In this document: in pieces, positions 1 through 64,000 of the stretch
Layout: each line of letters opens with the position of its first letter
How positions within the stretch are numbered: position 1 is the first letter of the stretch
Assembly: GCA_930980855.1 (NCBI GenBank)
Contig: CAKNIZ010000005.1
Span: 4,713 to 68,712 of the forward strand
Source of the DNA: an uncultured Clostridium sp.
Lineage (GTDB): Bacteria > Bacillota > Clostridia > TANB77 > CAG-508
Length of the DNA stretch: 64,000 nucleotides
Direction of reading: 5' to 3'
Made by a program: the position numbers and the translations under genes
The notes under the pieces: model-generated
Database searches by the model: none
Told to the model about the DNA's origin: nothing
What the model saw: only the letters and a program-made list of their open reading frames with translations

Positions 1-68
1 AAGTTGAGCTTCAAGGAACAAGAAGTTCAAATATACAATTTCTAATCATTATATAACTGCTGTAATTA

Positions 69-2516
69 CTACTTTTTCTTATTTACTTTAAAAGCAATTA
101 CACTCATATCATCTCTAGCTTTTCCAAAATCATTATCAATAGCTTCATGAAGTATGATATCTGCTATTCTTTCTGGACTATCAGTTTGTATTTCTTCTAG
201 CAAATATTTTACCCACAATTCTTTATTTGCATATTCACGGTTTGATTCTATTATACCATCACTACAAATAACTACAATATCGTCATCTTCTAAATCTTTA
301 TCATATGTATCAATATTTATTTCACTTACTATTCCTGTTGGTAATGATTCTGATTTTATAAGTGTTACATTTTTGTTTCTTTTAATATATGTTGGGCAAG
401 CTCCGTTTTTCAGAATTTCTATTTTTCCATCATATAAATCTAATATTTCTATATCAAGTGTTGCATACATTTCTTCTTTATTTGCATTCATAATTGCGGC
501 ATTAATTAAATTTATAGATGTTTCTTTATCAAATCCAGAGCTTAATAGTCTTTCTAACATACATATTGCAATTTTACTATTTCTTCTTGCTTCTGCTCCA
601 GAACCCATTCCATCACTTATTGCTAACAAATATTTACCATCTGCTAGTCTTAGCTGAGACATATTATCTCCTGAAACAATAGAATCATCCTTTTTAGCTT
701 TTGCCACACCTGTTTGCAATATATATCTATCATCTGATATATAAGTATAAGCACAAACATTTTTATTAAGTCTTATTCCACATTTTTGTTCTTGAAGCAT
801 AAATTTATCATCTAGTACATTTGATATAGCTTTTTCTATTGGTTTAATTGGACATTTTTTTCCATTTTCATTATCACAAATATCTGAATATATATTTACT
901 ATATATCTTCCATTTTTCTCTTGTTTTATATTTAAATCTTTTATATCTATATTCTTTTCTTCTAATAAAAGTTTTATTTTCTGTTTTTCTTCATCATAGC
1001 TTTCTACTTTTTCTTCCATACCATTTGCTATATCTTTTATAGCATTAGATACAGTTTTTAATTGCATAGATAAGTTTTTATTATTTTCTTCAAGTTTCTT
1101 TTGCCAAATAAAATTATTTTTACTTATTCTATATGCAATATTTATTGCTTTTATCATATCTCTAATTTCTTGCAATTCGCTATCCTTTGCACTAGGATTT
1201 TCCGAATTCATTAAATATGTGTTATGCTTTGCAAATATACTAATAATTCCGTTTTCAGTCATAACGCCGTTTTCTAGTAAATTATTTAATATATCTTCTA
1301 TGATATTTCCTTCATTGTTATAAATATCGTCATATAAGGCATTTCCTTCTAAACCATCTAAACTATTTAATAGCTCGTCCTCAAATACTTCTAAATTTTT
1401 TTCATAGGTCTCATTTGCTTTAAAATTATTTGCCATTTCAGAAATTGTTTTTGATATACTAGTTAATTTTGTTAGCGCTTCTTGACTTTCTTCTAGATTT
1501 CTTCCAGCCTCAGGTAATAATTTTGTATCTGGAATGATATCTTCTATATTTATTTTTGCTCTTTTTGGAACAAATAATAGTCCTACAGCAGCAATTAAAA
1601 TTTCTTGGAATAGAATTATATTATTTACTCCACCACTTGCAGCATATGCAACAGCTATATTTCCAAGAATAAATCCAACAATAACTCCTATTTTTCCAAA
1701 TCTATTAAGAAGACCTGCTATCATTCCTGAAATTGCGAATGCAGCAATTAATACTTCTTCTCCTCCACCAATTATACTAAGTACAACTCCTACAGTTATT
1801 CCACTTGTAGCTCCAACTAAAATTCCATTTCTCCAGCCTAGATATAATACTATGAAAATACATATTATATTTTTTAAAGAAAATGAAAATATGCTAAGGT
1901 CTCCTAGTGCTGAAACTGCTATAGAAACAAGCAAGCTTGCTCCTATTACTTCTTGTGCAGAAAATACTTTCTTAATTCCGTATTCACTAATTACTGATAA
2001 CGAATTTACAAAGATTTTATAAAATATATATGTAGTAATACTTATCATTATCGCTGTTAATAAGTCATAGAAATAAAATCCTGTGAATAATATGTATATT
2101 AGTTGAACTAGAAAAACTGATATTGCTAAATTCCCACCAATTTTTACTCTTTCATTTGCATCAATATCATTTCTTTTGGGCTTAGTAATTATAACTGTCA
2201 AAAGAACTAATAATGAGCTAACTATATATATTAAAAGTCCATTTATTCCAAAGCCTATGCCTGTACCAATTAAACTTGCAATATATACCATAAACAATGG
2301 CAGCCCTCTGCTTATGCTAGCTGCAACTAATGCTATACCAAATGGAGCAATTATTGCTCCTTCTCCAAATCCCACCACCGATATTAGTAAACTTAAAATG
2401 TATACAGCTATATTCTGCACGGTAAATATTTTTTTAGCCGCTTCTGAATAATTTTTTCTGCTTTTTCCTTGTATTCCTTCATCATATCCTAATTCTTTTG
2501 AAATATTTTGTAACAT
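69..2516 (-). CDS. spoIIE: Stage II sporulation protein E (polytopic membrane PP2C-type phosphatase)
   Basis: 815 aa. The N-terminal half is a run of hydrophobic helices. The C-terminus has SpoIIE/PP2C motifs (LAISDGMGSG, VVICSDGIIES, DDMSVIAF). Confidence 0.85.
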   Translation of the reverse strand: MLQNISKELGYDEGIQGKSRKNYSEAAKKIFTVQNIAVYILSLLISVVGFGEGAIIAPFGIALVAASISRGLPLFMVYIASLIGTGIGFGINGLLIYIVSSLLVLLTVIITKPKRNDIDANERVKIGGNLAISVFLVQLIYILFTGFYFYDLLTAIMISITTYIFYKIFVNSLSVISEYGIKKVFSAQEVIGASLLVSIAVSALGDLSIFSFSLKNIICIFIVLYLGWRNGILVGATSGITVGVVLSIIGGGEEVLIAAFAISGMIAGLLNRFGKIGVIVGFILGNIAVAYAASGGVNNIILFQEILIAAVGLLFVPKRAKINIEDIIPDTKLLPEAGRNLEESQEALTKLTSISKTISEMANNFKANETYEKNLEVFEDELLNSLDGLEGNALYDDIYNNEGNIIEDILNNLLENGVMTENGIISIFAKHNTYLMNSENPSAKDSELQEIRDMIKAINIAYRISKNNFIWQKKLEENNKNLSMQLKTVSNAIKDIANGMEEKVESYDEEKQKIKLLLEEKNIDIKDLNIKQEKNGRYIVNIYSDICDNENGKKCPIKPIEKAISNVLDDKFMLQEQKCGIRLNKNVCAYTYISDDRYILQTGVAKAKKDDSIVSGDNMSQLRLADGKYLLAISDGMGSGAEARRNSKIAICMLERLLSSGFDKETSINLINAAIMNANKEEMYATLDIEILDLYDGKIEILKNGACPTYIKRNKNVTLIKSESLPTGIVSEINIDTYDKDLEDDDIVVICSDGIIESNREYANKELWVKYLLEEIQTDSPERIADIILHEAIDNDFGKARDDMSVIAFKVNKKK

Positions 2517-2671
2517 CCTTCACACCTCTTACTTTTTTAATTTACCACTATTTTAATATCTGTAATTTAAATTTATTGTCAAATTTAGTACTGAAATTAA
2601 AAAAAGTATCTTACACATTGTGATATTTTTTTACTTATTTTACCCTAAAATCCCTAAAAAAACAATATATT

Positions 2672-2706
2672 TACAAAAAAACGAGACTAGAATTCTAGTC
2701 CCGTTA
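2672..2706 (-). terminator. Rho-independent terminator after the 1744-aa surface protein gene
   Basis: Perfect palindrome gactagaattctagtc inside acgagactagaattctagtcccgt. On the minus strand it is followed by a T7 run (plus aaaaaaa at 2674-2680). Confidence 0.6.
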
Positions 2707-2710
2707 TTTT

Positions 2711-5700
2711 TTATTTATTTTTTAGTACTTTCTTTCTTATTAAGAATATACTTCCTCCAATCAATACAGCTATGACAAGTCCTATTACAATCCACATTAC
2801 ATAGTTTCTATTAGCACCTGTTGGTGGTAATATTAATACCTGTTGTGAACTGTCTGCGTCTGGTTCTTCTGGTGTTACTAAATCTGACTTTGTGTAAATA
2901 CCTTCATCAGGGTTTGCTGGGTCTCCGACGCCTAAGCTTTGATCGGCCATTGCTTGGTTACCAACAATAGAGAATTTCATTCTTCTACCTTGATCATTAG
3001 ATACTTGAACCATTTCAGCCAAGTTATTGTATACCATACTGTCATCTCCACTATCTGGAGTTAATGTTGAAGATAACATCATTTGAGTCGATACATTTGC
3101 TGTACCTGAACCAAATGTTTCTGGATATAGGTTTGTATCGCCTAAAGCCTTTGTTGTTGTAAGAGCATTGTATGTTCTCAATGTGTCTGTAAATTTAGTA
3201 TTAATTAAGTTTGTATTATCTCCTATATTTGTTCCAGCATTAGTATTTCTAACTAAGTCATCTACTGTTCTAATTGACCATGTAGAGTTATTACTATTTG
3301 TAGGTAAGAATTGAAGGTTATTTGATACATAATCTACTACAGTATCTGCTCTTGAAGTTGAAACATTATTTAAGTCGTTTGGAGCATTTGATACACCTGT
3401 ATAATAGAACTGATTGTCCATATAATCTACTTCACCTATATTAGTTACAGTAAATGTATATATTAATTCTATTCTAGCACCATACATTAATTCTTCATCC
3501 ATATATGTTGTAATTAATTCTGGAGTACTTTCTGAGTTTGCTCCCATTGTTACACCTAATAATCTATATGCAGGTCCATTATTTTCATCTGGAACACCTA
3601 AGTAATCTGCTATATGTCCTGTATGTTCTGCATATGATACGTTAGTTACTGAATGGCCTGTATCAAATAAAATTGTACCATCTGCTAAAGTAATTCTCAT
3701 ATTAGTTACTTCTTTATCCATATTTAATTGTGCAACTGGTCTTTCTGCAAGTCCAAGGTCTATATCATCTATAACATATGACATTCCATTGTTATCTCCC
3801 TGGTCTCCTGTTTCTGTTCTGTTATATTCTATTTCTGTATTTATAACACCAGTTTGAGATGTCATTGCAGTATTATCCATTAATTCTTTTATCATAGAAA
3901 CTTGGTCATTAGCATTGTTATTAGAATTTACTTTTAATCCTGCTGCTAACACTTCTGCTCTTGCATTTACTAGTGTTTGATGTGTTTCTCCATCTATATC
4001 GGTTTTACCACTAGAGTAATTATTTGAACTATCTCTAATATTTCCTACATCTTTAGCATCTGAAACACCACTTTGTGTTGCGCTTTCGCCAATATTGTAA
4101 TAATACATTACATTCTTCTTAGTACCGTCTACATTTGTAGCTTCTCTATCAATATATTTACTAATTTGATATTTTGAGCTGCTACCATTTACTGGAGATT
4201 GGTTTTCATTAATAGTGATATTGTAATTTTGCTCATCATATCTTGTATATGCATCAACTCCATTATATGACCCTGTTTGACTTACTCCTGCTTGATATGT
4301 TGTACTCTTATAATCTTGACCATTATAAGATTTAGCATTTAATCCTTCAGTTGAGATAAATCCTTGTTCACCATTAACATCTGTTGTTATTCCATTTGAT
4401 GTTAATAATCCTACAACTTCTGAACCTTCTCCTGCACTTGTTGTTAATGTAGTTTGTGTCGTATCTCCATATATAAATCTTATAAAGAAGTCTCCGGCTG
4501 GTATAGCTTTAAATGCGTATTGTCCTTCTTCTGTTATATCATATCCACCAACTGCTGTTGCACCTGGTCCTGTGATAATTGGAGCAACTGTTCCAATTTG
4601 TCCACTATAGTATCTTCTACTTCCTGAAGTACTTGAACTATCTACATCAACCCAGTTACCATTTTCATATCTCTTAGCATACCATACATATTCTCCTAAG
4701 TAGTTTCCTGTTGGACTACCTGCATCACTTGCATCAACTTCTTGTACTAATTCTACTAATTGAACTGTTACACCATTAATTTTTGCTTCTCCCGAATCGT
4801 ATCTACCATTTCCTATTGCTGCTTTTCCTGAAGCTTCAGTTCTATTATCTTCGAATACATATCCTGTAAATGTTCTTTCATCTGCATCACTTTGTGGGAA
4901 TACTAATTTAATGTTTGGAGCCTTATCTGTATCATCTTCTGTTCTATTTGAAACTGGATCATCATCAATTATTAAGTCACCATCACTATCTATATCGTCA
5001 TCACTTAAACTACCAACACTTGAATCTAAATCAATTACACCAGCAACATCTCCTCCTACATCTTCATCTATAGTAGAATCTCCAGAATCTAACTCATCCG
5101 GAATTGTTGCTCCATCTTTATAGTATGTTGAGTATCCATTTATTTCTGCAATATTACGTTTTCCAACGCCTTTTTCTGCACCGCTGCTTACGTTTACATC
5201 CATCTGAACACGTCCATCCATACCATTTTCGTCAGTATGTGTTTTAACTTTTAATGTTAGATATACGAATGCCATTCCTCCATTTGTAGGAAGTGCTTCA
5301 TTTCCATTTTCATCAGTTATTCCACTTAGGTATAATGGTTCATAGTAATTTGTAAGTGTTGTATCTCCTCTACCATTTGATAATGTAGTGCTTGTAGATA
5401 CATCTAAATCACCTATTCTATCTCCTGCCCTATCTCCTACATAAGTATTTTCACTAATTATTGGATTGTTTTCATCAAATTCATATTCGTTTGAGTCATA
5501 GTAATCTACTATTTCATTTACTATAGTATCATATGATGCTGATTGATTTCTAACGACTATTCTATATGTTACATATACTTGTAGGTCTTTAGCATCTGTT
5601 CCACCATTTGCTCCATAAATACTTCCATCATATAGATATTCTGATTTACGTATTTCTCTAGTATAACGATAATCTCCATTATATAGATAATCTGCTGCTC

Positions 5701-7945
5701 TTACCGAAATTCTCCATGAGCCATCATCATCTATATCTGCATCTTTCTTATTATATTCGTATTCATGTGTTTTACCATTTACTCTGACAATTGCCTTGTA
5801 AACATCTTTTTGAAGTCCTAAATCTGCTGTATCTCTTAAATATAATCCGAAATCTACATTTCTACTTTGGTCTCTATCTTTAGTATATAGGTTATCATAT
5901 CCTAGTAGTGAACCATCTTGAGGATTGTCTATGTCTTCTAGTAAGAAAACATTTTCTTCTGGATAGTTTATTGTATATGCACTAATTAGACAATCTTGAA
6001 TATATTCCCAAATATTATCTTGTTCTTGACTATCAACTCCTATACTGCTAAGCTCACTCTTGAAATCTCCCTCTATGTTATTATATTCCATAGCTTGCGT
6101 ATATTTATCTATATACGTATTTTCCATAGAGTCCTTATTTGTCATGTCATAGTCATTTCCATATGTAGCTAATTCCTTAAATATATCCCATGCATCACAG
6201 AATCTAAATGCACCTTCATTTATGTCTGCATTTGTTCCAGATGAGCCACTATATGATATATAGTCACCTCGTGAGTTCTTTATTTTTTCGTAAAAACTAT
6301 ATACTTTCTTCCAGCCACCGTCTTGATAGTTATCTGGTGATGAATCTATGGTTTCAAATTTTAGATTTAAATCTTCCCTATCACTATCTCTTTCTCTAGC
6401 TGTTGAATATCCTCCACTTAAATCATTTTTATAATAAGTGTCTTGATATACCATTCCGTTATATATGAATCTTACATAGTATTTATGCATTGGGTTAATA
6501 TTTTTGAATCCATATGCTCCATATTGGTCTGTAGTTGTACTACTTACAAAAGTATCTGTATTTGCATCATATAATTCTACTTGAATTCCTGCAAATTTTG
6601 ATTCAGCTCCATTGTTGAATCTTCCGTCCATGTCACTTTCTTTTGTTAAGTCACTTAATTCTTGCCATACATATCCACCAATGTACATATCTACATCAAA
6701 TCCTTGACCAGGACTTTTTAATACAGACCAGTTTGGTGAACAGTTATATATTCTAATCATTGGTTGAATGTAATCAGTTATACCTGATGCATTTGAGTCA
6801 TTTGCGTTATAATGCCCACTTGATCCTAAAACCTCTTCCGTTACTTCGCTATCGCTAAGTCTACTATCTGATTGGCTATAATGTCTAATATCTCCTGGAT
6901 AAAATGGTATTGACCAAACTCCTCCACCTTTAGTAGATCTAATTATAAGTTCAGCTTCTATATTAGAGAATTCCCAGTAATCAAATACTGTTCTATATCC
7001 TTCAATAATTGCATTACCATCATCATCTTGCCCCCAAATTGGTTCTTCATGTGTTTCTTTGCTTCTTGAATAATTCACAACATTTAATTCAATATCATAA
7101 AAGTCTAGACTTATTGGTGTATATTCAGTAGCAGAGCCACTCATGCTAGCAATGTAATCTACGTCTATAGTAAAATCACCTGTGTAATCTATCTCTCCAT
7201 CATTATTAGGCTGAAATTGTATATAAAACTCTTCTCCACTTACAAAGTTTGGAAAATCAATTTGATTTCTTGAAGAATTTAAGAATATTGGATTTGTTCC
7301 ATCTAACCCAGATATAGCATTAAATTTAGCAAATCTAGTAGCATCTGAGTATCCTTGATTTCCTTTTCCTATAATTTCATTGTATAATATTTGTTTAGCT
7401 TCATCATCTCCTGCATTAACAGTTAAAGTATATGGTCCTACTGTGTATGTCTTATTATTCTGGTCTACCATCAATTTTAAATCAGTATGATTTATTGTAA
7501 ATAATGGGTTATTTCCAAGTTGTGAAAAAATTTTATAATATACAGTTCCATATTGGTAAGATCTAATTTCTACAGTATTGGAACTTGTAGATGTATAATG
7601 AGGTGGATTTCCTATTTCTACAACATTAGATGAATTTCCCCATTGTACTGATGCCCATACCACCTTTTGTATTGCGACTGGATCTGAACTTCCAATCCAA
7701 GCTGCGTATGCAGAAGATTGCTCAGGCGTTCCAACAGAGCGTTCTGAAAACTCCATATATGTTTCTTCTTTATCATTTGCAAAGAACAATAATGCTTTAC
7801 CTTGATTCATACAGAATAAATCTGGACTAATTTCATATGCTTGTGAATGATATGGAAAAGTTGCACCATTTACCACTCCTTGTAATACAAATATTGCTAT
7901 TATACTAATTAAAAATATTATTAATCGTTTTAAAGTTTTACTCAT
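2711..7945 (-). CDS. Giant sortase-anchored cell-surface protein (adhesin-like)
   Basis: 1744 aa. N-terminal signal peptide. SdrD/Cna-B-like segments (GYVWQE...QVELYD...TDQYGAYGFKN; TGYVFEDNR...VTVQLVE). C-terminal LPPTG, then a hydrophobic helix and an RKK tail. Confidence 0.75.
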   Translation of the reverse strand: MSKTLKRLIIFLISIIAIFVLQGVVNGATFPYHSQAYEISPDLFCMNQGKALLFFANDKEETYMEFSERSVGTPEQSSAYAAWIGSSDPVAIQKVVWASVQWGNSSNVVEIGNPPHYTSTSSNTVEIRSYQYGTVYYKIFSQLGNNPLFTINHTDLKLMVDQNNKTYTVGPYTLTVNAGDDEAKQILYNEIIGKGNQGYSDATRFAKFNAISGLDGTNPIFLNSSRNQIDFPNFVSGEEFYIQFQPNNDGEIDYTGDFTIDVDYIASMSGSATEYTPISLDFYDIELNVVNYSRSKETHEEPIWGQDDDGNAIIEGYRTVFDYWEFSNIEAELIIRSTKGGGVWSIPFYPGDIRHYSQSDSRLSDSEVTEEVLGSSGHYNANDSNASGITDYIQPMIRIYNCSPNWSVLKSPGQGFDVDMYIGGYVWQELSDLTKESDMDGRFNNGAESKFAGIQVELYDANTDTFVSSTTTDQYGAYGFKNINPMHKYYVRFIYNGMVYQDTYYKNDLSGGYSTARERDSDREDLNLKFETIDSSPDNYQDGGWKKVYSFYEKIKNSRGDYISYSGSSGTNADINEGAFRFCDAWDIFKELATYGNDYDMTNKDSMENTYIDKYTQAMEYNNIEGDFKSELSSIGVDSQEQDNIWEYIQDCLISAYTINYPEENVFLLEDIDNPQDGSLLGYDNLYTKDRDQSRNVDFGLYLRDTADLGLQKDVYKAIVRVNGKTHEYEYNKKDADIDDDGSWRISVRAADYLYNGDYRYTREIRKSEYLYDGSIYGANGGTDAKDLQVYVTYRIVVRNQSASYDTIVNEIVDYYDSNEYEFDENNPIISENTYVGDRAGDRIGDLDVSTSTTLSNGRGDTTLTNYYEPLYLSGITDENGNEALPTNGGMAFVYLTLKVKTHTDENGMDGRVQMDVNVSSGAEKGVGKRNIAEINGYSTYYKDGATIPDELDSGDSTIDEDVGGDVAGVIDLDSSVGSLSDDDIDSDGDLIIDDDPVSNRTEDDTDKAPNIKLVFPQSDADERTFTGYVFEDNRTEASGKAAIGNGRYDSGEAKINGVTVQLVELVQEVDASDAGSPTGNYLGEYVWYAKRYENGNWVDVDSSSTSGSRRYYSGQIGTVAPIITGPGATAVGGYDITEEGQYAFKAIPAGDFFIRFIYGDTTQTTLTTSAGEGSEVVGLLTSNGITTDVNGEQGFISTEGLNAKSYNGQDYKSTTYQAGVSQTGSYNGVDAYTRYDEQNYNITINENQSPVNGSSSKYQISKYIDREATNVDGTKKNVMYYYNIGESATQSGVSDAKDVGNIRDSSNNYSSGKTDIDGETHQTLVNARAEVLAAGLKVNSNNNANDQVSMIKELMDNTAMTSQTGVINTEIEYNRTETGDQGDNNGMSYVIDDIDLGLAERPVAQLNMDKEVTNMRITLADGTILFDTGHSVTNVSYAEHTGHIADYLGVPDENNGPAYRLLGVTMGANSESTPELITTYMDEELMYGARIELIYTFTVTNIGEVDYMDNQFYYTGVSNAPNDLNNVSTSRADTVVDYVSNNLQFLPTNSNNSTWSIRTVDDLVRNTNAGTNIGDNTNLINTKFTDTLRTYNALTTTKALGDTNLYPETFGSGTANVSTQMMLSSTLTPDSGDDSMVYNNLAEMVQVSNDQGRRMKFSIVGNQAMADQSLGVGDPANPDEGIYTKSDLVTPEEPDADSSQQVLILPPTGANRNYVMWIVIGLVIAVLIGGSIFLIRKKVLKNK

Positions 7946-7959
7946 ATTCTCCCTCCTTT

Positions 7960-10900
7960 CTATATTTTATTTAGGACTCTTTTTTTAATTATCCATACTG
8001 CTACTCCTATAATAGCAAGTACTCCTATAGTAATTCCGATGAAAGAAGCTACCTCTCTACCAGTTCCAAGTGTAATTAGTAAGTCTGCATAAGAAATATC
8101 ATCTTCGCCATCTTGCTTATTTCCCGCTGTAGAATCTTTATCTTCTAATCCATATTCATTATAAGATTTATTTATTTCTACTAAATTATGTACTGTTCCT
8201 GTATTTTCTCCGGTCATCTTTCTTGTTAATACTAAAGTTACTGTTTTGCTTTCTCCCGGATTTATAATTGTATTAGCTAAGCTTGTTGTATAAAGATTTC
8301 CATCACTAGCCATATACCAATTATTATTTAATTCAGAACTAAATGCCATTCCTTCTGGTAAATAATCAACTATTTCTTCTGCATATCCTGGAATTTCACC
8401 TTCATTTGTAACTGTTATATTGTATTCTACAAGTACTGTTGTATCTTCAATTTTTGTGTTATATAAATCAATTTTTCCAAAAGAACTATTAACTTCTTGT
8501 TCAATTGTTTCTATATAAGGATTTGTTGCTGTTACTTTTGAAATTGTTTTGTCAATGCTTAAGTCAAAGTTTCTTATTCTTGATAGTCCTAAGTCTAAAT
8601 TATAGAAATTGCTATTAGTAATTGTAAAGTTGTCTGTTGCAGCAACTTCTCTTCCATCTAGAGTTGCATTTACAAAATCTGAATTTTCAGATTCTGAAAT
8701 TCCTTCTGCATGATAAACTGTTACTCTATATATACTCGTATCAAATTCTGCTACAACATTATATTGTCCAGGTTTCACATTATTAAATGTGTATCTTCCA
8801 TCTTCTCCGGTTGTCATTACTAAATCATTTCCTGAAACATCTTTTGCTATTGCTCCAGTAGTAGAATCATATAACATAACTCTTATATTAGCGAATCTAG
8901 TTTCTTCTGAACTTCTTCTTCCATCATTATTTTCATCGATCCAAATGTTACCTGTAACTCTATATGTACCATCTATTGAAGGTTCATCTGCCCCGCCTTG
9001 TTCATAGTCGCCAGTTCCTTGAATTCTTACACTTGCAGAATTAATTGAAACTGCATCTCCATCTATTATTTGTAATGTTGGTTTATTTTCTACTGTAGTT
9101 TCTTGTCCTTGTGCAATAGTATTCGCTCTCGCTCTAATTGTAGCTCTAGCATTTTCTCCTGCTTTTAATGTAAAGTTAGTTTTTATAAATCCACCTGTTG
9201 AACTTGCAACTTCTTGTCCGTTAACAACTAATCTATAATTTGTAAGTCTTAATTCACTTGGAAGAGTATTTGCAAATGTTAATCTAACGTCAGTATCTCC
9301 TCTATTCTCAATATCTACGTAAAACTCAAGTTGGTCTGTGTCTATCATTGTTCCATCAGGAAGATTCGTTGACTGTTCTGCAAAAATGTCCACTCTTGAA
9401 GAATAATATGAAATGGAATTTGAAAATTCCTCTTGTCCACCATCAGAAGTTGCGCTTGCAACTACAATAGCATCGTTTGAAAGTTCTCCTGTAACTCTAC
9501 CATAGAATTGCATATATACAGTTTTTCTAGAGCTCATTTGTCCTATTGGATAACTTAATGTATTTGTTTCTTTATTATAATATTGTGTATAATCTGTTCC
9601 TGCATATTCCATTCCTTGTGGGAATTTTAAGTTAAGCACTACATTATTCTTTTCATCTCTATTAACATTTTCAAGTTCTACATCAAATGATATTAATTGG
9701 CCATTTAAAGCTTTTCCTTCTACATCTGCAACCAAACTTAATCTTACTGTTCCTTTTGTATTATGGAATGAATATTCTAATACTTGTTCAGGTGTTTGAT
9801 CTGATATCACTTTAAAAGTAGTTAATGTTTGATATGGATCTTCTTGAATATCTGGGTCTTCTTCATCTCCTGTATTATCATCAATTATTTCAATATTTCC
9901 TACATTAAATTCAAGTTCTTTCTCTTCTCCTGCTCCTAAACTTTCTATTGTTTGAACCTGTTCTGTAAGTTCATAGTTTAATCCATAGCTTCCTGGTCCT
10001 CCAGTAGAACCTTCCCTATAAACTAATGCTGCTAATTCGTCCGGCATTGTTTGAGTTACTTTTACATTTGTTGCTGGAACATCAGCATTATTTTTTACTT
10101 TTACTCTAAATTTGATATATTGCCCTTCTTTAATATCTGCTCCATTTGCTATTTGAGCTCCTGTATTAAAATCATAAGCTGTAATTTCTGCTGTAACATC
10201 TGGTTCTAATCCTGTTGTAATTCCAACTGGTGTTGCTGAAACAACATTTTGGGTTGTTCCTTCTTCTGCATCATTATCATAATATATTCCAAAATTTGAT
10301 TTTACTGTATTGTTATATTGTAAGTTTGCTGGAACGGTTACATTATAATTAAAATTGAATCTTGTTGCATTTGTCATAGCTCCATCTAATACTATTAAAT
10401 AAGATTTTGCATCTGCTGTATAATCTTTTGTCCATCCATTACTTGAATTTTGTAAATCAGCATCTGCATTTTCATTAGTAGAATAATATATAGTTCCTGT
10501 TATTCCGTCTAATGTAATTCCACTTGCAAATTTTGTATCAAAATTACTTCCTAAGTTTTCATTAGTTCCTACTTTTGTATTTCCTGAGAAAGGAATTCTT
10601 CCTAATACCTTAACTCCAGTTGCATCACTTCCTAAGTTATTAACTATTGTTCCTGTTACTTGCATTGTTTTTTCTGAAGAATTTGCTGCTATTCTTCCAA
10701 TTTCTTCATTTCCTTCTTGTGATGTAGCTTTTTCATCTCCATTATATCCAGTTAAAGAATTTATTGTAACAAATCCTGTAGGTGCTACAACGTTTACAGG
10801 GGCTTGTACAGAGTTTGTAACAGCCTCTCTTTGAACTGAATAATTATTTTGATTTGTATAGTCTAATGTAATATTTGTTTCCTTACTTGGTGCTAAATTA

Positions 10901-12792
10901 TCTAAAGTTAAATCAACTACTAAACGAATTACAGTTCCTTTTGATATAGCTTGTTCTTCATATTTTGTTTGTGTTCCAGTTAAAGATAAATAGATAGTAT
11001 TTCCTTCTACTCTAAATTCATTTTGTGTTAATTCTTCTTCATATAATAATTTTGCATCTTTTAATTCAATATTTGTTACCTCTTCAGGTAATCTAATCAT
11101 TATTTCTGGATTTTGATATAAAGCATCTGTTATATCATCTCTTTCTAGTGTTGCTGTGATAATAACATCTTCATTTTCTACTACTGTTGAAAGGTTATTG
11201 TTGCTAATTTCAATACTTGCTTTTGAAGTAGGTTCTTCTAATGTAATTGTTTTAGTAGATTCTTGATTTATTAATATTCTTGAAGTCATATTTGTAAAAC
11301 TTTGTATTTCTTCTTTTGAAAGATTTAGTTCACTAGAAATAGCTTTATCTGCATGAATTGTTATATCTCCTTCAGATACTGGTTTGCTAAATTCGAAAGT
11401 AATTTTTGAAGAATTTACATCTAATTCTAATTTGTCTTTATTTAGAGTTCCTATTAATGTTCCATCTTCTTTTGAAACATTAATGCTACCTGATTCTCCA
11501 AGTACTTTTATAATTTCTTCTTGTGAAACACTAATTTTTTTAGTGTATACAGAATTGCTTATATCTTGTTCATTAAATAATTCTCCTAAATCTTTTACAG
11601 TTACCTTATCTAATGCTTCAGCGAGTCCTATATTTATTTTGTAGTCTTCTGAAAATTCTGTTTCTTTCTTTCCGTCACTAGTATTTATATTATTATACAT
11701 ATATCCCTTATTTAAAGTTTCCACATTACTTGTAATTTCTGCTGTTACAATATCTCCAATTTTTCCATCTATTGTATAATCATTTTCTTGTGTTTCATTC
11801 GTAAAGCTCATACCATTTATTAATGTAGTATTCGTCGTCACTTTTGATGTTACTTTTGTAGCTTCTTCATTCATGTTTACATTATATAAATATGTAATAA
11901 CAAATCTATCTGCTAGTTCTTTATTCCAAGAAACTTTTCCTTCTTCATTTTCTGGATTGTTTACTTTAATTGTAATTGTTCCTGTATTTTCATCATAGGT
12001 CCAATTTTCATTTGAAAAAGCTGTACCGTCTAATACGCCATTTGTATTAGCTGTATCTATTGCATTTATAATTATTTTAGAAGGTTTATTTCCAGACAAC
12101 TCTGGAACAGTAACCAATAATTCCTTAGAATTAATTGGCATTTTTGCATCTTTTAATTTATCGCTTAGAATAACACTTAACATCGTTTGATTATTATATG
12201 TTAAATAACGAATAACACTTTGAGATGTTTCACTAGATAAAGAATTTTCATCTATTGTCCAAGATAAGTTTTGTACTAATTCTTTTTCTACTTTTCTTTC
12301 TTTATTATCCTTGTTAACATATGTTGCTTCTAATATAACCTTACTTTCTCTACCTAAAGTATCTTTAGATATTTGTTCTTGCTTATCTAAAGTAATTGGG
12401 ATTGCTAAGTCAACAGTCTGTCCTGCACTAATCATGTTTAGTTCTACTCTATCTTGAGTAATATTTTTTATTCTTTCATCTTCTATGCCGTCAGTTTTTA
12501 AAATATAATTATTATTTTCTAGTCTAATAACTATATCTTTTAAATATCCTGTATTCTCAACGCTTGTAGAAAGATAAAGCTTATTTGTATCTGAGTCCAT
12601 ATTTGCTGTATATGAATGTTGATTGTGAGAACTATCATCTCCTATTGTTGCATTAAATTTTACATTTGCTTGATTTGTGTCGCTATTTTGTTCTAAAAGA
12701 TCTGCTGCATAAACTCCAGTGGTAATAAACTGAGCTCCCAATAGCACCGTAACAAGCAAAATAGCAAAGATTTTGTTAGTTATTCTTTTCAT
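7960..12792 (-). CDS. Giant cell-surface repeat protein (DUF11-like and SdrD-B-like domains, C-terminal membrane or sorting anchor)
   Basis: 1610 aa. Signal peptide (ILLVTVLLGAQFITTGVYA). An SdrD-B-like block (VTGNIWIDENNDGRR...GRYTFNNVKPGQYNV). The C-terminus has TLGTG, then a hydrophobic helix and a KKR tail, which is a non-canonical LPXTG-like signal. Confidence 0.7.
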   Translation of the reverse strand: MKRITNKIFAILLVTVLLGAQFITTGVYAADLLEQNSDTNQANVKFNATIGDDSSHNQHSYTANMDSDTNKLYLSTSVENTGYLKDIVIRLENNNYILKTDGIEDERIKNITQDRVELNMISAGQTVDLAIPITLDKQEQISKDTLGRESKVILEATYVNKDNKERKVEKELVQNLSWTIDENSLSSETSQSVIRYLTYNNQTMLSVILSDKLKDAKMPINSKELLVTVPELSGNKPSKIIINAIDTANTNGVLDGTAFSNENWTYDENTGTITIKVNNPENEEGKVSWNKELADRFVITYLYNVNMNEEATKVTSKVTTNTTLINGMSFTNETQENDYTIDGKIGDIVTAEITSNVETLNKGYMYNNINTSDGKKETEFSEDYKINIGLAEALDKVTVKDLGELFNEQDISNSVYTKKISVSQEEIIKVLGESGSINVSKEDGTLIGTLNKDKLELDVNSSKITFEFSKPVSEGDITIHADKAISSELNLSKEEIQSFTNMTSRILINQESTKTITLEEPTSKASIEISNNNLSTVVENEDVIITATLERDDITDALYQNPEIMIRLPEEVTNIELKDAKLLYEEELTQNEFRVEGNTIYLSLTGTQTKYEEQAISKGTVIRLVVDLTLDNLAPSKETNITLDYTNQNNYSVQREAVTNSVQAPVNVVAPTGFVTINSLTGYNGDEKATSQEGNEEIGRIAANSSEKTMQVTGTIVNNLGSDATGVKVLGRIPFSGNTKVGTNENLGSNFDTKFASGITLDGITGTIYYSTNENADADLQNSSNGWTKDYTADAKSYLIVLDGAMTNATRFNFNYNVTVPANLQYNNTVKSNFGIYYDNDAEEGTTQNVVSATPVGITTGLEPDVTAEITAYDFNTGAQIANGADIKEGQYIKFRVKVKNNADVPATNVKVTQTMPDELAALVYREGSTGGPGSYGLNYELTEQVQTIESLGAGEEKELEFNVGNIEIIDDNTGDEEDPDIQEDPYQTLTTFKVISDQTPEQVLEYSFHNTKGTVRLSLVADVEGKALNGQLISFDVELENVNRDEKNNVVLNLKFPQGMEYAGTDYTQYYNKETNTLSYPIGQMSSRKTVYMQFYGRVTGELSNDAIVVASATSDGGQEEFSNSISYYSSRVDIFAEQSTNLPDGTMIDTDQLEFYVDIENRGDTDVRLTFANTLPSELRLTNYRLVVNGQEVASSTGGFIKTNFTLKAGENARATIRARANTIAQGQETTVENKPTLQIIDGDAVSINSASVRIQGTGDYEQGGADEPSIDGTYRVTGNIWIDENNDGRRSSEETRFANIRVMLYDSTTGAIAKDVSGNDLVMTTGEDGRYTFNNVKPGQYNVVAEFDTSIYRVTVYHAEGISESENSDFVNATLDGREVAATDNFTITNSNFYNLDLGLSRIRNFDLSIDKTISKVTATNPYIETIEQEVNSSFGKIDLYNTKIEDTTVLVEYNITVTNEGEIPGYAEEIVDYLPEGMAFSSELNNNWYMASDGNLYTTSLANTIINPGESKTVTLVLTRKMTGENTGTVHNLVEINKSYNEYGLEDKDSTAGNKQDGEDDISYADLLITLGTGREVASFIGITIGVLAIIGVAVWIIKKRVLNKI

Positions 12793-13139
12793 TTTAACCT
12801 CCTAATTGTCCCTAAATTAACATAACTTAATTATATATTATTTTAAGCTAAAATTCAAGGCTTTTATTGCTTTTTTTGACATTTTGCCATATCAAATAAA
12901 GACAATTCGAGCTAATGTTTTTTATATATTAAACCTATAATTAAATAAGTGCAATATCTGGTCTGTTATTTTAATATTTTTCATAACTTTTTAATATACG
13001 GAAATAGAAATATCCGTTCTTTTATTAAATTTTCTTTACAAAAGTGTAACAAAATCAAAGTAAGTGAATATAATATTATAGTCAGATAATAAGTTTGCGT
13101 AAGCAATTCTTAATGTAATATTTTGTGGAGGATATGGTT

Positions 13140-13718
13140 ATGAATAATGATGATATGAATAATATGATAAAAAAAGCACAGGAGATGATTCAAAATAATC
13201 AAATACCTGATGAATTAAAAAATATGGTGGCAAATATGCAAAAAAGCAGCACAAATACTAATAATAATTATGCTCAAAATTCTAATTATAATAGAAATAA
13301 TAGTTCAAATTATTCTAATAAGCAGGATTATAATAAATATTCAAATACCTATTCTCAGAGAAACAATTATAAACCAAATAATACTACTAACAATCAATCA
13401 AACAATTCTACAAACAATATTGATTTAAACAATATTAGTGAATTACTAAAAAATTTTCAAATGAATTCTAATAATAGTTCTAATGACAATAATAGTCAAG
13501 ACTTTCCCAATATAGATGTTGAAACTATGATGAGAATTCAAAATATCATGAGTAAAATGAAGTCCGCAGATAGTAATGATGACGTGTCTAAATTATTAAT
13601 TTCACTTAAGCCTTATCTTCGTGATGAAAAAAAAGGAAAAATTGATGAATATATAAAATTAATTAGAATGGGAAAAATGACCCAAATGTTTGAATCCTTT
13701 GGTGGTGATAAAAAGTGA
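13140..13718 (+). CDS. Asn-rich low-complexity hypothetical protein
   Basis: The ORF track starts it at a GTG (13125). The ATG at 13140 lies 8 nt after GGAGG (13127-13131). The central ~90 aa are N/S/Q-rich and the C-terminus is conserved-looking (LKPYLRDEKKGKIDEYIKLIRMG). Confidence 0.5.
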   Translation: MNNDDMNNMIKKAQEMIQNNQIPDELKNMVANMQKSSTNTNNNYAQNSNYNRNNSSNYSNKQDYNKYSNTYSQRNNYKPNNTTNNQSNNSTNNIDLNNISELLKNFQMNSNNSSNDNNSQDFPNIDVETMMRIQNIMSKMKSADSNDDVSKLLISLKPYLRDEKKGKIDEYIKLIRMGKMTQMFESFGGDKK

Positions 13719-13876
13719 ACTTATTTCCAGTAGAAGAGGATGGAATTATTGATATTTTTGGTTTTAAACTTCATACAGACGATTTAATAATTATTCTTGT
13801 CCTCTTCATATTATATAAGGAAGATGTAAAAGATAAGTTTCTTTTTATCGCTCTTATTTTATTACTTTTAAGCTAA
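13715..13876 (+). CDS. Possible 53-aa small hydrophobic protein, translationally coupled (GTGA overlap)
   Basis: A GTG overlaps the upstream TGA stop. It encodes VNLFPVEEDGIIDIFGFKLHTDDLIIILVLFILYKEDVKDKFLFIALILLLLS. It is below the ORF-track cutoff and I read it by hand. Confidence 0.2.
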   Translation: MNLFPVEEDGIIDIFGFKLHTDDLIIILVLFILYKEDVKDKFLFIALILLLLS

Positions 13877-13885
13877 CTTTTGTAT

Positions 13886-14109
13886 CTTTTTTATAATGAA
13901 TAAAATATGGTTTTAGCTTCAAGGGGAGCGAATGGCATAGCCTGAGTGAGCCGGAAGGCGCGTTCTTACGTTAAGAAGTTAATTATCTTTTCACCTTTTT
14001 TATAATGAATAAAATATGGTTTTAGCTTCAAGGGGAGCGAATGGCGCAGCCTGAGTGAGCCGGAAGGCGCGTCCCTGCGCCGAGAAGTTAAAACCATATT
14101 TTATTCATT
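13886..14109. repeat. Family A GC-rich-core hairpin element, two tandem copies (110-bp period; first copy truncated on its right arm)
   Basis: The core caaggggagcgaatggc[a/g][t/c]agcctgagtgagccggaaggcgcg occurs twice. Copy 2 is enclosed by a ~26-bp AT-rich inverted repeat (aatgaataaaatatggttttagcttc / gaagttaaaaccatattttattcatt). Confidence 0.8.
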
Positions 14110-14155
14110 TAATTCAAATACAAAAAAATAATAAGTACTTAAAATAAAGCACTCA

Positions 14156-14770
14156 TTATTCCATTTCTATTACTCCCTCATCACTTATATACGCATATGA
14201 ATATCTCTCCATATCTATCTCATCCCTTGTTCTCTCTTTTATCATACTAGATATTCTAATTTGTGGAGATTCTATCGCATGAGCTGCAATCAAAGCTTTT
14301 TCATTTCCTTTTGCTCCTGCATGTGCCATTCCCCTAAGCGTTCCTAATACTACAATATTATCCTCTGCAATGACCTCTGCTCCGTCATTAACATCTCCTA
14401 AAATAGCTACACTACCTTCAAATTCAATTCTTTGTCCTGATCTTAATGAACCTTTGTAATATTTAGTTTCTGATGTTTCAATTTCTTTTTTAAAAGTTTT
14501 CTTTATTCCGTGTAGCCCCAAGGTTCTAGGGCTTTCAAAATCAACTTTAACTTTCATTTCTCTTTGTATTAAATCTTGTATGTCATCTATTTCTGCTTTT
14601 TTTAATATTTTTCCAGTTACTAATATAGGAGTTTTATCTTCTTTATAAAATCTTTTTAACTCTGGTAACTTTTCATTTAATTCTGCCATTATATCTCTTT
14701 TAGTAGCATCTTCTTTTATTCTTAATATGATATTATCTTGTCTTAAAAAAATATTAATATTTCTTGTCAT
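14156..14770 (-). CDS. minC: Septum site-determining protein MinC
   Basis: 204 aa. C-terminal MinC beta-helix signature (LRSGQRIEFEGSVAILGDVNDGAEVIAEDNIVVLGTLRGMAHAG). It lies downstream of mreBCD-pbp, as in Firmicutes. Confidence 0.8.
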   Translation of the reverse strand: MTRNINIFLRQDNIILRIKEDATKRDIMAELNEKLPELKRFYKEDKTPILVTGKILKKAEIDDIQDLIQREMKVKVDFESPRTLGLHGIKKTFKKEIETSETKYYKGSLRSGQRIEFEGSVAILGDVNDGAEVIAEDNIVVLGTLRGMAHAGAKGNEKALIAAHAIESPQIRISSMIKERTRDEIDMERYSYAYISDEGVIEME

Positions 14771-14909
14771 TGTCTTTTCCTTAAAATATATTTAGGTTTT
14801 GGCTTCCCTATAACCGCTTCATCCTTCGTATATTTAACGTTTTTATTATATCATGAAGAAAATAAATTGTAAAGAAAAGATGGTAAGTTTTTCTTACCAC
14901 CTAAATACT

Positions 14910-16979
14910 CTACCTTACTGTTTGCATATATGAAGTTGCAGTCATGTCTTCTGTAACAGTTCCTGCATTCATTCCTAAGTATTGCTCAAATATTTCTCTT
15001 GCAGTAGGCGCTGTATAATTACCATGTTGCCCATTTTTTACATATACTGCAACTGCAATTTCTGGATCATCAAATGGTGCAAAACCAACAAACCACGCAT
15101 CGGCATTATGATTTGTGTCAGTAGTTGCTGAACCTGTCTTACCTCCTACTTCAATATCAAAATCTCTAAAGTATGAATAAGCTGTTCCAGAGCCATCACT
15201 TGTAACACCTCTCATTCCTTCTTTTATTGCTTGATAATTTGTTTCGCTAATACTTATGTCTGACCCACTATTTCCACTTACTTCAAGTTTTTCATTAACA
15301 TATGAGTTGATTTCATCTCTTGAAACTTCTGTTCCGTCTGCTTTATTTATTGATTTTACAATAGTAACATCAATATTTTTTCCTCCATTTGCTACCATCG
15401 CTGTATATTTTGCCATTTGAAGTGGAGTAAATGCATTATTAAGCTGTCCTATAGCTGCCTGAATTGTGTAACCATCAACCCATGGATTCATTGTATCTCT
15501 TGAAGCTAAGACACCTGGTTCTTCAGATGGTAATTCTATTCCTGTTTTTTGTCCTAAACCAAATGCTGTAGCAACTTGTGCTAATCTATCAATTCCAGTC
15601 CTTCTTCCAGTTTCATAGAAAAAATAGTTACATGATGATTCTATTGCCCTTGTTACATCAAGCCATCCATGTCCTCCTCTTTTCCAACATACCGGTTGAT
15701 AATCTCTATAATAAGTGTATTTTCCTGTGTCATTTATTTTCGTACTTGTATCTATTGCTCCACTTTCTAAACCTGCTATAGCTGTTACCATTTTAAATGT
15801 AGAACCTGGTGGAGCAATTGAAGATATTGCCTTATTTATAAGTGGATGACTTGAATCATTTAAGTAATTATTCCAATTTTCTGTACTAATTCCATCTACA
15901 AATAATGATGGATCATAGTTTGGATAGCTTGCCATTGCAAGAATTTCTCCCGTTTTTACATTTATTACTACTGCTGCACCTTCTGATGCTGTTGCTGCAC
16001 CACTTAGTTCACCTGTTTTCATCATTTCTATATTATTTGCTAATGCATCCTCTGTTATTTTTTGAAGGTCTGCATCTATTGTAAGCATAATATCATTTCC
16101 TACAATTGCTTCTTCCGCTACATATTCATCTGTAACTATACCATCCACAGACATATCTATTTGTTTCACTCCGTCTATTCCTCTTAAGTATTTTTCGAAA
16201 ACCTGCTCTATACCAGTTTTGCCCGTCACATCATTTTGGTCATATATTTCTTCATTGCCTTTTAATTCATCTTCACTTATTGGACCTACATATCCTAATA
16301 TATGAGATGCAAGAGTTCCATATGGATAGTAAATAGTTGGCTCCGATGTAGTACTTATACCTGGAAAGCTTGTGCTCATTTCATTTATCTTTGCAAGACT
16401 TGCATTACTTATATTAGAAGCTAGTTCAACTGATTTTGTATTACTATATCCATCTTTTTCTATTTCATATCTTAGAATCATAATTTTCAAGGCTTCATCT
16501 ACATTTTCATTACTTATTTTATATTTTTCCTTAAAATAGTTAAAACATGCTTCTGCATCATACCCTTCATCTAATTTATTAGATTTTTTAAAGGTTTTGG
16601 CAGTTTCTTCATTTTCAAAAGCGTATGGATTAACAGTAATTGGGAAGTTATCTACGTATTTGTCTCCATTACCTTCTAGTGTAGTGGCAAGTAGTAATAA
16701 TGAATTATTTAATGTCTCGTTATCTATTTTTGTTTTATAGATTTCCACATTATATACAAGTTTTGTGGATACAAGTTTTTCTCCACTACTATCTAATATA
16801 TTTCCTCTTGCTGCTTTTATAGTTGTCTCCCTGGTTAATCTTGTATTTGATTCTTCTCTATATTCTTTACCATTTACTATTTGCAAATTAAATAGCTGAA
16901 GCAAAAGGATGATTCCTATTATGTATACAATAGCCATTAAAATATTGTATCTTAATTTATTTTCACTCTTTTTTCCCAT
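14910..16979 (-). CDS. mrdA: Penicillin-binding protein 2 (elongation transpeptidase)
   Basis: 689 aa. N-terminal membrane anchor, PBP dimerisation domain, and transpeptidase motifs STFK (PPGSTFKMVTA), SSCN and KTGS. It sits directly after mreD. Confidence 0.8.
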   Translation of the reverse strand: MGKKSENKLRYNILMAIVYIIGIILLLQLFNLQIVNGKEYREESNTRLTRETTIKAARGNILDSSGEKLVSTKLVYNVEIYKTKIDNETLNNSLLLLATTLEGNGDKYVDNFPITVNPYAFENEETAKTFKKSNKLDEGYDAEACFNYFKEKYKISNENVDEALKIMILRYEIEKDGYSNTKSVELASNISNASLAKINEMSTSFPGISTTSEPTIYYPYGTLASHILGYVGPISEDELKGNEEIYDQNDVTGKTGIEQVFEKYLRGIDGVKQIDMSVDGIVTDEYVAEEAIVGNDIMLTIDADLQKITEDALANNIEMMKTGELSGAATASEGAAVVINVKTGEILAMASYPNYDPSLFVDGISTENWNNYLNDSSHPLINKAISSIAPPGSTFKMVTAIAGLESGAIDTSTKINDTGKYTYYRDYQPVCWKRGGHGWLDVTRAIESSCNYFFYETGRRTGIDRLAQVATAFGLGQKTGIELPSEEPGVLASRDTMNPWVDGYTIQAAIGQLNNAFTPLQMAKYTAMVANGGKNIDVTIVKSINKADGTEVSRDEINSYVNEKLEVSGNSGSDISISETNYQAIKEGMRGVTSDGSGTAYSYFRDFDIEVGGKTGSATTDTNHNADAWFVGFAPFDDPEIAVAVYVKNGQHGNYTAPTAREIFEQYLGMNAGTVTEDMTATSYMQTVR

Positions 16980-16991
16980 TCTTCCTCCAAA

Positions 16992-17525
16992 TTAAAAATA
17001 TCTAGTAAGAATTTTTTTGCCCTTAAAAGAATCTTCCATATAATAACCTAATTTTCTAATTAATGGATAAAAAATGATTATTAATAATGTATTAAATATA
17101 ATTTCTACAAATAAAGTAAGTATAAATGTTAGAACTTCAGGTTCTGCACCAGAGACAAATATTTTAACTAGATATGTTGCTACTTCATAAAGTATAGTGC
17201 TACCAACTAGCATCAAAATAATCGTTACTCTACTATCTTTTGAAAAATTCTTATCAAAATATTCTCCAAGTAGTCCTATTACTCCTAGGAATACTGATGT
17301 AAATCCAATACTGTTTCCTGTTGTAAAATCTAAAATAAGGCCAAATATAATTCCAAATATTCCTCCCATTTTATTTCCCACAAATAAACCTATAAACAAA
17401 CTTAAAAATATAAATAGGTTTGGCATTATTCCGCCAATATTAAACCAAGAAAAGAAATTAGATTGTAAAAAGTAAATTAAAAAAAACATTAGTAATATAA
17501 TTATAATAACTTTAAATTTCCTCAA
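16992..17525 (-). CDS. mreD: Rod shape-determining protein MreD
   Basis: 177-aa polytopic membrane protein located between mreC and pbp2. Confidence 0.75.
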   Translation of the reverse strand: MRKFKVIIIILLMFFLIYFLQSNFFSWFNIGGIMPNLFIFLSLFIGLFVGNKMGGIFGIIFGLILDFTTGNSIGFTSVFLGVIGLLGEYFDKNFSKDSRVTIILMLVGSTILYEVATYLVKIFVSGAEPEVLTFILTLFVEIIFNTLLIIIFYPLIRKLGYYMEDSFKGKKILTRYF

Positions 17526-17536
17526 TTTTCTCTCCT

Positions 17537-18349
17537 TTATTGTTCAGTAATAACCAATACTGTTTCTAAATTAGAAAAATCGGTAGATACTTCTATTTCA
17601 GCATATCTATCTGCTTCATTTTGTGTATTTACAACTGTTTTTACATTACCCACCAAAATTCCTTTAGGATATATTCCTCCAAGTCCTGAAGTTACCACCT
17701 CATCACCTTGGAGTATTGTACTATCTGCCGGAATATATGTTGCTTTTAATATTTCAGTACTATTTAGTGTTCCTTTTAATACAACACTATCCTGAACATT
17801 TGAAATATTAGCACTTACATTACTTGCTGTATCTATAATCGTCTGAATTTTTGCTGTATCATTAGTTACTGAAATTACATGTCCTACTAAGCCTGATTCA
17901 GAAATGACCGGCATATTTACATTTATTCCATCATCTGTTCCTGCATTTATTACAATTAGTTTATCATAATTACTAAGGCTTCTTTGAATTACATAAGCTG
18001 GAACAGTAGTATATGAAGAATATTTATCTTTTAGGTTCACATATTCTTTTAATGTGTTATTTTCTGACTTTAGTATTTCCAGTTCTCTTAATTGTTCCTG
18101 CAATTGACTATTTTCATCTTTAAGTTTTTGATTTTCTTCTTTTAGAGTTTGTATATCACTTAATTCTTGTTCGTTTCCAGTAATTTTATTTTTTAAATAT
18201 ATTATTCCATTTTGTATTGGCATAAATAGTTTTCCTACAGCACTTTCCATAGCCCACAAATTTCCAGTACTAATGTTTGAAACAATTACTACTACTATTA
18301 AGATAATAATAGTTATAATAATACCTATCATACCAGCTTTATTTTTCAT
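17537..18349 (-). CDS. mreC: Rod shape-determining protein MreC
   Basis: 270 aa. N-terminal TM helix, a coiled coil (QKLKDENSQLQEQLRELE), and a beta-barrel C-terminus (VVTSGLGGIYPKGILVG). Confidence 0.85.
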   Translation of the reverse strand: MKNKAGMIGIIITIIILIVVVIVSNISTGNLWAMESAVGKLFMPIQNGIIYLKNKITGNEQELSDIQTLKEENQKLKDENSQLQEQLRELEILKSENNTLKEYVNLKDKYSSYTTVPAYVIQRSLSNYDKLIVINAGTDDGINVNMPVISESGLVGHVISVTNDTAKIQTIIDTASNVSANISNVQDSVVLKGTLNSTEILKATYIPADSTILQGDEVVTSGLGGIYPKGILVGNVKTVVNTQNEADRYAEIEVSTDFSNLETVLVITEQ

Positions 18350-19389
18350 TATAAACCTCTTTTTTCTGTGTTAAGTAAAACACCTTTTAAATTATCTATA
18401 TTTTCTAAAACTTTTCCTGCACCTATAGCTACGCATTCTAAAGGCGTATCAGCCACATAAGTTTGAACTCCTGTTTTTTGTGAAATTAAGATATCTAAAT
18501 TTCTAATTTGTGCACCACCACCTGCTAAATATATACCATTTTGAATAATATCTGATGCAAGTTCAGGTGGTGTAACAGATAAAGTACTTATTATTGCTTC
18601 CATTATTTCATTTATTGGTTTTTTCATAGCTTCTTCAATATCTTTTGATGAAACTAAAACATTTTTAGGAAGTCCTGTTTCTAAATCTCTTCCTCTAATT
18701 TCCTTGGTCATTTCTGATACAAGAGGAAGAGCACATCCTAATTCAATTTTTAATCCTTCTGCTGCCGATAATCCTATTGCAATTCCTTTTTTCTTTTTTA
18801 AATATTCAACAATACTTTCATCGATTTCGTTTCCTGCTACTCTAATTGATGTACTTGCTACAACTCCTCCTAAAGATATAACGGCGACTTCTGTAGTTCC
18901 TCCACCTATATCTATTATCATATTTCCTACGGGTTCTTTAACATTAAGTCCTGCGCCTATTGCTGCTGCCATTGGTTCTTGTATTAAATAAACTTCTTTT
19001 GCATTAGCTTGTAAAAAAGCCTCTTCTATAGCTCTTTTTTCTACTTCTGTTATACCAGATGGAACTCCTACAACAACTCTTGGTTTTCCAGCATTATACT
19101 TTTGGCATACTTTTTTTAACATATTTTTTAGCATTAATCCTGTTGCTGTAAAATCAGCAATAACTCCATCTTGCATAGGCCTTACGGCTTTTATATTTTC
19201 AGGGGTTCTGCCTAGCATATCCCTTGCTTCTTTTCCAGTTGCCACTATTTCTCCTGTAACTCTATCTAGGGCTACTACTGAAGGCTCCCTTAATACTATT
19301 CCTTTTCCTTTTAAAGCAATTAGAATATTGGCTGTTCCCAAATCCATTCCTATATCTTTTGAATTAAAATCAAGTAAATTAAATTTCAT
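18349..19389 (-). CDS. mreB: Actin-like rod shape protein MreB
   Basis: 346 aa. Motifs DIGMDLGTANI, VVGVPSG, IIDIGGGTTEVAVISLGG, LAGGGAQ. Confidence 0.9.
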   Translation of the reverse strand: MKFNLLDFNSKDIGMDLGTANILIALKGKGIVLREPSVVALDRVTGEIVATGKEARDMLGRTPENIKAVRPMQDGVIADFTATGLMLKNMLKKVCQKYNAGKPRVVVGVPSGITEVEKRAIEEAFLQANAKEVYLIQEPMAAAIGAGLNVKEPVGNMIIDIGGGTTEVAVISLGGVVASTSIRVAGNEIDESIVEYLKKKKGIAIGLSAAEGLKIELGCALPLVSEMTKEIRGRDLETGLPKNVLVSSKDIEEAMKKPINEIMEAIISTLSVTPPELASDIIQNGIYLAGGGAQIRNLDILISQKTGVQTYVADTPLECVAIGAGKVLENIDNLKGVLLNTEKRGL

Positions 19390-20071
19390 TGTTATCTTTC
19401 CTCTCTAAAACTATACTATTATACTTCCCATCTCCAATTATGATATGGTCAAGCATTACAACTCCAAGCAATTTTGCACATACCATAACTCTATCTGTAA
19501 AATCTTTGTCTTTTTTACTTGCACTAGTATCTCCGCTTGGATGATTATGGATAAGAATAAACTTAGGAACTTGTTCTCTAACAATATCGCTCAAAATTTG
19601 AGCAGGTGTAATGGCTATTTCTCTACTATTTCCTACTTTTAAATCATTGATTTTAATTAGTTCATTTTTTGAATTTAACATTAGGACTTTTAAAATTTCC
19701 TGTTTTTCGTATCTAAGTTCATCCATAAATAAATCAGCAACATCTTTTGTTGACTTAATTATTTTATTCATCTTTTGAACTGGCACCCTCATTCTTTTAG
19801 CAAGTTCAGAAACTGCTTTTATTTGAATAGCTTTTACCCTTCCTATTCCTTTTATTGCTTCTAGTGAATCAATTGATATATATTCTAAATCCCTTAATTC
19901 ATTTGTCAAAAGTAATACTCTACTTGCTAATTCTAATGAAGTTGCATCTTTGGTTCCTGTTTTTATAATTATTGCCAATAACTCTGCATTTGATAACTTT
20001 TTTGCACCATACATTTGCATTTTTTCATATGGTCTTTCTGATTCTGGCAATTCATTCATTTTTAATGGCAT
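19379..20071 (-). CDS. radC: RadC-family JAB-domain protein
   Basis: 230 aa. An HhH region (SNAELLAIIIKTG) and the JAMM motif HNHPSGD. Confidence 0.85.
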   Translation of the reverse strand: MPLKMNELPESERPYEKMQMYGAKKLSNAELLAIIIKTGTKDATSLELASRVLLLTNELRDLEYISIDSLEAIKGIGRVKAIQIKAVSELAKRMRVPVQKMNKIIKSTKDVADLFMDELRYEKQEILKVLMLNSKNELIKINDLKVGNSREIAITPAQILSDIVREQVPKFILIHNHPSGDTSASKKDKDFTDRVMVCAKLLGVVMLDHIIIGDGKYNSIVLERKDNNEI

Positions 20072-20097
20072 TAAGTTTCCTTTCTGCCCCCACTTAT

Positions 20098-20367
20098 TTA
20101 AAATTTTCTATATATAAATATAGCTATTATTATTCCTATAATACTTGAAATATTGATATTAAACATTATTCCAAAAGTTAATTTTACGACTCCTAAGTCC
20201 AATGATACTGGGTCTGCTATTCCAAAGGTTTGTCCATATGAAAGCCAACTTAAGAAGCTTACTCCTTGTGTTAATTGACCAATTAGCCCTCCAATAACTA
20301 AACCACATAAAATAAATATAATTAGCACTAATGTACTTTTGTCTTTTGCTACCATACTTCCCTCCAT
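20098..20367 (-). CDS. Small two-TM membrane protein (DUF4321-like)
   Basis: 89 aa with two hydrophobic segments. It occupies the position next to radC/mreB that this family typically has in Clostridia. The family call is from memory. Confidence 0.45.
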   Translation of the reverse strand: MEGSMVAKDKSTLVLIIFILCGLVIGGLIGQLTQGVSFLSWLSYGQTFGIADPVSLDLGVVKLTFGIMFNINISSIIGIIIAIFIYRKF

Positions 20368-20535
20368 TTTTTCTTACGGATATTTCTTTTTTAACATTTG
20401 TATTATATATTTTTTTCCATATTTTTTCAAGGTGTTTTTTGTAAAATTTATGTTGTTTTTTATTTATTTTCTTAAAGCTCTTTCCTTTTCAATTTTTTTG
20501 TGTTATATTATTATATACTAAAAATGGAGGATTGT

Positions 20536-21150
20536 ATGAAATTTGAAAAATTAAGTGACTATAAATTAAAAATTACATTGTCAAATGAAGAACTTCCTAA
20601 CAATAATACTGATTTAGATAGCTTTATGTCTGACCCTTCTAGTGCTAGAAAATCGTTTCTCGATATATTAGATAAAGCTAAGGATGAAGTTGGTTTTAAT
20701 GTTGGTAATAATAAAGTTAGAATAGATGCTAAATACCAAAGTAACGGGAATTTCATATTTACAGTAACTAAGTTAGTTCCTAAAAAGAAATCAGTAAAAA
20801 AAGTTAAACCACAAAAAGTTAGTACTAATAGAAAAAACAATTGCTTAATATATAGTTTTGAGGATATTGAACACTTTTTTAATTTTTGTTTCTTTTTAAA
20901 AAATCAAAAAATTAATTGTTTAAAAAGCTTTTGCAAGATTACGGAGTTATATAAATTAGATAATAAATATTACTTAGCGTTCAATGAAATTAATAATGAA
21001 TACAAATATATTGGAAAATTATATTCTGGCATGACAGAATTCGGTACCTATTTTTCAGCACAAGAAGTTATGTTTTTTATGCTAAAAGAACGTGGAGAAT
21101 TAATTATTGCTAATAATGCGATACAGACTTGTCAAAAGAATTTTAAGTAA
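20536..21150 (+). CDS. mecA: MecA-like adaptor protein
   Basis: The ATG at 20536 follows GGAGG. The N-terminus (MKFEKLSDYKLKITLSNEEL...FLDILDKAKDEVGF...IFTVTKL) resembles the MecA N-domain layout. The upstream extension in the ORF track lacks an RBS. Confidence 0.55.
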   Translation: MKFEKLSDYKLKITLSNEELPNNNTDLDSFMSDPSSARKSFLDILDKAKDEVGFNVGNNKVRIDAKYQSNGNFIFTVTKLVPKKKSVKKVKPQKVSTNRKNNCLIYSFEDIEHFFNFCFFLKNQKINCLKSFCKITELYKLDNKYYLAFNEINNEYKYIGKLYSGMTEFGTYFSAQEVMFFMLKERGELIIANNAIQTCQKNFK

Positions 21151-21223
21151 TTTTCAATTAGGGACGGTCCTTTTTCAGAAATTTTTGCATAATTTCTGAA
21201 AAAGGACCGTCCCTAATTGAAAA
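21151..21223. terminator. 33-bp perfect inverted repeat (7-nt loop) between convergent mecA and pcrA; probable bidirectional terminator
   Basis: ttttcaattagggacggtcctttttcagaaatt / tttgcat / aatttctgaaaaaggaccgtccctaattgaaaa. The arms are exact reverse complements. Confidence 0.7.
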
Positions 21224-21227
21224 TATT

Positions 21228-23513
21228 TTATTCCAATATTTCTAATCCTGCAAATTTTGCCATTAATCTCTTATGTCCAGCTTTATCAAATTGAATATCT
21301 ACTTTCAAGTCGTCCGATTCTTGTTCCAAATTGGTAATAACACCCTCACCAAATTTCTTATGGAAAATTCTTTGTCCAACTTTGTATTTAGACAAATCCA
21401 CTTCCTTGCTTGATTTTTTCTGGTTAAGATTATTTAGAAAGCTTTCTGCTGTTCTAAATTGGAAATTGCTTTGTATTTTTTCTGGTATATTATTATCAAC
21501 TTTATATGTTATAACTTTAGAATTACTATAATTATTATATCCCCATTCATATTTAGAATCTTCAAATCTATCATCATCACTTTGTGTATTCATAGCTTCT
21601 TCATATCCGTCTAATAAATCTGCTGGAATTTCTTTTACAAATCTTGAAGGTGGATTATAACTTGTTGAACCGAAAATTGTCCTCTTTTTAGCAAATGTCA
21701 TATATAGATAGTTTCTTGCTCTTGTAATTCCAACATAGAATAGTCTTCTTTCTTCTTCTATGTCTTCCGGATTATCTATTGATTTATGTCCTGGGAATAT
21801 GCCATCTTCCATACCCACTAAAAATACAACAGGATACTCTAACCCCTTAGCACTATGTAATGTCATAAGTGTTACCATATTATCTGTTTCTTCAATATTA
21901 TCTGTATCACTAGATAATGAAATACTATTTAAAAATTCATTTAAAGAATTATCTGCTGATTCTTTTTCGAATTCCATTGCTACTGTTAGGAATTCCTCTA
22001 AGTTTTCAATTCTACTTTCCGCTTCAATTGTATTCTCATTTTTCAATGCTTGTGTATAACCAGTTTTGTTTAGTGTTTGCTTTATAAGTTCTGATATAGG
22101 CACATCTAGTCCTCTAAGCTCTTCTATAACATTTATAAATTCTCTTGTATTATTATATATTCTAGGTATATATTTATCTGCCTCTTTTATTACTTGATAC
22201 ATTGATATTCCATTTTCGGCAGCTATATTTTCTATGTTTTCAATGCTGGTTTTTCCAACACCTCTTTTAGGTTCATTAATAATTCTTTCTAATGAAAGAT
22301 TGTCTGAAGGGTTAGCAATTAACCTTAAATATGCAATAGTATCCTTTATTTCCTTTCTTTCATAGAACTTTAATCCTCCAACTATTTTATATGGAATATC
22401 CTCTCTTCTTAAAATATCTTCGATTGCTCTTGATTGTGAGTTCATTCTATATAAAACAACGAAATCTGAATATTTGTAATATTCTTCTCTTCTTAATTTA
22501 TTTATTTCTTGAACTATGAAAGATGCTTCTTCATATTCGTCCTCTCCGCAGAAAACATAAGGTAATGCACCTTCATCATTTTCAGTCCATAATTTTTTCT
22601 CATATTTATTTTCATTATGCTTTATAACTTCGTTTGCAGCTTTTAAAATATTTCCTGTGCACCTATAATTTTGCTCTAATTTAACTATTTTTGAACCGGG
22701 AAAATCTTTTTCAAAATTCAAAATATTTGTAATATCTGCACCTCTAAATCTATAAATAGATTGGTCATTATCTCCTACAACTGTTATGTTTCCGTATCTT
22801 GATGCTAAAATTGAAACAAGCATAAATTGTGATTTATTTGTATCTTGATACTCGTCCACTAGAATATACTTAAACTTTTCTGAATAATATTCTAATACAT
22901 CTGCATTATCTGTTAAAATATTGATAGTAAAGTTTATGATATCGTCAAAATCTATTGCATTATTTTCTCTTAGTTTTTTCTGATATAAATGATATACTTT
23001 AGCGGTTATTTCTCTTCTATAATCTCCATTTGCTCTTTCTTCATATTTTTCAGGAGTTAGCATATCATTTTTTGCATTACTAATTTCGGATAATATAGAC
23101 CTTTCCGTAAACAATTTTGGATCAATATTTAGTTCCTTCATGCAATTCTTTATTAGAGTTTTTTGATCAGTTGTATCGAAAATCGCAAATGAATTATCAA
23201 ACCCTATTCTATCTATGAATTTTCTAAGTATTCTTACGCAGATTGAGTGAAATGTTCCAAGCCATATATCATTAATAGCATCTCCTACTAGCGCTTGCAC
23301 TCTTTCCTTCATTTCATTTGCAGCTTTATTAGTAAAAGTTATGGCTAAAATATTCCATGGCTTAACATTTTTTTCTTTCATTAAATAGCTAATTTTATAT
23401 GTTAATACTTTTGTTTTTCCTGAACCTGCTCCTGCTATTACTAGACAAGGTCCTTCTGTTTCCATTACTGCATCTTTTTGTTTAGGGTTTAACTCATTTA
23501 ATAATTCTTCCAT
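21228..23513 (-). CDS. pcrA: ATP-dependent DNA helicase PcrA/UvrD
   Basis: 761 aa. SF1 motifs: AGAGSGKT, TFTNKAA, VDEYQDTN, TLHSAKGLE, VGITRA. Confidence 0.9.
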   Translation of the reverse strand: MEELLNELNPKQKDAVMETEGPCLVIAGAGSGKTKVLTYKISYLMKEKNVKPWNILAITFTNKAANEMKERVQALVGDAINDIWLGTFHSICVRILRKFIDRIGFDNSFAIFDTTDQKTLIKNCMKELNIDPKLFTERSILSEISNAKNDMLTPEKYEERANGDYRREITAKVYHLYQKKLRENNAIDFDDIINFTINILTDNADVLEYYSEKFKYILVDEYQDTNKSQFMLVSILASRYGNITVVGDNDQSIYRFRGADITNILNFEKDFPGSKIVKLEQNYRCTGNILKAANEVIKHNENKYEKKLWTENDEGALPYVFCGEDEYEEASFIVQEINKLRREEYYKYSDFVVLYRMNSQSRAIEDILRREDIPYKIVGGLKFYERKEIKDTIAYLRLIANPSDNLSLERIINEPKRGVGKTSIENIENIAAENGISMYQVIKEADKYIPRIYNNTREFINVIEELRGLDVPISELIKQTLNKTGYTQALKNENTIEAESRIENLEEFLTVAMEFEKESADNSLNEFLNSISLSSDTDNIEETDNMVTLMTLHSAKGLEYPVVFLVGMEDGIFPGHKSIDNPEDIEEERRLFYVGITRARNYLYMTFAKKRTIFGSTSYNPPSRFVKEIPADLLDGYEEAMNTQSDDDRFEDSKYEWGYNNYSNSKVITYKVDNNIPEKIQSNFQFRTAESFLNNLNQKKSSKEVDLSKYKVGQRIFHKKFGEGVITNLEQESDDLKVDIQFDKAGHKRLMAKFAGLEILE

Positions 23514-23602
23514 TATGTAGTCCTTTCTTCTAAAACTTTTGTTCGCAAAGAAATTGTACTATATTTTAGTCATCAAGTCAATAAGTTTTTATTAATTTAT
23601 TT

Positions 23603-24337
23603 TTAACTAATAAACATTGCAAATAAACCTATAATAAATCCAAGCATATTCCCTATTGCAGTCATTCTTCCATTGTATAATGAATTTGACTCTGGAATTA
23701 ATTCTCCAGATACTATATAAAGCATTGCTCCTGCTGCAAAGGCAAGGCATATTGCTATTACCTGACTAGAAATATTTCCTACTATCGCTCCTATTAATGC
23801 TCCTACTCCAGTAGCAATGCCAGATAGAATTACGCATGTTATAACCTTCCATCTACCCATTCCTCCATTTTTCATAGGAATTGCCATTGAGATTCCTTCT
23901 GGTATATCATGCAAGCATATAGCTATTGCTAGAGAAAATCCTAATTCCGTAGATGAATCAAAACCAGAGCCGATTGCTAATCCTTCCGGTATGTTATGTA
24001 AAGCAAGTCCAATTCCAACTATAATTCCAGTCTTAAGTAGATTTGCTTGCTTAGATGCAATTTTTTTTGCGTTAAATTTATTTTGCACGGTGCTATCACA
24101 TATCATCATAATCACAATTCCGAGGATAATTCCTAAAACTGTACTATATATTGAAGAAATCTCTATTGCTTCTGGTATTAAATCAAAGCAAATTACTGCT
24201 AACATTAATCCTGATGCAAATGATAAAATAAAGCTCAAAAATTTATTTGAGTTTTTCTTTAAGAATATTCCTATAATTCCGCCTATTGTTGTTCCTATTG
24301 TTCCAAAAAATAAACCTAATAAAGATATTTCAAGCAT
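23603..24337 (-). CDS. ZIP-family metal (zinc) transporter
   Basis: 244-aa polytopic protein with ZIP signatures HNIPEGLAIG and HDIPEGISMA. Confidence 0.8.
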   Translation of the reverse strand: MLEISLLGLFFGTIGTTIGGIIGIFLKKNSNKFLSFILSFASGLMLAVICFDLIPEAIEISSIYSTVLGIILGIVIMMICDSTVQNKFNAKKIASKQANLLKTGIIVGIGLALHNIPEGLAIGSGFDSSTELGFSLAIAICLHDIPEGISMAIPMKNGGMGRWKVITCVILSGIATGVGALIGAIVGNISSQVIAICLAFAAGAMLYIVSGELIPESNSLYNGRMTAIGNMLGFIIGLFAMFIS

Positions 24338-24387
24338 AATAAAAACTCCTTTTTAGATATTTTATTACCTAAAAAGAAGTTTTATTC

Positions 24388-25449
24388 TTATTCTTCGTTA
24401 CCTTTTAATTTTTCTGCTGTGTCGGCTGCTGCTAAGTTATCAATCATTTCATCTAAGTCTCCATTTAAGAAATTATCCATTTGATAAATGCTCATTCCTA
24501 TTCTATGGTCTGTTATTCTTCCTTGAGGATAATTGTATGTTCTTATTTTTTCGCTTCTTTCAGCACTTCCTATTTGGCTTCTTCTTTCATTTTCTACTTC
24601 ACTATCTCTTTTTAATTTTTCTTGTTCGTATAATCTTGAACGAAGTAGTTTCATAGCATATTCCCTATTTTGAACTTGAGATCTTTCTGTTTGACATTCT
24701 GCTACCATTCCTGTTGGAATATGTATTAATCTTACGGCAGAAGATGTTTTGTTAACATGCTGTCCACCAGCTCCTGAAGCTCTAAAAACTTCCATTTTGA
24801 TATCTGCTGGATTTATTTCAATTTCTACATCCTCAACTTCTGGCAATACTGCAACGGTTGCTGTTGAAGTATGAATTCTTCCACTTGCTTCAGTCTCTGG
24901 AACTCTTTGAACTCTATGAACTCCACTTTCAAATTTTAATCTACTGTAAGCTCCTGCTCCTTTTATCATAAAAGATATTTCTTTATATCCGCCAAGTCCA
25001 GTCTCATTTTCATTTAAAATTTCTAATTTCCAATGTTTTCTATCCGCATACATTGAATACATTCTAAATAATGTCCCTGCAAATAATGCTGCTTCCTCTC
25101 CACCAGCACCTGCTCTAATTTCACAAATAACGTTTTTATCATCATCTGGGTCTTTTGGAATTAATAATATTTTTAATTCTTCCTCTAATTTAGGTAGAGC
25201 TTCTTTTGCATTTAACATTTCTTCTTCTGCTAAATCCTTAAGCTCTTTATCATTCATCATTTCTTTGGCTTCTTCTAAAGTTTTAAGAACCTCTTTATAC
25301 TCTCTATATTTCATTACAACAGGCTCTAAGTCTGAATGTTCTTTCATATTTTTGCGCCATTCATTTTGATTAGCAATTACATCTGGATCACTAATTCTTA
25401 CAGTTAACTCTTCATATCTCTTTTCAACTGCATCTAAATTTTCAAACAT
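24388..25449 (-). CDS. prfA: Peptide chain release factor 1
   Basis: 353 aa. An RF1-type tripeptide region (RVPETE), GGQ ([11 protein letters not shown]), and the RF-1 N-terminus. Confidence 0.9.
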
Positions 25450-25552
25450 AAATAAACTCTCCTTTTCTTCGACCTAATCATTATACTACAAATTTATGCA
25501 TCTTTCAAGCATTTCATTTGCTACTAAATATGTGACTAAAAAATTGTATTTT

Positions 25553-25786
25553 TTATATACTCTCAATTTCTTTTATTATTATCTTATTATTAATAAAGCT
25601 TCCGTTAGCAATCACTAATTTATTATTATTTACATACATTTTATCTGCAATTTCGTCAATTGCAATTATTGGAATAATTTGTTTCTCATCTTCTATGTAA
25701 CCTTTTGCTAAACTTGTATGTTTTCCTTTATATATAAATAAATATTCTACATTAACTAATTTGCCCATTATATATATTTCATTCAT
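25553..25786 (-). CDS. 77-aa hypothetical protein immediately 3' of the DGR template repeat (weak OB-fold/SSB-like pattern)
   Basis: An RBS (aggtgg) precedes the ATG. The pattern MNEIYIMGKLVN..., then beta-strand-like alternation, then VIANGSF is loosely reminiscent of an SSB OB fold. No firm family. Confidence 0.35.
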   Translation of the reverse strand: MNEIYIMGKLVNVEYLFIYKGKHTSLAKGYIEDEKQIIPIIAIDEIADKMYVNNNKLVIANGSFINNKIIIKEIESI

Positions 25787-25957
25787 TTTCCACCTATTAT
25801 CTTTTATTTAAGACTCATTAATTACAAGTTTTCAGCTTTCTTACTCATCCGTAATTAATTAATATATTTACCTTAATTAGGAAGGAACAAGTCTCTTTAA
25901 TATCTAATATATTACTGTATGAATTCGCTTAAAATACATAATCCGAATTAATATTAG

Positions 25958-26093
25958 AGTGGGCCTGCATGCAATGTTGTTGTTGCTGTTTCTCGTATTG
26001 TTGTTATTGCGATTACTCGTGTAATTGTTGCTATTATTGTAGTTGCCTCCCCTGTTAACACAAGGATTGTTAGTGTTAGAGTTAGTCTCGGTT
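25958..26093 (-). repeat. DGR template repeat (TR)
   Basis: 136 bp aligning without gaps to 28412-28547. All 22 mismatches are T on the plus strand here, i.e. A on the coding strand. Read in the VR frame it carries 19 AAY codons. Confidence 0.9.
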
Positions 26094-26122
26094 ATAACTT
26101 GTCCCTAATCTTAATTTACTAG

Positions 26123-27142
26123 TTATTCATTATAAAATAAATTGTTAATTAATCCTCTTACATTTGCTATTTGTATATATCCTATATGTCCACACAAATA
26201 TTTTTTTGCATCTTTATATGTTATTTTTTCATTTCTTATATTATATTTTAATACTTTTATTTTATTTTTCAATTTGCGCTTACCTTTGTCTCTAATTTTC
26301 AAATTATATTCTTTTATTTTATATCCACAAAAGTTAACTCCTTGCTTTCCTTTGAAAATTTGTGTTTTGTTATTTAGTTCTAATTGTAAATTCTCTTTTA
26401 GGAATTTTTTTATATTTTTTACTGCTTTTATTGCTTCTTCTTTAGTTGGTACTAATAAAATTTCATCGTCCATGTACCTATAATACCACTTATACTTCAA
26501 CTTTTCTTTGACATACCAGTCTAGCTCATTTAAATATATATTAGCAAACATTTGTGACGTATAATTGCCTATTGGTAAACTTTTTGCTCCTGTTTCCAAA
26601 TAATTCGAATAAATTATTTCTTTTATTAGCCACAACACTTTTTTATCTAATACTCTTCTTTTTAGTATATTTAATAATATATCTTTATCTATGCTTTGAA
26701 AAAACTTTGCTATATCCATTTTTAGTATATAATAATTCTTGTATTTATTTTTCATATGTCTCATTGCTTTTTGTACATCTAAGCATGCTTTATGCATCCC
26801 TCTTTTTTCTATACAAGCATAGCTTGTTTCTATAAATCTTGGTATATAATATGGTTTTAAAATATTGTCTACAAGCCATCTATGTACAATTCTGTCTATA
26901 TATTTTGATTTCTCTATTTTTCGTTTTTTGGGTTCATATACATAAAATGAGGTATATCCTCCATGTTTATATGTTCCAGCTTTTAAATTTTCATATATGT
27001 ATTTTATATATTCTTCTTGCTTTAAATTAAATAATATTGTTTCTTTTCTTGAAGCTTTACCTTTTCTGCTTTCTATATGTGCTTTCATTAATTTTTCATA
27101 GCTCAAATTTCTATTCCACACATTTCTAATAGTTTTTGGCAT
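26123..27142 (-). CDS. DGR-type reverse transcriptase
   Basis: 339 aa. RT motifs KMDIAKFFQSID, the DGR-diagnostic LPIGNYTSQMFANIYL ([ILV]GxxxSQ), and YMDD. Confidence 0.9.
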   Translation of the reverse strand: MPKTIRNVWNRNLSYEKLMKAHIESRKGKASRKETILFNLKQEEYIKYIYENLKAGTYKHGGYTSFYVYEPKKRKIEKSKYIDRIVHRWLVDNILKPYYIPRFIETSYACIEKRGMHKACLDVQKAMRHMKNKYKNYYILKMDIAKFFQSIDKDILLNILKRRVLDKKVLWLIKEIIYSNYLETGAKSLPIGNYTSQMFANIYLNELDWYVKEKLKYKWYYRYMDDEILLVPTKEEAIKAVKNIKKFLKENLQLELNNKTQIFKGKQGVNFCGYKIKEYNLKIRDKGKRKLKNKIKVLKYNIRNEKITYKDAKKYLCGHIGYIQIANVRGLINNLFYNE

Positions 27143-27551
27143 AGTATTTTATTAATCCTCCAAGTATTTGCCCTATTTCATATATTTGGCTCATTGCCAC
27201 ATCTAACTTATGTTCATCTATCCATTTATTTTTATACATTATTCTTAAATAAATTCTTTGACAATTAAGCATACTATCTATTCTATTTAAAATTTTTATC
27301 TTTTCATAACACTCTTCCTCTATTATTTTTTTCATAAAATCGTTTTTATCATTTTGAGACTTTACATTACTATTCTTTATTTTTATAGTTTTATTTAAAT
27401 ACATTACGTTCTCTAACATGTTATATAAACTACTTTTATATTCATTGCCAATACTAAATTTTTCCGTTCGTGGTAATTTTATTATTAGCTCTATAATATA
27501 TTGAATATATTTCTCTGATTTTGGTATTAATTTTAATTTTTCTTTTTCCAT
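27126..27551 (-). CDS. avd: Avd-like accessory variability determinant (four-helix-bundle family)
   Basis: 141 aa and helical. LPRTEKFSIGNEYKSSLYNMLENVMY matches the FPKxERFxLGxQ pattern of the Avd / 23S-IVS protein family. It overlaps the RT start by 17 nt. Confidence 0.7.
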   Translation of the reverse strand: MEKEKLKLIPKSEKYIQYIIELIIKLPRTEKFSIGNEYKSSLYNMLENVMYLNKTIKIKNSNVKSQNDKNDFMKKIIEEECYEKIKILNRIDSMLNCQRIYLRIMYKNKWIDEHKLDVAMSQIYEIGQILGGLIKYYAKNY

Positions 27552-27588
27552 GGCTTTTCCCTTTTATATTTTTATTCACTATATTTAG

Positions 27589-27990
27589 TTAGGTTTCACT
27601 AACTTCACTATTTAAATATTTCCTTATCTCTTCTCTTTCATATTGATATATTGCATTTTTACAATTCTCACATCCTAAGTTATGAATGCTTTTCATATTT
27701 TTATTTGCATCATCGAAATTTTCTTCTACCTTTAGTTCTCCATTAATATTTTTATACACAATGTAGCTTATCTCCTTTTCCTTTAATGCTACTAAATATT
27801 TATTTAGACTTCTTACAGGAACTCCCACTTTACATAAGTATTTAATAAAGCATGTACATTTTAAATTAAATAGTTCATGTAATAGTACCGCATCTTTTCC
27901 TATCGCTATATAGAAATTACCATTTTGAACAAACAATACCTTATCTCCAACTTTTTCTTTTAGTAACCTTACTTTTTCATTAAACTTCAT
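27589..27990 (-). CDS. MutS domain-I-like accessory protein (MSL-type DGR accessory ORF)
   Basis: 133 aa. VLFVQNGNFYIAIGKDAVLLHELF...CKVGVPVRSLNKYLVALKEKEISYIVY parallels MutS_I (LLFFRMGDFYELFxxDA...CGVP...YLxxLxxxGxxVAI). The Glu of the F-x-E motif is replaced. Confidence 0.55.
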   Translation of the reverse strand: MKFNEKVRLLKEKVGDKVLFVQNGNFYIAIGKDAVLLHELFNLKCTCFIKYLCKVGVPVRSLNKYLVALKEKEISYIVYKNINGELKVEENFDDANKNMKSIHNLGCENCKNAIYQYEREEIRKYLNSEVSET

Positions 27991-28055
27991 TTCTTTCTCC
28001 TTTATTTATTTTATTTTTTAGCATTTTATTACCCACTTAAAATATTTTTAAGGTG

Positions 28056-28103
28056 GCAAAGGGCTATGCATATTAAGTTCATTTAATACACATAGCCCTT
28101 TGC
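28056..28103 (-). promoter_or_regulatory. Leader hairpin upstream of msl-avd-RT (homologous to the target-gene leader hairpins)
   Basis: gcaaagggctatg(ca)tattaa ... ttaata(ca)catagccctttgc. The ca/ca mismatches become U.G and G.U wobbles only in minus-strand RNA. Confidence 0.5.
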
Positions 28104-28138
28104 TATTTTTATTTATAGATATTTTGTTAAATCTTACG

Positions 28139-28195
28139 ATATATATATATATATATATACAGCCTCAAGGCTTTCAGCGTTTTTCATATTCTTCT
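28139..28195 (-). promoter_or_regulatory. Conserved promoter module copy 1: (TA)10 tract plus TTGAGG -35-like box
   Basis: Minus strand reads cgctgaaagccTTGAGGctgt(at)10cgtaagattt. The 17-nt spacing from TTGAGG places a TATATA -10 inside the TA tract. Confidence 0.45.
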
Positions 28196-28265
28196 CTCTT
28201 TCATTTTATCTTATAAATTTTACGACTTTTGTAAATCTGTACGATTATCTTACAATCTACAATAA

Positions 28266-28399
28266 AGCTCCCGTAATTCCTCCCGCGGAGAGACTTCACA
28301 CTAAGCGAACTTAGCTTGAAGCCTCTCATGAAAGCTCTGGTCTTCTACCATTACTAAGTTCGAGTCCCCTTAAAGTGCATCGCAGTCAAGCGCTCAGCG
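28266..28399. other. GC-rich (~50%) structured island between the VR/stop codon and the msl promoter region
   Basis: Contains a 40-nt hairpin at 28288-28327 (gagagacttca-ca-ctaag-cgaa-cttag-ct-tgaagcctctc). Composition contrasts sharply with the AT-rich flanks. No ORF. Confidence 0.5.
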
Positions 28400-29698
28400 T
28401 TACAAATATAAAGTGGGCCTGCATGCAATGACGTTGTCGCTGTAACTCGTACTGTCGTCAGTGCGACCACTCGTGTAACTGTAGCTACTACGGTAGTTGC
28501 CTCCCCTGTTAACACAAGGAACGCCAGTGTAAGAGTAAGTCTCGGTTGTCCATTCATACGTATTTCCAGACATATCATATATATTACATCTCACATCTTT
28601 TGCTTCATCCCCACTGTCAACATTTGCTAATATACTTTCTCCTGCTTTCTGTAAAGACCTTTCTGTATTTTTTCCAATCTGTCTTGAATAATTTTTATCT
28701 CCACTACATTCTTGGATAAATACTATTGCTGTATCCCATGCATAACTATTTATTAAATCACTTGTAAAATTTGTACCACTATACATATTTTGGCATAAAC
28801 TTGCTGCTTGTAGTTGTGTTATATAATTATATGGATATACTCCTGTTTTACACACTATTGGATTCGTATCACTTGTACTAGAACCTCTTGCAGAACTTGT
28901 GGCTAGAGCATCTCCTGCTTCGTAGCGTCCTATATAATAGCCTCCATTTGCATTCGCACTATTTTTAAATGCATTTATGTCTTTCGCTATTGTATTTCCA
29001 TATCCACTTGATGCATGTTCACTCGCTGTTTCTTCTTTAAATGAACTTGAGACTTGGATGACATTTCCTGAGGTATTAAAATCATATCTTCCTAATGTTA
29101 TTGTTTTTTCTCCTTGCGAGGTTTTTATTTTTCCTACTGGTATCCATACAAATTGACTTCCTTTTGTATTAGCATCACCTGCTGATACATCTTCTATTAT
29201 TATTCCTTTTTCTACATTATCTTGTGGATTTACTACTTTGAATCCTGCAGGTATAACTACTTTATTTCCTAGACTGTCTTGAGTTTCTGTATTTTGTGTT
29301 TCGCTTCCAGTTATATCTCCTAATCCTGGGCCTGTTTTCATTGTTCCTGTTATTTTTACTCCATTTACATACGCTGTTTTCCCTTCTAATATATCTTCTG
29401 GTGTAGCTGTAGCATCTGATGTATCTAAACTTTCAAGCGTACCAGTTATTCCTCCAATTGTTACTCCTTTTCTAATGTAACTTGCCATTAGACTTGAATT
29501 TGCATTTCCTCCTGCTAAGTAATTTTCTCCTTCTGTTTCTTGGTTTACTACAACATTTCTTATTACTATACTTCCAATTATTATTCCTATTAAGGCTATT
29601 ACTGCAATTAGTATTATTAGCCTTTTCTTCTTATTGTTTTGTACTTTTCCTTCTTTTTTCATTTTTTCCTCCCTCGTATTTTTTATTTTTTCACACAA
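28400..29698 (-). CDS. DGR target protein: membrane-anchored, with a C-terminal FGE-sulfatase/C-type-lectin-fold variable domain
   Basis: 432 aa. N-terminal KK-rich tail and TM (LIILIAVIALIGIIIGSIVI). GITGT.../DIL.GKTAYVNG.KITGT repeat. C-terminus GNTYEWTTE...CVNRGGNY...ACRP is typical of the CLec fold that holds DGR VRs. Confidence 0.85.
   Translation of the reverse strand: MCEKIKNTREEKMKKEGKVQNNKKKRLIILIAVIALIGIIIGSIVIRNVVVNQETEGENYLAGGNANSSLMASYIRKGVTIGGITGTLESLDTSDATATPEDILEGKTAYVNGVKITGTMKTGPGLGDITGSETQNTETQDSLGNKVVIPAGFKVVNPQDNVEKGIIIEDVSAGDANTKGSQFVWIPVGKIKTSQGEKTITLGRYDFNTSGNVIQVSSSFKEETASEHASSGYGNTIAKDINAFKNSANANGGYYIGRYEAGDALATSSARGSSTSDTNPIVCKTGVYPYNYITQLQAASLCQNMYSGTNFTSDLINSYAWDTAIVFIQECSGDKNYSRQIGKNTERSLQKAGESILANVDSGDEAKDVRCNIYDMSGNTYEWTTETYSYTGVPCVNRGGNYRSSYSYTSGRTDDSTSYSDNVIACRPTLYL
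28412..28547 (-). repeat. DGR variable repeat (VR), last 45 codons of the target gene
   Basis: Matches the TR at 114 of 136 positions. 16 TR AAY codons and one AGA codon are altered. The 3' 19 nt (cattgcatgcaggcccact in coding sense) are invariant and are a candidate IMH. Confidence 0.9.
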
Positions 29699-29749
29699 AA
29701 AAGCTACATATTTTAAACGAATTTTAGGTTCGCCTAAAATACATAGCTT
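29695..29749 (-). promoter_or_regulatory. Terminator-like leader hairpin in the 5' UTR of the DGR target gene
   Basis: Minus RNA: aagcuauguauuuuaggcgaaccuaaaauucguuuaaaauauguagcuu followed by uuuuuug. The mismatches are wobbles only on the minus strand. It lies ~35 nt upstream of the ATG. Confidence 0.55.
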
Positions 29750-29789
29750 CTTCTCTATGTATATTTATGTTTATTTTATTAAATCCTAC

Positions 29790-29840
29790 AATATATATAT
29801 ATATATATACAGCCTCAAGGCTTTCAGCGATTTTCATGTA
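29790..29840 (-). promoter_or_regulatory. Conserved promoter module copy 2: (TA)9 tract plus TTGAGG box
   Basis: Minus strand reads cgctgaaagccTTGAGGctgt(at)9tgtaggattt. It is near-identical to copies at 28139 and 62537. Confidence 0.5.
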
Positions 29841-29967
29841 TAATTTTCACCTTTCTTTTACTAACTTATATTATCTTTATACATTTATTTCTTGCATTTG
29901 TCAATCGCTATATAAATTATTTCTAAAAAATATTTAAATTAGTATATTTTTTTATTTAATACATATA

Positions 29968-29996
29968 TTTACTTAAATAATTTTACATGATATAAT
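29968..29996 (+). promoter_or_regulatory. Sigma-A-type promoter for the CDF transporter gene
   Basis: TTTACT (29968-29973), then a 17-nt spacer ending in TG, then TATAAT (29991-29996): an extended -10. Confidence 0.5.
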
Positions 29997-30039
29997 AGAA
30001 ATTATGCGATATAAATTTAAAATAAGAAAAGGAATAATT

Positions 30040-30927
30040 ATGGATAGATACGGAAAAACAAAATTAGCAGGAATTCTAGGAATTGTAGGTAATATATTTT
30101 TACTAATAATTAAAGCAATTATTGGTTTTATTTCTAATAGCCAGGCAATGATAGCGGATGCTGCAAATAGCGCAGCTGATATTTTTGCTTCACTTATGAC
30201 TTTTATCGGGAGCAAAATTGCTAGTGAGCCTAAAGATGATACTCACAATATGGGACATGGAAAAGCTGAATATATTTTTTCTATGTTTATTAGTATTTCC
30301 ATGATATTTATTGCTTTTACTCTTCTTTATGATTCTGTAATGTCTTTAGTTAATAAGAGTACCTTTGAATTTTCATGGTTTTTAGTAGTAGTTTGTATTA
30401 TAACTATAGTTGTAAAACTTAGCTTGTTTATATATACTTCTAAATTAGCTAAAGGAATGGATAATTTATTATTAGAAGCAAATAAGAAAGATCATAGAAA
30501 TGACTGTATTATCACTACTTTTACTTTAATTTCAGTACTATTAAGTTTAATAAATATATATTGGTTTGACGGTGTAGTTGGTATTGGAATTTCTATTTGG
30601 ATTTTCTTTACTGGTTTTAAGATTTTTGTAGAGAGTTTCAATGTTTTAATGGATAAATCATTAAATGAAAAAGATAAAGAACAAATTATTAAAGTATTAG
30701 AAAAATATCCTGAAATAAAGAAATATAATCATTTAAATACATCACCTGTTGGATATAAATATTTAATATCAATTACAATATTTGTAGATGGCAGTCTTTC
30801 AACTTTTGAAAGCCATGAAATAGCTGATAAGCTAGAAGATGAATTGGATAAATTGGATTTTGTATATTTAGCAATAATTCATGTTAATCCTTTAAATATT
30901 GAAGAAAAAAATACTGACCAAAATTAA
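30040..30927 (+). CDS. Cation diffusion facilitator (CDF) family metal efflux transporter
   Basis: Six TM helices. Motifs ADAANSAADIFAS and HRNDCI, plus a C-terminal cytoplasmic domain. The start at 30040 has an aaaagga RBS and is downstream of the predicted promoter. The track start at 30004 would overlap the -10 region. Confidence 0.8.
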   Translation: MDRYGKTKLAGILGIVGNIFLLIIKAIIGFISNSQAMIADAANSAADIFASLMTFIGSKIASEPKDDTHNMGHGKAEYIFSMFISISMIFIAFTLLYDSVMSLVNKSTFEFSWFLVVVCIITIVVKLSLFIYTSKLAKGMDNLLLEANKKDHRNDCIITTFTLISVLLSLINIYWFDGVVGIGISIWIFFTGFKIFVESFNVLMDKSLNEKDKEQIIKVLEKYPEIKKYNHLNTSPVGYKYLISITIFVDGSLSTFESHEIADKLEDELDKLDFVYLAIIHVNPLNIEEKNTDQN

Positions 30928-30942
30928 TTTGGTCAGTATTTT

Positions 30943-32889
30943 TTATAATTCAATATAATTATATTCTTTATTCAAATTATCTAATAATTCTTTTTCTCTA
31001 TTAGTACAAGTAAATAATATTACCTGATTTTCTACATTATCAAAAAAGTCCAAAGCTGCTTTTAATCTTTCATCATCATAATATGCAAATGCTTCATCTA
31101 AAATTATTGGTAATTTTTCATCTGATAATTCATTCATTATAGATAACCTTAGCGACAAGTAAATTTGCTCTTTTGTACCAATACTTAATTTATCTGCTGA
31201 AATATATCTTCCGTCATCTAATTCTACCATTAAATTATCATTAATTATAATATTTTTATATTTCCCATTTGATATTTTTTCTATATTATCTGAAAGTGAT
31301 TTATTAAATTTTGGTGAAACATTCTTTTTCATTTCTGAATAAGATTCTTCTAATAGTTCTTTTGTTATTTCAAATTCTTGTGCTCTATTTTCTAATTCTT
31401 CTAATTTTTCTTTTTCTATTTCTAATGCCTCTTCTATATTTAATAATTTTTCTAATTCTGGTTCGATATTTTCCTTATCTATTTCTAATCTATGTAATCT
31501 CAAATTATATTCATTTATTTCTTTATTATTTTTTTCTATAATAAAATCAATATCTGAATCAAATAAATTATTTATTTCATTTTCTAAATATATATTATTA
31601 TATTCTTTTTTTATTTCTTCTTTACTTAATAATAAATATTCTAATAATTTATTATCTATATTTTTTATTTCTTGTTCTATTTCTTCATTGTTTTTTTCTA
31701 ATATTTCTATTTGCATATCTAAAGTTTTCATTTGATTATTAATTTCATTATTTTCTATATTTAATTTATTTAATTTTTCTTTTTCAATTTTATTTATTTT
31801 TTTATTTTTTAAAATATTAATTATTAAATAAATAAAATAAATTGGAATTAATGAAATTAATATAATATTAATTATTTTATTTTTTATAAAAATAAAATTA
31901 AAAATATTAATTATAATTAAAATTAAAAATATTATAAAATTAATTATTTTATTTTTATTTATTTTTTTATTATTTTTATTTTTTTCTAAATTATTTTCTA
32001 TAGAATTAATTTTATTTAATAAATTATCTTTTTCATTATCTAATTTTTTTATTTTATTTTTATTTTCTTCAAATAAATCTTTTTTTATTTTGTTTTTTTC
32101 TTTTTCAATTTTATTTTTATCTAATATTAATTTTATTTTTTCTAATAATTTTTCTTTTTTATTTTTTAGAGCAATATTTTCTTTTAAATTATTAATTTCG
32201 TTTTCTAAATTAAATCTCTTTTCTTTGAGGTAATTTATTGTCTTTAAGTCATGTTCATACTTTTCTATATTCTGCCTGGTTATATTAATAGGTCTCTCTC
32301 TACTATTACTCGTACCTACTTCATTTAGTAGCATAGTGTTAAGTGTACTCATTACCTTCTTATATGACACATCTTCTGCCCCGCTATCCGCTAGGTTTGC
32401 CACTTTTTGTAGTAGTATTCCCTGTTCTGCACTATCTATATATATCTCCTTCTGCATAGCAAAACATGTTGACATAAATGTTTTTTCATCCACATTTGTC
32501 TGTTCCTCAAAAAACTGTATTCCTGTCTTTTTGTCAATTTTATATTCTTCTGAAATGTCTTCCATTTCTTCGTTATATATCTTTGGATTCTTCTTATTAA
32601 AGTCTCTAAATATTTCAAACGTATTTCCATTATTTAATTCGTATTTTATTTTTCCAGAAAAATCTTCTCCTGTCCAAGGCAAATATTTTTCATAATCTGA
32701 AAAATTTCTTCCATTTTTATTTTTTGAAATTCCATAAAAAATATTTTTTATAAAATTTAATAATGTAGATTTTCCACTTTCATTTTTTCCAAAAATAATA
32801 TTTATTTTTTTAAAATTAATTTCTTTATTTTTTAAATTACCATAAGAATTAATTTTTATATTTTTTATTTTCAAAATTTTTTCCTCCAA
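30943..32889 (-). CDS. YhaN/SbcC-like AAA ATPase with coiled coil interrupted by a two-helix membrane hairpin
   Basis: 648 aa. Walker A GKNESGKST, long K/N/E-rich coiled coils, central hydrophobic FIIFLILIIINIF...ILISLIPIYFIYLIINIL, C-terminal signature LSIGTKEQ and Walker B PIILDEAF. Confidence 0.7.
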   Translation of the reverse strand: MEEKILKIKNIKINSYGNLKNKEINFKKINIIFGKNESGKSTLLNFIKNIFYGISKNKNGRNFSDYEKYLPWTGEDFSGKIKYELNNGNTFEIFRDFNKKNPKIYNEEMEDISEEYKIDKKTGIQFFEEQTNVDEKTFMSTCFAMQKEIYIDSAEQGILLQKVANLADSGAEDVSYKKVMSTLNTMLLNEVGTSNSRERPINITRQNIEKYEHDLKTINYLKEKRFNLENEINNLKENIALKNKKEKLLEKIKLILDKNKIEKEKNKIKKDLFEENKNKIKKLDNEKDNLLNKINSIENNLEKNKNNKKINKNKIINFIIFLILIIINIFNFIFIKNKIINIILISLIPIYFIYLIINILKNKKINKIEKEKLNKLNIENNEINNQMKTLDMQIEILEKNNEEIEQEIKNIDNKLLEYLLLSKEEIKKEYNNIYLENEINNLFDSDIDFIIEKNNKEINEYNLRLHRLEIDKENIEPELEKLLNIEEALEIEKEKLEELENRAQEFEITKELLEESYSEMKKNVSPKFNKSLSDNIEKISNGKYKNIIINDNLMVELDDGRYISADKLSIGTKEQIYLSLRLSIMNELSDEKLPIILDEAFAYYDDERLKAALDFFDNVENQVILFTCTNREKELLDNLNKEYNYIEL

Positions 32890-33063
32890 TTTTTTATTAA
32901 TTAAATTTTTATTAACTATTTTTATTCAATTTATATTTCTCCGTTATTTTTTTATTAATTATTTTTCTATAAACCTTTTATTTCTTTTCTAATTTAATAC
33001 CATTATACTTTTGTTTTTTCTATTAATCTGCGACATTTTTTTATCCTTTTTGACAATTTTTAT

Positions 33064-34110
33064 TTATTTGTTATTTTTCTCTAAAACCTGCATTCCAAGT
33101 TCTAATATTTTCTCGTAAGTATCTTCATTTATTTCTCTATTATTTTTTTTCTCATTTAATTTTTTTATAAATATTCCTTTTAATGTATAATTATTTTCTT
33201 TTATTTCTATTTTTATTTTTGTATTATTTTTTATTTTTATAATATTATTTTTTAATAATTTAATATTTATATTAATTGGAAAATTTCTATAACCAATTAA
33301 ATTAATTTTATATAAATTATTATCATTATTTATTTCATTATTTATTTTTTCAATTAATTCTTCTTCAGAATAAATATCACTAATATTTATTTCTTTTTCT
33401 ATAAATTCTCTATTATCTATTGGAATAAATTTTTTTAATAATTTTTTATTAATTATTTCTCCAACAATCATTCCATGTTTACCTAACTCGTCAAATCCTA
33501 AAGAAATTAAAGAACCTGGATATACAATATTACTGCTATCATCTCTTTTATGAACATGACCTAATGCCACATAATCAAAGCCTTTATTTTTTAATAAATT
33601 AATATTCATTGGATTATATATTGAATCTATTATATCTCCATGTGTTATTAAAATATTTATTTTATTATTATTTTCTATTTTTATATTTTCTAATTGTTTT
33701 TCTCGCATTTCAAAATTATTAAATCCAAAACCATAAATGTCTACTTCATCGTTTTCTATTTTCTCTACATTTTGTGTAAATATTTTTACATTATTATTCC
33801 AATTAAATAATGCATAATATGAATTTTTAATATATGGGTCATGATTTCCCGGTGTAATATATATTTTAGTTTTTGGAATTTCTTTGAATAATTCATTTAC
33901 ATATTTAATTGTACTTTCTCTTATATATTCTTGCTCGTATAAATCTCCACTTATAAATAAATATTCAATTTCATTTTCTTTTATAAAATCTACAACTTTT
34001 TTTAATGCTTTCCTTTGCTCTAGTCTCCTTTGCATTCCTAAATCAGCTCTATCACTTATAGTAGTAAAGGGGCTATCTAAATGTAAGTCCGCAATATGTA
34101 CAAATTTCAT
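33064..34110 (-). CDS. SbcD/YhaO-like metallophosphoesterase (DNA exonuclease family)
   Basis: Motifs FVHIADLHLD, SGDLYE, GNHD, THGD, GHVH. The start at 34110 follows GAGGTG. The track's 29-aa N-terminal extension has no RBS. Confidence 0.75.
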   Translation of the reverse strand: MKFVHIADLHLDSPFTTISDRADLGMQRRLEQRKALKKVVDFIKENEIEYLFISGDLYEQEYIRESTIKYVNELFKEIPKTKIYITPGNHDPYIKNSYYALFNWNNNVKIFTQNVEKIENDEVDIYGFGFNNFEMREKQLENIKIENNNKINILITHGDIIDSIYNPMNINLLKNKGFDYVALGHVHKRDDSSNIVYPGSLISLGFDELGKHGMIVGEIINKKLLKKFIPIDNREFIEKEINISDIYSEEELIEKINNEINNDNNLYKINLIGYRNFPININIKLLKNNIIKIKNNTKIKIEIKENNYTLKGIFIKKLNEKKNNREINEDTYEKILELGMQVLEKNNK

Positions 34111-34199
34111 TTTATTCACCTCACACAATGTTATATCATACAAACAAAAGTTCTGCAATAGATTTAAGCCAAAAAAATATAATTGCGAATTATTCACAA

Positions 34200-35054
34200 T
34201 TATATTTCTTCAATTATTGTTGGCATATATTTTTTTATCACTTCCATTATTTCAATGTTATCTAAATTTTTATAAGCACAATCAAAATATCCTGCTAATT
34301 TATTTGAGCCAATGGTACTAAAAACTAATCCCATTAATTTCTTAGGTGGAAAATACAATAAAACATTTTTATATGTTACCTCATATGAACTTTCTTCATC
34401 TTTATATTTTTCTAAAGCTACTTTTTTTATTTTTTTTAACCACTCTTTTGAATTTTGTATTTTTAAGTCATCTAATACCTTTATAAAAATTTCATCTATA
34501 AAGAATAAATTTTCTATTGCTCTTACATCTAAGCAGAAAATTCCCTCTTGCATTAACGCTGTTTTTATTCTTCCACCTCTTTTATCTCCATCTATAATAG
34601 CATAAAAAATATCACTTTTTTTTCGATATGCTATTAGATTTTTTTCTATTCTACTCCAGCTTCCAAATGGTACAATAATAGCATTTGGATATATTTTAGT
34701 ATAAATTCTATAATCCCAACTGCTTTTCGCACCTTCACATAGTACAATAATTTTCTTATTCGTCTCTAAAAGACATTGTTCTATTATTTCTACACTTTTA
34801 TGATATGATACTTTTGCAGTTTCTCTTGGAATTAATATGCCTCTTAAATCTAATCCTTTGTTTTTTTGAGCCAATTCCTGATTTATTTGTGTTAATTCTT
34901 CTATTTTTTTGTCTTTTTCTTTATTTAGCTTTTCTTTCTTATTTAGTTCTGCTTTTAAACTTTCTACTTCTCTTTTTAATGTCTCTATTTTCATCTCTGG
35001 GTGAAGTATATCTTCCATACTAGCCAAAGGCCTAGTCCTCATTCTTTTAGACAT
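34200..35054 (-). CDS. Coiled-coil protein with a C-terminal Toprim-like (DUF4435/OLD-type) domain
   Basis: 284 aa. N-terminal coiled coil (ETLKREVESLKAELNKKEKLNKEKDKKIEEL). Then KKIIVLCEGAKSSWDYRIY...FYAIIDGDKRG, which matches the Toprim E ... DxD arrangement. The family call is by eye. Confidence 0.45.
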   Translation of the reverse strand: MSKRMRTRPLASMEDILHPEMKIETLKREVESLKAELNKKEKLNKEKDKKIEELTQINQELAQKNKGLDLRGILIPRETAKVSYHKSVEIIEQCLLETNKKIIVLCEGAKSSWDYRIYTKIYPNAIIVPFGSWSRIEKNLIAYRKKSDIFYAIIDGDKRGGRIKTALMQEGIFCLDVRAIENLFFIDEIFIKVLDDLKIQNSKEWLKKIKKVALEKYKDEESSYEVTYKNVLLYFPPKKLMGLVFSTIGSNKLAGYFDCAYKNLDNIEIMEVIKKYMPTIIEEI

Positions 35055-35071
35055 TAATTATATCAACCCCT

Positions 35072-35839
35072 TTATACTCCAACTGTTGAAAATCCTGAAT
35101 CTACATGTATTACTTCTCCTGTTATTGCTGAAGACATATCACTAAATAAAAATGCTGATGTATTTCCTACGTCTTCTATAGTTACGTTTCTATGTAGAGG
35201 TGCTCTTTCTTCCACTACATTTAATATACTACCAAAATCTTTAATTCCCTTTGCAGATAATGTTTTTATTGGTCCTGCTGATATAGCATTTACTCTAATT
35301 CCTTTTCTTCCTAAGTCTTTTGCTAAATATCTGATAGAAGCTTCTAATGCTGCTTTTGCTGCTCCCATCAAATTATATCCTTCAATACTCTTTTCTGCAC
35401 CATAATATGAAAGAGCAATAACGCTTGCATTATCATTTAATAATTCTTTTTGAATAGCATATTTGCAAATAGAAATTAATGAATAACAGCTAATATCCAT
35501 ACTATGTGCAAATCCATCTCTTGAAGTATATATGAAATCATTTCTTAAGTCTTCTGTATTTGCATGTGCTATACTATGTAAAATTCCATCTACTTTTCCA
35601 AAATCCTTTTTTATTTGTTCTAAGCATTGTTCTATGCTTTCATCACTTGAAACATCGCATTTATATCCTTTTGCATTTGGAATTTCTTCTGTTAATTTTT
35701 GCATTTTTTCTGGTTCTTCATTATTATATGTATATATAATCCTAGCCCCATTTTCATATGCTTTTCTTAAAACTCCCCACGCAATACTCCACTTATTTCT
35801 TAATCCCATTATTAAAATAGTTTTATTATTTAAAATCAT
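35072..35839 (-). CDS. fabI: Enoyl-ACP reductase FabI
   Basis: 255-aa SDR. Motifs [33 protein letters not shown]. Confidence 0.85.
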
Positions 35840-36617
35840 AATTTTCTCCTTTTCCTATTTTCATATATTTTTGGTATCTTTCTTCTAGCAATTTATCTTT
35901 TTCAGTTTTTAATAGCTTTTCCAAATTTTTCACTATTGATTTTTTAGTATTTTCAAAAATATTATCTTCTTTGATAATTTCATCAATGACACCAAGTTCT
36001 TTTAAATCCTTTGCTGTTATTTTCATTTCTTTCGCTGCTTTTTTATATAAACTTGAATCCTTATATAAGATACTTGCAAATCCCTCTGGTGAAAGAATTG
36101 AATAGATTGAATTTTCAAGCATTAATATTCTATCTCCTACGCCAATGGCAAGAGCTCCTCCACTAGAACCTTCTCCAATAACTACACAAATAATTGGAAC
36201 TTTAAGTGTTGACATTTCTAGTAAGTTTCTAGCAATTGCTTCTCCTTGACCTCTTTCTTCTGCTCCAATTCCCGGATAGGCACCAGGTGTATCAATAAAT
36301 GTAATTATTGGTCTATTAAATTTCTCTGCTTGTTTCATTAATCTAAGTGCTTTTCTATATCCTTCTGGATTAGGCATACCAAAGTTTCTCTCCATATTTT
36401 CCTTTGTGCTTTTTCCTTTTTGTTCTCCTATAACAGTAACAGGCATACCTTGCAGGAAGCCAATTCCACCTATAATAGCTTTATCGTCTCCATAAAGTCT
36501 ATCTCCGTGTAATTCCATAAAATCATCAAATATATTTTCAATATAATCTAAAGCCTTTGGTCTTTGTACTTTTCTTGCTTCTAGTACTCTATCCCATTCA
36601 TCTAATTTATTAGACAT
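35826..36617 (-). CDS. accA: Acetyl-CoA carboxylase carboxyltransferase alpha subunit
   Basis: Start MSNKLDEW at 36617. The track's 31-aa extension is a read-through of the family B repeat. Motifs [10 protein letters not shown] and [10 protein letters not shown]. Confidence 0.9.
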
Positions 36618-36648
36618 CTCGATATCCTTTCTTATATTTATTATATAT

Positions 36649-36738
36649 AATTGTATATTATAGATTTTGCAGTCACGCGCAGTTTGGAGAAGCTTTAGCT
36701 TCGACAGCAAGTGACAAAAAATCTTATAATATACAATT
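36649..36738. repeat. Family B TIR-bounded hairpin element, copy B1 (inside the acc operon, between accD and accA)
   Basis: aattgtatattatagattttgcagtcacgcgcagtttggagaagctttagcttcgacagcaagtgacaaaaaatcttataatatacaatt. Confidence 0.8.
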
Positions 36739-37579
36739 AATAGTTATGAATTGTAAGTATTTTATATAATTCTTCTCTCATATTTTTTCTTTCTACTATT
36801 CTATCAATAAATCCATGTTCTAGTAAAAATTCAGCTCTTTGAAAACCTTCTGGAAGTTTTTCTTTTATTGTTTGCTCAATAACTCTTGGCCCGGCAAATC
36901 CAATTAATGCACCTGGTTCTGCCAATATAATATCTCCTAAACTTGCAAAACTTGCTGTAACTCCACCTGTTGTAGGATCTGTTAATACGCTAATATACAA
37001 AAGTCCTGCTTTTTCTAATTTTGCAAGAGCTGAAGATGTTTTTGCCATTTGCATTAAAGATATCATACCTTCTTGCATTCTAGCTCCACCAGAAACGCAG
37101 AATATAATTACTGGTAATCTTTTTTCTATTGCTAAATCTACTAAATGAACAATTTTTTCTCCAACAACTTCTCCCATGCTTCCCATAAGAAAATTTCCGT
37201 CCATTACGCCTATTGCCACATCAATATTATTTATTTTTCCAGTACCAATTTTGATTGCTTCTTTTATCTTTGTTTTTTCTTCTAACAAATCTATTTTTTG
37301 TGTATATCCTTCAAATTTAATTGGATTAGTTGTATGTAAGTTTTCATCAATTTCAATAAAAGTATCTTTATCTATTACTTGCTCAATTCTTCTTCTAGCA
37401 GACAATCTAAAATGCTTACCACAATTTGGACATACACTTAAATTGTTTTTTACATCATCTTTATATAGAATTTCCTTACAGTTATCGCATTTAATCCATT
37501 TTCCAACCATCATGTCTGATGCTTTTGAATTAACACTATTTTCTGTAACATTTACTTTTCTTATTTTATCAATAACCAT
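36737..37579 (-). CDS. accD: Acetyl-CoA carboxylase carboxyltransferase beta subunit
   Basis: Zn-ribbon CDNCKEILY...CPNCGKH and CT-beta motifs. The ATG at 37579 has an aaaggga RBS. The alternative ATG at 37594 overlaps the accC stop codon. Confidence 0.88.
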
Positions 37580-37593
37580 TGTTTTCCCTTTCA

Positions 37594-38922
37594 TTATTTA
37601 ATAAATGACGTATCATAATCATTTTTTATAAATTCTGGATTTTCTAGAATCTTATACAAGAAATCTATATTAGTTGTTATTCCATCAATAACAAATTCTC
37701 CTAGAGCACTCTTCATTTTATTAATTGAATCTTCTCTATCCATGCCATGAACAATTAGTTTAGCAATCATAGAATCATAATTAGGAGGTATTACATAGTC
37801 TTGATATATTGCAGTATCTACTCTTATTCCATTTCCTCCTGGTATATGAAGTCCTGTTATTTTTCCAGGGCAAGGCATGAAGTTTTTATCTGGATTTTCA
37901 GCATTTATTCTACATTCCAAACTATGTCCTTTAACATTTAGTTCTCTTACTTCTTTAGAAAGCTTCTTACCTGCAGCAATATTTATTTGCTCTTTTACCA
38001 AGTCAACTCCTGTAACCATTTCTGTTACTGGATGCTCAACTTGAAGTCTTGTATTCATTTCCATAAAGTAAAAATTTCCAGATTTATCTACTAAATATTC
38101 GATTGTTCCAGCATTTGTATATCCTATTTTTTCGATTGCTTTTACAGAAACTTTTTCCATCTTTTGTCTTAATTTTTCATCTATATATCCAGATGGAGTT
38201 TCTTCAAGCATTTTTTGATTTTTTCTTTGAACTGTACAATCTCTATCTCCTAAATGTGCTACGTTTCCATGCTTATCTGCAATTACTTGTATTTCTATGT
38301 GTCTAGGATTTTGAATATATTTTTCTATATAAATGCTGTCATCATTAAATGCTGATTTTGCCTCTGTTCTTATTACATCATAATATCTTGAAAGCTCTTC
38401 TTCGGTATTAGCTATTCTTATTCCTTTTCCGCCACCACCGCTTACTGCTTTCATTATAACTGGATATCCAATTTGGTTTGCTATTTCTTTCGCACCTTGA
38501 AGTGATTCTACATTCCCTTCTGAACCTTCAACTACTGGAACTCCAGCTTTTTTCATAGTTTCTTTTGCTTTTGACTTATTTCCCATAAGTTCTATTAGTT
38601 CATAAGATGGGCCTATATAATTTATTCCCATTTCACTACACATTTTTGCAAAAGCTACATTTTCAGATAAAAAACCATATCCAGGATGCACACTATCTGC
38701 ACCTGTTAAGCAGCAAGCTTCTAGTATTGCTTTTACATTTAAATAACTTTTATTAGATGCGGCTGGTCCAATGCAAACAGCTTGGTCTGCTAATTTTACA
38801 TGTAAGGCATTTTTATCTGCTTCTGAATATACCGCTACTGTAGCAATTCCCATTTCTCTACATGCTCTAATTATTCTTACTGCTATTTCTCCTCTATTAG
38901 CTATTAATACTTTTCTTATCAT
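37594..38922 (-). CDS. accC: Biotin carboxylase
   Basis: 442 aa. Motifs [20 protein letters not shown]-grasp GGGGKGIR, and [14 protein letters not shown]. Confidence 0.92.
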
Positions 38923-38931
38923 ACTTTTCTC

Positions 38932-39354
38932 CTATACTATTGCAAATGTAAGCTCTCCCTTACATGCTACTTCTCCATCAACAGTAGCAATTGCTTCTCC
39001 TATTCCTATTGGTCCTTTTTGTTTAATGATTTTTACTTCTAATTTTAATGTGTCACCAGGTTTTACTTGTCTTTTAAATCTTAATTTATCTATTCCACCA
39101 AAAAGTGCATTTCTTCCCTTATTTTCTTCCTTAGATAATATAGCAACAGCTCCTGTTTGAGCTAATGCTTCTACTATAAGTACCCCTGGCATTATTGGAT
39201 TACCTGGGAAATGACCAGCAAAATGTGGTTCGTTTATACATACATTTTTATATGCAATTGCACTTTCTCCTGGTACAAAATCTTCTACTTTGTCTATCAT
39301 AAGGAATGGTGCTCTTTGAGGTATTATCTCCATTATTCCATTAACATCTAACAT
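38932..39354 (-). CDS. fabZ: 3-hydroxyacyl-ACP dehydratase FabZ
   Basis: 140 aa. Motifs [13 protein letters not shown]-like, [19 protein letters not shown]. Confidence 0.9.
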
Positions 39355-39363
39355 TTTTTCCTC

Positions 39364-39807
39364 CTATTTTACTTTAAATAAACAATCTCCATATTCACAC
39401 ATATCTTCATCGTTTTTGCATATTTCTACTATTTCTCCATCAAATTCGCTTTCGATTTCATTCATAAGTTTCATTGCTTCAACTATACAAACTACATCTC
39501 CTTTTCTTACCTTATCTCCAACTTTTACGAAAGGTTTAGCTGTTGGTGAAGATTTGCTATAAAAAGTTCCAACCATTGGTGATTTTATTTCTTTGTAATT
39601 TTCATCACTAGTTTTATTAGATGGTTCTACTGTAGTATTATTTACTTCACTTACTACTGGTTCTTGATTTTGTGCAATTACCACATTTGTTTTACTTTCA
39701 TTCTTTTTCATACTAATTTTAGTACCATCTGGGAATTCTATTTTTAATTCATCTATTTTAGATTCTCCCATATCTTTTACTATTTCTTTTATATCCTTAT
39801 ATTCCAT
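39364..39807 (-). CDS. accB: Biotin carboxyl carrier protein
   Basis: 147 aa. Biotinylation motif [10 protein letters not shown]. Confidence 0.88.
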
Positions 39808-39816
39808 ATTTATCTC

Positions 39817-41052
39817 CTATTCATATCTTTTAAATATAATTGAACTGTTGTGTCCACCAAATCCTAATGAATTTGACATAGCATAGTTTATTTTTATATT
39901 TCTACCAACATTAGGTACAACATCTAAATCACATTCTTCATCTTTTACTTTATAATTAATTGTAGGTGGTACAAAATCGTCTTCAATTGCCTTAATACAA
40001 GCAATAGCTTCTACTGCACCAGCTGCTCCTAATAAATGTCCTGTGTTACCTTTTGTTGAGCTTACCATAACAGTTTTAGCTTTTTCTTTTAATGCTGTTT
40101 TTATAGCTTGTGTCTCACAAAGATCGTTTAAATGAGTTGATGTTCCGTGAGCATTTATATAGTCTATTTCTGTCTCTTCTATATTTGCATCTTTAATAGC
40201 ATTCATCATAGCTCTTGCTCCACCTTCTCCATCTGGTGCTGGAGATGTTATATGGTATGCATCTGAAGATGCCCCATAACCGCAAATTTCTGCATATATT
40301 TTAGCTCCTCTTTTTTTAGCATGTTCTAGTTCTTCTAATACTATTACACCAGCGCCTTCTCCCATTACAAATCCGCTTCTTTCTTTGTCAAATGGGATAC
40401 TTGCTCTATTTTTGTCTTCTGCTTGAGACAATGCTTTTATATTAGTAAATCCTGCTATTCCTGTTTTAGTAATTGATGCTTCTGTTCCTCCAGTAAACAC
40501 CACATCTTGATATCCATGCTTTATAGCTCTATATGCTTCACCTATTGAATGAGTTGCACTTGCACAGGCTGTTGCTATTGAAAAAGATTCTCCTCTTAGT
40601 CCTAAATCTATTGCCACATTACCTGCTGCCATATTTGATATTACCATTGGTATATACATAGGAGAAATTTTATCATATCCTTTTTCAAAGCATACTCTAT
40701 TTTCTTTTTCTATAGTATCAAGTCCACCAATACCTGAACCGATAAATGTTCCTACTCTTTCCATATCAGTATTTTCTTTAGTAATACCACTATCTTTCAT
40801 AGCTTCTCTTGCTGCAATAATTGCAAATTGAGTAAATCTATCTAGTCTTCTAGCTGATCTTTTATCTAAATATTCTTCTGGATTATAATTCTTTACTTCT
40901 GCTGCTAATTTTACTTTAAAGTCTGTTACATCAAATGCAGTAATTGTATCAATTCCGCATTTTCCTGCTTTTAATCCTTCCCAATAATCTTTTACGTTAT
41001 TTCCAATAGGAGTAATAGCTCCTAAACCTGTTACAACAACTCTTCTTTCCAT
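39817..41052 (-). CDS. fabF: 3-oxoacyl-ACP synthase II
   Basis: 411 aa. Active-site ATACAS, and HGTST...GHLLGAAG. Confidence 0.9.
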   Translation of the reverse strand: MERRVVVTGLGAITPIGNNVKDYWEGLKAGKCGIDTITAFDVTDFKVKLAAEVKNYNPEEYLDKRSARRLDRFTQFAIIAAREAMKDSGITKENTDMERVGTFIGSGIGGLDTIEKENRVCFEKGYDKISPMYIPMVISNMAAGNVAIDLGLRGESFSIATACASATHSIGEAYRAIKHGYQDVVFTGGTEASITKTGIAGFTNIKALSQAEDKNRASIPFDKERSGFVMGEGAGVIVLEELEHAKKRGAKIYAEICGYGASSDAYHITSPAPDGEGGARAMMNAIKDANIEETEIDYINAHGTSTHLNDLCETQAIKTALKEKAKTVMVSSTKGNTGHLLGAAGAVEAIACIKAIEDDFVPPTINYKVKDEECDLDVVPNVGRNIKINYAMSNSLGFGGHNSSIIFKRYE

Positions 41053-41107
41053 TTTTATTACCCTTCCTTTATATTTTTTCGATTAAGGACCGTCCCTAGT
41101 TGAAAAC

Positions 41108-41845
41108 TTAAATCAACATTCCTCCATCTATATTTAATACTTGACCTGTAATATATGTATTATCACTTGATCCTAAGAAGTATACTGCTTTTGCAATTTC
41201 TTCTGGTGTTCCCATTCTTTTTAATGGTATTTGATTATTAATGTTTTCTTTTACAGTATCATTTAAACATTCTGTCATATCTGTATCTATAAATCCTGGT
41301 GCTACGGCATTTGCTAAAATATTTCTACTTGCTAATTCTTTAGCTAAACTTTTAGTAAATCCTATTATTCCCGCTTTTGATGCTGCATAATTGCATTGTC
41401 CAGCATTACCACTTACACCGACAACTGATGATATATTTACTATCCTTCCGCTTCTTTTTTTCATCATATATGGTACTACACTTTTTGTAACATTGAATGT
41501 TCCCTTTAAATTTGTATTTATAACCTGATCAAATTCTTCTTCTTTCATTCTCATAATTAAATTATCTCTAGTAATTCCAGCATTATTTACCAATACATCT
41601 ATTTTTCCGAATTTTTCTATTGCTTTTTTTACGGCATTTTCTGCTGAATCAAATTCTCCAACATTTGCTCTAACAAATAATATTTCATTATCATTTTTTA
41701 AGTCATCTTCTAATTTTTTTAAATCTGTTTTTTCTGAGACATAGTTAATTACTAAATTATATCCATTATCTGAAAATATTTTAGCTATTGCCTTTCCTAT
41801 ACCTCTTGTTCCACCAGTTATAAATGCAACTTTCTTTTCGTCCAT
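41108..41845 (-). CDS. fabG: 3-oxoacyl-ACP reductase
   Basis: 245-aa SDR. Motifs TGGTRGIG, NNAGI, YAASKAG. Confidence 0.9.
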   Translation of the reverse strand: MDEKKVAFITGGTRGIGKAIAKIFSDNGYNLVINYVSEKTDLKKLEDDLKNDNEILFVRANVGEFDSAENAVKKAIEKFGKIDVLVNNAGITRDNLIMRMKEEEFDQVINTNLKGTFNVTKSVVPYMMKKRSGRIVNISSVVGVSGNAGQCNYAASKAGIIGFTKSLAKELASRNILANAVAPGFIDTDMTECLNDTVKENINNQIPLKRMGTPEEIAKAVYFLGSSDNTYITGQVLNIDGGMLI

Positions 41846-42777
41846 TATAATCCTCCTAATAATTCATTTAATTTTTCTACTGTATCAATAGAATAACATT
41901 TAGCTTCTTTAATCTCTTTTTTTACAAATCCAGTCATTGATTTTCCTGGACCAATTTCAATAAAATTATCTATATTATTTTCAGCGAAAATTGATAAAGC
42001 TTTATCAAATCTTACTGGACTTACAATATGTTTAGATAAGATATCCACAAAATCATCACTTTTTGTGTATAACTTTCCATCTAAGTTTTTAATAACTTTT
42101 ACTTCATTTCCATTTCCAAAAGTAACTTTTTTTAGCTCTTTTACATATTCTTTTCTAGCTTCTTCTAGTTTTTCTGTATGGAAAGGTCCTGATGTATTAA
42201 GTTCTACCACTCTTTTAGCACCTTTTGCTTTTAAAGCCTCCATAGCTTTTGCTACTGCTTCTTTATTTCCTGAAATAACAGTTTGACCAGAATAATTATA
42301 ATTAGCAGGAACAACAAATTTTCCTTCTTTTCTAATATCTTCACAAACTTTTTCTATCTCTCTTGAATCAAGTCCGATGATTGCCGCCATAGAATATTCT
42401 TCATTTGGAATTAAGTTTTCCATGAAATAACCTCTCATTTTAAGAAGTTTAAAGCAATCTTCCATACTTAGAAATCCACCATATACTAAACCTACATATT
42501 CACCCAAACTTAGTCCAGCTGCATATTCTGCTTTGATTCCTTTTTTGCTTATTACTTCTAAAACTGCTAGTGACATTGCTGCTATACAAAGCTGAGCATT
42601 TTGTGTTTTTTTTAGCTCTTCATCTGTAGCTTCAAAGCATATTTCTTTAATATTCATATTTGTTACTTCATTTGCTAAATCATATACTTTTCTAGCCTCT
42701 TCAAAATTATCGTAAAAATCCTTTCCCATTCCTGCAAATTGACTTCCTTGACCAGGAAATAAAAAAACGTTTTTCAT
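41845..42777 (-). CDS. fabD: Malonyl-CoA:ACP transacylase
   Basis: Motifs FLFPGQGSQ and GLSLGEY. The ATG at 42777 sits 5 nt after GGAGG. The track's upstream ATG has no RBS. Confidence 0.9.
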   Translation of the reverse strand: MKNVFLFPGQGSQFAGMGKDFYDNFEEARKVYDLANEVTNMNIKEICFEATDEELKKTQNAQLCIAAMSLAVLEVISKKGIKAEYAAGLSLGEYVGLVYGGFLSMEDCFKLLKMRGYFMENLIPNEEYSMAAIIGLDSREIEKVCEDIRKEGKFVVPANYNYSGQTVISGNKEAVAKAMEALKAKGAKRVVELNTSGPFHTEKLEEARKEYVKELKKVTFGNGNEVKVIKNLDGKLYTKSDDFVDILSKHIVSPVRFDKALSIFAENNIDNFIEIGPGKSMTGFVKKEIKEAKCYSIDTVEKLNELLGGL

Positions 42778-42828
42778 ATATTCCTCCATTTAATGTTTTA
42801 TATTCTAATGCAAGCTGAATTTAATACT

Positions 42829-43743
42829 CTAATATTCCAATATAATACAACCTGAATTTAGTCCTCCACCATATCCAACTAGCATTATCTTATCTCCTTT
42901 TTCTAATTCTACTTCTGATAATGCAATTGGAATACTTGCACAAAATGTATTGCCTATCCCTTTTATATTCGTATACATTTTTTCTTTGCATCCTAACCTC
43001 ACACCTATTGCATCCATTATTCTTTGATTAGATTGATGAAGTATAATACTTTTTATATCGTCTAGTTCTAAACCAGCTTGCTTTAAAGTTTCAGTTATTA
43101 ATTCATTTACTTCTTTTACTGCATATTTGTATATTTTCTTTCCTTGCATACTTAGCTTATTTTCATATTCATACACTAACAGATCGGATTCTTGACCTTG
43201 GCTTCTTATATTTGAAGCATATATCTTATTTTCATCAGTATTTGAAATAATAGTAGCTCCTGCTCCATCTCCCATCAAGATAGCAGTTGAATAGTCTTTT
43301 TCATCTATAATTTTTGATAACCTTTCTACTCCTATAATTAATGCAGTATTTATTCTATTTAAACTTATTGCCATTTCTGCTATATCAAAAGCATTTATGT
43401 AACCACTACATCCACCTAAAATATCTAGGCACATGCAATTTTTTATGTCTAATTCTTTTTGCACTAAAAAAGAAATTCCAGGCATTATTTTTGTAGTTGA
43501 TGTTGTTGCTACAATTATCATATCAATATTTTCTTTTTTGATTTTTCCATCTTCTATTGCTTTTAAACTCGCCATGTATGCCATATCTTCCATTTTTTCA
43601 TCTTGTGTATAAAATCTTTTTTCTATTCCTGAAAGTTCTAGTATTTTTTCTTCATCTATCCCAAACTGCTTAGATAGTAGTTTATTATTTATTTCTTTTT
43701 GGGGTATATATTTTCCTCTTCCAATAATTTGTATATTTCTCAT
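42829..43743 (-). CDS. fabH: 3-oxoacyl-ACP synthase III
   Basis: 304 aa. Active-site GGCSGY, then HQSNQRI and GNTFCASIP. Confidence 0.85.
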   Translation of the reverse strand: MRNIQIIGRGKYIPQKEINNKLLSKQFGIDEEKILELSGIEKRFYTQDEKMEDMAYMASLKAIEDGKIKKENIDMIIVATTSTTKIMPGISFLVQKELDIKNCMCLDILGGCSGYINAFDIAEMAISLNRINTALIIGVERLSKIIDEKDYSTAILMGDGAGATIISNTDENKIYASNIRSQGQESDLLVYEYENKLSMQGKKIYKYAVKEVNELITETLKQAGLELDDIKSIILHQSNQRIMDAIGVRLGCKEKMYTNIKGIGNTFCASIPIALSEVELEKGDKIMLVGYGGGLNSGCIILEY

Positions 43744-43770
43744 TTTTACCTCTATTATATTTTATTGATT

Positions 43771-44364
43771 TTAATAAAAGTTTTCATTGGTCTGACTGGT
43801 CAAATTAATTAAAATTTCATTTTTAATTTTTTCTACAATTTTTAAAATTATTTCTTCTCTATTAAAATTTTTTTTAAATTCTTTTTTTAATGAAGTAGCA
43901 ATCTTTTCTGTTTCACTATCAAAATTAACTTCATTTACATTAAATCCTACACTTATTATTAAATGAGTAACTTCTTTAGAAATACTTCTTATTTCAGTTA
44001 ATATTCCACATATTTTCTTGTTATTTAATAATAAATCATTTGGGTATTTTATTTCTAAATTTATATTATATTTTTCTTTTATTGCTCCTTGAATAGATTT
44101 TGCAATTTCTATTGTTATATTATTTAATTTATCTATATCGCAATTAGGTTTGATTAACATGCTCATTGCAATATTATTGGCATCTCCTGTATACCACGTT
44201 CTTCCATGGGTTCCTATTCCACTTTCTTGATTATCTGCTATAGCTATTGTTCTATCCTCTAAATCGCTTGCATGTTCTTTTATGTATTTATGTGTAGAAT
44301 CTATTGTTTCAAAATATTTTATTTTGTATACTTTTAATTTATTTTCTAGTATTTTAGAATTCAT
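43771..44364 (-). CDS. birA: Short biotin-protein ligase (BirA catalytic domain only)
   Basis: 197 aa. ESGIGTHGRTWYTGDANNIAMSML corresponds to GRGRxGRxWxS...NLxxS. It then has KYPNDLLLNNKKICGILTE. No HTH domain is present and the C-terminus is short. Confidence 0.65.
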   Translation of the reverse strand: MNSKILENKLKVYKIKYFETIDSTHKYIKEHASDLEDRTIAIADNQESGIGTHGRTWYTGDANNIAMSMLIKPNCDIDKLNNITIEIAKSIQGAIKEKYNINLEIKYPNDLLLNNKKICGILTEIRSISKEVTHLIISVGFNVNEVNFDSETEKIATSLKKEFKKNFNREEIILKIVEKIKNEILINLTSQTNENFY

Positions 44365-44404
44365 CTTTCTCCTTATTACTTATATGAATAATTATTTCTT
44401 TTAT

Positions 44405-44548
44405 AATTGTATATTATAAAATTTCTTTCTCCTTGCGGTCGCTGATAAAATTCTACGAATTTTACAGCTCCAAACGCACATCGCTTAAAATCCTTTTAAG
44501 CTCGTTTGAACGCTTGCGCGGAGCTACGAAATCTCATAATATACAATT
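44405..44548. repeat. Family B-related element with the same terminal inverted repeats but a different, longer GC-rich core
   Basis: Termini are aattgtatattataaaatttc ... gaaatctcataatatacaatt. The core contains the hairpin gcttaaaa-tcc-ttttaagc and GC-rich arms. Confidence 0.7.
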
Positions 44549-44648
44549 TTATAATAAATCGTGAATTATTATATTAGTAATAGAAAAATATATCAATCAC
44601 ATGACTATACAGTCAAAATCAAATTTTATTAAAATTCATAAATAAAAA

Positions 44649-44731
44649 TGTATATTCAAGATTTTGCAGTTTCGCGCAGCTTGGAGGGCTTTATGCCCGA
44701 CAGCAAGAAACAAAAAATCTTAGAATATACA
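44649..44731. repeat. Family B element, copy B2
   Basis: tgtatattcaagattttgcagtttcgcgcagcttggagggctttatgcccgacagcaagaaacaaaaaatcttagaatataca. Confidence 0.8.
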
Positions 44732-44764
44732 TTCCGCTTTTTATAAAAATTAATAAATAAAAAA

Positions 44765-44855
44765 ATTGTATATTTTAAGATTTTGCAGTCACGCGCAGTT
44801 TGGAGGAAAGTAATCGTTCCGACAGCAAGTGACAAAAAACTTAAAATATACAATT
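44765..44855. repeat. Family B element, copy B3
   Basis: aattgtatattttaagattttgcagtcacgcgcagtttggaggaaagtaatcgttccgacagcaagtgacaaaaaacttaaaatatacaatt. Confidence 0.8.
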
Positions 44856-44891
44856 ATAATATTTTTAATAATCTTTTATGTTAGAACATTT

Positions 44892-46937
44892 TTATTGGTC
44901 ATTATTATTATTTATTGGTCCAAAAAGTTCATCGAATTTTGCTTCTAGTTCTTTTTGAATATCTATCTCATCCTCAGATGTATTTTGCATTTGTTTAGCT
45001 ACATCATCCTCAAATCCCGGAAGCACTGCCGAATCTGCTGAACTAGGAGGATTCATATTTGTTTGCACAGGTGGAATATTTTGTATAGGCTGATTATTTT
45101 GAATAGGTACATTTTCTTCCACTTTTGTATCTTCAAATAAATCGTCCAATGAATCAATTCGCACATCTTCCTGTTTTTTCTCTTCTGTTTTATTTCCTGT
45201 ATATGGGTCATAAGGATTGTATTTTCTCCAATTTCCTCTTTCACCACAATCAAAATCATTATGGTCAATTCTTTTACTATTAAAATCTTTTATCATATTT
45301 GTTTGATAATACCAGAATTTTTTAGCTTTAATTGGCTTTAGACCTTTTTCAAATATGATACATTCGTTATTATCCATTCTTCTAAGCTCATCAGGTGTCA
45401 TTAATGCTCTAGCCATTATTTGGTCTGATTCACTAAATCCTGTACTTACATCTAATGTATTTCTATTAATTGACTTACTATTATGTTTTATTGTTTTTTC
45501 GCCTAATTCTTTTGAGAAATACTCAACTGTAGCATAAGAGTTACTTCCTAAGAATACGTGAGTATCACAGTTACCAATAATAGTTTCATAAGATTTTTCA
45601 TAAATTGCTTTTAATTGGTCTAAGTTTTGAAGAATAACACTAAATGAAATTCCTCTACTTCTACTGGTTGATATTTTTTTATCAAAATCTGGTATTTGAC
45701 CTATATTAGCAAACTCGTCCAATATGAAAAATGTTTTTATAGGTAATTTACCACCATTTTTATCTGCAAAATCATATAATTGTTGTATCATCTGTGAAAA
45801 GAAAATTGTAAGTAGGAAATCATAAGCTGTATGAGTATCTGAAGATACAACGTATAAAGCTGTTTTCTTAGATGCGATATCAGCAAAATCTATAGTATTT
45901 GTTGATGTAACATCCGCTATATCTTTTGAATCAAACTTACCAAGTTTTGATTGCAATGTACTAAGTATAGAACTATATGTTTTGTCTGAAGCTATTTCAA
46001 CAGATTTGTAGTTCATTCTTGCTGGATGGTCATATGGCAATCTACTCATTAAATCTGAAAGTAAGTTACTTCCACCATTATTATTTGCTGCTCTAACAAG
46101 TTCCGCACAGCTAGCCAAGTTTTGCTCTTCTGGAGGAGCTGCAGCTATCAAATAATATATTAATGCTTTTAGCAAAATTTCTGCCATGTTATCCCAATAT
46201 GGGTCTGAAGCACTTCCTTCTGCTTTTTGTCCTTTTACAATAGTATTAGCAATAACGTCTACATCTATCTCGCTTTGAATATGTTGAAGAGGGTTATAAC
46301 TATCACTACTTGTAGGATTAACTAAATTTAATAATTTGATTTCGTATCCATGATCTTTTAAATATCCCGCTGTAGTATCATAAATTTCTCCTTTGGGGTC
46401 TGTAAAAATGTATGAACCTAACAATTGGTGAGCATTTGGTATAGTGTAGCTTGATGATTTACCAGAACCTGAACCACCGACAATAAGAACATTTATATTT
46501 CCTATTTTATTTAATGGTAAATAATTATTTTGTGCTAATAGTAGTCCAGAATTTCTGCTTAATACTCTATATTGCTCTCCGCCTGTACACCAGTCACTTG
46601 AACCATGCTCTATATCTTGGTATTTGGTTTTCTTTCTATTCTTGTAAGCTCCTATTCCAAAAGCAATTCCTAAGAAAATTGTAAATCCTAATGTCCATGA
46701 CCCAAAAGTTCCTATTACATTTGAATCAAATACTTTTGTAATACCCGCCAAAGATACTACATTTGATATAAAATCCTGTATAAAAAGAGCTATATCAAAT
46801 CTACCATCAACATAGCTCTCACTTATAGTATATGCAATCGGTGCTATTAGGAGAAGTTCCGCAATAATCCACACCACTAATGCAAATATTATATATTTTA
46901 AATTTCTTTTTATGAATTCACTAAATTTATTTTCCAT
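44892..46937 (-). CDS. VirD4/TraG-family type IV coupling protein-like ATPase
   Basis: 681 aa. N-terminal TM helices, Walker A VGGSGSGKSSSYTIPN, Walker B FFILDEFANIG, a TraG/TraD-type C-terminal region, and an acidic/Pro-rich tail. Confidence 0.75.
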   Translation of the reverse strand: MENKFSEFIKRNLKYIIFALVVWIIAELLLIAPIAYTISESYVDGRFDIALFIQDFISNVVSLAGITKVFDSNVIGTFGSWTLGFTIFLGIAFGIGAYKNRKKTKYQDIEHGSSDWCTGGEQYRVLSRNSGLLLAQNNYLPLNKIGNINVLIVGGSGSGKSSSYTIPNAHQLLGSYIFTDPKGEIYDTTAGYLKDHGYEIKLLNLVNPTSSDSYNPLQHIQSEIDVDVIANTIVKGQKAEGSASDPYWDNMAEILLKALIYYLIAAAPPEEQNLASCAELVRAANNNGGSNLLSDLMSRLPYDHPARMNYKSVEIASDKTYSSILSTLQSKLGKFDSKDIADVTSTNTIDFADIASKKTALYVVSSDTHTAYDFLLTIFFSQMIQQLYDFADKNGGKLPIKTFFILDEFANIGQIPDFDKKISTSRSRGISFSVILQNLDQLKAIYEKSYETIIGNCDTHVFLGSNSYATVEYFSKELGEKTIKHNSKSINRNTLDVSTGFSESDQIMARALMTPDELRRMDNNECIIFEKGLKPIKAKKFWYYQTNMIKDFNSKRIDHNDFDCGERGNWRKYNPYDPYTGNKTEEKKQEDVRIDSLDDLFEDTKVEENVPIQNNQPIQNIPPVQTNMNPPSSADSAVLPGFEDDVAKQMQNTSEDEIDIQKELEAKFDELFGPINNNNDQ

Positions 46938-46958
46938 AGCAATCCCTTCTCATTTGTT

Positions 46959-47231
46959 TTATTTTGACATTTCTTCTCTACTGTCTTTCATATTTTCTCT
47001 GATATCTAATGCATGTCTTGTGAATCTTCTCATAAAATTTTCATGAATTTTCTTTTTGTGTTCATCTGATATAATTATAGGTCTTTCTTTAGAGTCCCAT
47101 ACTTTTATTTCAAGTACGTCCCCTTCTGAAAATACTTTGTCAACATCAGCATTACCTTCTATGCCGTATTTTCCTTTTTCTCCCTTATCTCTTACATTTA
47201 TCATTGAAGCACTTATTTTTATATCACTCAC
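46959..47231 (-). CDS. 90-aa hypothetical protein (operonic with the coupling protein)
   Basis: 21-nt gap to the downstream T4CP gene. Weak resemblance to an AbrB/SpoVT-type swapped hairpin (EGDVLEIKVWD...IIIS). Unassigned. Confidence 0.35.
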   Translation of the reverse strand: MSDIKISASMINVRDKGEKGKYGIEGNADVDKVFSEGDVLEIKVWDSKERPIIISDEHKKKIHENFMRRFTRHALDIRENMKDSREEMSK

Positions 47232-47246
47232 TAGTACATCCTCCTT

Positions 47247-47762
47247 TTATGACCTTATTTCAAATGTGAAATAAGATTTGTATGGTTTTAACTTACACTT
47301 TCCCTTAATTTCATTTGTTTGATTATCTATGTACAATCTTGGTTTTACTTCTTCAGTTGTTTCTGGGTCTATAATTGTCATTGGTCTTTGTAAATTTGGT
47401 GTATAATTAAACTCTTTATATTCTATTGGAGTCTCTGAATAAATAGTGTTAAATTGAACTGGAATTGGTCTTTTTGAAATTTTTAGTCTATCATCTTTTA
47501 GTATACCTGTATTTACAACTACTTTTTCTTGTCCAAAAGATAATATTACTAAATCCTCACCCTCTGGTTCTGGATAATCTACAAAGAAAGTTTTTTTCTT
47601 CATATTCCCGTTCATTTCTTCAGAGTACACTAATCTTTCAACAGTATATTTAGGATACTGTTTTTGTAATTCCTTGGCAGTTTTATTAATTCTATATATA
47701 ACTGTGTTAACACCTTGTGGGTCAGTTATACTAAAATATTTACCTTGAAATTCCTCAGCCAT
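47247..47762 (-). CDS. 171-aa hypothetical protein
   Basis: 15-nt gap to the next gene. No recognisable motif. Confidence 0.4.
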   Translation of the reverse strand: MAEEFQGKYFSITDPQGVNTVIYRINKTAKELQKQYPKYTVERLVYSEEMNGNMKKKTFFVDYPEPEGEDLVILSFGQEKVVVNTGILKDDRLKISKRPIPVQFNTIYSETPIEYKEFNYTPNLQRPMTIIDPETTEEVKPRLYIDNQTNEIKGKCKLKPYKSYFTFEIRS

Positions 47763-47846
47763 CTTAGCACCTCTTTCTAAAACTTCTCTTTAGTTGACCT
47801 TTTAATTATATAATATTTTCTATAATATGTCAACCTCGAGCAGTTT

Positions 47847-48746
47847 TTATTTATTTACTACTTCTTTTGATACTTTTGTTTGCAAATTCTTTAGCTTAAT
47901 ATATAATTCTTCTTCTTGTTTTGTTAATGTCTTAGGAACTACTATTTTAATAATAACGTAGAAATTTCCTCTCATCCCTCTTCCTAATTTATAGCCTTTA
48001 TCTTTGATGACAAACTTTTCTCCACTTTGAGTTCCTTTAGGAATAATTAAAGAAATGTTTCCATCTATGCTCTGTATTGTAGTTTTTGTTCCTAACGCCG
48101 CTTCCCAAGGAGTTATACTAAGTTCTTTGTATATGTCTGCTCCATTTAACTTAAATTCCTTAGTATCTTTTATAAATATTTTGACTAGCAAGTCCCCATT
48201 TTTTCCACCATTTTTTCCAGGTTTGCCTTGACCAACAAATCTGATTTTATCATTATTTTGTATTCCTGCTGGAATATCTAATGAAAATGTTCTAGTTTTT
48301 CCATCAACTGCTAGCAATTTTAACTTTTTTTTAGTTCCATTAAATGCTTCTACTATACTTACTTCTATTTCTGTTTCAATATTTTCACCTTTTATAGGTG
48401 TTTTTTTAACTTTTTCTTCCTTTTTCTTTATAGGATTTATTCCAAATAAGATAGAAAGTAGTTTTTCTTTAAAAGTCTTTTTTTCTTCTGCTTCTCTATC
48501 TTCTATTTTTTTCTTTCTCTCCGTATATATGTACCAGCTTCTATCATACTTTTTTCTTGCTTTACTATCTGATAGCACTTTATAGGCTTCATTTATCTCC
48601 TTAAATTTTTCTTCTGAGTAAGAATCTCCAATATTCATATCTGGATGATATTTTTTAGCTTGCTCTCTATATGCTATTTTTATTTCATCTATTGAAACTT
48701 TATTCGTTTTTAAACCTAGTAATTTATAGTAATCCTTAAAATTCAT
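47847..48746 (-). CDS. cbpA: J-domain co-chaperone, CbpA-like (no zinc finger)
   Basis: 299 aa. Motifs DYYKLLGL and KKYHPD, then DnaJ C-terminal substrate-binding repeats (GENIETEIEVSIVEAFNGTKKK..., GDLLVKIFI). Confidence 0.8.
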   Translation of the reverse strand: MNFKDYYKLLGLKTNKVSIDEIKIAYREQAKKYHPDMNIGDSYSEEKFKEINEAYKVLSDSKARKKYDRSWYIYTERKKKIEDREAEEKKTFKEKLLSILFGINPIKKKEEKVKKTPIKGENIETEIEVSIVEAFNGTKKKLKLLAVDGKTRTFSLDIPAGIQNNDKIRFVGQGKPGKNGGKNGDLLVKIFIKDTKEFKLNGADIYKELSITPWEAALGTKTTIQSIDGNISLIIPKGTQSGEKFVIKDKGYKLGRGMRGNFYVIIKIVVPKTLTKQEEELYIKLKNLQTKVSKEVVNK

Positions 48747-48793
48747 TTAACATCCTCCACAAAACTGGTAATTTTATTATATCATATTATTTT

Positions 48794-49366
48794 TCAAATT
48801 TCACTAGTTAAAAGCAAATAATTTCTAGTTTTTATACTTTTTTCTAATATTGGTTTTTCCTTGTCTATGTTAATTAATATAGTTGATTCTACATTCTTTA
48901 TTATCGCTTTGTCTATGTTTTTGAAAGCTAACTCTCTTAATTCTTTTATTCCATCATACTCCCTAGTTTCATCTATTTTGTCTGATATAAATAATATTTT
49001 TTGCAATATTGTCATATTTTCTTTTCCAGTTGTATGTACAGCAATTGCTTCGCACATTTCATCATCAAAACCATAATTCTTTTTGCACATATCTGCCGCT
49101 ATTTTTCCATGTAGAATTCCACCTAAATATTTTTCCAGTTCTGAGCACTCTATGTTATTTTCTTCCACATAATTACGCATTTCATCTTTCGTTAATTCTT
49201 TTGCCATATCATGCATAAGTCCTATTAACTTTGCTTTCTCTATGTCAGCATTGTAAATATTTGCTAATTTCTCACACATTTTCATAACACCAACACTATG
49301 TAGATATCTTTTTTCACTTAATATTTTTCTTAAATCTTCATCTAATTTTTTTATATCTGTTATCAT
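48794..49366 (-). CDS. yqeK: HD-domain phosphohydrolase YqeK (Ap4A hydrolase family)
   Basis: 190 aa. Motifs RYLHSVGV and GLMHDMAKE. Confidence 0.75.
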   Translation of the reverse strand: MITDIKKLDEDLRKILSEKRYLHSVGVMKMCEKLANIYNADIEKAKLIGLMHDMAKELTKDEMRNYVEENNIECSELEKYLGGILHGKIAADMCKKNYGFDDEMCEAIAVHTTGKENMTILQKILFISDKIDETREYDGIKELRELAFKNIDKAIIKNVESTILINIDKEKPILEKSIKTRNYLLLTSEI

Positions 49367-50361
49367 TAATTCCCTCTCTTAATAGCTAAATCTATAAGTT
49401 TATCTAATAATTCTGAGTATTTTAGTCCCATGTAACACCATAATTTTGGATACATACTAATTTCAGTAAAACCTGGCATTGTATTTAATTCATTAAGATA
49501 TACATTTTGTGTATCTTTTTGTACAAAAAAGTCAACCCTTGCTAATCCTTTACAATCAGTAGCTTTAAATGCCTTTACTGCCAGTCTCCTAATTTCATTT
49601 ATCTTATCTTCAGATAAATCTGCTGGAATTTTTGTTTTAGATTCTGCATTATTATACTTTGCATCATATGTATAGAATTTATCTGCTGCTAATATTTCTC
49701 CAACAGTTGAAGCTTCAGGTATATCACCTCCTAAAACTGCACATTCCACTTCTTTTCCCTCTATGGCTTCTTCTATCAAAACCTTTTTATCATAAATCGA
49801 AGCCTCCTCAATTGCCGAAATCAATTCTGGTCCATTTTTTGCCTTCGTTACGCCAACTGAAGAACCTGAGTTTGAAGGTTTTACAAATACAGGAAAATCT
49901 AGTTTTTCTTGAACTATTTTTACAATCTCATCATTTTCTAACTTTATTTCTTCAAATTCTTCATTTATGTATATGTTCTCATTTTTTATGTATATATACT
50001 TTGCTTGCCTAATATTAGCTTTTTCCAATATACATTTTGTATAAACTTTATCCATACATATACTAGATGAAAGGACACCACAACCTACATATGGTATTTT
50101 TAAAAGTTCTAGCATTCCTTGAATTGTTCCATCTTCACCGTATAATCCATGTAATACAGGAAATACTACATCCATTTTCTTTAATTCTTCTACTACATTT
50201 TTTATTTCCTTGTTATTTATATACCACTTTCCCTGTTTGTCAATAAATATAGGGTATATATCATATTTTTTATTGTCTAAATTATCTAAAACATTTTTTC
50301 CTGACATTATAGAAACCTCATGTTCTGATGACATTCCTCCATAAATAACACCTATTTTCAT
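49366..50361 (-). CDS. ddl: D-alanine--D-alanine ligase
   Basis: Start MKIGVIYGGMSSEHEVS at 50361, after GGAGG. Motifs HGLYGEDGTIQG and EVNTMPGFT-like ELNTMPGFT. Confidence 0.9.
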   Translation of the reverse strand: MKIGVIYGGMSSEHEVSIMSGKNVLDNLDNKKYDIYPIFIDKQGKWYINNKEIKNVVEELKKMDVVFPVLHGLYGEDGTIQGMLELLKIPYVGCGVLSSSICMDKVYTKCILEKANIRQAKYIYIKNENIYINEEFEEIKLENDEIVKIVQEKLDFPVFVKPSNSGSSVGVTKAKNGPELISAIEEASIYDKKVLIEEAIEGKEVECAVLGGDIPEASTVGEILAADKFYTYDAKYNNAESKTKIPADLSEDKINEIRRLAVKAFKATDCKGLARVDFFVQKDTQNVYLNELNTMPGFTEISMYPKLWCYMGLKYSELLDKLIDLAIKRGN

Positions 50362-50369
50362 TTTGCCTC

Positions 50370-51734
50370 CTAACAAGCCTTTAAAGCTTCAACAATTTCA
50401 CTAAATTTCATACCATTTGATGCTTTAAATAAAATAGCATCATCTTTAGATATAATTTGCTTTAGTTTATTAATCGCTTCCTCATTATTATTAAATATAA
50501 AAATTTCTTTTGCTTTAGCCATTTGCGCAATGTATTTAGACTCACTACCTACCGTTATTAATATATCTATGCTTTCCGTTACTTCTTTACCCACGTTTTC
50601 ATGTAATTGCTTTGAAAAGTCTCCTAATTCTAGCATATCTCCTAAAACTGCAATTTTTCTTTTATTTTGTAGTTTTTTTAAATAATTTATTGCCGCTGAC
50701 ATGGAATCATAGTTTGCATTATATGTATCATTTATTAATATTGCACCTGTTTTAGAATTTGTAATTTCCATTCTCTTTTTTGATAGTTCAAGATTTGCAA
50801 TTCCATTTGCTATTTTTTGTAGAGGAATTTCAAGTAATTGTCCTACAGCAATACCGCAAAGACTATTTAAAACAAAATGCTCTCCTCCTACTGGAACGGA
50901 AATTTTTGTATCATCCACTGTAAACTCACTCTTATTTTCATATGCCTTTATATTTTTAGCCATAATATCACTATCATTTTCAATTCCATAAGTAGAAATA
51001 TCATATTTTTCTTTATTTTTTAATGCCCATTCGTGTAATAAATCATTATCATTATTGATTACAATTTTGTTAGTTTGTAACCCCTCTAATATTTCCATTT
51101 TTGCTTTAAGAATGTTCTCTCTTGAGCCTAAATTTCCGATATGCGCTGTACCTATATTAGTAATAACCGCTATTGTAGGCTTGGCAATGTTAGTTAATTT
51201 TCTAATCTCTCCAAAATGATTCATTCCCATTTCCACAACTAAGGCCTCTTCATCTGTCAAACTTAAAATAGTAAGAGGAAGCCCTATATCATTATTGTAG
51301 TTACCTTGGTTTTTTAGTGTTTTATATTTTTGAGATACAACAGATGCAACTAAATCTTTTGTGCTTGTTTTTCCTACACTGCCAGTAATGGCAATTACAG
51401 GTATATTATATAAACTTCTTTTATATGCAGCAATTTCTTGTAGTGCTTCCAAAGTATCATCTACCATAATAATTGTAGCATTGTGTTTTTCAGTATTCTC
51501 CTTGGTAATTTTTGCATCTTTGCTAAGTATGCAAACTTTTGCGCCATTTTCTATTGCTTCTTTGTAAAAATCATTTCCATCAAATTTCTCTCCCTTAAGG
51601 GCAATGTATGTATCTCCATCCCTAACCTCTCTTGAATCTCTAACAACTTTTCCTATTTCTTCATTCTCATTTCCACATATTAAATTTCCATTTGTTACTC
51701 TTAAAGCATCTTTTACTTTTATTTTACCTTGCAT
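50370..51734 (-). CDS. murF: UDP-MurNAc-tripeptide--D-Ala-D-Ala ligase
   Basis: 454 aa. Motifs ITGSVGKTSTK and NDTYNANYDSM. Confidence 0.9.
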   Translation of the reverse strand: MQGKIKVKDALRVTNGNLICGNENEEIGKVVRDSREVRDGDTYIALKGEKFDGNDFYKEAIENGAKVCILSKDAKITKENTEKHNATIIMVDDTLEALQEIAAYKRSLYNIPVIAITGSVGKTSTKDLVASVVSQKYKTLKNQGNYNNDIGLPLTILSLTDEEALVVEMGMNHFGEIRKLTNIAKPTIAVITNIGTAHIGNLGSRENILKAKMEILEGLQTNKIVINNDNDLLHEWALKNKEKYDISTYGIENDSDIMAKNIKAYENKSEFTVDDTKISVPVGGEHFVLNSLCGIAVGQLLEIPLQKIANGIANLELSKKRMEITNSKTGAILINDTYNANYDSMSAAINYLKKLQNKRKIAVLGDMLELGDFSKQLHENVGKEVTESIDILITVGSESKYIAQMAKAKEIFIFNNNEEAINKLKQIISKDDAILFKASNGMKFSEIVEALKAC

Positions 51735-51799
51735 ATCTAAATATCCACCTGTTAATTTATATTTTTTATTTATTATATGCTATGTATATTCATTTTACA

Positions 51800-51841
51800 A
51801 GTAAAAAATAAAATTAGACCAAAGGAATCGCTCCTTTTGGT
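51800..51841 (-). terminator. Intrinsic terminator downstream of ypeB / upstream of murF
   Basis: Minus RNA: ccaaaagga-gcgau-uccuuugg followed by ucuaauuuuauuuuuu. Confidence 0.6.
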
Positions 51842-51874
51842 TAAGACTCGACCAAAAAGGAACGTCCCTATTGG

Positions 51875-53263
51875 TTATTCTGTTAATGTTCCATCAGGTG
51901 TATTTATAATCATTAAAATATCTTGTTCTTCCCCGGTTTCTGCATTAATATATACAATAAAATCATTTTCTCCTGTATTGCCTTTAAATTCATAACACAA
52001 TACTTCTGTATTCCATTCAGTAGGAATTACTGCCATTCCAGATGAGCTAACTGAGAGTCTTTTATTTACTTTTTCTCTTGCCTGTTCTACTGTAATTTTT
52101 GCTTCTGCTAGTTCTCTAGTTTCTCTATGTGAATTTAAATATCCTGTAGACTCTAACCCCAATATTTCTCCATTATCTAATGCTATTTTTACTTTTATTA
52201 AATCTGGATACATCGTTATTCCATTTTGCTTATATGCATAATTTACTGTTAGTATTCCATCCATTTTTAAATAATATGTTTCTCCCATATTCTTAAATTC
52301 TCTCTGCTCTAAGAATTCTTTTCCTAGTTTTACCGCTTCTTCTGCTGATATATTTTCTCCTACAACATCTCTATTAGAATTCATTGAAACTACATGTCCA
52401 CCTTTTATTGAAACAGAAATATAATATTCTTCGCTTTCCCCAACTTTTGCATTAAAACTATAGCATTCTATATTTCCATTTTGAGATTGTCCATTTGATG
52501 AAATTTCTTTTACTTTATCATTTCCTATAAATTCTTTAGCCACGTTCATCGCCGTTTGTTCATCTATTTCATCCCCTGTTAACCCAACTCTTTCTGGATT
52601 TGTCATATGCTCTGAAAAAGCGCCATCATAAATTAAACCAGTATATTGATGTAACCCTTCTTCTAGGCTTCCAAAGCTGTTTTGAGATAGATTACTTGCT
52701 TCTTGAGTTAGCGCTTCTCCACCCTTTTTCTCTAATTCTCCCCATTTTATATTTCCAGAATATAAATCAACTTCTAATTGATTTAATGTATCTTTTAGTC
52801 CTTTACTATAATTAGATAGACTCGTCAAATTATCTAAATCTTCTTGTGATAGTTCACTTCCTCCAATTGCTTTATTTGCCAGTGAATAGCTATAATCTGC
52901 AACTTGATTCAAAAATTTTTGTGTATTTTCTAATTCTTGTGAACCTATAGGTAATCTAGCTAAATAGCTTTGAGCAAGTGTTGCATCTCTCCATACATTT
53001 GTTAAAGTTTCTGCTCCATGTTTAGCACTATTTGAAATTGTAGCTTTTGTTAATAATACCTCTGTACGATTCACATATTCAACTAATTGGTAAAAAGCAT
53101 TATTATATCCGTTTTCTGCTAATCCTCTATAATCCATTTGTTTTTTATATATCCATACAGCCAACACTAAAATTATTGCAACTAATGTAACTACTAATGT
53201 GAGCATTTTTCTATCCCTTAATCTATCCTTAAAATCATAAACTTTGTTTTTTATCTTTCCCAT
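51875..53263 (-). CDS. ypeB: Germination protein YpeB (PepSY domains)
   Basis: 462 aa. N-terminal TM helix, a YpeB-like N-region (GYNNAFYQLVEYVNRTE...NVWRDATLAQSYLARLP), and C-terminal PepSY-like repeats. Confidence 0.75.
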   Translation of the reverse strand: MGKIKNKVYDFKDRLRDRKMLTLVVTLVAIILVLAVWIYKKQMDYRGLAENGYNNAFYQLVEYVNRTEVLLTKATISNSAKHGAETLTNVWRDATLAQSYLARLPIGSQELENTQKFLNQVADYSYSLANKAIGGSELSQEDLDNLTSLSNYSKGLKDTLNQLEVDLYSGNIKWGELEKKGGEALTQEASNLSQNSFGSLEEGLHQYTGLIYDGAFSEHMTNPERVGLTGDEIDEQTAMNVAKEFIGNDKVKEISSNGQSQNGNIECYSFNAKVGESEEYYISVSIKGGHVVSMNSNRDVVGENISAEEAVKLGKEFLEQREFKNMGETYYLKMDGILTVNYAYKQNGITMYPDLIKVKIALDNGEILGLESTGYLNSHRETRELAEAKITVEQAREKVNKRLSVSSSGMAVIPTEWNTEVLCYEFKGNTGENDFIVYINAETGEEQDILMIINTPDGTLTE

Positions 53264-53368
53264 TTTTTCCTCCTAAATGTATTTTATTGTATTTTTTACA
53301 AAATTTAATAAAATATACAATTGATTTATTTCATATAATGTGTTATAAAAATTTTAGAGGTAAATTTT

Positions 53369-54493
53369 ATGAAAGTTTTAATTTTTTACGCAGCATATGG
53401 TGGAGGACATCTTTCTGCTGCAAGATCAATAAAGCAATATTTAGATTCAAATTTTGACAACGTGGAAACCGAACTAGTTGATTGTGTAAAATATATTAAT
53501 AAAGGCTTAGATAAAATAACCACTTTGGCATACAAAGAAATGGCGAAAAAAGCACCTTGGGCTTGGGGTGAAATATACAATCATTCTCAAAAAGGCACAA
53601 TGTCTCACATAAGTAATGGTGCTAATAAAATTATGTCTATAAAATTATACAAACTATTTGAAGAGTTTAAGCCTGATATAGTAGTTTCTACACATCCTTT
53701 CGGTAGTCAAATGACAGCATATTTAAAAAGTAAAGGAAAAACTAATTGTATTTTAGCCAGTGTTATGACTGATTTTGCATCACATGATCAATGGTTAGTA
53801 GGGCATGAATACATAGACCATATATTTGTGTCTCATGAAGGTATGAAAAAAGATATCATTGCTAAAGGAGTTAAAGCTTCTAAAATTCATGCAACGGGTA
53901 TCCCTTTATCTAATAGATTTTTGGAACATTTTGATAGAAAAAAAATAAAGTCTTCTTTTGATTTAGATATAAATAAAAAAACGATTCTTTTCTTTGGTGG
54001 TGGAGAATTTGGTTTAGGAAAGGATAAAACTTTAAAAATTCTTAAAGCTTTTATGGATAATATTAAGGACGAATATCAAATAATCGCTATCTCTGGTAAA
54101 AATGCAAAAATGCAAGAAAAGTTTACAGAACTTGTTGGAGACGATCCTAATGTACAAGTTTATGGCTTTACAAATGAAGTTCCTGAACTTATGAGTATAT
54201 CTGATTTAGTAGTAACCAAGCCAGGAGGGCTTACGATTACAGAAAGTTTAGCTTCTGGACTTCCTATTGTAGTAATAAATCCAATTCCTGGTCAAGAAGT
54301 TGAAAATGCTGAATTTTTAGAAAAAAAAGGTGTAGCTGTTTGGATAAGAAAAACCGAAGATCCGCAGCAAGCTGTAGCTGAGCTTTTGTCTAATCCGGAA
54401 CAAATTAAACACATGAAAATACGTTCAAAATTAATGGCTAAAAAACATTCTACAGAAGATATATGTAAGATTATTTTAGAAAGCAAAAAATAG
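53369..54493 (+). CDS. ugtP: Diacylglycerol glycosyltransferase (MGDG synthase/UgtP family, GT28)
   Basis: 374 aa. Motifs MKVLIFYAAYGGGHLSAA, TKPGGLTITES, and QEVENAEFL. Confidence 0.75.
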   Translation: MKVLIFYAAYGGGHLSAARSIKQYLDSNFDNVETELVDCVKYINKGLDKITTLAYKEMAKKAPWAWGEIYNHSQKGTMSHISNGANKIMSIKLYKLFEEFKPDIVVSTHPFGSQMTAYLKSKGKTNCILASVMTDFASHDQWLVGHEYIDHIFVSHEGMKKDIIAKGVKASKIHATGIPLSNRFLEHFDRKKIKSSFDLDINKKTILFFGGGEFGLGKDKTLKILKAFMDNIKDEYQIIAISGKNAKMQEKFTELVGDDPNVQVYGFTNEVPELMSISDLVVTKPGGLTITESLASGLPIVVINPIPGQEVENAEFLEKKGVAVWIRKTEDPQQAVAELLSNPEQIKHMKIRSKLMAKKHSTEDICKIILESKK

Positions 54494-54519
54494 GTTATTA
54501 AAAAATACTAATTATAATA

Positions 54520-54622
54520 TTAATCATATATACTTTTTTATTCCAGCTGCGAGAACGCCCCTGCCGGCTCACTCCGGCTTACGCCAGTCGCTCCCCTTGA
54601 ATAAAAAAGTATATATGATTAA
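54520..54622. repeat. Family A GC-rich-core element, third copy (opposite orientation), between convergent ugtP and recR
   Basis: A 21-bp perfect AT-rich inverted repeat (ttaatcatatatactttttta / taaaaaagtatatatgattaa) encloses the core. Its reverse complement is caaggggagcgactggcgtaagccggagtgagccggcaggggcg. Confidence 0.8.
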
Positions 54623-54663
54623 TTTATAAAATTTAGTAATTACAATAAATAACCTATTTTTTG

Positions 54664-55263
54664 TTATAAATCTACTCTACCTTCTAAAGCTTTTCCTAAA
54701 GTAAATTCATCTGTATATTCAATATCTCCACCAATTGGAATTCCATGTGCTATTCTAGTAACTCTTATTCCCATTGGTTTTATTAGTTTTGCTATATACA
54801 TTGAAGTCGCTTCTCCTTCAACTCTAGGATTTGTAGCGAGTATAACTTCTTTTACAGTGCCATCCATTAATCTCGCAAGTAATTCTTTTATTTTTATATC
54901 ATCTGGACCAACGCCATCCATTGGAGAAATTGAGCCATGTAGCACATGATACAATCCTTTAAATTCATGAGTTTTTTCCATTGCCACAACATCTTTTACA
55001 TCTTCAACAACACAAATTTTACTTTGGTCTCTTGATGGGTTAGCACATATTGAACATGGATCTGTATCAGAAATATTAAAACACTTTGAACAAAACTTCA
55101 AATTTGCTTTTGCATCCTGTATACTCTTTATAAACTCATTTGCTTCATCATTACTAGCATTTAAAATATAAAAAGCTAGTCTTATAGCTGTTTTTTCACC
55201 TATACTAGGTAATTTCTTAAATGATTCTATTAATTTTTCTATTGATGGTGAATAATATGACAT
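54664..55263 (-). CDS. recR: Recombination protein RecR
   Basis: 199 aa. HhH, a C4 zinc finger (CSKCFN...CSIC), and a Toprim domain. Confidence 0.95.
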
Positions 55264-55278
55264 ATCGACTTCCTCTAA

Positions 55279-55614
55279 TTATCTTAATCCTGGTATATTA
55301 TATTTTCCAAGTTCTTGTGCTTGTGCAGCATCTACCTTTTTAAGTGCATCATTAATACAAGTTAAAATTAAATCTTGTAACATTTCTACATCATCTGGGT
55401 CAACTACGTCTTTTTGTATTTTTATTTCCAATAATTCTTTACTTCCATTTACTTTTGCATAAACTGCTCCTCCACCCGTTGTACTTTCAAAAGTTTGGCT
55501 AGCTAAATTTTCTTGAGATTTTTCCATCTCTTCTTGCATCTTTTTTGCTTGTTTCATAAGTTGGTTCATATTGAACCCTCCACCGAATCCTCCTGGGAAT
55601 CCACCTCTTGCCAT
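55279..55614 (-). CDS. ybaB: Nucleoid-associated protein YbaB/EbfC
   Basis: Start MARGGFPGG at 55614, 8 nt after GGAGG. Conserved dnaX-ybaB-recR synteny. Confidence 0.9.
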   Translation of the reverse strand: MARGGFPGGFGGGFNMNQLMKQAKKMQEEMEKSQENLASQTFESTTGGGAVYAKVNGSKELLEIKIQKDVVDPDDVEMLQDLILTCINDALKKVDAAQAQELGKYNIPGLR

Positions 55615-55627
55615 AATAATTTCCTCC

Positions 55628-57190
55628 TTATCCATCTATATAGTTTACATCTATACCTAAATCAATTTTAGTTTTTTCATTTTTTTCTTTTTTATTATTT
55701 GGTTCTATAATTTTAACTCTCATATCCTTATTACATTCTAAAGATATTAACTTTTTAAGTTCGTTCATATTTTCAGGTCTTTCTATAACAGCTTTTCCAA
55801 AACTAGTTAATCCATTCATGAACTCAATTCCAACAGTCATATCATCCAAAAGTATAGCTTTTGTATTACTCAAATTAGAATAAAGCATAGCTTTTCTTTC
55901 TTCTTTAAGTTTATTTATAACATTTTCCCAAAAATCCTCGCCTTTAGTCGCAGTGGCACTTGGTTTTGGACTGTTTTTTTCCACATTTTGTTTACTAACT
56001 GTGGATTGTTGCTCTTTTTTTACTGGCACAACTGCTTCCTGCTTTATATTCATTTTTCCACTCGAAATACTTCTTTCCAAGTTTTCTACTCTTTCTTGCA
56101 AAGTCATATTTTCTTTACTACATAAGCGCATTATTCCTACTTGAAAAATAATATTTCTCTGTGATGACCATTTTAGTTCACTTTCTAAATCTGAAAGTGC
56201 ATAAATAATTTTTAATAGCGTGTCTTTATTAGTATTGTCTGCTAAATTTTGCATTACCTTTTTATCTTCATCTGAGTATATATTAGAAGATGTTTTTGCA
56301 GTTTTTAATACCATTAAATCTTTAACATATTTTATAATTTCCCATAAAAAATTACTTAAATCTTTTCCTTCTAGTATTACATTATTGCAAATATTTATGC
56401 TTTTTTCTACGTCATAATTAAGAATAGAACTTACTATTCCTGCTACATATTCAAGTTTAGGTATTCCAACTAAATCCTTTACTTTTTCCTTAGTTATGCT
56501 GTTTTCATCTCCTTGAGAACATCTTTCTAAAATAGATAAAGCATCTCTCATTGCTCCCTCAGATAGCTCTGCAATTAAATCTAAAGCATCTTCTGTATAT
56601 TCTATTTTGCATTCATCACATATTTTTTTAAGATTTCCTACAATATCCTGTTCAGAAATCTTTTTATAATCAAATCTCTGACATCTTGACAATATTGTTG
56701 CTGGTAATTTTTGAGGCTCTGTTGTAGCTAAAATAAACTTTACATGTTTTGGTGGTTCTTCCAAAGTTTTTAATAAGGCATTAAAAGCTCCTGGTGTAAG
56801 CATATGAACCTCATCTATAATATATACCCTATATTTAGCAACAGTAGGTAAAAAATTGACCTCATCTCTTATAGATCTTATATCATCAACACTATTATTA
56901 GATGCTGCATCCATTTCCACAATATCTGTAAGTGAACCATCTAAGGCTGCCTTACAAATATCACATTCATTACATGGCTCTCCATCTTTTGGATTAAGAC
57001 AATTTACAGCTCTTGCTAATACCTTTGCTGATGATGTTTTTCCACATCCTCTACATCCTGTAAAAAGATAGGCATGCCCTACTCTATCTGCCATTACTTG
57101 GTTTCTAAGAGTAGTTGTTATATGTTCTTGACCTACAATTTCTTTAAATGTCATAGGTCTGAATCTTCTATATAAAGCTGTATATTCCAT
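55628..57190 (-). CDS. dnaX: DNA polymerase III subunit gamma/tau
   Basis: Start MEYTALYRRFRP at 57190, after GGAGG. Motifs GCRGCGKTS and IIDEVHML. The track's 20-aa extension runs into the SRP RNA gene. Confidence 0.9.
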   Translation of the reverse strand: MEYTALYRRFRPMTFKEIVGQEHITTTLRNQVMADRVGHAYLFTGCRGCGKTSSAKVLARAVNCLNPKDGEPCNECDICKAALDGSLTDIVEMDAASNNSVDDIRSIRDEVNFLPTVAKYRVYIIDEVHMLTPGAFNALLKTLEEPPKHVKFILATTEPQKLPATILSRCQRFDYKKISEQDIVGNLKKICDECKIEYTEDALDLIAELSEGAMRDALSILERCSQGDENSITKEKVKDLVGIPKLEYVAGIVSSILNYDVEKSINICNNVILEGKDLSNFLWEIIKYVKDLMVLKTAKTSSNIYSDEDKKVMQNLADNTNKDTLLKIIYALSDLESELKWSSQRNIIFQVGIMRLCSKENMTLQERVENLERSISSGKMNIKQEAVVPVKKEQQSTVSKQNVEKNSPKPSATATKGEDFWENVINKLKEERKAMLYSNLSNTKAILLDDMTVGIEFMNGLTSFGKAVIERPENMNELKKLISLECNKDMRVKIIEPNNKKEKNEKTKIDLGIDVNYIDG

Positions 57191-57226
57191 ATAAGCCTCC
57201 AATATTTTAATAAAGGTATAAAAACC

Positions 57227-57333
57227 TTTCTTCATAGAGGATACTCCCACATAAAAGGATCTACTTATTGCTGCTACCTTCCGGTCCTGACAAGGTTCAT
57301 AGTCTTTTATTGAGAATATCCTCTATAAAGAAA
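57227..57333 (-). ncRNA. ffs: Small (4.5S-type) signal recognition particle RNA
   Basis: Minus strand has the domain IV motif GUCAGGACCGGAAGGUAGCAGCAA. It is closed by a ~17-bp terminal helix (uuucuuuauagaggaua / uauccucuaugaagaaa). It has the classic position upstream of dnaX. Confidence 0.75.
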
Positions 57334-57377
57334 CATCCTCATACCTTTAGCAATTATATACTATTTATTTGATATTA

Positions 57378-58124
57378 TCAATAGTTTTCTCTTTTAAAAA
57401 TTATATCAGAACAATCATCCTTGTCTAGCTGTGCAGTTCCTTCTGTTATTATATCTCCACAAGGTAATTCTAAATTGACAGTTCCTCTATATTTAGATAT
57501 GTTTGTCTCTATTACTATATCAAAAGAAATATTAATTTTCAAGTCTTCTAATGTTACTGGTGTTTTTGAAAGCAATGTTCCATTATGTGATATTTCTGCA
57601 TCATCATTTGAAACATATTCTCCAACTTCTGTATTGGCCACTCTAAATACTATATTTCCTCCTTGGCTAGAGATTTCTAACGTTTTATAATTATTAGATT
57701 CTCCTCCATTAAATGTTAGTGTTCTATTTATTAAATAATTATCATCATAAGAAAACAAAGTACCTTCTGTGCTACTTGGCATATAAATTCTAGTATTTCC
57801 TACTTTTGGATCTGAAAAATGGAAATTTTCTAAACTTATACTTTCTATATATGCATTTTTATCATATTCTGGATTTTTTACAATTTGTAAATATATATCG
57901 TTATATTGCATAATATCCAAATTCCATTTATAATTTTCTGGATTTTCTTGTTTTGTTCTTCCTTCTGCACTACTTACCACTATAATATCAGACAAGTTAA
58001 ATGGCATATTTTTTTCGCCTTCTTGGTTATATTTAAGCATTATAGTAATAGCTACTCCAAAAGCAATAACAATTATAGCAAATGTTATTGCCAGCTTAAT
58101 TTTTTCTTTTTTGTTTTTCTCCAT
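57378..58124 (-). CDS. Membrane-anchored hypothetical protein
   Basis: Start MEKNKKEK at 58124, after GGAGG. The track's extension overlaps tRNA-Ser. One N-terminal TM helix and a beta-rich extracytoplasmic region. Confidence 0.5.
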   Translation of the reverse strand: MEKNKKEKIKLAITFAIIVIAFGVAITIMLKYNQEGEKNMPFNLSDIIVVSSAEGRTKQENPENYKWNLDIMQYNDIYLQIVKNPEYDKNAYIESISLENFHFSDPKVGNTRIYMPSSTEGTLFSYDDNYLINRTLTFNGGESNNYKTLEISSQGGNIVFRVANTEVGEYVSNDDAEISHNGTLLSKTPVTLEDLKINISFDIVIETNISKYRGTVNLELPCGDIITEGTAQLDKDDCSDIIFKRENY

Positions 58125-58135
58125 AATTCCTCCAT

Positions 58136-58229
58136 TGGCGAAGAGAGTGGGATTCGAACCCACGAGCCACTAAAATAATAGCCATCTGCTTTCGAGGCAG
58201 TTCCGTTATGACCACTTCGGTATCTCTTC
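58136..58229 (-). tRNA. tRNA-Ser (anticodon CGA), CCA encoded
   Basis: 94 nt: GAAGAGA acceptor stem, anticodon loop CUCGAAA, long variable arm, T-arm GTGGGTTCGAATCCCAC, and 3' TCTCTTC-G-CCA. It abuts the tadA stop codon. Confidence 0.9.
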
Positions 58230-58688
58230 TTATTTTTTACTTTTTCTTAAGTTCTTAAAAAAATCTTTTAATATTTTTTCGCATTCTTCTTTACATACGT
58301 TGTATTCTACTTCTACTTTATGATTAAATTTATAATCTTCTAATAAATTTAATACAGAACCACAACTTCCAGTCTTTTCGTCCATAGTCCCTATGTATAC
58401 TTTTCGTATTCTCGACTGAATTAAAGCTCCTGCGCACATACTACATGGTTCTAGTGTTACATACATGTCACAATCATTAAGTCTCCAAGATTTTAATTTT
58501 TTGCTTGCTTTTTGAATAGCCAAAATTTCTGCATGTTTTGTAGTATCGTGTTTCTTCTCTTTTTCATTATATGCTCTAGCTATTATTTTTCCTTCTTTAA
58601 CAATTATAGCTCCTACAGGAACTTCTAATTCATTGTATGCTTTTTCTGCTTCTTTTAATGCTATTTTCATATAATCTTCTTTATTCAT
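58230..58688 (-). CDS. tadA: tRNA-specific adenosine deaminase
   Basis: 152 aa. Motifs HAEILAI and PCSMCAGA. Confidence 0.9.
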   Translation of the reverse strand: MNKEDYMKIALKEAEKAYNELEVPVGAIIVKEGKIIARAYNEKEKKHDTTKHAEILAIQKASKKLKSWRLNDCDMYVTLEPCSMCAGALIQSRIRKVYIGTMDEKTGSCGSVLNLLEDYKFNHKVEVEYNVCKEECEKILKDFFKNLRKSKK

Positions 58689-58839
58689 TATTAACTCCTA
58701 TATGTAAAGACGTATTATATAATATCATAAAAGTCATTTTCTTGCAAGAAAAAAAGCATATTAATAACCCCCACTTTAATTTTAAAAGTAAATTCCATAG
58801 GAAGAATAAGCGGAATTTAGTTTTAACAAAAATATGATA

Positions 58840-60220
58840 TAATTAAATTAATACTTCTCTTGGGGGACAAGGAGGTATTTTATGCCAAATCAAAAACATA
58901 TGTCTTCAGAGGACCGTAATTACATCGAACAAGCTCTTAATCAAAATATGTCTTTTAAGGAGATTTCTAAGTTTCTTTGTAAGGATCCTACTACTATCGC
59001 TAAAGAAGTTAAAAAACATAAGATTAGAAAAGAACCAAATACTTTTAACAATACATCTGGAAATGTTTGTACTAAAAGATTTCTTTGTGAAAAGAAAAAC
59101 GTTTGTGGGCTTAATTGTACTAAGAAATGTGCTCGCTGTGACAAGTGTAATAAGTTTTGTAGTGACTTTGAAGAAGAGATCTGCCCTGCTTTAAAAACTG
59201 CTCCTTATGTTTGTAATCCTTGTAAAAATAAAGGCTCTTGTAGATTAGTTAAGTTTTACTATCGTGCTATGCCTTCATTTAAGCAGTATAAAAATCTTTT
59301 ATCTACTTCTAGACAAGGTCCTAATATTTCTGATGAAGAATTAACTGAATTAGACAATTTAGTATCTCCTGCATTGAAGGATGGTCAGAGTCTATCTCAC
59401 ATCTTCGACACTCAAGAAATTCCTTGTTGTAAAACCACTCTTTACAATTATGTTTCTGCTAATTTACTTACTGCTAGAAATATTGACCTTCCTAGAAAAG
59501 TTAGGATGTCTTCTAGAAAATCTAAACGTTCTACTCCTAAAGATTCTGCTATTCGTAAAGGTAGAACTTATCAAGATTTTCAAAAATATTTGTTAGATAA
59601 TCCAGATACTTCTGTTGTTGAAATGGATACTGTCGAAGGCAAAAAAGGTGGTAAAGTTTTACTTACTTTTCTTTTTAGAAATTCTAAGCTTATGTTAGCT
59701 TTCATTATGGATGACAAAACTTCTAATTCTGTATTAAAAGTATTTAACTGGTTAGAAGGTATTTTAGGTAATGAACTTTTTGAAAAAACTTTTCCTGTTA
59801 TTCTTACAGACAATGGTTCAGAATTTTCTAATCCACTTAGCCTAGAATTTAACAATGAAGGCATTGGTAGAACTAGAATATTCTTTTGTGACCCTTCTGC
59901 TTCTTACCAAAAAGGATCCATTGAGAAGAACCACGAATTTATTAGATATGTACTACCTAAAGGATATTCTTTTGATGAACTTAATCAAAAGGATATTACG
60001 AAAATGATTAACCACATAAATAGCTATTCTAGGATAAGTCTGAACCATTCTACACCATTTGACCTAGCTTCACTTTTGTTAGACAAAAGAGTAATAAAAA
60101 AGTTAGATCTCACAAAGGTACCAGCCAATGAGATCCAACTCAAACCAAAACTACTAAAGAAAAAATAAAATAATTTTTTAATAAATTTAACCCCCAAGTG
60201 AAGTAGAGTAAATTTATTTT
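58840..60220 (+). mobile_element. IS30-family insertion sequence (approximate ends)
   Basis: Inverted repeats tacttctcttgggggacaa (58852-58870) and ttaacccccaagtgaagta (60187-60205) match 16/19 when reverse complemented. They tightly bracket the transposase ORF. Confidence 0.6.
58882..60168 (+). CDS. IS30-family transposase
   Basis: 428 aa. N-terminal HTH (MSFKEISKFLCKDPTTIAKEVKKH), a Cys-rich insert, and DDE region DNGSEFSNP...YQKGSIEKNHEFIRYVLPKG. Confidence 0.8.
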   Translation: MPNQKHMSSEDRNYIEQALNQNMSFKEISKFLCKDPTTIAKEVKKHKIRKEPNTFNNTSGNVCTKRFLCEKKNVCGLNCTKKCARCDKCNKFCSDFEEEICPALKTAPYVCNPCKNKGSCRLVKFYYRAMPSFKQYKNLLSTSRQGPNISDEELTELDNLVSPALKDGQSLSHIFDTQEIPCCKTTLYNYVSANLLTARNIDLPRKVRMSSRKSKRSTPKDSAIRKGRTYQDFQKYLLDNPDTSVVEMDTVEGKKGGKVLLTFLFRNSKLMLAFIMDDKTSNSVLKVFNWLEGILGNELFEKTFPVILTDNGSEFSNPLSLEFNNEGIGRTRIFFCDPSASYQKGSIEKNHEFIRYVLPKGYSFDELNQKDITKMINHINSYSRISLNHSTPFDLASLLLDKRVIKKLDLTKVPANEIQLKPKLLKKK

Positions 60221-60390
60221 CATAACCTAACGGGTGAAATTTAGTTTTAAAAATTCTATTCCAGTCGTTTATTAACTATGCTCTCATTTTAAATTTTCTT
60301 CGTACTAATAATATTATACTATATTTTTTCAGCAAATTTCAACTATCTTTAATCAATTATTTGGTTTCAAACTGAAGGTTAGTCAATCAT

Positions 60391-61502
60391 ATGTCACACT
60401 TTTTTGAAAAATATATACTTTGAGTACTCTATATTGTTATAACCGATTCTTCTTGACTTTTATATCTTCTTAGAAATTCCTTTGGACTCAACCAGCCTAG
60501 AGGTCTCATTGGAAAATTATTATATTCTTTTCTCCAATCTGCTCCTCTATTTCTTAAATCTTCTAAACTACAAAATACCTTATTGTAGTAAAACCTTTCT
60601 TGGTCTTTTCTATGACTTCTTTCTACTCTTCCGTTTTGCTTTGGTGTGTGTGGTTTTATTACTTTGTAATCTATCTTTAATTCTTCTAACGTTTTCTCAA
60701 ACAATGTCTTCTTATTCTTTAAAAATGCCTGCCAACTTAGTCTATTTGTGAATTCAAACCCATTATCTGTTTGTATTGTTTTTATTTCTATATCGTATTG
60801 TTCTCTAAAATATTTTACCATCCTTTTTACAAATTCACTGGACATATATGTACTGTGTTCATTTGTATACCATATATATCTTATTCTCGTGAATTCGTCT
60901 ATTCCTGTATATTGATAATATTTTTCTCCCATTTTTTGCAGTTCCGGACTCATACATTTCTTTGGTACATATTTTACATCTACTTGTACTTTTTCCCCCG
61001 GATATGTTCCTACTACCCATTCACATGCTTCTCTTTCTTTTTTCTTACTTGGTGCTTTATTATATATTCCTAGTCGTTGTAGCACATGATACAATCCTTG
61101 CACCGTTCTCCTATAGCCTGCTTCTCTTAACTTTATCCATAATACAACCAATCCAGTATCTTTATTATTATTTTTATAGTTCTTAATCATTTTTATCTCT
61201 TCTTCTGTGTGTTGATTTGGATGATAATGTGGCTTTCTTGACTTATCTTTTAAACTTTCTATACTTCCGTCATATCTTTTTCTCCATCTGTATATTGTTC
61301 TTCTGCATTCACAAAATTTAATTGATGCTTTTGTCACTCCATATTTATATGAAAATTTTACTACAGACTCTTTATATTTTAACTTTTGTGTGATATTATT
61401 ACCCATAGAGAGTGCCTCCAATACTGTTTATTTGTGGTTATTTAAACAATATCATTTTTGGTACTCTCTTTCAATATTTTATTTTCAATTTTCTTGTGAC
61501 AT
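60391..61502 (-). mobile_element. IS481-family insertion sequence
   Basis: The termini atgtcaca...tgtgacat are TGT/ACA-type. The extended imperfect IR is tgtcacacttttttgaaaaata... versus rc tgtcacaagaaaattgaaaata.... No clear target duplication. Confidence 0.65.
60429..61406 (-). CDS. IS481-family transposase (HTH plus rve integrase core)
   Basis: Start MGNNITQ at 61406, 8 nt after GGAGG. DDE core motifs VQVDVKY, QTDNGFEF, and KPHTPKQNGRVERSHR. Confidence 0.8.
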   Translation of the reverse strand: MGNNITQKLKYKESVVKFSYKYGVTKASIKFCECRRTIYRWRKRYDGSIESLKDKSRKPHYHPNQHTEEEIKMIKNYKNNNKDTGLVVLWIKLREAGYRRTVQGLYHVLQRLGIYNKAPSKKKEREACEWVVGTYPGEKVQVDVKYVPKKCMSPELQKMGEKYYQYTGIDEFTRIRYIWYTNEHSTYMSSEFVKRMVKYFREQYDIEIKTIQTDNGFEFTNRLSWQAFLKNKKTLFEKTLEELKIDYKVIKPHTPKQNGRVERSHRKDQERFYYNKVFCSLEDLRNRGADWRKEYNNFPMRPLGWLSPKEFLRRYKSQEESVITI

Positions 61503-61525
61503 TTCTATTTTAAACCTATATTTGC

Positions 61526-61570
61526 ATAAAAAAACGCCTATTTTTAGATATTAATCTTACAATAGACGTT
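61526..61570 (-). terminator. Candidate intrinsic terminator for the VR-less paralog gene
   Basis: Minus RNA: cgucuauu-(18 nt)-aauaggcg followed by uuuuuuu. Confidence 0.4.
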
Positions 61571-61696
61571 AGTTTTACAAACTATATTTTACTTTTACAA
61601 TTCACCCCATTTAGAAATTAAATTCCAAAGGAGGAATAATTGAAATTTAATTTTAAAATGAAGGTAAAAGAAAGTAATTGCATAGTTTCAATAGTT

Positions 61697-62398
61697 TTAT
61701 CCTATTGCTACATAAGTATAAGTTGTACCAGTTGGAATACAAGGATGATTACTCTCTGTGTCAGATGTAAGTCGAAATCCATTTGCCAATGGTTCAATAA
61801 AATAACTACTTTCCTCCATACTATCATATCCACTTTCCCTTTCAGATACATACATAGCGTACCCTTGTCCATTATTATAAATAATTTGAGAATCATAAGA
61901 ATACAACATTACAGCTGTTATTCTAAATCCACAATTTACATCTACAGGTCTGCTTAATGACATCACTGTTCCAGTTGCTACTTTACTTCCCGGCGACAAA
62001 GTTCCAGTTATTTTATTTCCATTAACATATGCCGTTTTTCCAGTTAATATATCTTGTGCAGTTGCCGTCGCATCAGACGTATTTAATGGTACTAACGTCC
62101 CTGTTATTTTACTACCTTTTACATAGGCTGTTTTATTTGCCACTATATCTTCTGGTGCTGCATTCGCATCTGATGTATCTAAACTTTCTAGTGTCCCTGT
62201 TATTCCTCCTATTGTTACCCCTTTTTTTATGTTATTCGCTATTAAATTTGAATTTTTATTTTCGCCTATCAAGTATTTTTCATTTTTTGTTTCTTGATTT
62301 ACAACAAATCTTCTTATTAATATACTTCCAATTATTATTCCTATTAAAATTATAACTGTTATTAATATCATTATTTTTTTATTGTTTTTCTTCATCAC
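61697..62398 (-). CDS. Membrane-anchored paralog of the DGR target N-terminus (no CLec/VR domain)
   Basis: 233 aa. Residues ~1-110 are collinear with the DGR target (TM, VVNQET, KGVTIGGITGTLESLDTSDA..PEDI...KTAYV.G.KITGT). It has an extra repeat unit and an unrelated C-terminus. Confidence 0.7.
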   Translation of the reverse strand: MMKKNNKKIMILITVIILIGIIIGSILIRRFVVNQETKNEKYLIGENKNSNLIANNIKKGVTIGGITGTLESLDTSDANAAPEDIVANKTAYVKGSKITGTLVPLNTSDATATAQDILTGKTAYVNGNKITGTLSPGSKVATGTVMSLSRPVDVNCGFRITAVMLYSYDSQIIYNNGQGYAMYVSERESGYDSMEESSYFIEPLANGFRLTSDTESNHPCIPTGTTYTYVAIG

Positions 62399-62444
62399 TA
62401 CTATTTTCCTTTCTATACTTTTTCTTTATAATCTTTTTAACGCA

Positions 62445-62498
62445 AAGAAGCTATATATTTTAGACAAATTTAAATTCGTCTAAAATACATAGCTTCTT
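62445..62498 (-). promoter_or_regulatory. Leader hairpin, homolog of 29695-29749
   Basis: aagaagctatatatttta ... taaaatacatagcttctt. The single mismatch is a G.U wobble only in minus-strand RNA. Confidence 0.5.
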
Positions 62499-62536
62499 TT
62501 CTATGATTAATCATGTTTATTCTATTAAAACTTACG

Positions 62537-62590
62537 ATATATATATATATATATATACAGCCTCAAGGCTTCTATCCATTTTCATATCCT
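62537..62590 (-). promoter_or_regulatory. Conserved promoter module copy 3: (TA)10 plus TTGAGG box
   Basis: Minus strand reads gaagccTTGAGGctgt(at)10cgtaagtttt. Confidence 0.45.
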
Positions 62591-62799
62591 TTTTGCTCCT
62601 TATTTTCATATCTTTTTTCCATTGTTAATTGCAGTTCTAGCGTCAGATATCAATACATTTCTTTGACTTATTCTATTTTAGCAATGATTTGTCCAATCTA
62701 TGAATATTATATCACAAAATTTTAAAAATGTGCAAAAAAAATATTATTTCTTCAAAAATCTTTTCTTCTATAAAAAGATTTTTTTACATGCTTTGTTTC

Positions 62800-62830
62800 A
62801 AGAAAAAAAGCATATATAAAATATGCTTCG
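62800..62830 (-). terminator. Intrinsic terminator after the 83-aa ORF
   Basis: Minus RNA: aagcauau-uuuau-auaugcuu followed by uuuuuuc. Confidence 0.5.
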
Positions 62831-62849
62831 GTACAAAAGGATTCTACAA

Positions 62850-63101
62850 TCAATCTTTAAAATCATATGCAAAGTCTTCTAGTAATGTGAAATTCTGTAC
62901 ACTAAGTACTAAAACTTCTAATAACTTATTTATTTTTTCTTCATCCTTTGTTAAATTTTCTACTTTCTTAATTTTGCTTTCTCCATTTTCTTCTTCCACT
63001 ACCTCGATGCCATATTTTTCATTTAGAAGTTTGTAAATTTTTACATCCCTCTTTTGATTTTCTTGCGCAACGCTTATTGTTGCAAATAAATTCTTATTCA
63101 T
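62850..63101 (-). CDS. 83-aa acidic hypothetical protein
   Basis: Intact ORF downstream of the Spo0A_C-like gene. No motif recognised. Confidence 0.4.
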   Translation of the reverse strand: MNKNLFATISVAQENQKRDVKIYKLLNEKYGIEVVEEENGESKIKKVENLTKDEEKINKLLEVLVLSVQNFTLLEDFAYDFKD

Positions 63102-63145
63102 TTTCTTACTCCTTTTTTATAAATTTATACAAAGCCATAAGGGAT

Positions 63146-63511
63146 TTAATAGTATATATACTTATCATTTATTTCATCATATACATTTCTCGCAATTGTT
63201 ACAATGAAAAACTTTAAAGTTGGTTTTTCATCCATAAAAAACTTGAAATAATCAAATATGACATCTGTTGAGGTATTTATATACATTAAATCAATTAGTT
63301 TGCTTAAATTCCACTGCACATTTTCTGGTTTAGTGTTATACTTCTGCGCAATTGGTAAGTATACGAATTTCTTTAAATCTCGCATGACGTTTCTATCTTT
63401 TACTACAAGATATATTGCATCAATTAAATATTGATACGAAATAGATGACCTTCTAAATTTAAAATGATTCAGTTGTACTATAATCTGTTCTATTATATCT
63501 TTATCTTCCAT
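63146..63511 (-). CDS. Stand-alone Spo0A C-terminal (DNA-binding) domain-like protein
   Basis: 121 aa. YQYLIDAIYLVV...LPIAQKYNTKPENVQWNLSKLIDLMY...KPTLKFFIVTIA parallels the Spo0A_C pattern (ITKELYPxIAKKYNTTxSRVERAIRHAIE...KPTNSEFIAMIA). Confidence 0.6.
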   Translation of the reverse strand: MEDKDIIEQIIVQLNHFKFRRSSISYQYLIDAIYLVVKDRNVMRDLKKFVYLPIAQKYNTKPENVQWNLSKLIDLMYINTSTDVIFDYFKFFMDEKPTLKFFIVTIARNVYDEINDKYIYY

Positions 63512-63530
63512 TCTCTATACTAATAACGTT

Positions 63531-63567
63531 AATTCCTAAACATTCCTACTAATTCCTTTTAATTCCA
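63531..63567. promoter_or_regulatory. Four direct repeats of (A/C)ATTCC(T/A) at exact 10-bp spacing
   Basis: aattcct at 63531, cattcct at 63541, aattcct at 63551, aattcca at 63561. They lie in the divergent region upstream of the Spo0A_C-like gene. Confidence 0.5.
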
Positions 63568-63712
63568 GTTTTGCTGAAAAAGAATCAAGTAAATGTTATG
63601 ATGTTGATGTAAATTTCGCTTAATTACTATTATGTTCCGAAACTGCTTGGAACATATGGTAATAAAGACAAGAGAGAGATACAACTAACTACAAGAAAGG
63701 ATGATTAACAAG

Positions 63713-64000
63713 ATGAAACGGTTTATCTCTGTTCTGTTGGCGTGTGCTATGTGCGCACTGTTCTCGACAAGCGTCTTCGCTGCTGAGGAACCTTCTCAGG
63801 CTCCTTCACAGGAGGTTGCAGAAGAAGTAACCACAAACGACACAGAAGCAAGTGAGAGAGCCTTAGGTACCCTGCTTTCCACCAATGGTGGTACCATTTA
63901 CAATGGTTTGGGTTCCATTCAGGTCTATCTTCCTAGCGGAAATTTCAATGCAGATTTTGTTGCTGTACTTGGATACTGTGAGGTCAACACTATCGTCACT
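63713..64000 (+). CDS. Partial secreted protein (5' end only, runs off the window), in a markedly higher-GC segment
   Basis: An ATG 12 nt after gaaagg. It reads MKRFISVLLACAMCALFSTSVFA|AEEPSQAPSQEV..., a signal peptide with an AxA-like site. Open to the window end (96 codons). Not in the ORF track because it is truncated. Confidence 0.55.
   Translation, partial: MKRFISVLLACAMCALFSTSVFAAEEPSQAPSQEVAEEVTTNDTEASERALGTLLSTNGGTIYNGLGSIQVYLPSGNFNADFVAVLGYCEVNTIVT

Follow-up and report, generated by a model that had tools for sequence, protein, structure and literature searches.

The 64,000-nt stretch of uncultured Clostridium DNA analysed here (the window) contains two copies of a repeat on either side of a reverse transcriptase (RT) gene. 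This raises the question of whether they form a diversity-generating retroelement (DGR), an already well-known kind of element in which a reverse transcriptase system rewrites the tip of a single surface protein, and if so whether it belongs to the cell and still operates. All testable points of the original prediction that this is a DGR held up, and we regard it as highly probable that the cassette is a chromosomal DGR of an uncultured gut Clostridia bacterium that is active now or was very recently. All of its parts lie on the minus strand: first the target gene, whose 3' end holds the variable repeat (VR), then MSL, avd, RT, the template repeat (TR), RT-14 RNA and the mini-SSB ORF. All cassette ORFs are intact with their catalytic motifs in place. 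The element had been called complete as originally described, but that description overlooked three of these parts: the MutS_I-like (MSL) gene, the RT-14 RNA and the 77-aa mini-SSB ORF.

A repeat finder returned a single 139-nt direct repeat (25955-26093 and 28409-28547, 83% identity). The TR (25958..26093, minus strand; 136 nt, 58 adenines) lies downstream of the RT gene, and the VR (28412..28547, minus strand) makes up the final 45 codons of the target gene. On re-alignment the two copies matched without gaps over 136 nt with 22 mismatches, as predicted, and 22/22 fell at a plus-strand T of the TR, corresponding to an A of the minus (coding) strand. From TR to VR the plus strand shows T>C in 13 cases, T>A in 7 and T>G in 2, and all 78 non-A positions were identical. 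Read in the VR frame the TR contains 19 AAY codons, 16 of which were altered in the VR together with one AGA codon that became AGT. No second VR was found in the 64-kb window, where the next best match at the non-A positions was 38/78. An ordinary duplication or gene-conversion tract, with no retroelement mechanism and with the adenine bias arising as a compositional chance in A+T-rich DNA, is vanishingly improbable: A+T content is very high in this genome and A makes up 43% of the TR on its coding strand, but the hypergeometric P for all 22 differences falling on A (58 of 136 positions) was 4.4e-10, and six TR/VR pairs differed at 127/348 A sites vs 2/468 non-A sites. The adenine-rich copy is also the non-coding one, the repeats have a DGR-type RT, an Avd and a DGR-associated RNA between and next to them, and 53/80 retrieved loci likewise have a TR behind the RT and, upstream, a VR with A bias. 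The adenine statistics, the cassette genes and the recurrence among relatives effectively refute this explanation. The adenine-only differences between TR and VR are established for the window cassette, as are the family assignments of its RT, Avd and MSL proteins.

The G+C-rich 3' end of the VR, CATTGCATGCAGGCCCACT (28412..28430, minus strand), is the same as in the TR, and in the six pairs adenine sites within these 19 nt were changed in 0/24 cases vs 127/324 elsewhere (Fisher P = 2.4e-5). This bears out the invariance noted earlier, and by analogy with BPP-1 the segment is a candidate initiation-of-mutagenic-homing (IMH)-like sequence. Directly after the target stop codon lies a conserved motif, CGCTGAGCGCT ... 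GCGATGCAC (28375..28399, minus strand). In most family loci the stop codon is followed by CTGAR-NN-CT, with GCGATGCAC next in a subset; no hairpin and no Rfam match were found for it, and it may be a target-site recognition element. A search downstream of the VR for a hairpin or cruciform like that of BPP-1 found none.

The RT (26123..27142, minus strand; 339 aa, Pfam RVT_1) is encoded by a gene with a 17-nt overlap with avd. It carries the expected [I/V/L]GxxxSQ motif as IGNYTSQ (residues 191-197) as well as YMDD. Its best PDB match was the Bordetella phage DGR RT (8ub7_A; E = 3.8e-35), with group II intron RTs at 1e-19, and I181, G182 and Q187 of 8ub7_A agree with the published bRT numbering. 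Residues R74, I76, I191, G192 and Q197 of the window RT were invariant in 17 relatives, and R74 and I191 are the counterparts of bRT residues that promote adenine mutagenesis. The avd (accessory variability determinant) gene (27126..27551, minus strand) codes for a 141-aa protein that matched Pfam bAvd at 49.2 bits (cut-off 40), confirming its Avd-like character, and NCBIfam DivGenRetAVD at 66.8 bits, under the cut-off of 80. The third protein, encoded by the MSL accessory gene (27589..27990, minus strand; 133 aa), is a stand-alone MutS domain I protein (Pfam MutS_I; E = 1.4e-8, 35.3 bits, cut-off 20.6), and 29/30 orthologues in its family also match MutS_I. The MSL profile aligns with residues 22-95 of Taq MutS, with its invariant Phe falling on the Phe of GDFYE.

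The window cassette shares adenine-specific TR-to-VR transfer and Avd with the BPP-1 DGR (mtd-avd-TR-brt), the mechanistic prototype, together with an RT that has [I/V/L]GxxxSQ and the equivalents of R74 and I181, a VR at the 3' end of a C-type-lectin-fold protein and an invariant GC-rich 3' segment. The two RTs are, however, only about 30% identical over the aligned region, the gene order is avd-RT-TR in the window vs avd-TR-RT in BPP-1, and the MSL and mini-SSB genes are additional to the BPP-1 set. The MSL accessory class and "Architecture D" have been described, with Msl DGRs of Legionella and Bacteroides (Wu et al., 2018). As in MSL-containing DGRs, the window cassette has avd and a small MutS-domain-I protein and no HRDC gene, and given its MSL gene it therefore represents the known Architecture D. 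It differs in its host, the window clade being uncultured low-G+C gut Clostridia, and in its MSL, where four Cys are conserved and the Phe-X-Glu motif is without its Glu.

The transcript of the TR is predicted to continue into a structured 3' extension, RT-14 RNA (Rfam RF02921; 25817..25959, minus strand), which was matched over its full length at 94 bits (gathering score 48.1). RT-14 starts exactly at the 3' end of the TR in the window and no more than 5 nt from the TR end in 18/19 related loci. Its outer stem (25957-25951 with 25910-25904, minus strand) has six invariant pairs and a seventh that covaries between U-A and C-G. This stem encloses a 9-bp stem with a UAAG(C) loop (25940-25918, minus strand) and is followed by a linker (25893-25883, minus strand), beyond which come a small hairpin, an A-rich GGUAAA and a terminal stem. 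The linker is the 3' arm of a bracketing helix whose 5' arm, AGGGACAAGUU (26096..26106, minus strand), ends 2 nt before the TR/VR homology. The 11-bp duplex of 5' arm and linker was predicted in 52/52 loci examined; in alignment A3, 99.6% of cells were paired, compared to 46-67% in slid controls, with two-sided changes in 7/11 pairs. Covariation thus supports the bracketing helix, and two RNA helices delimit the copied segment (TR).

RT-14 and the bracketing helix match the stem-loop, the priming duplex and the Stop duplex described for DGR RNAs. The BPP-1 RNA is alike in its length of about 140 nt downstream of the TR, its stem where the TR ends, its 9-bp hairpin with a tetraloop and its helix joining sequences upstream and downstream of the TR; the Rfam module in the window is RT-14 and not RT-10. 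Among the "RT" motifs of Weinberg et al. (2017) only RT-10 was tied to a DGR and the others were left speculative. The window match resembles RT-14 in being full-length and adjoining an RT gene, but the linker is unpaired in the Rfam consensus, whereas in the window it is predicted to pair with a segment upstream of the TR that lies outside the Rfam model. The position of RT-14 at or near the TR end across this family makes a link to DGRs that goes beyond Weinberg et al.

Behind RT-14 lies the mini-SSB, a 77-aa ORF (25553..25786, minus strand) with a truncated, SSB-like OB-fold. A homologue was found right behind TR/RT-14 in 47/54 family loci, in which the flanking genes of the window are absent, and 8/8 further contexts examined had the order target-MSL-Avd-RT-miniSSB adjoining ileS or gyrA. 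Pfam SSB was matched by 21/39 members (best E = 5.2e-7), and a PDB profile search placed SSBs among the top matches with weak E values. The ORF is a candidate fifth gene of the DGR cassette and falls outside the avd, HRDC, MSL and CH1 accessory classes of Wu et al. RT-14 RNA and, judged by these four classes, this small SSB-like gene were previously unlinked to DGRs and are modest new leads.

The target gene (28400..29662, minus strand) codes for a variable protein of 420 aa from the ATG at 29662. The placement of the VR in its last 45 codons was correct, but the predicted length of 432 aa applies only to the maximal ORF from a TTG at 29698; the public record gives 420 aa. The protein has a basic N-terminus with one hydrophobic helix (residues 5-38 are helical in the full-length model), in line with the predicted membrane anchor, a beta-rich middle of about 170 aa with no family assignment and a short C-terminal domain of about 185 aa that carries the VR. 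This domain appears to have an FGE-type C-type-lectin fold, with modest support. Pfam FGE-sulfatase was matched below threshold by 15/37 target homologues, and the top Foldseek matches of a medium-confidence C-terminal model (pLDDT 70.6) were all EgtB, FGE, TvpA, PorK or Mtd, with E values no lower than 5e-3 and TM of 0.41-0.47. The fold originally proposed thus agrees with the model, if at modest scores. The target resembles Treponema denticola TvpA and other FGE-type variable proteins in its YDMxGNxxEW...RGG motif and in having the VR at the extreme C-terminus, and the model matched TvpA (2y3c) with a probability of 0.93 and TM of 0.47. It differs from TvpA in its N-terminal transmembrane anchor in place of a lipoprotein signal, in its unassigned middle region and in the shortness of its FGE-like domain.

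By analogy with studied DGRs, the steps after transcription may be as follows. The transcript (~26106-25817) would fold so that the 11-bp helix, equivalent to the Stop duplex, and the outer stem of RT-14 bracket the TR, and the 9-bp tetraloop-type hairpin would bind an Avd pentamer. RT-Avd would prime cDNA in cis at a nucleotide on the 3' side of the outer stem (about 25904), begin copying at the last TR nucleotide (25958), misincorporate opposite adenines and halt at the upstream helix. The single-stranded cDNA, on which the mini-SSB could act, would then replace the VR with the invariant GC-rich 3' segment as homing anchor. MSL, in which the mismatch-stacking Phe of MutS domain I is retained, may act on the cDNA:VR heteroduplex. 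About 17-19 AAY-encoded residues would be re-randomised on the ligand-binding face of the C-type-lectin-like domain, which the N-terminal anchor would display outside the membrane.

The neighbours of the cassette are prfA, CDF transporter, ZIP, PcrA and SbcCD-like genes, all chromosomal, and SpoIIE and YpeB are present elsewhere in the window. BPP-1 is phage-borne, whereas the window DGR is cellular and chromosomal. Since the prototype is carried by a phage, a phage- or mobile-element-borne DGR for tropism switching was considered, in which the target would be a prophage receptor-binding protein and not a cellular surface protein. The chromosomal site varies by species (prfA, ileS or gyrA), some MAGs have two copies, an IS110 transposase adjoins the cassette in one relative (L003) and a VirD4-like gene lies 15 kb off. 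This origin is nevertheless extremely unlikely: no capsid, tail, terminase or integrase gene occurs within 6 kb on either side, in agreement with the original remark that no phage genes are nearby, housekeeping genes flank the cassette both in the window and in the remaining contexts examined, and the target bears a membrane helix at its N-terminus but no tail-fibre domain. Relatives of the RT were found in at least 320 GTDB species genomes, and the 80 retrieved loci were all from uncultured MAGs, with Clostridia or Clostridium as the label of nearly all.

Variation of the VR in nature bears on whether the chromosomal DGR still operates. When the window was compared with its relative L002 over 10.6 kb, 25 substitutions were found, all inside the VR, plus one TA-unit indel; with no substitution elsewhere in 10.6 kb, VR turnover is therefore far above background mutation, and recent. 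The 90% cluster of the target has 26 members, and the 15 that were aligned differed mostly over the final 45 residues. A monomorphic VR had been named as evidence against the DGR; the VR proved to vary at TR-adenine positions between contigs that were otherwise identical. These alleles come from metagenome assemblies, in which chimeric VRs could arise at a polymorphic region, though not adenine-specific ones. The TR is the same in the window and L002, and likewise the same among L004, L006, L007 and L008. At the 12 positions that distinguish the TRs of these two lineages the VR has the base of its own TR except at two sites, both in VRs of lineage 1: position 102, an adenine site, in both of these VRs, and position 78, a non-adenine T>G, in L002. 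VRs therefore track their own TR at non-adenine positions, and the two non-adenine VR/TR mismatches in the six pairs occurred in L002 and L008.

The exact 420-aa target protein and its VR allele were also found unchanged in 46 contigs, which indicates that diversification is episodic and not continuous. The same recurrence would suit a relic, a past diversifier that is inactive in the window strain and whose VR differences are old alleles sorted among lineages, and some relatives do have decaying copies (L008 and L094 have the RT broken into two ORFs, and L090 lacks both Avd and RT). We consider a relic very unlikely given the intact ORFs and retained catalytic motifs of the window, the identity of TR and VR at every non-A position and the confinement of the L002 substitutions to the VR. 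The DGR is apparently active.

Two leader copies, the only ones of this motif in the window, precede cassette genes. Leader A (29702..29837, minus strand; repeat families D2 and D4) lies upstream of the target gene and consists in order of CGCTGAAAGCCTTGAGGCTG, (TA)8, a promoter-like hexamer pair, a 20-bp hairpin and a T run, with promoter-like and terminator-like sites predicted. Leader B (28056..28187, minus strand) lies upstream of the MSL-avd-RT operon; it shares this motif and has (TA)9 and a hairpin. The (TA)n number of leader A among close relatives was 7, 8 or 14, and the leader B repeat was (TA)9 in the window vs (TA)10 in L002. In the second lineage a G-C pair of the leader B hairpin is replaced by A-U, a compensatory change.

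A repeat finder returned a single long direct repeat in the window (25955-26093 and 28409-28547). Base-by-base comparison of the template repeat (TR; 25958-26093) with the variable repeat (VR; 28412-28547) gave 136 ungapped positions with 22 mismatches, and in all 22 the TR carried a T on the plus strand, i.e., an adenine on the coding (minus) strand. Non-adenine positions contributed no mismatches (0/78). With 58 adenines in the 136 nt of the TR, the probability of all 22 mismatches falling on A was 4.4e-10. The VR forms the final 45 codons of the target ORF (29662..28400, minus strand; 420 aa), and the TR starts 29 nt past the stop codon of the reverse transcriptase (RT) gene. Read in the same frame as this target ORF, the TR contains 19 AAY codons, 16 of which are altered in the VR together with one AGA codon. 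The ungapped, adenine-only alignment claimed in the original prediction was therefore borne out and its codon figures were reproduced exactly. Scanning both strands of the 64-kb window on the 78 non-adenine TR positions revealed no second VR, the best match reaching 38/78.

The RT (27142..26123, minus strand) contains the IGNYTSQ motif (residues 191-197) and YMDD, as had been predicted. RTs of diversity-generating retroelements (DGRs) carry the signature [I/V/L]GxxxSQ instead of QGxxxSP (PMC7826257). The closest PDB relative was 8ub7_A (E 3.8e-35), with a group II intron RT fifteen orders worse (9.8e-20). [quoted passage not shown] Adenine mutagenesis is promoted by R74 and I181 of bRT (PMC7826257), and their equivalents (R74 and I191) were invariant in the window RT and 16 relatives. 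In an NCBIfam scan, which holds no DGR RT model, the group II and retron models scored far under their cut-offs. By signature motif and similarity to bRT the RT is assigned to the DGR clade. The adjacent avd gene (27551..27126, minus strand) passed the Pfam bAvd cut-off (49.2 bits vs 40), in agreement with the Avd-like gene expected, and scored under the stricter NCBIfam DivGenRetAVD threshold (66.8 bits vs 80). A PDB query with the single Avd sequence gave nothing useful. The cassette is a true and clean DGR of known architecture, and the original interpretation is upheld by the TR/VR adenine pattern, the RT motif, avd and the location of the VR in the target gene. Catalogued DGRs number tens of thousands, and as a DGR this element adds little, as an architecture containing a stand-alone MutS domain I protein (MSL) has already been described.

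The sequence of the window matched an ENA metagenome scaffold with full identity. The 90%-identity cluster of the target protein contained 26 members, and the 15 that were aligned differed overwhelmingly over the last 45 residues. A near-identical contig from another sample (L002, which forms lineage 1 with the window) equalled the window across 10.6 kb save for 25 substitutions and an indel of one TA unit at a microsatellite, with all 25 substitutions falling within 28431-28525. The TR of a second lineage (L004, L006, L007, L008) is unlike the window TR at 12 positions. At these lineage-distinguishing positions each VR carried the base of its own TR with the exception of two sites, both in lineage 1: an adenine site at which both VRs are unlike their own TR and a T>G found in L002 only. 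Over six TR/VR pairs, 127/348 adenine sites differed compared to 2/468 other sites; one of the two non-adenine VR mismatches is in L008. A check for a monomorphic VR had been proposed, and when this was run on the related contigs the VR was found to vary, nearly always at adenine sites. The evidence is in favour of an element that is active or was so very recently, and constitutes strong indirect evidence that the VR changes over time through TR-derived cDNA (mutagenic retrohoming). Near-clonal metagenome contigs that differ only in the VR are direct population evidence of DGR activity in the gut and make this element a clean example from nature. A two-codon (6-nt) VR insertion relative to its own TR was observed at another locus, inside an AAC-rich run (L003:6100-6270).

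Adenine changes were absent from the last 19 nt of the repeat (0/24 compared to 127/324 elsewhere; p = 2.4e-5), where TR and VR are identical. The reported invariance of this 3' segment despite its adenines was thus confirmed, and it is consistent with an anchor like the initiation-of-mutagenic-homing (IMH) sequence, although TR and VR do not differ from each other there. Directly 3' of the target stop codon lies a motif (CGCTGAGCGCT ... GCGATGCAC; 28375-28399, minus strand) that may be a candidate target-recognition element. In most family loci the pattern CTGAR-NN-CT recurs at this place with no accompanying hairpin, and a BPP-1-like hairpin 3' of the VR was found in none of the family loci examined. 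The surrounding non-coding stretch of about 210 nt (28188-28400) is GC-richer, contains a long UUCG-capped hairpin (about 28262-28301) and has 83% identity to the second lineage. The fold of 28180-28415 was below significance (z = -1.6). A tRNA-like remnant in 28188-28400, considered on account of a GTTCGAGTCC-like string, was rejected, as ARAGORN gave neither a tRNA nor a tmRNA. A match to sau-5971 was likewise discarded as a generic hairpin (30.7 bits vs a gathering score of 90), and in an Rfam search at permissive E values over 25500-30100 the only credible match was the RT-14 motif.

The exact target protein is recorded in public assemblies. Pfam FGE-sulfatase matched it with 19.6-19.7 bits, under the cut-off of 23.3, around YDMSGNTYEW...RGG, and the same family was matched at E<=0.01 by 15/37 target homologues. 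An AlphaFold model of the full-length target was poor (pLDDT 56; Foldseek E>=0.4), and a PDB search with the single target sequence gave nothing useful, a profile being required. For residues 225-420, modelling with 105 sequences raised the pLDDT to 70.6. Among the top 50 Foldseek matches of this second model nearly all were proteins with an FGE-type C-type-lectin domain (FGE, EgtB, TvpA, PorK, Mtd), with probabilities of up to 0.97 (TvpA 0.93), E>=5e-3 and TM 0.41-0.47. The C-terminal domain of the target, as modelled, probably adopts an FGE-type C-type-lectin fold. A single long hydrophobic helix comes after a basic N-terminus; by the positive-inside rule, this arrangement would place the variable domain outside the cell.

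Between the target and avd lies a gene (27990..27589, minus strand) for a protein of 133 aa that matched Pfam MutS_I with 35.3 bits (cut-off 20.6). The gene list of the original prediction was incomplete in this respect, having omitted an ORF that scores above the Pfam threshold. The match to MutS_I was shared by 29/30 orthologues. A single-sequence PDB query gave nothing useful, and a profile of the MSL family aligned with residues 22-95 of Taq MutS. In the alignment of 30 orthologues (A6) a G-x-F motif was invariant, and in the profile search it coincided with GDFYE of Taq MutS. The Phe of GDFYE in MutS stacks on a mismatched base, which is also contacted by the Glu two positions further on. 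MSL retains the mismatch-stacking Phe (F26) and has I, V, T or L in place of the Glu. These features would fit a protein that binds mismatches or heteroduplexes without the remaining repair machinery. Four conserved cysteines (C47, C53, C107 and C110) suggest a metal-binding site. The accessory class MSL was defined as proteins of 112-283 aa homologous to MutS domain I that always occur together with avd (Architecture D; Wu et al., 2018), and DGRs bearing MSL have been reported in gut Bacteroides too. By these features the gene is assigned to the MSL accessory class and the cassette to Architecture D of Wu et al. (2018).

A fifth ORF of 77 aa (25786..25553, minus strand), preceded by a GGTGG ribosome-binding site, follows the RT-14 motif. 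A homologue of about 80 aa occupied the same position in 47/54 family loci with enough downstream sequence. Synteny was considered as the cause of this conservation and rejected: the genes that flank the cassette in the window (prfA, CDF, ZIP) are missing from the other loci carrying the ORF. Four further homologues retrieved from the database were all (4/4) in target-MSL-Avd-RT-ORF cassettes adjoining ileS or gyrA, one of them without Avd and RT. The position of the ORF is kept in unrelated contexts, and therefore it travels with the DGR and not with its chromosomal context. Pfam SSB (PF00436) was matched by 21/39 members of the family (best E 5.2e-7) and the tRNA_anti-codon OB-fold family by 9 of the 39, with no Pfam match at E<=0.01 for the window's own protein. 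A profile of the family retrieved SSBs from the PDB weakly (E 0.08-1.7). The protein, here called mini-SSB, is shorter than the OB domain of SSB and lacks a C-terminal tail. It is absent from the accessory classes named by Wu et al. (avd, HRDC, MSL and CH1), and we found no paper tying an SSB-like protein to DGRs, our coverage of the literature being incomplete. The mini-SSB is thus offered as a candidate undescribed DGR accessory gene and a modest new lead. Recent work found retrohoming of BPP-1 in E. coli to be affected by ExoI and replication direction, which makes a dedicated ssDNA-binding accessory plausible as the putative role of mini-SSB.

The non-coding RNA motif RT-14 (RF02921; 25959..25817, minus strand) was matched untruncated over model positions 1-144 with 94 bits (gathering score 48.1). 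Its start is formed by the last TR nucleotides, and it was at most 5 nt from the TR end in 18/19 related loci. Of the RT motifs, Weinberg et al. connected RT-10 alone with a DGR (the TR-brt spacer of BPP-1), and the rest were left to speculation. The outer stem of RT-14 (CUAAUAU / AUAUUAG) begins at 25957, the position at which TR and VR first diverge; six of its pairs are invariant and the seventh covaries (U-A/C-G). A linker that is unpaired in the Rfam consensus structure (GACUUGUUCCU; 25893..25883) is complementary to a segment upstream of the TR (AGGGACAAGUU; 26106..26096), and AGGGACAAGUU ends 2 nt ahead of the start of TR/VR homology. This 11-bp duplex forms in 52/52 loci examined. On a MAFFT alignment, not fitted to structure, 99.6% of cells were paired and 7/11 pairs had changed on both sides, compared to 46-67% pairing when the partner was slid by 1 to 3 columns. 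With this duplex on the upstream side and the outer stem of RT-14 on the other, two helices therefore enclose the segment that is copied.

In DGR RNAs, Handa et al. described a stem-loop that binds Avd, a duplex for priming and a "Stop" duplex in which sequence upstream of the TR pairs with sequence downstream of it. The family studied here likewise has bracketing helices, together with a 9-bp tetraloop-type hairpin and a small hairpin followed by adenosines. By analogy, the two helices may serve priming and termination. The RNA-guided start/stop mechanism of the Bordetella phage element also appears valid in a distant family with another gene order, and the likeness would give the orphan RT-14 motif a function. 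The placement of RT-14 with a helix bracketing the TR is also a modest new lead. In a combined model, we propose that this widespread DGR family of gut Clostridia comprises five genes instead of the known target-MSL-avd-RT set, that a dedicated accessory factor, a truncated and tail-less SSB-like protein of about 80 aa encoded just past the TR RNA module, coats or delivers the mutagenised single-stranded cDNA, and that RT-14 with the bracketing helix forms a priming and termination module; we regard the case for this model as evenly balanced. Under it, mini-SSB might shield single-stranded cDNA from exonucleases recruited by host SSB. If true, the pairing of an ssDNA-binding accessory with a MutS-domain-I protein would make cDNA integration, the main question for DGRs and a step in which single-stranded DNA, ExoI and replication have recently been implicated, testable in a compact form.

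Two copies of a leader of about 130 nt each were found, one upstream of the target (29702-29837) and one upstream of the MSL-avd-RT operon (28056-28187). Each consists of CGCTGAAAGCCTTGAGGCTG, (TA)n and a hairpin, with the (TA)n tracts at 29791-29809 and 28141-28159. Near-identical strains differed in the length of (TA)n: one copy had n = 7, 8 or 14 and the second n = 9 or 10. One leader hairpin contained a compensatory change. Variation of the (TA)n tracts could alter expression.

The cassette is neighboured by SbcCD-like genes, a CDF transporter, prfA, ZIP, PcrA and MecA, and genes for SpoIIE, YpeB, MreB, PBP2, FabF, AccC, MurF and DnaX lie farther within the window. With chromosomal neighbours and housekeeping genes of this kind, the chromosomal context originally proposed therefore holds. 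Relatives of the RT were detected in at least 320 GTDB species genomes. Every retrieved locus (80/80) belonged to an uncultured MAG. Nearly all of these carried the label Clostridia or Clostridium, and judging by the isolate names the samples were of human, chicken and rabbit gut. In 53/80 of these loci a TR was present just past the RT, with a VR showing adenine bias some 2 kb upstream. Single MAGs carried two copies on different contigs in three instances (L017/L024; L018/L023; L027/L031). A sub-clade (L075, L078, L079, L081, L083) has only Avd and RT, without MSL and mini-SSB, and shorter TRs of 112 nt.

Several further features were observed in the retrieved loci and in the window. Decaying cassettes had the RT split in two ORFs (L008:3057-4076 and L094:3162-4158), and at L090:3517-4779 the target, MSL and mini-SSB were kept with Avd and RT missing. 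An IS110 transposase was inserted directly after the 77-aa ORF at L003:9300-10583. Within the window, two adjoining giant ORFs of 1744 and 1610 aa lie beside spoIIE (2711-7945 and 7960-12792, minus strand). At a distance of about 15 kb from the DGR, a conjugal coupling protein resembling VirD4 (CD1115 family) is encoded at 44892-46937 on the minus strand, and it may be the sign of an integrated conjugative element in another part of the window.

Follow-up and report, generated by a model that had tools for sequence, protein, structure and literature searches.

What is the function of a short block of DNA that recurs ahead of a DGR target gene, the DGR accessory operon and a distant paralog of the target? 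In the first-pass annotation of the 64,000-nt stretch of contig analysed here (the window), the block was read as a shared promoter followed by an RNA hairpin, which might co-regulate the diversifier and its substrate. The genes concerned, numbered by the copy of the block that precedes them, are:

26123 to 27990, minus strand, DGR accessory operon downstream of copy 1 (Pfam)
27589 to 27990, minus strand, MutS_I-domain protein of this operon (Pfam)
27126 to 27551, minus strand, bAvd (Pfam)
26123 to 27142, minus strand, reverse transcriptase, RVT_1 (Pfam)
28400 to 29662, minus strand, DGR target gene downstream of copy 2, with an N-terminal membrane anchor and VR at approximately 28409 to 28547
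61697 to 62398, minus strand, paralog downstream of copy 3, N-terminally related to the DGR target (sequence relatedness)

The hallmarks of a DGR, namely a reverse transcriptase, Avd and a TR/VR pair whose differences fall at TR adenines, are all found at copies 1 and 2, and the window also contains a match to RT-14 RNA (94 bits, Rfam). The TR/VR repeat is 139 nt long with 26 mismatches at TR adenines, and the non-A differences are all located at the ends of the aligned stretch. Assignment of the target gene follows from this pair and not from the match of its C-terminal domain to FGE-sulfatase, which at 19.7 bits falls below the Pfam cut-off of 23.3 bits.

Searching the window for AGCCTTGAGGCTG(TA)n gave three minus-strand matches, where 0 are expected by chance. 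In this window, with a G+C content of 29%, (TA)≥6 tracts occur nowhere else than in the three blocks, which align over approximately 96 nt with 69–82% identity. The presence of a common block at three loci is thereby confirmed, and the TA counts of 10, 9 and 10 given previously agree with the coordinates of the tracts:

28140 to 28159, minus strand, (TA)10 tract of copy 1, which codes (Tyr-Ile)n (sequence search)
29792 to 29809, minus strand, (TA)9 tract of copy 2 (sequence search)
62538 to 62557, minus strand, (TA)10 tract of copy 3 (sequence search)

To place these copies in a wider context, we scanned one genome per species with the exact core as the query. This located 78 loci in approximately 20 MAGs of uncultured Clostridia, the richest of which contains 20 copies of the block; the block lies at the end of many contigs. 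A further 48 loci, part of them in human gut assemblies, came from a metagenome scan. A second genome scan used the tract followed by TCGTARRWTTTAA as the pattern and did not demand the core, so that the two early stop codons described below were pre-selected; it yielded more than 60 further loci among the matches listed. The pooled set, drawn from MAGs of related gut Clostridia and from metagenomes, comprises at least 177 distinct copies. The further copies that the first-pass annotation proposed to look for are thus numerous, with up to 20 per MAG; most of them precede genes for membrane-anchored surface proteins, and the module is not tied to this DGR. The first ORF after nearly every copy encodes an N-terminal hydrophobic anchor, in many cases pilin-like (...GITLIALVVTIIVLLILAG...), and the variable ectodomains are, among others, BspA-type LRR (E = 1e-74, Pfam), GLUG, coiled coil and the domains of DGR targets, which match FGE-sulfatase weakly. 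Surface proteins of this kind are classic cargo of phase variation. The cassette always has the orientation of the surface-protein gene downstream and lies directly ahead of it. The reading of the block as a shared regulatory leader is supported. No gathering-level match to the module was found in Rfam 15, where the best match by E-value, to sau-5971, scores 30.7 bits against a gathering score of 90.

The sequence upstream of the tract carries the start signals of a gene. Among 82 distinct upstream regions, 49 contain a perfect TATAAT, compared with a background of 8%; the end of this box is mostly 24–28 nt upstream of an ATG, which puts a conserved promoter-like box approximately 60 nt upstream of the tract, and an extended TGn is often present. 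An AGGAG-type RBS-like motif precedes the ATG in 80 of these 82 regions. Across the larger set, 168 of the 177 distinct copies listed have an in-frame ATG with no intervening stop, and 149 of the 177 have an RBS-like motif, represented in copy 1 by GAGAGAAG, 5 nt upstream of the leader ATG. The order of the leader is ATG, 4–6 variable codons, GAA AGC CTT GAG GCT GTA and (TAT ATA)n, in other words 7–10 codons, then GTA and then the repeat, and its translation reads M-x-K-x-A-E-S-L-E-A-V-(Y-I)n. Variants of the core act as codon variants of this frame (SLEA, SLGA, TLEA, SLDT, TVGA and SLAA). Since the block directly follows an AGGAG RBS and an in-frame ATG, TTGAGG is probably to be read as Leu-Glu codons of a leader ORF, in which the TA tract would encode (Tyr-Ile)n. 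Candidate promoters and predicted leader ORFs in the window, with the frames after the tract called f0, f1 and f2, are:

28208 to 28235, minus strand, candidate promoter of copy 1, TTTACA-16-TAAGAT, upstream of the leader ORF (consensus scan, 9/12)
28134 to 28187, minus strand, leader ORF of copy 1 in the n = 10 frame, MKNAESLEAVYIYIYIS and a stop (ORF reading), predicted OFF
29876 to 29904, minus strand, candidate promoter of copy 2, TTGACA-17-TATAAA (read from the sequence)
29724 to 29837, minus strand, leader ORF of copy 2 with n = 9 in frame f2, a 37-aa peptide, MKIAESLEAVYIYIYIVGFNKININIHREEAMYFRRT and a stop, predicted ON
62532 to 62585, minus strand, leader ORF of copy 3 in the n = 10 frame, MKMDRSLEAVYIYIYIS and a stop, predicted OFF

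The 9/12 match of the copy 1 promoter is weak when taken alone, but its position is that of the conserved TATAAT box of other copies; the candidate at copy 2 is likewise placed as the conserved −10 box in other copies (rows L009 and L026).

The number of TA units determines the frame that leaves the tract, and the sequence immediately after it, TCGTAAGATTTAA, treats the three frames differently. With n = 1 (mod 3) the frame continues TCG TAA and stops at +3, giving a peptide that ends ...YIYIYIS; with n = 2 (mod 3) it reads TAT CGT AAG ATT TAA and stops at +10, ending ...YRKI; with n = 0 (mod 3) the frame continues and adds 20–30 residues. In copy 1 the double stop is located as follows:

28127 to 28136, minus strand, TAA in f0 at +3 and TAA in f1 at +10 (stop positions)

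Of 69 copies gathered without a downstream constraint, 63 have the f0 and f1 stops at +3 and +10, as do 32 of 34 new metagenome copies; these are the unbiased figures, given the pre-selection in the second scan. The early stops are kept despite base changes, as TAA, TAG and TGA all occur across the copies. In contrast, 60 of 64 distinct sequences have f2 open over +13 to +53, whereas 9 and 3 have the other two frames open, and this interval contains 7 stop codons in f2 compared with 88 and 151. Shuffling gives an expectation of 22% for an open f2, and when the sequences are clustered at less than 70% identity, f2 is open in 14 of 18 clusters. The eventual f2 stop falls at +53 to +116, which places it within the downstream hairpin (either arm or the loop) or just past it. 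The complete architecture is present in 147 of the 155 full copies listed.

The hairpins that follow the three blocks in the window, reported in the first-pass annotation, were recovered by folding:

28056 to 28103, minus strand, hairpin of copy 1, 21 bp, with no U run after it (folding)
28034 to 28055, minus strand, second small hairpin of copy 1, with the f2 stop (28048 to 28050) inside (folding)
29696 to 29748, minus strand, predicted intrinsic terminator of copy 2, with a stem of at least 20 pairs (29702 to 29748) and a U6 run (29696 to 29701) (folding)
62448 to 62495, minus strand, terminator-like hairpin of copy 3, followed by CUUUGCG (folding)

These hairpins have 21–26 bp and folding energies of −29 to −35 kcal/mol, with z scores of −6.1 to −7.4 relative to shuffled sequences. 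The imperfect stem positions are G.U or U.G only in minus-strand RNA and are fully paired in the minimum-free-energy structures of all three, in support of the earlier argument that the gene-sense RNA is where the hairpin acts. Compensatory changes at the base of the stem emerged from an alignment of 59 copies, with A-U/G-C at 32/19 and C-G/U-G/U-A at 25/18/16. In most copies a T run of 4–8 directly follows the stem, and from its sequence the hairpin is expected to terminate transcription. The resemblance of the target-gene copy to a terminator or attenuator stands for copy 2, which is canonical, with its U6 run 34 nt before the target ATG at 29662; termination at copies 1 and 3 is less certain, because the hairpin of copy 1 has no U run after it and that of copy 3 is followed by no more than UUU. 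The stop codon of the copy 2 leader ORF lies within the terminator loop, and f2 of copy 3 would stop in the hairpin loop, at +65.

To assess whether the tract varies within a locus, we compared independent assemblies by gapped alignment of locus pairs with flanks at least 93% identical. The value of n differs in 7 of 17 such pairs (10/9, 15/9, 9/10, 10/8, 8/10, 8/10 and 10/9), some of which have flanks that are 100% identical. The suggestion of a variable, slippage-prone tract is supported by this comparison, and since the tract is variable in length, phase variation is plausible. The copy 2 orthologue in L009 has n = 15 and that in L121 has n = 9, either value specifying the read-through frame, as in the window, and orthologues of copy 1 have n = 10 in both L009 and L121. 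Amongst the 168 copies listed, n = 7 occurs in 2, n = 8 in 23, n = 9 in 15, n = 10 in 116, n = 11 in 7, n = 12 in 3, and n = 15 and n = 18 in 1 each. By frame, 70% of these copies would stop at +3, 18% would stop at +10 and 12% would read through. The dominance of n = 10 is more uniform than free drift would give, which counts against the switch proposed below. A metagenome scan for single-locus strain variants, using the copy 2 leader and a variable gap, returned no matches; the core, a 45-nt repeat, causes Logan contigs of DNA and RNA runs to break at the tract.

Taking together the conserved architecture, the bias in reading frame and the length polymorphism of the tract described above, we consider it likely that the block is a translated leader ORF, in which (TA)n sets the reading frame relative to a downstream terminator and so acts as a phase switch of surface-protein genes. 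The proposed cassette would consist of a sigma-A-type promoter, an RBS, a short leader ORF containing (TA)n, a double stop and a long intrinsic-terminator hairpin. Slippage during replication would alter the TA count and with it the frame in which the ribosome exits the tract. With n = 1 or 2 (mod 3), translation would end approximately 30–40 nt ahead of the hairpin, the terminator would fold and the gene would be transcribed poorly (OFF). When n = 0 (mod 3), the ribosome would enter the 5′ arm and loop of the hairpin and block its folding, allowing RNA polymerase to read through, with the gene ON. Not all Firmicutes couple translation tightly to transcription, and this counts against a ribosome-dependent switch.

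The polarity of the ON and OFF states is modelled on the pil1 locus of Streptococcus gallolyticus and is to be read as an analogy. In the pil1 and pil3 loci, GCAGA repeats in a leader peptide together with a premature terminator have been demonstrated genetically to control expression (Danne et al., 2014; PMC3894217): peptides that stop at least 28 nt before the terminator give low expression, those that end within or after it give high expression, and the effect depends on translation and is abolished by deletion of the terminator. The promoter, the short repeat-bearing leader ORF, the intrinsic terminator and the surface-structure genes follow in the same order in our cassettes, in which the repeat number likewise sets the frame and short peptides end before the hairpin, long ones within or after it. 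Judged by sequence, four of the features that define a pil1-type switch (a leader ORF with start signals, a variable repeat within the ORF, a terminator and a frame-dependent stop) appear to be present; the fifth, translation-dependent switching of downstream transcription that makes the population heterogeneous, is predicted. The two systems differ in that sequence similarity between them is not evident; the repeat is a dinucleotide, (TA)7–18, here and a pentanucleotide of 13–22 copies there; the double stop here closes two frames and leaves one to read through, whereas both out-of-frame states of pil1 give long peptides; and cassettes number up to dozens per genome here, compared with two loci. 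Moreover, our cassettes belong to uncultured Clostridia of the gut, their function is predicted, and the genes behind them include a DGR target and a DGR reverse-transcriptase operon.

By analogy with pil1, the window would have the DGR target (n = 9) ON, with the MutS_I-Avd-RT operon and the paralog OFF, as each has n = 10. Contigs from two chicken-gut metatranscriptomes cover the body of the target to a depth of approximately 2–10x, and coverage of the accessory operon and the paralog is 0, contig depth being a poor measure of expression. This coverage is weakly consistent with the predicted states, for which the values n = 9 (target) and n = 10 (operon and paralog) are those of the window assembly and not of the RNA samples.

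Several other explanations of the cassette were weighed. Perhaps the leader does not switch at all, and is a constitutive or Tyr/Ile-sensing attenuator, or simply a hairpin in a 5′ UTR, the differences in TA number being noise or assembly errors. The richness of the peptide in Tyr and Ile and the prevalence of n = 10 fit this idea, as does a nearly invariant CAUAG box approximately 32 nt after the tract, which might form a helix with the terminator's 5′ arm. Ribosomes that stop at +3 or +10, however, fall short of the CAUAG box at approximately +32, so that stalling would bring about no obvious structural switch, and the downstream genes encode surface proteins rather than functions in Tyr or Ile metabolism. 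We rejected a CAUAG/CUAUG antiterminator helix as a candidate: 91% of cells are paired, but only one-sided changes occur, without real covariation, and the pairing is indistinguishable from that of shuffled sequences. Assembly error is difficult to reconcile with 20-nt tracts, well under the read length, that differ between assemblies with identical flanks. A leader that does not switch also leaves unexplained why one frame is open into the terminator and the other two are closed at once, and we regard it as improbable.

Slightly less probable again is that the block is a stand-alone gene for a small (Tyr-Ile)n protein (membrane, amyloid-like or signalling) ahead of independently transcribed genes. 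Possession of its own promoter, RBS, ORF and terminator, and the high conservation of the core, are what such a gene would show, but the C-terminus of the product varies with n, ending in S, in YRKI or in 20–30 extra residues. The fixed orientation directly before a surface-protein gene also disagrees with independent transcription, and copy 2 has no room for a second promoter in the 34 nt from its U run to the target ATG. The pattern of substitution is likewise unlike protein-level selection: in the core skeleton A-A-A-S-C-S-T-T-G-N-N-R-C-T-G the third codon positions are the most conserved (88–100%), and replacements occur at the first and second positions. The leader core is thus under some nucleotide-level constraint beyond what the frame model explains. 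Core conservation, the CAUAG box and the preference for n = 10 may point to a further layer, for example control of the slippage rate, pausing or a trans-acting factor. The palindrome AGCCT-TG-AGGCT was considered as a protein-binding site or small hairpin and discarded as an essential element, since it is broken by core variants such as AGCCTTGATACTG.

The original proposal, that the block is itself a promoter with TTGAGG as the −35 element and a TATATA-type −10 inside the tract, whose slippage would tune promoter strength as in hifA/hifB, has in our view still less chance of being correct. In Haemophilus influenzae hifA/hifB, the TA repeat is the spacer between −35 and −10 and its length alters promoter geometry. 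The two systems share a (TA)n of approximately 9–11 units, length changes by slipped-strand mispairing and a location ahead of surface-structure genes. In the Clostridia cassettes, the tract does not lie between a −35 and a −10 element, where its length would set the spacing, but within the predicted leader ORF downstream of the promoter, and its length would count modulo 3. A −10 inside the tract would in any case leave the spacing unchanged when the tract changes length. TTGAGG-17-TATATT of copy 2 scores 9/12, and TTG is conserved in most copies, core variants included, yet a score of 9/12 is at chance level (the consensus scan gave 13 matches, with 10.6 expected in DNA of 29% G+C), TTGGGG, TTGATA and TTGCAG occur in place of TTGAGG, and the would-be −10 is mostly TATATA or TATATC, without the final T. 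Upstream, the copies conserve a better promoter (the TATAAT box), an RBS and an in-frame ATG, metatranscriptome contigs that carry the block extend upstream of it through the RBS and ATG, and a promoter within the block gives no meaning to the frame-specific stops downstream.

Least likely of all is a dispersed repeat or recombination substrate without a regulatory role (MITE-like, or a site of gene conversion or shuffling among surface-protein genes), for although the copies per genome are many, contigs often end in the block and the core is more conserved than its flanks, the alignments show no evident terminal inverted repeats and no evident duplication of a target, the copies keep a fixed orientation to the gene behind them, short-read assemblies are expected to break at any 45-nt repeat and the frame-specific design would be left unexplained.

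The frame-setting leader also invites comparison with attenuators and with another switch of surface proteins. In the trp and pyrBI leaders of E. coli, also discussed in PMC3894217, the position of the translating ribosome decides whether a terminator hairpin forms. The step proposed here, in which the ribosome would physically enter the terminator, resembles that in pyrBI, but the input would be a heritable change in DNA length instead of charged tRNA or nucleotide supply, and no convincing alternative antiterminator helix is apparent. A terminator in the 5′ leader is also reported to underlie phase variation of a Clostridia surface protein in cwpV of Clostridioides difficile (PMC2784873). 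That system switches by site-specific DNA inversion and is not known to involve a repeat or a leader peptide. In the literature searched, a (TA)n leader-ORF switch has not been described for Clostridia, and precedent for the mechanism comes only from S. gallolyticus. Measured against that precedent, what is new here is the dinucleotide class of repeat, the proposed one-ON/two-OFF design provided by the double stop, use on a genome scale, the new hosts and the coupling to a DGR.

The layout with two cassettes at a DGR is also found in L009 and L121, and L085 contains a more divergent DGR, with a MutS_I protein of 61% identity and a partly decayed cassette before the accessory operon. A wider proposal, which we advance tentatively and consider somewhat less likely than not to hold in full, is that phase variation in these organisms is combinatorial and genome-wide, with at least 20 independent cassettes per genome, compact and portable in design, each stochastically gating another surface protein; one of these would gate the DGR operon, confining hypermutation to a subpopulation, and a second would independently gate the DGR target.

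If the switch operates as proposed, control by a leader-peptide repeat and a terminator would be a general, independently evolved strategy, used on a genome scale in abundant uncultured Clostridia of the chicken and human gut. A phase-variable surface gene could then be annotated from a (TA)n tract in an upstream ORF of 15–40 codons with a double stop and a terminator behind it, and the ON or OFF state could be read in metagenomes from n modulo 3. The cassette is compact enough for use as a synthetic stochastic switch. For the organisms themselves, stochastic switching of expression would be joined to DGR hypermutation, and DGR activity may itself be phase-variable.

Among copies of the cassette (a leader ORF with a (TA)n tract, followed by a double stop and a terminator-like hairpin) retrieved from related gut Clostridia without the leader core as a search requirement (loci L127-L189), the core, which lies 1-36 nt upstream of that tract, is most conserved at third codon positions (88-100%), and its first and second codon positions vary (S/T, L/V, E/G/D/A, A/T). 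This constraint on the leader core, at the level of nucleotides, is accounted for neither by selection on the peptide nor by the frame model, in which the repeat number modulo 3 sets the leader frame. Downstream, a nearly invariant CAUAG box (TTATGTRAACATAG) lies about +32 past the TA tract, as in the following window examples:

29755-29759, minus strand, CAUAG box
62501-62505, minus strand, CAUAG box

The 5' arm of the terminator carries CUAUG at its base, with which the box could pair. In this putative helix 91% of cells are paired, solely via one-sided G.U changes, and comparison across cassette copies revealed no real covariation.

One related locus, L085, carries a variant cassette:

10390-10510 of L085, minus strand, variant cassette upstream of a divergent MutS_I-Avd-RT operon

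Here (TA)10 is followed by ATAAGATTTATT in place of TCGTAAGATTTAA, so that the canonical double stop is absent; the copy may have decayed or become locked. In run X1 the block reaches a k-mer depth of ~1550 (28113-28183) and ~380 (29746-29816) versus ~30 in unique flanks, a 13-50-fold excess that fits with each genome carrying many copies and each sample containing several related strains.

Elsewhere in the window, the following features were observed:

36628-36735, 44625-44731 and 44744-44853, three copies of a ~105-nt repeat, families D4 and D6
58882-61421, two transposase-like ORFs, 428 aa (plus strand) and 330 aa (minus strand)

The repeat contains GATTTTGCAGTCACGCGCAGTTTGGAG...CGACAGCAAGTGACAAAAAATCTTA, and Rfam gave no match on it at gathering level. 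The transposase-like ORFs are flanked by a tRNA/SRP RNA region and by the paralog bearing cassette copy 3, and since they adjoin this paralog, its locus may have undergone rearrangement.

Rfam also identifies an RT-14 RNA (RF02921) at 25817-25959 on the minus strand (94 bits versus a gathering score of 48). This DGR-associated structured RNA terminates inside the 3' end of the template repeat, TR (~25955-26093), and extends ~140 nt further, downstream of TR and the RT gene. Within the variable repeat, VR, of the DGR target, depth at 28468-28538 falls to ~0-0.8 versus 5-15x in the flanks in DNA contigs from three of four metagenome runs, and alternative alleles occur at 28444-28452 in those from the fourth. 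Both observations are consistent with a VR that is actively diversifying in natural populations.
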